The position numbers were made by a program, and so were the translations under genes. This document shows, piece by piece, positions 1 through 21,310 of a DNA stretch of 21,310 bases (position 1 is its first letter; each line of letters starts with the position of its first letter). The stretch comes from Candidatus Pelearchaeum maunauluense (GTDB lineage: Archaea > Thermoproteota > Nitrososphaeria_A > Caldarchaeales > Caldarchaeaceae). The notes below the pieces were generated by a model. The model did no database searches. It was not told the origin of the DNA and worked only from the letters and a program-made list of their open reading frames with translations. The DNA lies in NCBI GenBank assembly GCA_030059675.1, contig JANVYQ010000017.1:1-21310 (forward strand). The letters run 5' to 3'.

Positions 1-56
1 CCAAAAGCATGGTTGACTTTTAGGTTAAGAGTTTAAGTTTTAGGTAGGTTAGATTT

Positions 57-1410
57 TTGGAGAGTATGGCTGCACCACCTTTCCTTGTCTCTTATGCTGT
101 TACTAGGAAGTGTACCAGCAAAAGGGAGCTCTCAATAGTTGCTTCCCTCTCTACGCTATTATCAATTAAAGGCGTACATTATTTGCTTCCTGTGATTGCA
201 GTTGTCACTCTGATGTTTATGTACCCAATATCACGCAAGGAGTGGGATAAACTTAGCGACGTAGCTAAGCTCGTTCTTATGGCTATTCTCGTCAGGATGG
301 TCTTCATGCCATTCTTCATGCATGTTTGGGATATTAACACAATTTAGGTTTCTCTTTACCAACTAATTAACGGGCTCAATCCGTATGAGTATACCTACGA
401 CATGACCCGGTACCTGAAAGCTGTTACGGGGTTACCCCTAAACTACGAAGGTTACGCCTACCTACCCCATGTAATGTTTATTTTCCTCCCCTTCTATATG
501 TTCTACCTAACTCTAGGAGGTAGCCCCCTACCTATTATGGGAGTACATGACCCGGCGCATCCTTTCAAAGTGTTTTTCCATCCCGACGTCTTCACCTTCC
601 TCTTCTTTATAAAAATCCCTATATTAATAGCGGATGTTTTCATAGCCCTTACACTCTACAAGCACTTCGATAAGAGAGCCGCGTGGTTCTATGTGCTAGC
701 TCCCTACTCTGTTTTTGTATCTAGTGTTTGGGGTATGTTTGACTCCATGGTAGCACTTTTCCTGCTAACAGCGCTTCTACTCAAGAAACAACGATTCCCT
801 TGGGCTGGATTAGTGTATGGTCTCTCCCTAATGAAGTTCTACACTATATATGCGGGCATTCCAATACTATACGGAGTGTGGAAACAACGTGGATTCAAAG
901 CACTTGCAAGCTTCATCGTTGGAGTAGCTCTTTCACAATTACCTACGCTCTACTTCTTTGTCCTGAATCTCAGAGCGTTCCTAGGGGCAGCGTTGCTCTT
1001 TCACAGTGAAAGCTTCGGCGGTGGCGTAAACCGTTGAATGTCTTGTGGACTATACAGAATCTGCAGTTCAACATAGATGTCTCAAAATATGTTAACTTTG
1101 TATTCTTAGTAGTTCGGGGTGCTGTGTCATTACTCGTGGTACTCAAGAAAGTTGAGTTAGAAAAAGCCACGGTTCTCACCATGCTTACGGGGCTCTTCTT
1201 CGGGAAGATAACTAATGAACAACACCTCCTATCGATATATCCGCTCCTGTTGCTGATTAACAAAAAAGTTGCTCATGAGTTGGGTACCTATATAGTTATC
1301 TTCGGTCTGGTAAATTGCCACGTCTTCTATTTTGCTCTGCCGATGATTAGCCTGACCGGAAGGGGTCTGGTAGAGTATCTTCACAGTATGTATATCTACG
1401 TAATATGGAC
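57..1410 (+). pseudogene. GT87/PIG-M-like (DUF2029) polytopic membrane glycosyltransferase, broken by an in-frame stop, a frameshift and 3' truncation
   Basis: ORFs 57-347 and 402-1037 share a frame, separated only by TAG 345-347 (reads HVWDINTI*VSLYQLINGLNPYEYTYDMTR...YEGYAYLP). Motifs KIPILIAD and SSVWGMFDS are GT-C-like. Adding one C near 1031 (aaccgttg) joins GGGVNPLNVLW to ORF 1034. After ~1410 the frame is only the antisense of another gene. The start may lie upstream of the window. Confidence 0.75.
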
Positions 1411-1939
1411 AGGTTTTCCACATGCAGTCCTTGCAGACGAAATCGCTGCCTTCTTCTTTTTCCTCAAGGGGGAGAAACGAGGAGAGAGAGAAAAACCAGC
1501 CCTCCTCGCTCGTTACTATGTAGCCCTTCCTCACCTCCTGTCCACAGATGGTACAGGTAGCATGTACCTCGCTAGGCATCTCGTCGAGGAGGAACATTAG
1601 TTCGTGCACGCTCACACCTCCCTTAATGAAGCTTATGATCTCGTCAAGCTCATGCTGGATTATCCTTAGCATCCGCTTATAGCTTAATCCGGTCTCGTCG
1701 TAGAATCCTGGGCGGTTTATGGTCATAATGAATTTATCACCCTTCTGCTTCACCCAAGCAGGCGGGTCGTACGAAAGGTTGCATGAACCCACCTTCTCCA
1801 ACCGTTCCATTATTAGCCTTCTCTCCCCATCGGGTCTCCTCTTCAGCGCATCTTCCAGCAACTCTACAACCGTATCACGAAGTGCCTTATCCTTGATCCT
1901 AACAACGCCCTCAACGAACGACCTTATAGGCGAACTCAT
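1229..1939 (-). CDS. Hypothetical Zn-binding protein; real part about 180 aa, the last ~55 aa read through the antisense of the glycosyltransferase
   Basis: ATG at 1939 preceded by GGAGG; charged soluble composition; QHELDE, CTICG and CKDCMWKTC motifs. Confidence 0.65.
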   Translation of the reverse strand: MSSPIRSFVEGVVRIKDKALRDTVVELLEDALKRRPDGERRLIMERLEKVGSCNLSYDPPAWVKQKGDKFIMTINRPGFYDETGLSYKRMLRIIQHELDEIISFIKGGVSVHELMFLLDEMPSEVHATCTICGQEVRKGYIVTSEEGWFFSLSSFLPLEEKEEGSDFVCKDCMWKTCPYYVDIHTVKILYQTPSGQANHRQSKIEDVAIYQTEDNYIGTQLMSNFFVNQQQERIYR

Positions 1940-2141
1940 GTTTTCAGCCTCCTACTATGTGGTCTTCCTTATCAATATCCTCCCAGATGGCAAAACGGTC
2001 TGAACGTCCCACCCCTCTGCCAGGTATTTCTCGAGCTCCTCCTCGCTAACTATCCTCTTAGGATCGCTCCTCCCCTCGAGCTCCAACCTGGGCATCAGCT
2101 TTCTGATCCTCCTCTTCAGCTCCTCCATCCTCCTCTTGGCT
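1400..2141 (-). mobile_element. Relic of an integrative element (integrase-type C-terminal tail plus downstream gene) between two truncated host genes
   Basis: Visibly more GC-rich and strand-skewed than its AT-rich flanks; two co-oriented minus-strand ORFs with a GGAGG Shine-Dalgarno between them; both flanking genes are cut at its borders. Boundaries approximate. Confidence 0.5.
1955..2128 (-). pseudogene. 57-aa ORF resembling the C-terminal tail of archaeal tyrosine integrases (not in the ORF track)
   Basis: Manual translation: MEELKRRIRKLMPRLELEGRSDPKRIVSEEELEKYLAEGWDVQTVLPSGRILIRKTT*. The 'K(I/V)V.EEELEKYL.EGW.....LPSG.I.I.K' pattern matches my recollection of archaeal integrase C-termini; no catalytic domain is present. 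Confidence 0.6.
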
Positions 2142-2567
2142 TACGTCCCCTCGCATCTCTATCCTTACGCACATAGGATCTATTCCGTACATCTTGGCCA
2201 TGCTCAACCATATAGTAACTATTCCTTATCTACATCCATGGCTTTTTCACCCAGATCATTTAGTAGAAATAACACGTCTGATCTATGATATTGCAACAGT
2301 TTATGGTCATACCGTACTCTTACCATTCATTCTGTATACCGTAATGGAAGCTTACAACGGGCAAACTATAGGGAAATACATGCTAAAAATACGTGTAGTA
2401 AAAACAACGGTGACAAATTAACTGTTACTGAGTCTGCAATAAGGAATGGGGGAAAAATTTTTCTTTTACCAATAGACTTAGCATTGGGACTCTTATCCTC
2501 CCGTCGATACCGCTATATTAAATTTACTGATTTTTATGTCAAAGCAGTATTCGAAAAAATATGCTAA
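2140..2567 (+). pseudogene. RDD family membrane protein, 5'-truncated and frameshifted
   Basis: YTVMEAYNGQTIGKYMLKIRVV is the RDD signature; a frameshift near 2407 continues as GDKLTVTESAIRNGGKIFLLPIDLALGL...KFTDFYVKAVFEKIC* (TAA 2565-2567). Confidence 0.75.
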
Positions 2568-2624
2568 TATTGCATAACAAAAAACTTAATAAGCCAGCTT
2601 ATGTGAGGCCATTTCTAACCTGCA

Positions 2625-2972
2625 TTATGATGTTTTTGCGGCTACACGAATAATCAGTATCAGATATAGTGCAGCAATAGCAATAACCAGCATGGTAACA
2701 TCATGCATTAATTCCCCCATGGGAAAGACCTGCTTAATCAACTCGGTGACTCCACCTATCAAGAATACACCATACATGATAATCAAGGATTTTAGTAACG
2801 AAACATTCTTCTCAGAAGTTGCACCTGGCACCATCAAAATCGGAATCAAACATTGATAATTAACACCGTGTCGCTTAAGCTCCAAATAATACCGATAGGC
2901 GATAAAACCTGCTGCTACTTGGAAGAAAACCACGAGCACATGTAACACAATCTCGCTTGAATACCCAAACAT
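2625..2972 (-). CDS. Small hypothetical membrane protein (about 3 TM helices)
   Basis: 115-aa ORF with ATG start and three hydrophobic stretches; no recognised family. Confidence 0.55.
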   Translation of the reverse strand: MFGYSSEIVLHVLVVFFQVAAGFIAYRYYLELKRHGVNYQCLIPILMVPGATSEKNVSLLKSLIIMYGVFLIGGVTELIKQVFPMGELMHDVTMLVIAIAALYLILIIRVAAKTS

Positions 2973-3371
2973 CTTCCATCAACTCTCTTAAAATTTTACC
3001 CACCTTACGAGCCTACTATCTGAAATAGAAATTCTAGTCTTTGGGAAAGATATTTTTCTTCGGCGCGCTACCTGACACGTAAGGCAGTGTACAGAAAAAT
3101 ACATAATTCATATTCAAGCTTACGTGGTAAAATAAAGGAAGTAATGCGGAAAACAATGAAAGTTCACATATTCATCTAAAGTCTAATATGCCGCGAATTC
3201 TTTCCTCACCCATGTATAGGTACGCGAGACGTTCCTATCGGATGCGAAGGAAAAATATCCATAGGCGATACTTATGATTCTATTAGACTGGTACCTCCAA
3301 GACCATGGCAACTAGGGCGCAGTCGGCGTTGAGAGGCATTCCAATATCCGCGAGAGATTGTACGAGCTATG

Positions 3372-4253
3372 CTATTCTAGACATCCTACCTCGTCGAGTG
3401 TCTGGAGGCCTGCTGTTAGGTCCCAGGGCGTTATCGTCTGCTCGTAATCCTCGGTCACGGCTATATATGTTTCGCTTTTCAGCAGCTTCAGGAGTATGCT
3501 TAAGAGGTCTTCTTCGCGGTTTACAAGCACGGGGTCGGCCATATGGCTGGTAAGGTCGTTTAGGCCTGTTTCTTGGATCATGTGTGGGGCGTCGCGTAGT
3601 GCCGCGGCTGCTGGTGTTAGGAGTAGATACTTCATCAGGGCGCGGCCCGTTATTACTTTATGCATATCTTCCAGCAGTATGTAGCCTGTTTTTCTGAGCT
3701 GCATTGTTTTGATGCATTCTTGTATTGTTGAGTCTGCTGATAGTGTGGGTGGGCTCTGCGTCCTTATCTCACGCGCCTTTATTTTTTTCAGCTCATTCAT
3801 GTTTCTTGTCCGTGCTACAGTGTATGCTATGTCGAGTGTGTCTATTATTGCTGTTATGCGCCCCTCCTGCCTGATCGCCGCGTATTCGGTGCGTTGATTC
3901 CGCATCGCTGGCAGGAGTATGTTTAGTGGTTCTGAGGGCGCTGTGAGTAGGGCGTCGGAAGCTGCCTGGAGGCAGGGAGTTCTGTAGAGGCATGCCCATG
4001 GGTTTGTAAGGTTTCTTGACAGCAGGGATATGAAGTCCATGCACGTAAATACACCCAGCATCCTCTGGGCTTGGTCTAATATTGTGACTACTTTCGACTC
4101 TAGTGCGGCTAGGTGGAGGGCCGCCATCATGGCTGGCTCCTCCGGCGGCACTGCATGCCAAGACCTGTGTGATGTTCTCACCACATCCGAGGCTAGGAGG
4201 CCTGCAAAAATCGCCCCCCCCCCGGTGACTCGCTCTGCGCGCCATTCTGTCAT
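3372..4253 (-). CDS. Divergent multi-CBS-domain protein (paralog A)
   Basis: CBS-like repeats (GVFTCMDFISLL, AIIDTLDIA, TLSADSTIQECIKTM, TITPWDL); collinear with the paralog at 4743-5599. Confidence 0.75.
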   Translation of the reverse strand: MTEWRAERVTGGGAIFAGLLASDVVRTSHRSWHAVPPEEPAMMAALHLAALESKVVTILDQAQRMLGVFTCMDFISLLSRNLTNPWACLYRTPCLQAASDALLTAPSEPLNILLPAMRNQRTEYAAIRQEGRITAIIDTLDIAYTVARTRNMNELKKIKAREIRTQSPPTLSADSTIQECIKTMQLRKTGYILLEDMHKVITGRALMKYLLLTPAAAALRDAPHMIQETGLNDLTSHMADPVLVNREEDLLSILLKLLKSETYIAVTEDYEQTITPWDLTAGLQTLDEVGCLE

Positions 4254-4344
4254 CTGGGTTTACCGGCTTATTACAGCTTAATATCGTTATCGCGTAGTAA
4301 CGGTAGCTTGGCTAGAGGCTGTGCTACAGTCTTGGGACTCCGCC

Positions 4345-4590
4345 TCAGTCCTTATGGTTCTTATGTTTAGTTTTTGGGGCTAGTTTGAGGGCCTGCTCGG
4401 TGAAGCTCGGCGCCCTTATCTCTGCCAGCCTAGCGGCCACATCCACGGACCTTATCCTCATCCTGATCACGTCTATCTCCGTGCATTCGCGGTGGAGGAT
4501 GTCGACGACCAGCTCTATACCAGAGCCTGTTACTATCTCGCTGAACTCGTGGACCACATCCGACCTGCCCACAACATGCCCTTCCCCTAC
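4345..4590 (-). pseudogene. Possible fragment of a PD-(D/E)XK / Mrr-like domain
   Basis: EGHVVGRSDVVHEFS...LVVDI...EIDVIRMRIRSVDV resembles the 'G.SGV.H.F.' start of archaeal restriction-endonuclease-like domains; short, with no clear start. Confidence 0.35.
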
Positions 4591-4742
4591 ACAAGGAAAG
4601 GTCGGAGAGATGCAGTAGAATTAGTATATGTATTTATCCATTAAGAGCTGGGTTTCCAGGGTTAGAATCTGCGAATCTAACAACCCTCATACGTTTTTCG
4701 AACATTTTTCCATAAGCTAAGCTTATGAGACATAGGTATAGG

Positions 4743-5599
4743 TTATATTAGGTTTCTGGATAACTTTATGGTTAGGTCCCATGGCGTTAGTATGTGTTGC
4801 CAGTCTTCTGTTAATGCCGTGTAAGTTTCGCTTTTCAGCAGCGCGGAGAGAGCGGAGGATACCATGTCATCAGCATCTATGGTTGCTGGGCTTTTCGTGT
4901 ATTTCCGCATTTCGGATATTGGTCTGTTAAACACATCGTTAGGATTGTTTCTTAGCTCTTCAACAACTGCACCTGAGAGTAGGTATCTTGTTACATCTCT
5001 GTCTGTTATTACCTTATTCTCGTCTGGTATGATTATTCGTCTAACTCCGCGTCGCAGCATTGTCTCCATGGCTTCTGATATTGTTGCTTCACTGTCCAGC
5101 ATCACTACTCCCTTGGATGCTATATCCCTCACCTTTACATCAGTCAGCTCTCTCAATACACCTCTTTCAGCGAAGAACCGTGCTATGCCGAGCACTCCTA
5201 TCATTGCCTTCATCTTCTTGTCTTGCATAACTATTGCATAGCCCCACCGCCTGCTTCCCATGGTTGCCAGAAGTGTCGTTAATGATTCTGCCGATGTGGT
5301 TGCGAGTGCCTTCCAGTCAACGTCATAGCATGCTGTTTTGTAGAGGGCTGTCCAAGCCTCGGGCGCGTGTTTAGTGAGCAGTGAGATGAAGTTGTATCCT
5401 GTGAATATTCCATGAACTTCTGTCTCTGAGCTTGCAACGACAATAGCTTCAGTGTCCAGAGATGCTATATGCATGGCTGCTACAATAACAGGCTTCTCAG
5501 GTTTAACCCAGTAGAGCTTTCACGAACACAAGAAAGAACATCTGCCACTACTAAGCCAGTGAGGAGACCTCTACCTGTTGGCCTTAAGCTGGCAGGCAT
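4743..5599 (-). pseudogene. Multi-CBS-domain protein (paralog B) with a frameshift near 5520; ORF 4743-5474 is the downstream part
   Basis: ATG at 5599 gives MPASLRPTGRGLLTGLVVADVLSCVRE, then another frame gives KLYWVKPEKPVIVAAMHIASL, aligning with paralog A (GGGAIFAGLLASDVVRTSHRSWHAVPPEEPAMMAALHLAAL). Clear CBS motif ATISEAMETMLRRGVRRIII...VITDRDV. Could be a sequencing indel. Confidence 0.75.
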
Positions 5600-5619
5600 C
5601 TAATTATAACAAGCCCCCA

Positions 5620-5665
5620 CATGCTTATATTATTTGCCCTTAAATATATAATCGTATCTTAATAT
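5620..5665. promoter_or_regulatory. AT-rich divergent promoter region with TATA-like elements
   Basis: cttatattattt and cttaaatatataat lie between divergent CBS paralog B (ATG 5599) and the thiolase (ATG 5760). Confidence 0.4.
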
Positions 5666-5759
5666 GAATGCGTAATGTGAAGGATTGTTTATCAATAAAG
5701 GCTTCTGTAGGGCGCCAATCCTAAAAATATTCACCAATCCAACGTTATGGCGAGTGGCG

Positions 5760-6695
5760 ATGACGCAATGCTACAAATGCGGCAGAGAGGCTCCGCGCTA
5801 TCATGTAACGTATATGCGGCGGAGTATGTGTGGTGATTGTTTTGTGAGTTTCTATGAGAGGAAGGTTAAGAATGCGTATATCAAGTATGGGATGTATAAG
5901 GTTGGCCGTCGTGTTGGTGTGGCTGTATCGGGTGGTAAGGATAGCCTGGCTCTGCTGAGCGTGCTTAAGCGCGTCTTTCCACACCTAAGCCTTACGGCGA
6001 TATACCTAAACCTCGGTATAGGCGGCTACTCTGATGAGAGCGAGCGTGTCTCAAGAAAGCTGTGCGACGAGCTTGGTGTTGATTTAATCGTCTACCGTCT
6101 AGACAGCTCCGAGGGGTTTGTTGTTCCAGACTTCAGGAAGACGGCGTTCAGGAAACGTATGTGCGGCGTCTGCGGGACTGTAAAGCGCTACCTCCTCAAT
6201 AAGGTGGCGTATGAGAATGGGCTTGAGGTGATAGCGACAGGCCACAACTTGGATGATACCGTTGAGGTTTTGTTTGAGCTGTACCTGCGTGGGAATCTTG
6301 AGGAAGCGGCGCGGCTGAAGCCCGTGCTACCCAGCAACCACCCCCGGATGGCGAGTAGGATAAAGCCGCTGATAGAGATGACCGACGAGGAAGACCTCTA
6401 CTACGTTGATGCGCTCGGTATTGAGTACGCCTCCTCGTGGTGTCCCCTAGTTAAGGGCTCGCGCATGATGAACCGTAAGATGCTTATCAAGCAGATTGAG
6501 GAGAAGATCCCTGGGTATCGGCATCTTCTCTTCAAGTCTCATGTCAAGAAGATTCTGCCCAAGCTGGAGCAGTTATACAGCCAGCCCGCGCTGAATGACT
6601 GTGAGTTATGTGGGATGCCGACGACAGCGCGCATATGCAGCTATTGTAAGGTTGTTAAGAGGGTTAAGAAGGCTGAAGACGTAGAGGCTCACTGA
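5760..6695 (+). CDS. ttuA: TtuA/NcsA (TtcA/Ctu1 family) PP-loop tRNA 2-thiolation protein
   Basis: N-terminal Zn finger CYKC..CGDC, PP-loop SGGKDS, CGVCG, GHNLDD, SWCP (third Fe-S Cys) and C-terminal CELC..CSYC. Probable start ATG 5760 rather than TTG 5685. Confidence 0.88.
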   Translation: MTQCYKCGREAPRYHVTYMRRSMCGDCFVSFYERKVKNAYIKYGMYKVGRRVGVAVSGGKDSLALLSVLKRVFPHLSLTAIYLNLGIGGYSDESERVSRKLCDELGVDLIVYRLDSSEGFVVPDFRKTAFRKRMCGVCGTVKRYLLNKVAYENGLEVIATGHNLDDTVEVLFELYLRGNLEEAARLKPVLPSNHPRMASRIKPLIEMTDEEDLYYVDALGIEYASSWCPLVKGSRMMNRKMLIKQIEEKIPGYRHLLFKSHVKKILPKLEQLYSQPALNDCELCGMPTTARICSYCKVVKRVKKAEDVEAH

Positions 6696-8971
6696 GAGCC
6701 ATTCTCACTACGTTTTGAGCGTATGAGCCAGTAGAGCTTCTCAGGCGTTATTGGTATTGATAACGGCCTCACGCCCACAGCGTCTTTTATGGCGTTGGCT
6801 ATCGCTGGGGCTATTGGTATTATGCCTATCTCGCCAATCCCCTTGGCGCCGAAGGGGCCTGTTTCCTCCCCGTCCTCAACTGGTATAACCTCAATCTCAG
6901 GAGCGTCCTTTATGCTTGGGATTAGATATGTGGAGAAGTTCTGCGTCTTGAGTATCCCGTTCTCTATCTTGGCCTCCTCCATCAAGGCGTAGCCAATACC
7001 CTGGACGGCGGCTCCCTCTATCTGGCCCTGGAATGTCTGGGGGTTAATCACCTTACCAGCGTCAGGGATTACGACGAGCTTACGAACCTGCACAAATCCT
7101 GTGAGAGTATTAACCTCCACTAAGGCGAGGGCGGCGGCGAACATGTAGAAGAGGTGGGGTATCTCAAGGGTTCCAGGTATAGGCTCCACACGCGGCACCT
7201 CATACTCGCCAACCACATTGAGCGGTATGTTGTTGTTCTCCATGTAGCGCGCTATCCCTGCGTAGCTTATTCTAGTCTTCCCATCCCTTGATATGGCGTA
7301 GCCATCTAGGAAATCAAACACTTCAGGCGGCTCTCCAGACAGCCCTGCTGCCACGTGGCGCATCTTGTCAAGCATCTTACGCGCAGCGTCGGCTAGAGCA
7401 TTACCAGCGAGGAACAACTGCCGCGAAGCGGAGGTTACGCTTGTGTCTGGTGTTTCTAGGGTGTCGGCGAAGACTAGCTGTATATCATCCACGCCGCACT
7501 TGAGCATGTCCGCCGCCACCTGAGCTAATGCTGTGAGAACGCCCTGCCCAATCTCGGTTGAGCTTACCCTAACCCTAAACTTACCCTCGCGCGTTAGCTC
7601 AACCCCGACCTGGCCCTTGTCTGGGAGAGCGCCTAATGTGTAGCCCTTAACAGCCGAGGCGACGCCTATGCCGCGCCTAATCCACGGCCTAGCCGTCTCG
7701 GACTTATAGCGCTCACGCTCCCTCCAAAGCTCGTGATTAGCAGCTATCTCCAGAGCCTTCGCAATCCCAACACTTCCAATCAGCTTGTTGTTGAAAACAC
7801 CTACATCACCGCGTCGTAGGGCATTCCTAAGCCTAAGCTCTATCGGGTCCATGTTGAGTTGCTCAGCTATCGCGTCAAGCTGGCTCTCTATAGCGAATAA
7901 AACCTGGGGAGCGCCGAAACCCCTGAAAGCAGATGCGACATAGTTATTTGTATAGACCAGCGTGGCGCTTATGTCTATGTTCGGTATCTTGTATGGGCCG
8001 TTGCAGTTCTCTATCGCCACGTCCAAGACAGCTGGGCCAAGCCCCTCGTAGGCTCCTGTGTCGTAGATTATCTCGGTCTTGTTGGCTAGGAGCACGCCAT
8101 CACGCCGCGCTGCTGTCTTCATCCTGATTATACCCGCGTGGCGCTTGGTTCCTGCTATTGTTGATTCCTCGCGCGTCCATACCAGTCTAGCTGGCCTGCG
8201 CGTCTTGAGCGTGATTAGGGCTAGGTGTATCTGTACCGATATGTCATCCTTCCCCCCAAACGCTCCCCCAACATGCGGAATAACCACGCGGACAGAGTCT
8301 TCTGGGATGTTGAGCGTGGAGCATATCTCGTGCCTATCACGGTAAGGAGACTGCCCACCAGCAACTATCGTCAGTCTTCCATTCTCGTCAAAGTATGAGA
8401 TGCCAGCCTCCGTCTCTAGGTATGCGTGTATCTGAGTGCCTACCGTGTATGTGTTCTCAACTATTATGTCAGCCTCTCTGAATGCTTGCTCAACGTTTCC
8501 AAACGATATGTGTGTCTGTCTCGCTATGTTGCCGCGTTCATGAACCTTTGGACTTTCGGGCTTCATGGCCTCAAGTGGGTCCAACACAGCAGGCAGAGGC
8601 TCGTACTCGACCTCTATCATGCCTAGAGCCTCTTCAGCAGCCTCAGGCGTCTCGGCAGCCACTACAGCTATGGGGTCGCCTATGTAGCGCGTCTTATCAT
8701 CGCAGAGAACAGGCCTATCCTTGTTAAACGGCCCATACCTATTATTGGGTATGTCCTCATGTGTGAATATCGCGACGACGCCTGGATGGCTCCTGGCCTT
8801 TGATACGTCTATGCGTTTTATCCTCGCGTGCGGATATTTGCTTCTCAGCACCTTACCCCACAGCAGCCCTTCTGGGAAGAGGTCTGAAGCATACTTAGCC
8901 TGTCCTATGGCCTTCTCCAGGGCGTCGCGCCTGGGGATTGGCTTCCCAACCCAACGCTGAGCCTGAACCAA
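6689..8971 (-). CDS. Xanthine dehydrogenase family molybdopterin-binding large subunit
   Basis: LRSKYPHARI, HAYLETE, VGGAFGGK, AFRGFGAPQ, EIGQG, GQIEGAAVQGIG, GAKGIGE motifs; 760 aa. Confidence 0.95.
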   Translation of the reverse strand: MVQAQRWVGKPIPRRDALEKAIGQAKYASDLFPEGLLWGKVLRSKYPHARIKRIDVSKARSHPGVVAIFTHEDIPNNRYGPFNKDRPVLCDDKTRYIGDPIAVVAAETPEAAEEALGMIEVEYEPLPAVLDPLEAMKPESPKVHERGNIARQTHISFGNVEQAFREADIIVENTYTVGTQIHAYLETEAGISYFDENGRLTIVAGGQSPYRDRHEICSTLNIPEDSVRVVIPHVGGAFGGKDDISVQIHLALITLKTRRPARLVWTREESTIAGTKRHAGIIRMKTAARRDGVLLANKTEIIYDTGAYEGLGPAVLDVAIENCNGPYKIPNIDISATLVYTNNYVASAFRGFGAPQVLFAIESQLDAIAEQLNMDPIELRLRNALRRGDVGVFNNKLIGSVGIAKALEIAANHELWRERERYKSETARPWIRRGIGVASAVKGYTLGALPDKGQVGVELTREGKFRVRVSSTEIGQGVLTALAQVAADMLKCGVDDIQLVFADTLETPDTSVTSASRQLFLAGNALADAARKMLDKMRHVAAGLSGEPPEVFDFLDGYAISRDGKTRISYAGIARYMENNNIPLNVVGEYEVPRVEPIPGTLEIPHLFYMFAAALALVEVNTLTGFVQVRKLVVIPDAGKVINPQTFQGQIEGAAVQGIGYALMEEAKIENGILKTQNFSTYLIPSIKDAPEIEVIPVEDGEETGPFGAKGIGEIGIIPIAPAIANAIKDAVGVRPLSIPITPEKLYWLIRSKRSENGSQ

Positions 8972-8981
8972 GCCCTTTTTC

Positions 8982-9857
8982 TCACCCGCTTCTATGGGTC
9001 AGCTCCCAAAGCCCCATATACACTAGATTCACACTCATCTCGCGCCTATATTCTGCGGAGCCGCGCACATCGTCTATCGGAGATATAGACTCTAGAACAG
9101 CCTTTGCCGCGTTCCACATGCTATCCTCGTCAAGCTTTTTGCTAATTATGAGCTGCTCACACCTCCGCGCACGCACTACCGTTGGCGCCACAGCACCCAA
9201 CGCTACACGCGCGTCGCTGAACAACCCGCTACGGCTGTCTCTTCTAACCCATATCGCCGCGTTGACCACAGCTATGGCGTCACCCAGCCTAAGCCCATGC
9301 TTCAGGAAAATCCCATCCTCATCATCACTCATCGCCCTCAACCTTACCTCACAGACCAGCTCATCCTCGGCGAGGTCAAGCTTCTTGTAGCCGCGATAGA
9401 AGCTCTCTATAGGAACTTCGCGGGAGCCGCGGGAGCTTGCCACCCTAACCACAGCGCCCAGCGCGTAGAGAGGCGGCAGCGAATCAGCTGCTGGCGAGGC
9501 ATTCACAATATTACCCCCTATGGAGGCTTTATTCATTATCTGTATCGAGCCTATCGTGCTTGCCGCGTCTGCGAGAATCTTGGCGTAGTGTCTTATGGTT
9601 TCTGAGCTTGCTATCTCGCTAAACGATGTGAGCGCGCCTATCCTTATCATATCATTATCGTCCAGCTTTATGTATCGTAGCTCGTCAAGACCGTAGATAT
9701 TGAGCAAGTCCCTGCGCGGGATTATTCCATCCTTCATCTGTATTATCAAGTCCGTTCCTCCAGCGACCACCTTAATCCTCCCTTTCCTGCTGCTGAGAAT
9801 CTCAAGAGCCTCATCTAGGCTTGATGGTGTGATAACATCTATGTCGTAGAGTAGCAT
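8982..9857 (-). CDS. Xanthine dehydrogenase family FAD-binding medium subunit
   Basis: AGGTDL, IGALT, ASIGGNIVNASPAAD, PIDDVRGSAEYR. Confidence 0.95.
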   Translation of the reverse strand: MLLYDIDVITPSSLDEALEILSSRKGRIKVVAGGTDLIIQMKDGIIPRRDLLNIYGLDELRYIKLDDNDMIRIGALTSFSEIASSETIRHYAKILADAASTIGSIQIMNKASIGGNIVNASPAADSLPPLYALGAVVRVASSRGSREVPIESFYRGYKKLDLAEDELVCEVRLRAMSDDEDGIFLKHGLRLGDAIAVVNAAIWVRRDSRSGLFSDARVALGAVAPTVVRARRCEQLIISKKLDEDSMWNAAKAVLESISPIDDVRGSAEYRREMSVNLVYMGLWELTHRSG

Positions 9858-9858
9858 T

Positions 9859-10335
9859 TTATCTGCGCACCCTGAGGACGGCTTCTAGAATCTTAGCATA
9901 TCCCGTGCATCTACATAGGTTGCCGCGTAGGGCTTCTTTAACCTCCTCAACCGAGGGGTTGGGGTTGCTCATGAGGAGAGCCTTCGTCGCCATTATCAAG
10001 CCAGGTGTGCAATAGCCGCACTGCACAGCACCAGACTCGGCATATGCTGACTGAACCTCATCTGGAGACGAGTCGCGGAGAAGTCCCTCAACAGTAGTTA
10101 CGCTACGCCCCTCGACCTGCGCCATGAGCGTAAGACAGGAATGAACAGCCCTACCATCCAGCAAGACCGTACAAGCACCACAATCACCATCACCACACCC
10201 ATCCTTAGTCCCCGTAAGATGTAGAACATTACGAAGAGTCTCAAGCAGGGTATATGCTGGCGGAACCTCAACCTCCACAGGCTTACCATTCAGAACAAAA
10301 CTAAAACGCTTAACTACCGCGCTACCACGCCGCAC
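9859..10335 (-). CDS. Xanthine dehydrogenase family 2x[2Fe-2S] small subunit
   Basis: GCGDGDCGAC..SC and QCGYCTPG..GNLCRCTGY. Confidence 0.95.
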   Translation of the reverse strand: MRRGSAVVKRFSFVLNGKPVEVEVPPAYTLLETLRNVLHLTGTKDGCGDGDCGACTVLLDGRAVHSCLTLMAQVEGRSVTTVEGLLRDSSPDEVQSAYAESGAVQCGYCTPGLIMATKALLMSNPNPSVEEVKEALRGNLCRCTGYAKILEAVLRVRR

Positions 10336-10355
10336 AGAAAGATTCTCCCCCGACC

Positions 10356-10370
10356 TTAATATTAATACTT
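10356..10370 (-). promoter_or_regulatory. Putative TATA box for the molybdoenzyme operon
   Basis: ttaatattaa palindrome about 25 nt upstream of the small-subunit GTG. Confidence 0.4.
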
Positions 10371-10395
10371 TGGAATAAAGCAGAGAGTTTAATGG

Positions 10396-10641
10396 TTAAC
10401 CCAGTTCTAAGATAGAAAACGCTTTTACAGATACGTTTCTCGCCTTCTCTCTAAGTTCCCTATCCTCTGATACGAGAAAAGCGTCAAGCTTTTTAGTCAG
10501 ATGAATGTATGAAGCATCATAGAAAGTTATCTCAAGTTCTATGGCTAGTTTTAGTATTGATGAAAGATCTTCTGCAGATTTAATTTCATAGACCTTCATA
10601 TGGCTCATAATGTAGCTATACAGTTTGTCTTGTAAATACTA
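10396..10641 (-). pseudogene. PIN-domain (VapC-like) toxin C-terminal remnant
   Basis: ITFYDASYIHL...LVSEDREL is the PIN C-terminal motif; the N-terminal acidic motif is missing and an in-frame TAG lies at 10639-10641; no antitoxin visible. Confidence 0.7.
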
Positions 10642-10708
10642 TATTTCGGATATCATTCTCCAACCTAAAAGTAGCCTTATGAGGAGCTGTTTACGCGGTA
10701 ATGGAGGC

Positions 10709-11734
10709 ATGACTGTAGCGGATATTCATGGGAAGGACTTGATTTCAACCCAGGAGTGGAATGTTGAGGAGATAAGCCTGGCCCTTGACCTGGCGCGTAG
10801 CATTAAGCAGTGGCGTTATGCTGGGAATGTTCCAGAGCTCTTTAAGAATAAGACCTTCTTCATGCTGTTCTACAATACTTCGACGAGGACTAGGGCGAGT
10901 TTTGAGGCTGCCGCGACCATGTTGGGCGGCCATGCGCAGTTTATAGACTTCGCGACCACGCGCGGGGCTGAGGGCGAGGCGGTGAAGGACATAGCGAAGA
11001 TGTATGAGCGCTTCGGCCATGCTCTGGGGATTAGGATACTTGAGTCGGCGGTTGATTATGTATATGGGCGTGGTAATGCAACGATACGCGAATACGCCCA
11101 ACACGCCAAGATACCCGTAATCAACATGGCAGACGACATGTATCACCCAACCCAAGCTATGGCTGATATATTCACAATCATGGAGAAGTTTGGGGGCAAT
11201 ATAGCTGGGAAGAAGTATGTTATCATGTGGGCTTATAGTGATAAGATAAGGAGCTGGGGGAGTGTTCAGGATGAGATGCTGATAGCTACGCGGTATGGGA
11301 TGGATGTTGTCCTCGCGTATCCGCCTGGCTTTGATATAGATGAGAAGCTGGTTGAGCAGGCTCGCGAGAATGCGCGGGACTCTGGAGGTGGGCTGGAGAT
11401 AACCCACGACCTAAAGGCGGCGATGCAGGGAGCGCATGTAGTGTTCCCGCGAAGCTGGGCAAGCCATGAATGCGTCTTAACAGGCCTAAATAGATTCGGA
11501 AGAGAACGCGAGCTGGAGCTGCATAACAAGTATAGGGGCTGGAAGCTCACGCGCGAGCTGGTAGACCTGATGGATAAGCGTGGAATAATCACGCATGTTC
11601 TTCCAGTCTTCCGCGGCCAGGAGGCGGATGATGATGTGATGGACAGTAAGAGGAGTGTAATCTATGACCAGGCGGAGAACCTGCTATACGTCAGGGCCGC
11701 TATACTGGCGCTGCTTGCTGGGGATGTTGATTAG
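10709..11734 (+). CDS. YgeW-like carbamoyltransferase (ATCase/OTCase superfamily), paralog 1
   Basis: STRTR, HPTQ, HVLP, QAEN; has WAYS and FPRSWA and lacks the OTC DxxxSMG loop. ATG 10709 follows GGAGG. Confidence 0.85.
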
Positions 11735-12696
11735 GGCAGTATATGCGTCCCAGCCCTGCCCTCAAGCGCCTCCCTCACCTGGGATAGCTCGGCTATAATA
11801 GCTTCCCTACCGCCTGCTTCAACGAAGCGTATCGCTGCCAAGACCTTCGGCCCCATGCTGCCAGCGGCGAAGTGGCCTTCATCATAGTATCTCCTGGCCT
11901 CACCTACCCTGAGCTGGGTTAGCTTCTTCTGCTGTGGTGTTCCGTAGTTTATGTATGCTGCATCTACATCGGTTAGTATTATGAACCTGCTCGCGCCTAT
12001 GAGGCTCGCGAGACGCTGGCCAGCTAGGTCTTTGTCTATCACCGCCTCAACCCCACGTGCCTGTCCATCTTCCTCAACTATCGGAATCCCACCGCCGCCG
12101 CTTGCTACCACGATAAACCCAGCGTCAACCAACGTCCTTATCGCGTGCCGCTCAGCTATTATCTTGGGGTCTGGCGATGGCACCACACGCCTCCAACCTC
12201 CGCGAGCCTTATCCTCCTTAAACACATACTCAGGATGCGCCTCCCTAATCTTCTCCATCTCCTCCCTACTGTAGAACGGGCCTATCGGCTTCGTCGGATT
12301 GGCGAAGGCAGGGTCGTCTCTATCAACTATCACGCGCGTAACCACTGTTATCACGTACTTGTCTATTCCACGTCTCTTCAGCTCGTTTCTGAGGGCCTGC
12401 TGTATCATGTAGCCTATGAAGCCCTGGGTCTCCGCGCCGCATACATCCATCGGGAAGGGCGGTATGCCGTACATCTTGCTTCCAGCGTCGTGTCGTAGTA
12501 GCGTAGCTCCAACCTGCGGGCCGTTGCCATGCGTTATGACCAGGTTGTAGCCCCTCTCTACTAGGTCTGCTAGATACCGCGAGGTCGTCTCCACGTTCCT
12601 ATACTGCTCGGAGAAGGAGCCCTTCTCCCCACGTCGCAGTAAAGCGTTACCGCCAAGAGCGATTACGATAAGCTCACCATCATTACGTTGATTCAT
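11731..12696 (-). CDS. arcC: Carbamate kinase
   Basis: [52 protein letters not shown]; probable start ATG 12696. Confidence 0.95.
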
Positions 12697-12741
12697 GCAG
12701 GAGAAAGCACAACTGCTCAATAAAAAATTATGCCTCTCTTC

Positions 12742-13995
12742 TTAGATGTTCAGCACTCTCCTAAGCTCCTCTATACGCGGCTCTATGAGCGGTGGCTCGC
12801 CATATAGCTGGGTGGTTTTTTCAGCCTCCTTGAGGCCTGAGCCCGTTACTAATACGACAACCGTTTCGGTCTTGTCTATTTTTCCCGCGTCCAGCAGTTT
12901 TTTAAGCCCTGCTAGGCCAGCGGCTCCTGATGGCTCTGCGAATATCCCCTCCTTTGACGCTAGGAGCTTCATGGCCTCGGCTATTTCCTCGTCGGATACC
13001 GCCACCCCCTCGCCGCCTGAGCTTCGCGTTGCCTGCATGGCAGCATCGCCATCCCAGGGAAATGGGTCAAGCAGGCCAGATGCTATAGACCTAGGCCACT
13101 TCTCGGGCTCTATCTCCTCAAACCTCTTCCCAGAGTTAATCGCCCTCACGAGGGGCTGGTTTCCAGTGGGCTGGACTGGGAAGAGCCTGGGAGCCTCCTC
13201 CACGATTCCCAGAGCGTTTAGGTCGCGTATCCCGCGCCAAACACCCGTGAGGAGACAGCCAGAGCCTGTTGGGACAAGTATCGCATCTGGAGAGCACCAG
13301 CCAAGCTGCTCAACAACCTCATATGAGATTGTCTTAGGACCCTCAACTTGGTAGGGGTTGAAGGGGCCGAAGCTGGGTGATGGGTACCAGCCCAGCTCCT
13401 CAACGGTTCTGAGCATCATCTGCACCGTGGGGTCTCTGCCTTCTTCTATCTGCCTCACCCGCACTACATGCGCTCCTAGCAGGAGGAGCTGCGCTGCTTT
13501 GCCGCGCGCTACATCTTCTGGGACGAATGCGTAGCATCTTAGGCCTAGCGCCGCCGAGTATGCTGCTAGTGATGAGGCTGCATTGCCGCTTGAGGCTATG
13601 ACGACGTTGCTCTTACCCATCTCGGCAGCCTTAGCAGCGCCTACTGCCATGGCCCTATCCTTGAACGATGCTGTTGGGTTGCGTGTCTCGTCTTTGAGAT
13701 AGAGGTTCTTCATTCCGAGAAGCCCGGCCAGCCTCTTGGAGCGTATGAGCGGCGTGTTTCCCTCATTTAGCTGCGCGGCGAACCTCTTGTCTGCTGGCAT
13801 AAGCTCCGCGTAGCGCCACACGCCTATCTGCGGTCTCCCCGCTATCTTATCTCTGTCCAGCTTCTCCATTATCTTAACATAGTCATAGTTTATGTCCAGC
13901 CTACCGAAGTCGCGCTCCTCACACATCAGGGGATTCTGACGCGGCTCGTATCTCCTACCACACCTAGAGCATACAAGACTCACCACATACGACAA
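12742..13995 (-). CDS. Threonine synthase-like PLP enzyme (fold type II)
   Basis: N-terminal CSRC, EGNTPL, NPTASFKDR, ASSGNAA, PTGSG, FAEPSGAAG, LVTGSGLK; true substrate uncertain. Confidence 0.85.
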   Translation of the reverse strand: MSYVVSLVCSRCGRRYEPRQNPLMCEERDFGRLDINYDYVKIMEKLDRDKIAGRPQIGVWRYAELMPADKRFAAQLNEGNTPLIRSKRLAGLLGMKNLYLKDETRNPTASFKDRAMAVGAAKAAEMGKSNVVIASSGNAASSLAAYSAALGLRCYAFVPEDVARGKAAQLLLLGAHVVRVRQIEEGRDPTVQMMLRTVEELGWYPSPSFGPFNPYQVEGPKTISYEVVEQLGWCSPDAILVPTGSGCLLTGVWRGIRDLNALGIVEEAPRLFPVQPTGNQPLVRAINSGKRFEEIEPEKWPRSIASGLLDPFPWDGDAAMQATRSSGGEGVAVSDEEIAEAMKLLASKEGIFAEPSGAAGLAGLKKLLDAGKIDKTETVVVLVTGSGLKEAEKTTQLYGEPPLIEPRIEELRRVLNI

Positions 13996-13998
13996 GGC

Positions 13999-15027
13999 TT
14001 ACTCTATCACCTCAAGCCTGTTCTGATATCTCTGGAGCTGGCTCAAGCTATACTCGTCAAGCGGGTGCTCGCGCTCAGGTACTACAAGCTCCTTCTTAAC
14101 CCCGAAGACCTCTGTGGAGAAATACCTATTCCCAGAGTCGTTCACCATAGTTACTATCCTCCTAAGCTCTGGATGCCTCTTCGCGAGCTTTATCGCTGCA
14201 ACCACGTTGCAGCCTGATGATATTCCGCAGAAGATTCCCTCCTCCATTATGAGGCGGCGCGTCATTCTTATCGCCTCCTCCGAGGAGACGGTTATCACCC
14301 CATCCAGTATGCTTAGGTCCAAGTTACGCGGGATGAAGCCGTCGCCTATACCCTCAATCTTATGAGAGCCCCACCTGCCATGCGCTATTATGGGAGCCTC
14401 TGAAGGCTCAACAGCGTAAAGCCTCACTCCACTCCTCTTCTCTCTAAGAAACTTGCCAACACCGGTAAGCGTGCCGCCAGTACCCTGCGAAGCTAGGAAA
14501 CAATCCACATCACCCCCAGTCTGCTCCCAAATCTCTGGTCCAGTGGTCTTGTAGTGGGCTGCGGGGTTGTCTGGGTTGCTGAACTGGTTGGGGAACCAAT
14601 AGCGTCTCGGATGCTCGTTGATTAGGCTCTCTATCTTCTTCAGGCAGAGGTCTACGTCGCTCTCTCCGCCTGGTGTGAGCATTAGTTCTCCGCCGAAAGC
14701 TCTTATCAACTGCTTTCGCTCCTCGCTCATCCCCTCTGGCATAACCACAGTTACCCTATACCCTAGGACGCGGCCGACGAATGAGCAGGCTATCCCAGCA
14801 TTCCCCGTTGAGGCTTCTAGTATCTCCATCCCAGGCTCTAGGTCGCCCCGCTCAATAGCCCTGGTTATCATCTCCCTGTATATCCTGTCCTTCAGGCTTC
14901 CAGTGGGGTTGAAGAACTCCAGCTTGACTAGAATCTCAGCCCCGATACCCTCAGACTCAGGTATGCGGCGGAGCTTCATCAAGGGAGTATTCCCTATCGT
15001 GTCAAGAATAGACTCCGCAACCTTCAT
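13999..15027 (-). CDS. Cysteine synthase family PLP enzyme with C-terminal extension
   Basis: IGNTPL, NPTGSLKDR, EASTGNAG, NQFSNPDN, GTGGT, HKIEGIG, GISSG, DSGNRY; 3-nt gap to the thrC-like gene. Confidence 0.88.
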   Translation of the reverse strand: MKVAESILDTIGNTPLMKLRRIPESEGIGAEILVKLEFFNPTGSLKDRIYREMITRAIERGDLEPGMEILEASTGNAGIACSFVGRVLGYRVTVVMPEGMSEERKQLIRAFGGELMLTPGGESDVDLCLKKIESLINEHPRRYWFPNQFSNPDNPAAHYKTTGPEIWEQTGGDVDCFLASQGTGGTLTGVGKFLREKRSGVRLYAVEPSEAPIIAHGRWGSHKIEGIGDGFIPRNLDLSILDGVITVSSEEAIRMTRRLIMEEGIFCGISSGCNVVAAIKLAKRHPELRRIVTMVNDSGNRYFSTEVFGVKKELVVPEREHPLDEYSLSQLQRYQNRLEVIE

Positions 15028-15064
15028 AAACCTACCTTAACCGTTGCTTATTTTTAGAGTTTCG

Positions 15065-15322
15065 TCAATCTAGTAATTTCTTTAGAAGCTACTCCTCCTT
15101 AGGAACACCTACGAACGCGAGCTTACCATCTATCACTACTGCGGGAGTCGTCATAATCATATATCGTAAAGCCGCCTCTGGGTTCGCTGCCAAATCAACA
15201 ACCCTAATCTCAATATCTCTAACTTTACCCCTCATATTCTCAATAAGCCGCTGGATTGTTTTTATGGTCTGCTCGAAGCGCTGGCAGCCTGACGAGGTTA
15301 GAATCTCAACACGCTTAGCCAT
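15065..15322 (-). pseudogene. Small thioredoxin/glutaredoxin-like protein, degraded
   Basis: TPAVVIDGKLAFVGVP thioredoxin motif; CxxC reads CQRF; TAG 15089-15091 interrupts KEE*LLKKLLD*. Confidence 0.7.
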
Positions 15323-15334
15323 GTTTCACACCTA

Positions 15335-16290
15335 CTAATGCGCGTGTGGTAGGTTTTCACCCATATAAGCCATGAGCAGCGAAAAGGCGAATAACGTCAA
15401 GACCAGTATTAGCCTGTTAGCTTCCACCTTCCTCGCTGTTTGTCGTATGAGGTAGGGCGCTGAGAGTAAGGCGGCGAATAGCATCCAAGGCCCATAGATT
15501 GCGGCGGAGCTATGAACATTCAAATCTCCCAGTATTGTTTCTATAGTCTCTGACTCTGCAACCATCTGGCCTAGTGTTGCCGCTATTAGCGCGTTCCAGA
15601 GGCCGTGTATTATGCTCAACTCCCACCATGCGTGGCCGAATAGTGGCTTGGGAAGTGTGAGGGCTGCGAATATGATGAGCCCCCAGCCAGTTAGCCGTGC
15701 TACCGCCTCACGCTTAGCCGCTATTCCGTCTAGTCAAATCCAAGCCCAGAATGCCTAGTGCAGATATTGCCAGTAGTGGAATAGCCCTACCGAGCCCATG
15801 CAACGCGGCCTGTATTCCTCCAAACCCGATGCTGGCCGTTGCCGCTATGTATGTGAGGAGCAGGAAAAAGAGCGGGTTTGGGCATCCTATTCCAGCATTA
15901 CCCACTAAGACGCCCATGAGATATGATTTCAGATATTCGCCGCCTCTCAGCAGAATACCGCCGCCAACACCCAAGCTTGGGAGCGTGATTCTCAACACCC
16001 CCAACTCCGAGAGCCCGAATAGATACGCCATAACTCCAGCCAAGAGCCACATAGCTAGCGTGAGCTGGTCTAGGTAGAGTATCTTGCCCAGAGCTGCTGT
16101 GGCGAGGCCGTAGAGGCTTATTGTAGTGATGAGCCCGGCACCAAATAACAGGGATATTGTAATTCCCTTCATGGCCCTATGCCCCATGCTTAGAGGAACT
16201 ATGACAAACAACGCGGGAAGCGTGCAGGCCAGGAATATCATGGATACCCCAGCCACATAAGCCAACAAAAACACAACAAAAGTGGAGGCT
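15335..16290 (-). pseudogene. CcdA/DsbD-like transmembrane thiol-redox protein, frameshifted near 15728 and probably 5'-truncated
   Basis: AYVAGVSMIFLACTLP and GIGCPNP cysteine pair; after the shift GIAAKREAVARLTGWGLIIFAAL...HAWWELSIIHGLW runs in frame into ORF 15335-15619. Confidence 0.75.
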
Positions 16291-16337
16291 CAAGCAAAAA
16301 AGAATGTGTAATACTTGGGAGAAAGCTCTAGAACCCC

Positions 16338-17390
16338 TCACCGCATGACCATGCTCATAACAGCCTTCTGGACATGGAGCCTGTTCTCAGCCTGCTCAAA
16401 GTAGAGAGAGTAGCGGCTGCTGTCTATAACCTCGTCAACGACCTCCTGCCCCCTGTCAGCTGGGCCACAGTGCATGTACTTCCCCTTGTTGGTGAGATCC
16501 ATGAGCTCAGGCGTGCATATCCAGTCCTTGAACCTATCCTGGTAAGCCCTTGCGCCATCCTTATCCACTGAGCTATTATATGGTGGGAAGAACTTCTTCG
16601 GAGACCATGCCTTTGGATAAACGAAGTCAGCGCCCTCAAAGGCTTCCTTCATGTCATTAACTATCGTGAAGCTCCCGCCGTACCTGTCTGCGTTCTCCTT
16701 GCAGGCTTTGATTACGTGCTCCTCCAGCTCGAAGCCTGGTGGATGCGCCAGCACCACATCCATCCCGAACTGGGTGCCTATCAAGACGCAGCTCTGCGGC
16801 ACGGCTAGGGGCTTGAGCCCGCCTGAATATGCGTAGGAGACGACGAACTTCTTGCCGCGCGGCTTCGGCGCTACATCCGTTATCGCCATAATGTCTGCGA
16901 GAGCCTGGAACGGGTGGTAGATATCATCCTCCATGTTGAGGACTGGTATGCTGCTCCACTTGGCGAACTCCTGGATTACGCGATGCCCTCTCCCAATATG
17001 CCACTTGGCTGCATCACCGTATATCCTTATGGCTATCGCATCACCGTACCTGCTCAGCACGCGGGATACATCAGCTATGGACTCGGTCTGGTAGGGTATC
17101 ATGTCTTCTGGGAGGGTTGGTGTATAGACATCCTGCGGGCTTAGGAAGTGTGCGTGTCCGCCGAGCTGGTAGATTCCCGCCTCAAACGAGTTTCGCGTCC
17201 TGAGTGAGCGGTTGTAGAAGAGCATGAAGAGCGTTCTACCGCTCAGGTATGGCGTAGGCGTTCTAGACCTAAACTTCTCGCGCAGGTCTCTAGCAGCCTC
17301 AAGAATCGCCGCAACCTCTTCTTGGGAAAAGTCATTCGTGTTGAGAAAGTGCCTACCACTCATCTTACCTACATACGCGGGTGTGCTCAT
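16338..17390 (-). CDS. YgeW-like carbamoyltransferase, paralog 2
   Basis: SLRTR, HPFQ, YAYSGGLKPLAVPQS, YPKAWS, YMHCGPAD, QAENRLH; closely recalls YgeW motifs (WAYS..KPLSVPQG, YPKSW, HCLPAD); no SMG loop. Confidence 0.88.
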   Translation of the reverse strand: MSTPAYVGKMSGRHFLNTNDFSQEEVAAILEAARDLREKFRSRTPTPYLSGRTLFMLFYNRSLRTRNSFEAGIYQLGGHAHFLSPQDVYTPTLPEDMIPYQTESIADVSRVLSRYGDAIAIRIYGDAAKWHIGRGHRVIQEFAKWSSIPVLNMEDDIYHPFQALADIMAITDVAPKPRGKKFVVSYAYSGGLKPLAVPQSCVLIGTQFGMDVVLAHPPGFELEEHVIKACKENADRYGGSFTIVNDMKEAFEGADFVYPKAWSPKKFFPPYNSSVDKDGARAYQDRFKDWICTPELMDLTNKGKYMHCGPADRGQEVVDEVIDSSRYSLYFEQAENRLHVQKAVMSMVMR

Positions 17391-17412
17391 ACAGCTGAGA
17401 CATACGGGTGGC

Positions 17413-17424
17413 GTTAATATAAGA
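17413..17424 (-). promoter_or_regulatory. Putative TATA box for carbamoyltransferase paralog 2
   Basis: Minus-strand cttatattaa about 25-30 nt upstream of ATG 17390, consistent with a leaderless archaeal transcript. Confidence 0.45.
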
Positions 17425-17506
17425 ATGTGCTACCTAACGTTCAGGCCCTCGCATTTCTTTGGGGCTTAAATAATATTATGGAACTTTTGTGGAGAAGATG
17501 TAGGGG

Positions 17507-17903
17507 ATGGCTGTAGATGCTGCAACGCGGGTTAGGCTATGCTTGGAGGGTGTCGAGAGGCTTCTTGAAGAGAGTCTGTAAAGGAGTTTGAAGCAGGATT
17601 GCGTGGAGGGAGTTCGGTTAAGATGCGGGACGCCGCGGAGAAGGCATAGAGCGCCGTAGTACAAGCAACAGACGCACTCCTGCTAAGCACGTTAGGCAAG
17701 AAAACCTCAAACCACTGGGAGAGAAGACGTCTCCTAAGAGAGCTTGAACGGAGCAGGCTAGAGATTGAGAAGCTGGGCTTGAGAGATAGATACTCGGCAA
17801 GGGAGAAGAACCTGTATGAAATGGTCTTTTATAACGGGATAATAGATGTTTGGAGAAGGCTAGGCGGTATCTTGATGATATACGTATGCGGGTTAGAGCT
17901 TAG
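17507..17903 (+). pseudogene. PaREP1/HEPN family protein, multiply disrupted
   Basis: Reassembled by hand: MAVDAATRVRLCLEGVERLLE/ESVKEFEAG...MRDAAEKA*SAVVQATDALL...NHWERRRLL...LRDRYSAREKNLYEMVFYNG.../LEKARRYLDDIR. TAG 17647-17649 replaces the W of AAEKAW; frameshifts near 17570 and 17850. Confidence 0.75.
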
Positions 17904-19228
17904 GTTAGGAGTATGTTGTAGGCTGCTGGTATTATGTAGCCCACGGCCAGGAGGAGGCCTGTGGTTGTGGCTAGTTTTATGTTGGTTGCGAGGCCTGGTA
18001 TCATGTAGTAGGGGTTTCCGTAGGTTTCGCTGATTTGCTTTATAGCCTTTCTGGCTGTTGGTATTGTGAGGAGCGCGAGGAGCGTTGTGAAGGGCGCGTA
18101 GCCCGCCGCGAAGGTGAGCACTATGATTACATAGACCAGCGCTATGAGAGCCTTGTAGAGCTTCATCACAGTTTGGTCGTCAAGCCTCACTACCAGCGTT
18201 CTCTTCCCAGCTAGGGCGTCTGCCTTCTTGTCTGGTATCTCGTTGGCATACAGTATGAGCGCTATGAGGATACCCACGGGGAGCGAGGCTAGGAGAGGCG
18301 CTATGTGGAAGCTCTGGGTCTGGACGTAGTAGCTTCCCAAGACTATTACTGGGCCGAAGCCTACTCCAACGGCTATCTCTCCCACGCCGCGGTATGCGAG
18401 CTTGAAGGGAGGGGCTGTGTAGAAGAAGCTTAGGACGAACCCTATGAGCATTAGGGAGAGTATCGGGACGAGCCCGCGTGTTATGGCTAGGTATAGCCCT
18501 ATTCCAAGACCTAGGGCGTAGAACGAGGAGAACATGGCGACCGCGGCTGACGGTGTTATGAGGCCATACTGGAGAGCTCTTGAGCCTCCGCTGAACGGTG
18601 TAGGTGTGGTATTCACGTTATCGGCGCCGAGCTTCGTGTCGTAGTAGTCGTTAGCCATGTTGAGGCCTAGGTGTATGGCTGCAAGCCCGACTAGCGTAAG
18701 TATGAAGAGCAGGGGGTCGAATATTCCGTGATACGCCGCCACCGCAGCGCCCAAGAGCGTGGGTACGACTGTAGCTATTAGGAAAGGCAGGCGCGTAACC
18801 CTGAAGAAGAGGGAGAATAGTGAGAGGGCTGGCTTGAGCTTCCTGCCCAGCTCACGCTCAAGCAACTGCATGTAACGACGGCCGCGCGGAACCGAGATTT
18901 CACAATACTGGAAGAAATGAACCCTATTCTCATCCCAGCTATAACGCCTAGACGGAGTGAAACGTATCTCGTCTTGCTTCTCCTCTACGCCACCCCATAG
19001 TACGATGTAGCGTCTATCCATGTAGCCGCCTGTGGGTAGCGGTGTTATGTGGTTGAATAGGAGACTAACCTTATCTGAGCTTCTCTTCTTCAGCCAGTCA
19101 CGTTTCTCTAATATGACAGTCTCATCCTCTATGCGGTAGCCTGACGGGTAGCTGAACGGATAGCCCTCGTCATCCACGTAGGTTACTATCGCCTCGCCAT
19201 ACTCCCTAACATCCTCCAACATGGTCAT
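17900..19228 (-). CDS. MenA-like UbiA-family prenyltransferase fused to an N-terminal ~130-aa PNPOx-like soluble domain
   Basis: TRLPFL, NDYYDTKLGAD..FSGGSR, YTAPPFKLAYRGVGE, NEIPDKKADALAGKRTL; the N-terminus AIVTYVDDEGYPFSYP...VSLLF...YIVLWG mirrors the upstream split-barrel protein. Confidence 0.88.
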   Translation of the reverse strand: MTMLEDVREYGEAIVTYVDDEGYPFSYPSGYRIEDETVILEKRDWLKKRSSDKVSLLFNHITPLPTGGYMDRRYIVLWGGVEEKQDEIRFTPSRRYSWDENRVHFFQYCEISVPRGRRYMQLLERELGRKLKPALSLFSLFFRVTRLPFLIATVVPTLLGAAVAAYHGIFDPLLFILTLVGLAAIHLGLNMANDYYDTKLGADNVNTTPTPFSGGSRALQYGLITPSAAVAMFSSFYALGLGIGLYLAITRGLVPILSLMLIGFVLSFFYTAPPFKLAYRGVGEIAVGVGFGPVIVLGSYYVQTQSFHIAPLLASLPVGILIALILYANEIPDKKADALAGKRTLVVRLDDQTVMKLYKALIALVYVIIVLTFAAGYAPFTTLLALLTIPTARKAIKQISETYGNPYYMIPGLATNIKLATTTGLLLAVGYIIPAAYNILLT

Positions 19229-19229
19229 C

Positions 19230-19706
19230 TCACCTCACGTATATCTGGGGCTCCCTACTCATGTCCCCATCATTCCAGACATACAGCTTACGCGGCGTTA
19301 GCTCTATTATGCTACGCTCCCAGAAGAGGGGAAGCGCTATACGCTGCTTAACATAAGCATCTATGTAAGGCTCCTTCTTACGCCAAAGCGGTAGTAGCTT
19401 CTCCCACCCATGATGAATATCCTCCTCAAGAACGCGAGCATCCCCCTGAACCAACACTACATGAAACTCATCCGACTTGATGAAGCGCCTATTGCTGAAC
19501 AGTGCAGAAACACGCTGATTCCTCTTAATATACTCCAGCTTCTTACTGAAAAGAACGCTTGATGTGAAGTAGATATTCCCGCTACCGCGCTCATAGAGCG
19601 GGAGTAATGGATGGGTTACTGGTCTGCCGTTCTCGTCTATGCATGTAAAGGCGCAGACCAGCGCGTTCTCAAGTATCTTCTCAACATGGTTGGGTATGAA
19701 GGTCAT
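19230..19706 (-). CDS. Pyridoxamine 5'-phosphate oxidase-like (split beta-barrel flavin/F420/heme-binding) protein
   Basis: FTCIDENGRPVTHP, KKLEYIKRNQRVSALF, VLVQGDARV, IELTPRK; 1-nt gap to the prenyltransferase. Confidence 0.85.
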   Translation of the reverse strand: MTFIPNHVEKILENALVCAFTCIDENGRPVTHPLLPLYERGSGNIYFTSSVLFSKKLEYIKRNQRVSALFSNRRFIKSDEFHVVLVQGDARVLEEDIHHGWEKLLPLWRKKEPYIDAYVKQRIALPLFWERSIIELTPRKLYVWNDGDMSREPQIYVR

Positions 19707-19735
19707 TTCTTGCTATTCTTGTCTGTTGTTTTTCT

Positions 19736-19743
19736 TTTATAAA
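19736..19743 (-). promoter_or_regulatory. TATA box for the PNPOx-prenyltransferase unit
   Basis: TTTATAAA 30 nt upstream of ATG 19706. Confidence 0.55.
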
Positions 19744-19747
19744 TGTT

Positions 19748-20914
19748 TTACCACTTGCTAGTGGTAAAAGGTTCACGGGTAGCTAAAAGCCCCAAACTAG
19801 GAAGAACCGAGGCAACAGCCAGCAGAAGCCATGCTACAACAAAGCCAGAGCCATCAGCCACGATAGAGAAGAGCGTAGGCGCCAGCGAAGCCCCCAACAA
19901 TTGTGTGGAGTTCACTATACTCACAACTAGTGAGGCGTATCGTTGCTCTATGTCGCGGTACTGTATAGCGGTTGAGTAGGTTAGTGTGTATGACACACCA
20001 GCGCTGAACCCCATGATTATTATGGCGAGTAAGACTGGTGGGAAGCTGCGTATTGCGAGGATTGCTATTGCGCCTGAGATTGAGAGGTTAAACAGGAGCA
20101 GTAGTTTAATCCTTGTTCTCAGCTTGTCGGAGATTCTACCACCTACGGGAGAGCCGAAGACACTAAACACCTCCAAAAGGGATGCGGATATTCCAGCAAC
20201 CGCCAGCGACACACCAACCTCGAGCGTCATATACACTATGATGAACTGAACAACCACGAACCACGCTCCCCCAATACCTGTTAGAGCTACTGCCAATAGC
20301 CAGACATCGCGATGTCTGAGCACATGCCTTAGACCTTGACCAAATCCTCTACTCCCACTCTCGCGCGGTAGCCCTGATGTTACTATTGTATTCTGTAGAG
20401 CCATAGCCAAGCCTAGTGCGCCTGCCAGGACTAGGGAGTAGCGCCAGCCTATACTGTTAATGAAGACCGTCCAGAGGCCGAATCCCAGTATGCCGCCCAC
20501 GCTGAAGGCGCTGTTGTATATTCCAATAGCGAAGCCCCTCTCGTTCTCTGAGAAGAGTGGAGAGAAGACCCCGATTGCTGGGCTGAAGAAGAACGCCATA
20601 CCAGCGCCCATCAGGAACCGCAGTATGACTAGAGCCTCGTAGGTTGGTGCAAGCCCTGAGAGAGCTGCGAAGAGGGATGATGAAGCAAGACCAATCATAG
20701 CTGTGTTTCTAGAGCCTATGCGCGCAGCCACGAGGCCGGCGGGTATCTGGAAAACACCCACACCCAGTAGGAAAGCAGTACCAACAGCGCCAAGCTCAGC
20801 CACCTCCAGTCGAAACTCAGAAGCTATAAGCGGAAGAGCTGGCGAGAGGTTAAACCAATTAACTGCATAGACTATCCTAGACGCGGCCAGCGATAGAAGC
20901 ACAACCCAACGCAT
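19748..20914 (-). CDS. MFS transporter
   Basis: About 12 hydrophobic segments; motif-A-like GLVAARIGSR and GGRISDKLRTR; LRFLMGAG; ERGFAIG. Probable start ATG 20914 (track start 20962). Confidence 0.9.
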   Translation of the reverse strand: MRWVVLLSLAASRIVYAVNWFNLSPALPLIASEFRLEVAELGAVGTAFLLGVGVFQIPAGLVAARIGSRNTAMIGLASSSLFAALSGLAPTYEALVILRFLMGAGMAFFFSPAIGVFSPLFSENERGFAIGIYNSAFSVGGILGFGLWTVFINSIGWRYSLVLAGALGLAMALQNTIVTSGLPRESGSRGFGQGLRHVLRHRDVWLLAVALTGIGGAWFVVVQFIIVYMTLEVGVSLAVAGISASLLEVFSVFGSPVGGRISDKLRTRIKLLLLFNLSISGAIAILAIRSFPPVLLAIIIMGFSAGVSYTLTYSTAIQYRDIEQRYASLVVSIVNSTQLLGASLAPTLFSIVADGSGFVVAWLLLAVASVLPSLGLLATREPFTTSKW

Positions 20915-21037
20915 ATTATAGTGAGGCTGTTCCAAACTATCTGGCTGCTCACCGAAAAGCACCTAAAGAATATTCCAACAACCAGCTAGCGCTTTAACAT
21001 TTTTAGTCCCTACCAATAAATATCAAGAACAATAATC

Positions 21038-21310
21038 ATGCCTCTTAGGCAGTATTATTCGGTGATAGGCTTAGTTGGCTATTCACTCCAGTTGATAATG
21101 GGGCTGGCCGCGCTCTACCTGCTTACGCTAGGCCTCCCTAGAGAAGCTATCACAAGTTTCAGCCCATTACAACAGAATATCCTAACCACCCGCTACATCC
21201 CCATCTCAATCATAAACGCAGCTTCTGCAAGCCTCGCTTACTTGGCGTGGCTCTTGGCTGGTATTGATGTGCGCAGAAAGCTCTTCATAACTCTAGGCAT
21301 CCTAGGGATG
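21038..21310 (+). CDS. Hypothetical membrane protein, runs off the window end
   Basis: Open frame MPLRQYYSVIGLVGYSLQLIMGLAALYLLTLGL...KLFITLGILGM with no stop; hydrophobic; AT-rich upstream. Confidence 0.55.
   Translation, partial: MPLRQYYSVIGLVGYSLQLIMGLAALYLLTLGLPREAITSFSPLQQNILTTRYIPISIINAASASLAYLAWLLAGIDVRRKLFITLGILGM

Follow-up and report, generated by a model that had tools for sequence, protein, structure and literature searches.

Reductive, oxygen-free degradation of urate or 2,8-dioxopurine in E. coli and Clostridium, a route of gut bacteria discovered only recently and outlined in two preprints (bioRxiv 10.1101/2025.05.19.654654; 10.1101/2025.04.24.650524), involves XdhD/DOPDH, YgfK, SsnA and HyuA, together with YgeW, YqeA, YgeY and YgeX, and the published pathway intermediates are (R)-configured. 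Liu et al. report that YgeW and YqeA make ATP from 2,3-diureidopropanoate, and Li et al. describe Chloroflexota SsnA clusters that use a luciferase-family F420 enzyme in place of YgfK/UacX. The string 'archae' does not occur in the main texts of the two preprints. The arginine and agmatine deiminase pathways and the Rubrobacter UGTCase route share with the route proposed here a catabolic carbamoyltransferase and a carbamate kinase for substrate-level ATP formation.

Our analysis of a Caldarchaeales window (the whole stretch of DNA examined, 21,310 nucleotides) indicates that it probably carries the lower half of an archaeal SsnA-type reductive purine/urate (2,8-dioxopurine) degradation pathway, together with one of the pathway's two molybdenum hydroxylases. 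Pfam and NCBIfam profile searches placed eight intact open reading frames (ORFs) of the relevant families, making up six enzymes, at positions 6689-17390, and the features of the locus and its flank are as follows.

6689..8971, minus strand: XdhL, large subunit (760 aa) of an Xdh-family hydroxylase, binding molybdopterin (Pfam Ald_Xan_dh_C, MoCoBD_1 and MoCoBD_2; best NCBIfam match pucD, 645 bits, under the cut-off of 784)
8982..9857, minus strand: XdhM, FAD-binding subunit, 291 aa (FAD_binding_5, CO_deh_flav_C)
9859..10335, minus strand: XdhS, 2x[2Fe-2S] subunit, 158 aa (Fer2, Fer2_2)
10396..10638, minus strand: PIN/VapC-like pseudogene, C-terminal remnant (match to an intact ORF of a same-genus genome)
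10709..11734, plus strand: CT1, divergent carbamoyltransferase, 341 aa (OTCace_N, OTCace)
11731..12720, minus strand: carbamate kinase, 329 aa (arcC TIGR00746)
12742..13995, minus strand: ThrC-like PLP enzyme of fold II, 417 aa, extended at the N-terminus by a Cys-rich segment (PALP; PRK08197)
13999..15027, minus strand: CysK-like fold-II PLP enzyme, 342 aa (cysK model)
15089-15322, minus strand: thioredoxin-like ORF (Thioredoxin_3, 44.8 bits)
15335-15619, minus strand: membrane ORF, 94 aa, small and open
15714-16274, minus strand: DsbD_TM-like ORF (DsbD_TM 21.9 bits, under cut-off)
16338..17390, minus strand: CT2, second divergent carbamoyltransferase, 350 aa (OTCace_N, OTCace)
17900-19228, minus strand: UbiA prenyltransferase (Pfam)
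19230-19706, minus strand: PNPOx-like flavin/F420-binding protein (Pfam)
19748-20962, minus strand: MFS transporter (Pfam)

The sequence-only reading had counted seven intact genes within 11 kb with only pseudogenes between them; all lie where it placed them, but there are eight ORFs, and of the intervening elements only 10396-10638 is a pseudogene. In a same-genus genome, the C-terminal end of an intact ORF of 149 aa is 77% identical to this element over 74 aa; that ORF gives a weak PIN match (20.5 bits) and is preceded by an 82-aa antitoxin-like ORF. Judged by this match the element is a real remnant, corresponding to the 80 C-terminal residues encoded by a PIN/VapC-like toxin-antitoxin gene, and it stands outside the pathway. 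The three small ORFs at 15089..16274 are open, with 81–92% identity in the same-genus genome; this genus-specific insert was seen only in that relative and is probably unrelated to the pathway. The longest CT1 ORF runs from TTG 10625, and the probable true start is ATG 10709, because the ORF of the same-genus relative is also 341 aa. The carbamate kinase gene converges on CT1 with a 4-bp overlap.

CT1 and CT2 are 37% identical to each other and are the only matches to E. coli YgeW in this genome at E<=1e-5 (30–32% identity). Their NCBIfam scores were 225 and 282 bits for AOTCase (282.4 for CT2; cut-off 288), 211 and 235 bits for OTCase, and 162 and 155 bits on YgeW models with cut-offs of 453 and 500. 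Motif inspection identified STRT, HPTQ and an invariant HVLP, a short 80's loop and an extended 120's loop in CT1, and SLRT, HPFQ and HCGP in CT2, so that HVLP and HCGP replace the H(T/S)LP of UGTCase; the OTCase motif DxxxSMG was found in neither. The best sequence and fold match is Xanthomonas AOTCase (PDB 3kzc/3kzk; E 1e-61 for CT2, TM 0.88 for the CT1 AF2 model of pLDDT 96.5), which shares the FxNxSxRT motif and the extended 120's loop, but its signature Trp77/Glu92/Asn185/Lys302 reads Tyr/Thr/Pro/Glu in CT2 and loop deleted/Gly/Ser/Glu in CT1, and the gene context is not that of arginine biosynthesis. As the defining residues are absent from both proteins, OTCase and AOTCase were rejected as assignments; a canonical OTCase is encoded elsewhere in the genome, unlinked to the cluster. 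YgeW (YTCase), a knotted catabolic transcarbamylase, likewise occurs in a catabolic context beside carbamate kinase, but at 396 aa it is longer than CT1 and CT2, which lack the additional helices and the long 240's loop that a review lists as YTCase marks; with scores so far under the cut-offs, YgeW proper was also rejected. A quick tree of long branches, drawn without AOTCase, placed CT1, CT2 and YgeW together and apart from the OTCases (SH-aLRT 91). On these features we assign CT1 and CT2 to new carbamoyltransferase subfamilies, which leaves 'YgeW-like', as they had been called, a loose label. With a canonical OTCase elsewhere and the defining residues absent, an assignment to ArgF or AOTCase, which would have told against the proposal, is not borne out.

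Genome searches for the upper half identified a second contig (C2) carrying genes for an SsnA-like protein, an F420-type luciferase-like reductase (LLM), a hydantoinase, an adenine deaminase that narrowly passed its cut-off of 472 with 475 bits, and a PnrA-type ABC importer, comprising ABC genes and a Bmp/PnrA binding protein that scored 126 bits. The SsnA-like protein has SsnA as its best NCBIfam match and 31.7% identity to E. coli SsnA, with scores under both SsnA equivalog cut-offs (379 bits against 444; 353 against 455), and its gene and that of the LLM are always adjacent. The hydantoinase, 35.7% identical to E. coli HyuA, passed its cut-off (476 bits against 393). With E. coli SsnA, HyuA and YqeA as queries, the best matches were the SsnA-like protein and hydantoinase of C2 and the kinase of the window, respectively, and a guanine-deaminase-like enzyme was the best match of E. 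coli GuaD. Among five genomes searched, YgfK, YgeY, YgeX and arginine deiminase exceeded the cut-off in none, and agmatine deiminase was present in one, not adjacent to the cluster but ~22 kb from the CT2 locus. M20 peptidases are encoded at other loci of the genome (158 bits at best on the YgeY model), so that a hydrolytic step is conceivable, a point against the scheme given below. CofE was over the cut-off in all five genomes, which favours that scheme, and the FO synthase CofH in only one, which counts against it.

From the observed presence, linkage and co-inheritance of these genes we infer the following chemistry, including what CT1, CT2 and the two PLP enzymes act on. Purines would be imported by the PnrA-type importer and deaminated by adenine deaminase and the guanine-deaminase-like amidohydrolase, and two Xdh-family enzymes would yield urate or 2,8-dioxopurine. 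The F420-type LLM and SsnA-like hydrolase would dearomatise and then open the six-membered ring, and the hydantoinase would open the five-membered ring to give 2,3-diureidopropionate. CT1 and CT2 would each phosphorolyse one ureido group, replacing YgeW and the hydrolytic YgeY, and two such enzymes fit a diureido intermediate. The single carbamate kinase would convert carbamoyl phosphate to ATP (up to 2 per purine), and the ThrC-like and/or CysK-like enzymes would dispose of 2,3-diaminopropionate or a mono-ureido form instead of YgeX. The scheme has in common with the reductive urate pathway the Xdh-family enzyme(s), SsnA-like protein beside a reductase, hydantoinase, carbamoyltransferase beside carbamate kinase, fold-II PLP enzyme(s) and the logic of ATP from carbamoyl phosphate; it differs in its archaeal host, its distribution over three contigs of this genome, the F420-type LLM in place of YgfK (as in Chloroflexota), the two new-subfamily carbamoyltransferases where the bacteria have YgeW and a hydrolase, and ThrC-/CysK-type enzymes in place of diaminopropionate ammonia-lyase. 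This archaeal variant looks new and, if correct, would allow an archaeon of a hot-spring group to gain ATP from both urea-like groups of a purine.

Co-inheritance and synteny argue for a shared function. Of 41 Caldarchaeales genomes, one set of 22 (18/18 of family f1, 3/3 of genus g8 and 1/1 of g9) has orthologs of CT1, CT2, the SsnA-like protein and the ThrC- and CysK-like enzymes, each of which is found in 0/19 others; window-type XdhL orthologs (63–96% identity) are present in 21 of these 22 and none of the 19. Carbamate kinase adjoins CT1 in all 17 other f1 genomes, and in 15 of them CT1 and CT2 share a contig, no more than 6 kb apart, the pair being split over contigs in the other two. 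In sister genera the upper-half genes of C2, the SsnA-like and hydantoinase genes among them, are contiguous with the cluster: genus g3 has the order ABC-AdeD, LLM-SsnA-XdhMSL-CT1, CK-ThrC-CysK-CT2, and g8 has AdeD-HyuA-ThrC-SsnA-LLM...CT2 with a second locus CysK-Xdh-CK-CT1-Xdh-deaminase. A Nitrososphaerales locus holds both Xdh types, CT2, CysK, ThrC, CT1, deaminase, SsnA, LLM and CK within 21 kb. Outside Caldarchaeales, 10/10 tested genomes with CT1 homologs encode an SsnA-like protein (48–54% identity), and the kinase was over the cut-off in the five of these tested for it. Among 80 CT1 loci, the flank held CK in 38, CT2 in 30, ThrC-like in 28 and XdhL in 24; 13 of 37 full-flank loci had no partner gene within 8–10 kb, which counts against the proposed pathway. 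Every gene here belongs to a common family, and the CysK-like and ThrC-like proteins pass housekeeping cut-offs, as a fortuitous neighbourhood of housekeeping genes (ArgF-like, arcC, cysK, thrC, CoxL-type dehydrogenase) with no shared pathway would have it. However, four genera keep the order and adjacency, Bathyarchaeia have the core CT2-CK-CT1-ThrC-CysK as well, the phyletic patterns are identical and housekeeping paralogs lie elsewhere in the genome; the linkage is not due to chance, and that explanation is highly improbable. An archaeal variant of the xdh/ygeW/ygeX/yqeA urate cluster with different enzymes, as first proposed, is thus supported by the C2 genes, synteny and phyletic pattern.

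Alternatively, the same architecture could degrade another N-heterocycle or ureide by phosphorolysis, such as a pyrimidine by way of 3-ureidopropionate, a hydantoin, or allantoate/ureidoglycine in the manner of Rubrobacter UGTCase. The hydantoinase scores as a D-hydantoinase/dihydropyrimidinase, the genome has 13 XdhL loci with a second Xdh-amidohydrolase-F420 LLM-CysM-like group on contig C16, and a carbamoyltransferase-kinase route for allantoate is described in PMC4016543. In contrast, the amidohydrolase beside the LLM is SsnA-like by best match, the adenine deaminase, GuaD-like enzyme and PnrA-type purine-nucleoside binding protein lie in the same superclusters, uricase was found in 0/41 genomes and the pair of carbamoyltransferases matches a diureido intermediate, which makes another substrate unlikely.

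The carbamate kinase (TIGR00746 438 bits against 358; 48% identity to E. coli YqeA) is the only copy in the genome; apart from one CarB, the f1 genomes yielded no other enzyme for carbamoyl phosphate, and the kinase is therefore not purely catabolic. CarB was found in 1 of 18 f1 genomes and 19 of 23 others; it was not found in g9 or g10 either, and all the genomes where it was missing have the kinase, whereas all 16 kinase-less genomes (g5, g6, g7) have CarB. In g10 the kinase occurs without CT1, CT2 or SsnA, so that in some lineages it certainly acts in anabolism; the kinase of the window probably serves anabolism as well, the same carbamoyl-phosphate pool probably feeding the canonical OTCase and pyrimidine synthesis, given the missing CarB. 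In Pyrococcus, carbamate kinase is reportedly the cell's carbamoyl-phosphate synthetase. The whole module could accordingly be read as anabolic, with CT1 and CT2 building ureido compounds from channelled carbamoyl phosphate and PLP 'synthases' providing the amine, and the carbamoyltransferase equilibrium, which lies towards carbamoylation (PMC4016543), and the biosynthetic types of CysK and ThrC agree with this. Yet the canonical OTCase is unlinked, CT1 and CT2 follow SsnA-like rather than the kinase, CK adjoins CT1 even in g8 where CarB is present, and the neighbouring deaminases and importer are typical of catabolism or salvage; we consider an anabolic module improbable.

The fold-II PLP enzymes are of ThrC and CysK rather than YgeX type. 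Both exceed curated threonine-synthase or cysteine-synthase cut-offs (ThrC-like, PRK08197 316 bits against 303, lysine motif SFKDR; CysK-like, cysK 366 bits against 351, motifs SLKDR and STGNAG); these types are biosynthetic and not lyases, and (R)-configured intermediates are unusual for CysK/ThrC chemistry, both of which count against the purine pathway. By their distribution the two are pathway-specific paralogs: ThrC-like orthologs occur only in the 22 CT1 genomes, with four other ThrC-family paralogs elsewhere in this genome, and CysK-like orthologs at >=63% identity are limited to the same 22, whereas a CysM-like paralog (37–41%) is found in 37/41 genomes with or without the pathway (at that threshold none in 1/6 g7 and present in 0/3 g10). 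In g8 the ThrC-like gene lies between the hydantoinase and SsnA-like genes. Upstream of CT2, the UbiA/PNPOx-like/MFS trio (17900..20962) keeps the same order beside CT2 in genera g1–g4 and is not beside it in g8 or Bathyarchaeia, its conservation being limited to the family.

In the SsnA-type anaerobic urate pathway, established only in 2025 in gut bacteria, urate is converted to 2,8-dioxopurine, YgfK and SsnA carry out reduction and ring opening to ureidomethylhydantoin, and HyuA leads on to 2,3-diureidopropionate, according to the available text of two preprints (bioRxiv 10.1101/2025.05.19.654654, 10.1101/2025.04.24.650524). In the same partial accounts YgeW uses phosphate to take off one ureido group and YgeY uses water for the other, diaminopropionate is turned into pyruvate by YgeX and ATP is made by YqeA; the two preprints conflict over which ureido group YgeW removes. 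Synteny and co-inheritance supported the proposal of the sequence-only reading that the window's gene cluster is an archaeal variant of this very recently described pathway.

The families named by that reading were essentially right, and positions 6689-17390 of the window hold eight intact ORFs belonging to them:

Genes and remnants in the window
Within 6689-17390, minus strand: XdhL, XdhM and XdhS, subunits of an Xdh-family molybdoenzyme
Within 6689-17390, plus strand: CT1, a carbamoyltransferase
Within 6689-17390, minus strand: carbamate kinase, ThrC-like and CysK-like PLP enzymes, and CT2, a second, divergent carbamoyltransferase
10396-10638, minus strand: pseudogene preserving the 80 C-terminal residues of a PIN/VapC-like toxin-antitoxin gene
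15089-16274, minus strand: three small open ORFs, one for a Thioredoxin_3 protein, one of 94 aa for a membrane protein and one with a weak DsbD_TM match

The convergent CT1 and carbamate kinase genes overlap by 4 bp, and the kinase scored 438.4 bits on the arcC equivalog model against a cut-off of 358.25, which identifies it as a carbamate kinase. We place the CT1 start at ATG 10709 and not at TTG 10625, because CT1 of a same-genus relative is 341 aa long and begins with MTVADIHG. The intervening ORFs had all been read as pseudogenes, which held for the remnant at 10396-10638 and failed for the small ORFs at 15089-16274, which are open and were seen only within the host's genus. The PIN/VapC-like pair is whole in the same-genus genome, where 82-aa antitoxin-like and 149-aa PIN-like ORFs lie between CT1 and XdhS. 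Scans of the window for tRNA and Rfam families gave no matches. Among sequencing runs, no RNA set was listed, and three DNA runs from a single study contained 6-10% of the words sampled. On one side of the cluster, a TtuA-like tRNA 2-thiolation PP-loop gene (5685-6695, plus strand) is convergent with XdhL with a 7-bp overlap, and is also its neighbour in the same-genus genome. On the other, 5' of CT2 and separated from it by 509 bp lacking a convincing ORF, genes for a UbiA prenyltransferase, a PNPOx-like protein and an MFS transporter (17900-20962, minus strand) keep their order in all four genera of the host's family and not outside it.

The window is one complete contig (C21) of a 1.79-Mb host genome (21 contigs, 94% complete). 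SsnA, HyuA and YgeY had been noted as missing from it, and a genome search located homologs of the first two outside the window, on contig C2:

Upper-pathway genes elsewhere in the host genome
C2:45-62 kb: SsnA-like amidohydrolase, for which SsnA is the best NCBIfam match (379 bits, cut-off 444)
C2:45-62 kb: LLM, an F420-type luciferase-like oxidoreductase, adjoining the SsnA-like gene
C2:45-62 kb: adenine deaminase (475 bits, cut-off 472)
C2:45-62 kb: D-hydantoinase/dihydropyrimidinase (476 bits, cut-off 393)
C2:45-62 kb: Bmp/PnrA-type binding protein, ABC ATPase and permeases
C2:45-62 kb: a further XdhL
C18: a second Xdh in the order M-S-L, then an amidohydrolase that is the best match of E. 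coli GuaD

When E. coli K-12 proteins of the ygeW-ssnA region were used as queries against the host genome, SsnA matched the C2 SsnA-like gene (31.7% identity), HyuA the C2 hydantoinase (35.7%) and YqeA the window kinase (48%), CT1 and CT2 were the sole matches of YgeW (30-32%), and YgfK, XanQ, GhxQ, UacT and YgfT had no match. In a family search of five genomes (the host G000, G003, G006, G004 and G027), YgeY, YgeX and YgfK all stayed under cut-off, with top scores of 158 against 321.5, 44 against 274 and 55 against 835, respectively. Among the urate-pathway markers, HyuA, an Xdh-family enzyme and a carbamoyltransferase with carbamate kinase are thus represented by the C2 hydantoinase and genes of the window, and YgfK, YgeY and YgeX were represented in none of the five genomes. 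The SsnA-like and LLM genes were adjacent in every case.

Co-inheritance was surveyed in 41 Caldarchaeales genomes, with orthologs at identities of at least 53% (SsnA-like), 63% (CysK-like) and 48% (ThrC-like). CT1, CT2, the SsnA-like protein and the cluster's CysK-like and ThrC-like enzymes occurred in an identical set of 22 genomes and in none of the other 19. The carriers comprised the whole of the host's family f1 (18/18) and of genera g8 (3/3) and g9 (1/1), and the non-carriers belonged to g5, g6, g7 and g10; these genomes are not independent, and at genus level the comparison is of six genera with the set and four without. Orthologs of the window-type XdhL were found in 21 of the 22 carriers and in no other genome. 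Non-carriers had distant paralogs (CysM-like at 37-41% identity, ThrC at 35-43%), which the carriers own too, the host having a CysM-like gene on contig C16 and four ThrC-family genes; at the 37-41% threshold no CysM-like paralog was found in g10 or in one of six g7 genomes. Outside the order, where CT1 carriers only were tested, all ten genomes with a CT1 homolog (five with a 'lone' CT1 and five with the core cluster) had an SsnA-like protein at 48-54% identity, and all five with a 'lone' CT1 had a kinase over cut-off.

Gene neighbourhoods, whose conservation had been named as a check on the cluster, upheld the linkage. The kinase lies directly beside CT1 in all 17 other f1 genomes, and CT1 and CT2 are less than 6 kb apart on one contig in 15 of these, the remaining two being split across contigs. 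A single supercluster holds all parts in genus g3, one genome of which is a single contig, in the order ABC importer and adenine deaminase, LLM-SsnA-XdhMSL-CT1, then CK-ThrC-(V4R ORF)-CysK-CT2-UbiA-PNPOx-MFS (CK, carbamate kinase). In genus g8 the ThrC-like gene has the hydantoinase gene on one side and SsnA-LLM on the other, CT2 lying a few kb off, and a second locus in the g8 genome G027 reads CysK-XdhMSL-CK-CT1-XdhSML-deaminase. Bathyarchaeia have a compact core, CT2-CK-CT1-ThrC-CysK-amidohydrolase-ABC, and partial cores were found in Desulfurococcaceae and Hadarchaeota. In the cultured Thermogladius sp. KZ2Tp1 (NZ_CP151274.1) the SsnA-like, CK and CT2 genes share a stretch of 7 kb, and CT1 is some 20 kb distant.

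Partners in the flanks of CT1 loci, for the best 80 of 351 CT1 relatives found in the GTDB-species collection
Carbamate kinase: 38/80
CT2: 30/80
ThrC-like: 28/80
XdhL (any): 24/80
CysK-like: 22/80
LLM: 12/80
SsnA-like: 11/80

Where the flanks on both sides extended for 8 kb or more (37 of these best 80 loci), 24 loci had one or more partners and 13 had none. The g3 V4R-domain ORF (L017:9449-9880, minus strand; 143 aa, 50 bits), which lies between the CysK-like and ThrC-like genes and is not in the window, is a candidate small-molecule sensor of the cluster. A 7.8-kb contig labelled Candidatus Acidoferrum (L096) carries a CT1 near-identical to that of a Bathyarchaeota MAG (L098; terminal branches of 0.011 and 0.002 in our tree) with identical neighbours, and is probably a mis-binned archaeal contig.

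In the pathway proposed here, the F420-type LLM would take the place of YgfK, as such an enzyme does in Chloroflexota according to the available text of Li et al.; CofE was over cut-off in five of five genomes and CofH in one of five. Both ureido groups would then be phosphorolysed by CT1 and CT2 with a single kinase, giving up to two ATP, and this is the simplest reading because YgeY is missing and two co-inherited carbamoyltransferases stand beside one kinase. The pathway-specific ThrC-like and/or CysK-like enzymes would be expected to process the C3 amine, since there is no YgeX. Arginine deiminase (none of five genomes) and agmatine deiminase (one of five, there not adjoining the cluster) were rejected as feeders of CT1 and CT2.

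CT1 and CT2 belong to the transcarbamylase superfamily, the marks of which are Fx(E/K/N/D/A/Q)xSxRT, HPxQ and HxLP in the part of Shi et al. 2015 (PMC4581275) available to us. The superfamily motifs of CT1 were invariant in 8 orthologs and at least 90% conserved in 41, with HVLP invariant; those of CT2 are FYNRSLRT, HPFQ and HCGP, the last deviating by Gly for the Leu of HxLP. Grouping with ArgF or AOTCase, which would have spoken against the cluster's assignment, was not borne out by motifs or cut-offs. Neither protein is an OTCase (ArgF/ArgI), as both lack DxxxSMG (CT2 has PKAWSPKKFF at this 240's-loop site and CT1 a different ten-residue stretch) and score 211 and 235 against a cut-off of 306; the host's canonical OTCase, at C16:131354-132307, has DVFVSMG and scores 405 bits. 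As AOTCases they score 225 and 282.4 against 288, which is close for CT2, and their context is carbamate kinase and not an arginine cluster. At the AOTCase marks given in the same partial source (80's-loop Trp77, Glu92, Asn185, Lys302), hand-read HMMER alignments to 3m5c gave a deleted loop without Trp, Gly, Ser and Glu for CT1 and Tyr, Thr, Pro and Glu for CT2. SOTCase-like, PTCase and UGTCase identities were ruled out by motifs and cut-offs, SOTCase chains matching at only 69-86 bits.

The label 'YgeW-like' did not hold in the sense of YgeW proper: the proteins are shorter (341 and 350 aa against 396) and score 162 and 155 bits against cut-offs of 453 and 500. Among the YTCase marks in the available text of PMC4581275 (longer chain, extra N- and C-terminal helices, extended 240's loop, a neighbouring carbamate kinase gene), the kinase context alone was found. 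The knotted-transcarbamylase marks of that text are a proline-rich loop, an extended 120's loop and a trefoil knot; both proteins have insertions of 10 residues in the 120's loop and of 6 residues where the proline-rich loop would lie, the latter with two Pro in CT2 and none in CT1. Foldseek comparison of a CT1 model (pLDDT 96.5) gave near-equal TM scores for AOTCase (0.88), E. faecalis YTCase (0.87) and P. furiosus OTCase (0.86), so that knotted and unknotted relatives were not separated. A quick tree placed CT1 (23 rows) and CT2 (11 rows) in distinct, well-supported clades that joined E. coli YgeW and not the OTCases (SH-aLRT 91, with long branches and with no AOTCase, SOTCase or PTCase sequences included). 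Among the records matched by CT1, the closest named ones were from Candidatus Pelearchaeum, Caldarchaeum and Calditenuis, which puts the host in Caldarchaeales ('Aigarchaeota'). We file CT1 and CT2 as two putative new subfamilies working like YgeW, outside the YgeW family.

The PLP enzymes exceeded housekeeping cut-offs (CysK-like 366 against 351 for cysteine synthase A, ThrC-like 316 against 303 for threonine synthase), yet their orthologs are confined to the 22 pathway genomes, the other CysM-like and ThrC paralogs being widespread. Some CysK relatives are known to act on ureido compounds, and O-ureido-L-serine synthase (PDB 3x43) was among the matches.

CarB was over cut-off in 20 of the 41 genomes (all of g5, g6, g7 and g8, one of 18 in f1, none in g9 or g10), a distribution nearly opposite to that of the kinase and one that suggests kinase-made carbamoyl phosphate in several Caldarchaeales genera. 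As CarB is nearly missing from f1 and the kinase is present, the latter must, on this gene distribution, also supply biosynthetic carbamoyl phosphate there, and the description of the cluster as ATP-yielding stands only conditionally. CT1 and CT2 follow SsnA and not the kinase, and g8, with CarB, still keeps the kinase beside CT1. PurM was not found in 38 and PurD in 39 of the 41 genomes, which suggests purine auxotrophy throughout Caldarchaeales; members of the order seem to depend on purines taken up from outside, which fits a cluster of importer, deaminase and degradation genes. Uricase was found in none of the 41 genomes.

A bidirectional or reversed module that builds the purine ring would start from diaminopropionate, which PLP enzymes of 'synthase' type could form from activated serine, and two carbamoyl phosphates, giving diureidopropionate; ring closures by the hydantoinase and SsnA-like protein, F420-linked aromatisation to 2,8-dioxopurine and Xdh steps would follow, in parallel to pyrimidine synthesis (ATCase, dihydroorotase, DHODH). 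All steps are of reversible type with no hydrolytic decarbamoylase, both PLP enzymes are of the 'synthase' type, and the kinase as only carbamoyl-phosphate source and the scarcity of PurM and PurD would suit such a route. We nevertheless rate it very improbable, because sister genera without the module likewise lack PurM and PurD, the cluster's neighbours are deaminases, and neither 2,8-dioxopurine nor urate is a nucleotide precursor.

Taken as purine degradation, the module suggests that the SsnA-type urate pathway also occurs in Caldarchaeales and, as homologous cores, in Bathyarchaeia, Desulfurococcaceae and Hadarchaeota, assembled from different parts, namely the F420 reductase, two putatively phosphorolytic carbamoyltransferases and PLP enzymes of ThrC and CysK type. 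Were both ureido groups released as carbamoyl phosphate, each purine would give two ATP instead of one, nucleobases could be fermented for energy in hot, energy-poor habitats, and two unassigned transcarbamylase subfamilies would gain functions. As de novo purine synthesis and CarAB are both apparently lacking in the hosts, the cluster bears on their balance of purine salvage, nitrogen and carbamoyl phosphate. Such a variant would escape the BLAST thresholds given in the available text of Liu et al. (YgeW 63%, YgeY 53%, YgeX 50%, SsnA 33%). Our literature search found no report on an Aigarchaeota carbamate kinase, a Caldarchaeum xanthine dehydrogenase or archaeal SsnA in purine breakdown, and PMC10547907 lacks the terms 'xanthine', 'carbamate' and 'carbamoyl'; extended data or network node lists of the 2025 preprints could hold archaeal members.

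The nearest solved structures to the Xdh are nicotinate dehydrogenase and 4-hydroxybenzoyl-CoA reductase. Window-type XdhL has Asp directly after GGxFGxK, where the C18 type has Ser and E. coli XdhA and XdhD have Gln; the C-terminal Glu is kept in all of these. We regard a heterocycle other than a purine as an unlikely substrate of the module. XdhL loci number 13 in the host genome; the one at C2:359466-361541 matches in three pieces and is possibly broken. A second gene group of like architecture, at C16:10905-16919 (L030:905-6919), joins the widespread CysM-like gene to a 787-aa XdhL paralog, a 398-aa amidohydrolase and an LLM of F420-dependent type (TIGR03619, 207 bits, cut-off 167), and may serve in parallel to break down a different heterocycle. 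The 25-kb contig C18 with the second Xdh and deaminase also carries a gene for a Sec-type nitrous-oxide reductase NosZ (L031:2-1726; 613 bits, cut-off 625).

Follow-up and report, generated by a model that had tools for sequence, protein, structure and literature searches.

A gene pair encoding a split-barrel protein and a split-barrel/MenA-type prenyltransferase fusion points to an unstudied step in respiratory quinone synthesis

Energy metabolism depends centrally on respiratory quinones, one of which, menaquinone, is known to be made by two routes. Foremost among the described relatives of the enzyme studied here are the MenA prenyltransferases (TIGR00751), with which it shares the UbiA fold, nine predicted transmembrane (TM) helices and both conserved Asp-rich motifs, which in this family bind Mg2+ and the prenyl diphosphate, and UBIAD1, the animal menadione-to-MK-4 prenyltransferase whose structure (8djk) is the closest solved one. 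UBIAD1 prenylates a salvaged, reduced head group (reduced menadione) and not DHNA; it is eukaryotic, lacks a split-barrel domain or partner, and has a 7-residue gap at the TM2-TM3 loop in the profile alignment. Relative to MenA, the enzyme studied here adds a 135-residue split barrel and an obligate partner gene, has an extra conserved P-F-S-G-G-S-R loop between TM2 and TM3, and occurs in genomes without the DHNA pathway. Split barrels of the PNPOx/general stress protein 26/NimA-like group (PF01243, PF12900, PF16242), to which the partner belongs by sequence and the N-terminal domain of the fusion by fold only, are known as soluble homodimers, whereas here one barrel would be membrane-tethered and the other is a diverged, separate paralogue. 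The nearest functional precedent for a barrel reducing a naphthoquinone is provided by Ddn and other split-barrel FDOR-A enzymes, which the accessible part of PMC8498797 describes as reducing menaquinone at the membrane. These enzymes share the split beta-barrel fold but are F420-dependent, only weakly related in sequence, and neither fused to nor paired with a prenyltransferase.

The window, by which we mean the whole 21,310-nt stretch of DNA analysed, carries the following features:

19748..20962, minus strand: MFS transporter gene, directly upstream of the partner gene (MFS_1, 162.6 bits)
19736..19743, minus strand: putative TATA box TTTATAAA, read from the sequence
19230..19706, minus strand: partner gene (ORF), 158-aa soluble PNPOx-family split-barrel protein
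17900-19228, minus strand: fusion gene (ORF), 442 aa, one base downstream of the partner gene
18824..19228, minus strand: N-terminal split-barrel domain (N-domain) of the fusion, residues 1-135
19007..19027, minus strand: invariant loop G68-Y69-x-x-R72-R73-Y74 of the N-domain, predicted partner contact
17900..18823, minus strand: MenA/UBIAD1-type UbiA-fold membrane prenyltransferase domain, residues 136-442, nine predicted TM helices
18638..18661, minus strand: first Asp-rich motif N190-x-x-N193-D194-x-x-D197, end of TM2
18578..18604, minus strand: subfamily-specific loop P209-T-P-F-S-G-G-S-R217, between TM2 and TM3
18203..18244, minus strand: second Asp-rich motif N329-E-x-P-D333-x-x-x-D337-x-x-x-G-K342, end of TM6

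A preliminary description of this DNA had reported a 442-aa prenyltransferase with a long N-terminal extension, 1 nt from an adjacent PNPOx-like gene and under the same TATA box. The open reading frames and the spans matched by Pfam and TIGR00751 agree with this layout, and a TATA-like TTTATAAA does stand ahead of the partner ATG, ~33 nt upstream of it and just past the stop of the MFS gene. The partner TGA at 19232-19230 is followed by a single base and then by the fusion ATG at 19228. Also in keeping with the preliminary description, no men or mqn genes were found within the window; scanning it for Rfam families and tRNAs returned no matches, and no repeats were found in the 509-nt spacer that follows the fusion. 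A Shine-Dalgarno-like GAGGTGA overlaps the partner stop and ends 1 nt before the fusion ATG; we make no claim that it serves in ribosome binding.

The membrane domain matches Pfam UbiA (PF01040) at 117.3 bits (cut-off 34.2; fusion residues 154-390) and, just over its cut-off of 102.15, TIGR00751 (menA) at 107.6 bits (residues 147-429), and the nine other MenA/phylloquinone models listed all fall under their cut-offs, the best being NF004751 (160 vs 264). N190, N193, D194 and D197 of the first Asp-rich motif are invariant in 42 aligned fusions, in which N329, E330, P332, D333, D337 and K342 of the second are at least 90% conserved. In the TM2-TM3 loop, G214, G215, S216 and R217 are invariant in the aligned fusions, and P-[FY]-[ST]-G-G-S-R is found at 72 of 79 related loci, with close variants at the other seven. 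The AlphaFold2 model of the full-length fusion has a pLDDT of 92.0 and a pTM of 0.85, and UBIAD1 8djk is its best solved relative both by profile (E 1.8e-24) and by fold (E 1.1e-9, TM 0.79, 26% identity). Public records label the fusion simply MenA, a plain label that hides the head-group problem described below. Our search of the literature on UbiA/MenA prenyltransferases together with split barrels or PNPOx, which covered the papers themselves, found none on the fusion, and one on Caldiarchaeum together with quinone prenyltransferases found nothing relevant; the accessible portions of PMC3914697, PMC4122944, PMC8498797, PMC9012536 and bioRxiv 10.1101/2025.09.17.676790 do not mention it.

The ~135-145 residues ahead of the usual prenyltransferase start are assigned no domain by Pfam or TIGR00751. 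The N-domain of the fusion matched no Pfam family at E<=10, none of 13 members of its family matched PNPOx-type Pfam models at E<=0.01, and the domain alone gave a single meaningless match (E 0.29) to PDB sequences. The AlphaFold2 model of residues 1-135 (pLDDT 92.1), in turn, has 43 Foldseek matches in the PDB at E<=1e-3, nearly all of which, among the matches listed, are split-barrel/PNPOx-like proteins (best 2i02, E 6.8e-5), and VIA-align returned 57 chains at Z>=8 (best 2hhz, Z 11.7, rmsd 2.6 over 97 residues). The predicted fold settles that residues 1-135 are a split barrel, as the preliminary description had proposed from motif pairs shared by this domain and the partner. These pairs do line up. 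BLASTP aligned residues 16-60 of the N-domain with 21-72 of the partner (E 0.017) and residues 88-100 with 134-146 (E 0.078), values that are marginal alone, and homology is well supported by profile-profile comparison of the N-domain with the partner family, which gave 89.7% probability (E 1.8e-6, 92 columns) with a 44-row alignment but only 42.6% (E 2.5e-4) with a 13-row alignment. The loop G68-Y69-x-x-R72-R73-Y74 is invariant in the 42-44 aligned fusions. Given that the structural neighbours of the N-domain bind FMN, FAD, F420, heme or no cofactor, the fold does not name a cofactor. As no sequence model of a flavin family matches the domain, its ability to bind one may have been lost.

The partner itself matches PNPOx_N (PF01243) marginally, scoring 28.4 bits where the cut-off is 28.1; across its family, 37 of 37 aligned relatives match this model at E<=0.001 (best 7.3e-11). 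The family shows strongly conserved motifs, including a Ser/Thr/Lys-rich stretch that we take as a putative phosphate-binding motif. Searched against PDB sequences, alone or as a profile, the partner gave weak PNPOx and GSP26 matches only (E 0.016-0.1), and in the ESM Atlas it fell in PNPOx-like clusters only. Complex prediction for the N-domain and the partner scored 0.90 (runs 0.91, 0.90 and 0.86), the best of three controls reaching 0.01. At least 72% of contacts recur between runs, and the partner is modelled with a pLDDT of 83 or more. When the score was calibrated, 58 of 80 solved complexes but also 2 of 110 mismatched pairs came up to the mark used here. The predicted interface includes residues 66-69, 72 and 74 of the N-domain, and invariant residues of both proteins fall in it. 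These predictions support the notion that the N-domain and the partner bind each other. The heterodimer put forward in the preliminary description is upheld as far as the score of 0.90 against 0.01 goes and qualified in that the predictor may owe this score to the split-barrel homodimers already solved, and in that the score does not separate a heterodimer from two homodimers.

Neither the fusion nor its pairing with the partner is peculiar to this assembly. The best 120 relatives of the fusion listed are 421-464 aa long and match it with 93-100% coverage and 46-94% identity, which bears out the expectation that it would recur elsewhere; an assembly artefact or a unique fusion was rejected given these widespread relatives and carriers in two classes. 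Within the class to which the window belongs, the N-domain is present in 33 of 76 genomes, always in the fused frame, and the same 33 carry the partner, the stretches matched in the two lying 2-36 nt apart. In an Actinomycetota class, fusion and partner are both present and adjacent in 30 of 113 genomes. No genome of either class carries one part alone at the thresholds used, and the partner lies directly upstream of the fusion on the same strand in all carriers (33/33 and 30/30). Of the three outcomes that the preliminary description had named as refuting its idea (an N-domain that is no split barrel, a fusion confined to this assembly, a partner that does not co-occur), none was obtained. 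SAR406-type fusions have the N-terminal extension but no A2-type (window-type) partner in the four genomes searched, suggesting that the partner is not needed universally. One unfused member (L003) is nested inside the fused clade, and its genome is without the partner.

Across 20 neighbourhoods, conservation is limited to the partner and the fusion. The order MFS, partner, fusion is found at eight of eight loci of the window's own family and at none of the 12 other loci examined. As its place is kept only within this family, we regard the MFS transporter as a candidate importer outside the conserved core, and, on the same counts, an operon extending to the MFS, OTCase-like and PLP-enzyme genes was rejected.

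The fusion is the only quinone-type prenyltransferase in its genome, whose four UbiA-family genes comprise the fusion, two heme O synthases (281.9 and 286.1 bits, cut-off 210.3) and one DGGGP-synthase-like gene; heme-copper oxidase subunit I is encoded at four loci. The absence of men and mqn genes noted for the window extends to this genome, 94.4% complete, in which MqnA/D and MqnC had no matches and the best MenB and MenD matches fell short of their cut-offs (179.9 vs 342.7 and 61 vs 244), an absence that, like those below, rests on MAGs. In the window's class, MenB exceeds its cut-off in none of 76 genomes and MqnA/D (PF02621) in one. Among the 113 genomes of the Actinomycetota class, 30 have the pair, 63 have MenB, none have both and 20 have neither, and PF02621 is found in none; the exclusivity of the pair and MenB has a Fisher p of 2e-14, a value that overstates independence because the counted genomes are relatives of one another. 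The preliminary description had also considered heme as a possible acceptor of the transferase. This is unlikely given the two heme O synthases elsewhere in the genome and given that none of the 17 NCBIfam models matched by the fusion is one for heme O synthase (TIGR01473 or related). Heme farnesylation was rejected as a reading of a transferase that is MenA/UBIAD1-like.

The pair thus described points to an unstudied step in respiratory quinone synthesis. In an aerobic hot-spring archaeon that encodes oxidase subunit I at four loci, neither known route is present and a single quinone-type prenyltransferase is accompanied by a dedicated pair of flavoprotein-like barrels; the same module occurs in a bacterial class only in genomes without MenB. 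It offers a two-protein handle on how widespread uncultured groups obtain their quinone, be it by salvage with coupled reduction or by a new route. Most likely, the module serves the prenyl acceptor as its flavin-dependent reductase or feeder. Our fuller reading, to which we would give slightly less than an even chance, is that of a two-gene operon for a single membrane complex in which a flavin heterodimer reduces the head group for the transferase. The first gene would supply the PNPOx-family paralogue that pairs with the N-domain, and the second the MenA/UBIAD1-type polyprenyltransferase bearing that N-terminal split barrel, such that a membrane-tethered split-barrel heterodimer would sit at the mouth of the transferase active site. 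With the N-domain ahead of TM1 and the Asp-rich catalytic motifs at the ends of TM2 and TM6, an even number of membrane crossings would place all three on one side. Of this reading, the fold, the homology, the fixed pair of genes and their predicted pairing are well supported, and the chemistry is what we propose. A pocket between the two barrels may bind a flavin (FMN or FAD, not F420), and there a naphthoquinone-type head group would be reduced to the hydroquinone, the form that a MenA/UBIAD1-type enzyme could prenylate, and then handed over to the transferase. The head group would come from neither the Men nor the futalosine route and would be imported or made by an undescribed one. The complex would be the sole candidate for respiratory quinone synthesis in its organism. 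We note that five carriers of the window's class have a second, unfused MenA-like gene, an observation that counts against this reading.

Alternatively, the barrel pair and the MenA-like transferase may form the end module of an undescribed third respiratory-quinone route that replaces the Men and futalosine routes, with a head group other than DHNA being made or activated by the barrel heterodimer. We consider this possible but unlikely; if true, such a route would be present in Caldarchaeales, an Actinomycetota class and probably other lineages. The split-barrel heterodimer as a biosynthetic enzyme of that route (an oxidase, a dehydratase or an aromatising enzyme, similar to PhzG, NohD or PhdC), producing the last soluble intermediate and channelling it into the transferase, seems to us doubtful to the same degree. 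It would account for the lack of both known head-group routes from carriers in two lineages and for the pair and MenB never being found together in the 113 Actinomycetota genomes, and obligate salvage seems fragile for carriers that are free-living aerobes with terminal oxidases. Biosynthetic split barrels, moreover, are among the structural neighbours (PhzG 4hmw, Z 8.9; PhdC 9nk0, Z 9.2; KtzT 9jn4, Z 8.6 by VIA-align; NohD 9oqs by Foldseek). The 20 loci, however, hold no other conserved neighbour for the earlier steps, one small barrel pair cannot alone build a naphthoquinone ring, and the evidence points to no substrate. Less likely again is a non-catalytic module with a binding, carrier or regulatory role (toward heme, quinone or polyprenyl diphosphate) that tunes or gates the transferase, much like the split-barrel GluTR-binding protein or the HutZ/HupZ-type heme binders. 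Its fold does match these proteins (GluTR-binding protein 4n7r, Z 10.4; HutZ 3tgv, Z 9.2; HupZ 7kpz, Z 9.9), the N-domain lacks a flavin-family sequence match, and its invariant residues G68, Y69, R72, R73, Y74, W98 and E100 form no obvious flavin motif. Such a role sits less well with a partner family whose 37 members all match PNPOx_N and keep the Ser/Thr/Lys-rich stretch, and with the Fe-S CCG protein that adjoins the Asgard version of the module and is suggestive of electron transfer.

The timing of a reduction can also be questioned. In phylloquinone synthesis, a quinone is reduced after prenylation in the NDC1/NdbB step, and the module may likewise act late, turning a demethyl-quinone that already bears its prenyl tail into the quinol, either ahead of methylation or so that it stays reduced. 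The chemistry and the evidence for a redox module would be the same as for reduction of the head group before prenylation, but no MenG/UbiE exceeds its cut-off in the genome (85.9 vs 158.35), no methyltransferase is conserved beside the pair, and a lipid product would be more accessible to an enzyme inside the membrane than to a soluble barrel, all of which makes this order of events improbable. A Ddn-like identity for the module, an FDOR-type quinone reductase that uses F420H2 and is joined to MenA, is very improbable. The F420-binding proteins 5jv4, 4qvb and 5jab are among the fold matches and the genome has a CofD-family gene, but the CofD Pfam family also matches in control bacteria not known to make F420; the partner matches two models of F420-dependent PPOX-class proteins far below their cut-offs (TIGR03618, 23.8 vs 79.05 bits; TIGR03667, 22.9 vs 125.3 bits). 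No FO synthase was found in the genome (best CofH match 20.7 bits, cut-off 374.1; 0 matches to the related MqnC model), which makes F420 unlikely. Slimmest of all is the chance of mere adjacency, the partner being an independent general-stress flavoprotein and the N-domain acting alone or as a homodimer. The SAR406-type fusions could be read in this way and the complex prediction is compatible with homodimers; against this stand the 63 carriers in two distant lineages, all with the partner directly upstream and none discordant, the 1-nt gap at this locus, and conserved surfaces that coincide with the predicted interface.

The reading of the module as a reductase or feeder for the prenyl acceptor draws support from a related cluster in Asgard archaea (e.g. 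L017, 4794-10132), which has a transferase that shares the MenA-like subfamily and the TM2-TM3 loop of the fusion, two split-barrel proteins of which one is membrane-anchored, and an adjoining polyprenyl synthase. It differs in that the anchored barrel is carried on a DUF7530 membrane domain and not on the transferase, in that an Fe-S CCG protein is added, and in that its transferase belongs to a different clade from the fusion. The polyprenyl synthase, the MenA-like gene, the 162-aa PNPOx gene and the membrane-anchored DUF7530-PNPOx gene are each present at all 14 loci of this cluster, and an HdrD-like CCG/4Fe-4S gene at 13. A polyprenyl synthase also adjoins the pair of partner and fusion at one locus (L002).

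The pair lies on the minus strand of the window, and its elements read as follows.

19743-19736, minus strand, TTTATAAA box, about 33 nt ahead of the partner ATG and right behind the stop codon of the MFS transporter gene that lies upstream
19230-19706, minus strand, ORF of the 158-aa partner
17900-19228, minus strand, ORF of the 442-aa fusion

The partner stop codon (TGA, 19232-19230) is followed by a single base and then by the fusion ATG at 19228, a layout that resembles a two-gene archaeal operon whose leader is short. The nearest public record, with a protein identity of 94%, is a MAG assigned to Candidatus Pelearchaeum, in the Caldarchaeales group; the genome of origin measures 1.79 Mb in 21 contigs and is 94.4% complete.

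Residues 1-135 of the fusion (N-domain) match no Pfam family, and the same is true of 13 out of 13 relatives. The partner belongs to the PNPOx family, marginally so for the window's copy (28.4 versus a cut-off of 28.1 bits) and in 37/37 aligned relatives. The preliminary description had proposed that the soluble stretch ahead of the transferase is a split barrel like the product of the adjacent gene, and structure prediction bears this out: the N-domain model (pLDDT 92.1) returned 43 Foldseek matches at E<=1e-3, nearly all of those listed being PNPOx-like, FMN-, FAD-, F420- or heme-binding split barrels, and a second, independent structure aligner found 57 chains at Z>=8 (top 2hhz, Z 11.7, rmsd 2.6 over 97 residues). 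The modelled fold is thus clearly a split barrel. The motif pairs that the same description had seen in both proteins are aligned by pairwise BLASTP, marginally (E 0.017 and 0.078); profile-profile comparison related N-domain and partner with a probability of 89.7% (E 1.8e-6, 92 columns) from 44 rows and of 42.6% (E 2.5e-4) from 13 rows. PhdC (9nk0), a split-barrel maturase of prenylated FMN, also resembles the N-domain in structure (Z 9.2, rmsd 2.6 over 92 residues); it illustrates that split barrels can work on prenylated cofactors, and is a lead only.

Complex prediction for the N-domain and the partner, put forward earlier as a heterodimer, scored 0.90 (runs 0.91, 0.90 and 0.86; best of three controls 0.01), passing a mark that 58/80 solved complexes and 2/110 mismatched pairs reached in calibration; at least 72% of contacts agreed between runs, with a partner pLDDT of at least 83. 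The predicted interface holds the invariant N-domain residues G68, Y69, R72 and Y74 and invariant partner residues including S50, L52, F53, S54, K111-P113, A124, P126 and F128. The prediction supports binding without proving it: many structures already solved are split-barrel homodimers, and the pass may mirror likeness to these.

The membrane portion of the fusion matches the UbiA family (residues 154-390, 117.3 bits) and TIGR00751 (menA; residues 147-429, 107.6 bits versus a cut-off of 102.15), and scores below the cut-off of each remaining MenA-type model. Two Asp-rich motifs are kept across 42 aligned fusion relatives. The nearest solved structure is UBIAD1 (8djk; profile E 1.8e-24, fold E 1.1e-9, TM 0.79), from which the fusion family differs by an additional, almost invariant P-F-S-G-G-S-R loop between TM2 and TM3. 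Present in 72 of 79 related loci, with close variants in the other 7, this loop marks an entire MenA-like subfamily, fused and unfused members alike. In the full-length model (pLDDT 92.0, pTM 0.85), the N-domain stands ahead of TM1, and the Asp-rich motifs lie where TM2 and TM6 end. Because the chain crosses the membrane an even number of times in between, the barrel is predicted to lie on the active-site side of the membrane.

The fusion is not restricted to one assembly. The best 120 of its listed relatives (421-464 aa, coverage 93-100%, identity 46-94%) have Caldarchaeum, Nitrososphaerota, Aigarchaeota and Actinomycetota among their named sources and are usually annotated as plain MenA; a search of 1.8 billion proteins with the N-domain alone retrieved 85 representative clusters. 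Within the window's class (76 genomes, one order), 33 genomes encode the N-domain, each in a 433-511-aa frame except one cut at a contig end. The same 33 encode the partner directly upstream on the same strand, with 2-36 nt between matched stretches, and none of the 76 has either part alone. Carriers make up 17/17 genomes of the window's family (f1), 15/19 of f2, 0/4 of f3 and 0/35 of f4. Co-occurrence with the partner extends to an Actinomycetota class (113 genomes), where a strong N-domain match was found in 30 and the partner directly upstream in the same 30, one being cut by a contig end. Ten of these carriers are unpublished genomes (G107, G108, G123, G131, G132, G133, G143, G146, G147 and G152); setting them aside leaves partner with N-domain in 20/20. 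Nothing besides the pair is conserved in the 20 neighbourhoods compared.

In a quick tree of membrane domains (94 rows; locus L024, which gave no match, was excluded), all 18 fusions of the window's type, bacterial and archaeal, form one clade (SH-aLRT 99) that also takes in two unfused rows. One of these, L004, is a gene truncated by the start of its contig. The second, from a Nitrososphaerales MAG (L003, 2300-3250), is a truly unfused 316-aa gene nested in the fused clade, with a divergently oriented upstream neighbour; a search of its incomplete 1.1-Mb genome revealed no partner gene. Barrel and partner may here have been lost together.

SAR406-type genes, like related ones from marine bacteria, have a distinct N-extension of about 110 residues that does not match the N-domain profile, and form a separate clade in the tree; no partner of the same protein family was found in the four SAR406-type genomes searched. 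The constant second barrel gene is therefore a property of the window's fusion type, not of the SAR406 type. Asgard genomes show a further arrangement: at 14 loci, a member of the same MenA-like subfamily, here unfused, is part of a constant cluster (e.g. L017, 4794-10132) with the following genes.

polyprenyl synthase, 14/14 loci
162-aa PNPOx protein, 14/14 loci
420-aa protein with a DUF7530 membrane domain and a PNPOx domain, 14/14 loci
HdrD-like CCG/4Fe-4S protein, 13/14 loci, the 14th stopping at a contig end

Because this cluster shows an anchored and a free barrel beside an unfused transferase of the same subfamily, the theme has taken more than one form in evolution, in one case accompanied by an Fe-S protein for electron transfer. 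The cluster also gives DUF7530 a setting, in which it anchors a split barrel in the membrane next to a quinone-type prenyltransferase.

Pair carriers lack the known head-group pathways in both lineages examined. The window's own genome gave no match to MqnA/D or MqnC, and its best scores for MenB (179.9 versus a cut-off of 342.7), MenD (61 versus 244) and MenG/UbiE (85.9 versus 158.35) fall short. It has four UbiA-family genes, namely the fusion, one DGGGP-synthase-like gene and two heme O synthase genes.

C5:66641-67387, heme O synthase gene
C10:46614-47369, heme O synthase gene

Heme-copper oxidase subunit I occurs there at four loci (oxidase and heme O synthase genes lie on contigs C5, C10, C14 and C2), one of which, on C10, was matched in two pieces. 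Across the window's class, MenB exceeded its cut-off in 0/76 genomes; most relatives without the pair encode an unfused MenA-like protein some 300-350 aa long, as do five carriers in addition to the fusion. Table 1 of Zhi et al. (2014; PMC3914697) includes futalosine enzymes for some of three Thaumarchaeota proteomes; compared with those entries, searches of the window's class gave none above cut-off except one partial match, to PF02621, in 1/76 genomes. In the Actinomycetota class, where PF02621 was found in 0/113 genomes, MenB was above cut-off in 63 genomes and the pair present in 30, with none having both and 20 neither (Fisher p 2e-14, which overstates independence as the genomes are related); leaving out the 26 unpublished genomes, 47 have MenB, 20 have the pair and none has both. 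The exclusivity is still clean despite this kinship.

Taken together, a single membrane complex, in which a MenA/UBIAD1-type transferase carries a split-barrel heterodimer tethered on the side of its active site, is well supported. The heterodimer would bind flavin and reduce a head group of the naphthoquinone type, giving the hydroquinone that the transferase could then prenylate; the head group would be supplied by import or by a route not yet known. One precedent is UBIAD1, which uses reduced menadione. Another is given by the split-barrel enzymes of the FDOR-A type, which reduce menaquinone (PMC8498797). The upstream MFS gene, which keeps its place in 8/8 loci of the window's family and in that family only, is compatible with import and lies outside the conserved core. 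The missing head-group pathways can also be read with the barrels catalyzing a biosynthetic step in an undescribed third route, which we consider unlikely, if the foremost alternative.

A reductase acting on the prenylated product rather than on the acceptor is improbable in our estimation, and a non-catalytic carrier or regulator is doubtful, though a little less so. An F420-dependent reductase is very improbable: although one CofD-family gene is present, the best CofH score (20.7 versus a cut-off of 374) makes F420 synthesis in this organism unlikely as judged from its genes. That partner and fusion are merely adjacent is scarcely credible beside their joint occurrence in two lineages. We found no paper describing the fusion.

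The remaining genes of the window include the following.

6689-8971, minus strand, molybdenum hydroxylase large MoCo subunit
8982-9857, minus strand, molybdenum hydroxylase FAD subunit
9859-10335, minus strand, molybdenum hydroxylase 2Fe-2S subunit
10625-11734, plus strand, and 16338-17390, minus strand, OTCase-like paralogues
11731-12720, amino-acid kinase
12742-13995 and 13999-15027, two PLP-dependent (PALP) enzymes

The three adjoining genes at 6689-10335 are of the CO-dehydrogenase/xanthine-dehydrogenase type. The stretch 10625-17390 looks like an amino-acid or carbamoyl metabolism cluster unrelated to the pair. Past the fusion, gene order stays much the same within the window's family, but not outside it: an OTCase-like gene comes next in all 8 loci of the family, though the window, L001 (a related MAG) and L090 (another locus of the family) have insertions. 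The 509 nt between fusion and OTCase-like gene (17391-17899) hold no convincing ORF, Rfam family, tRNA or repeat, and fall inside an unbroken alignment (about 89.5% identity) to L001. At 15089-16274 (minus strand), a DsbD-like membrane protein gene (DsbD_TM 21.9 bits, under cut-off) is followed by two short ORFs (94 and 77 aa), which may together form a thiol-disulfide module.
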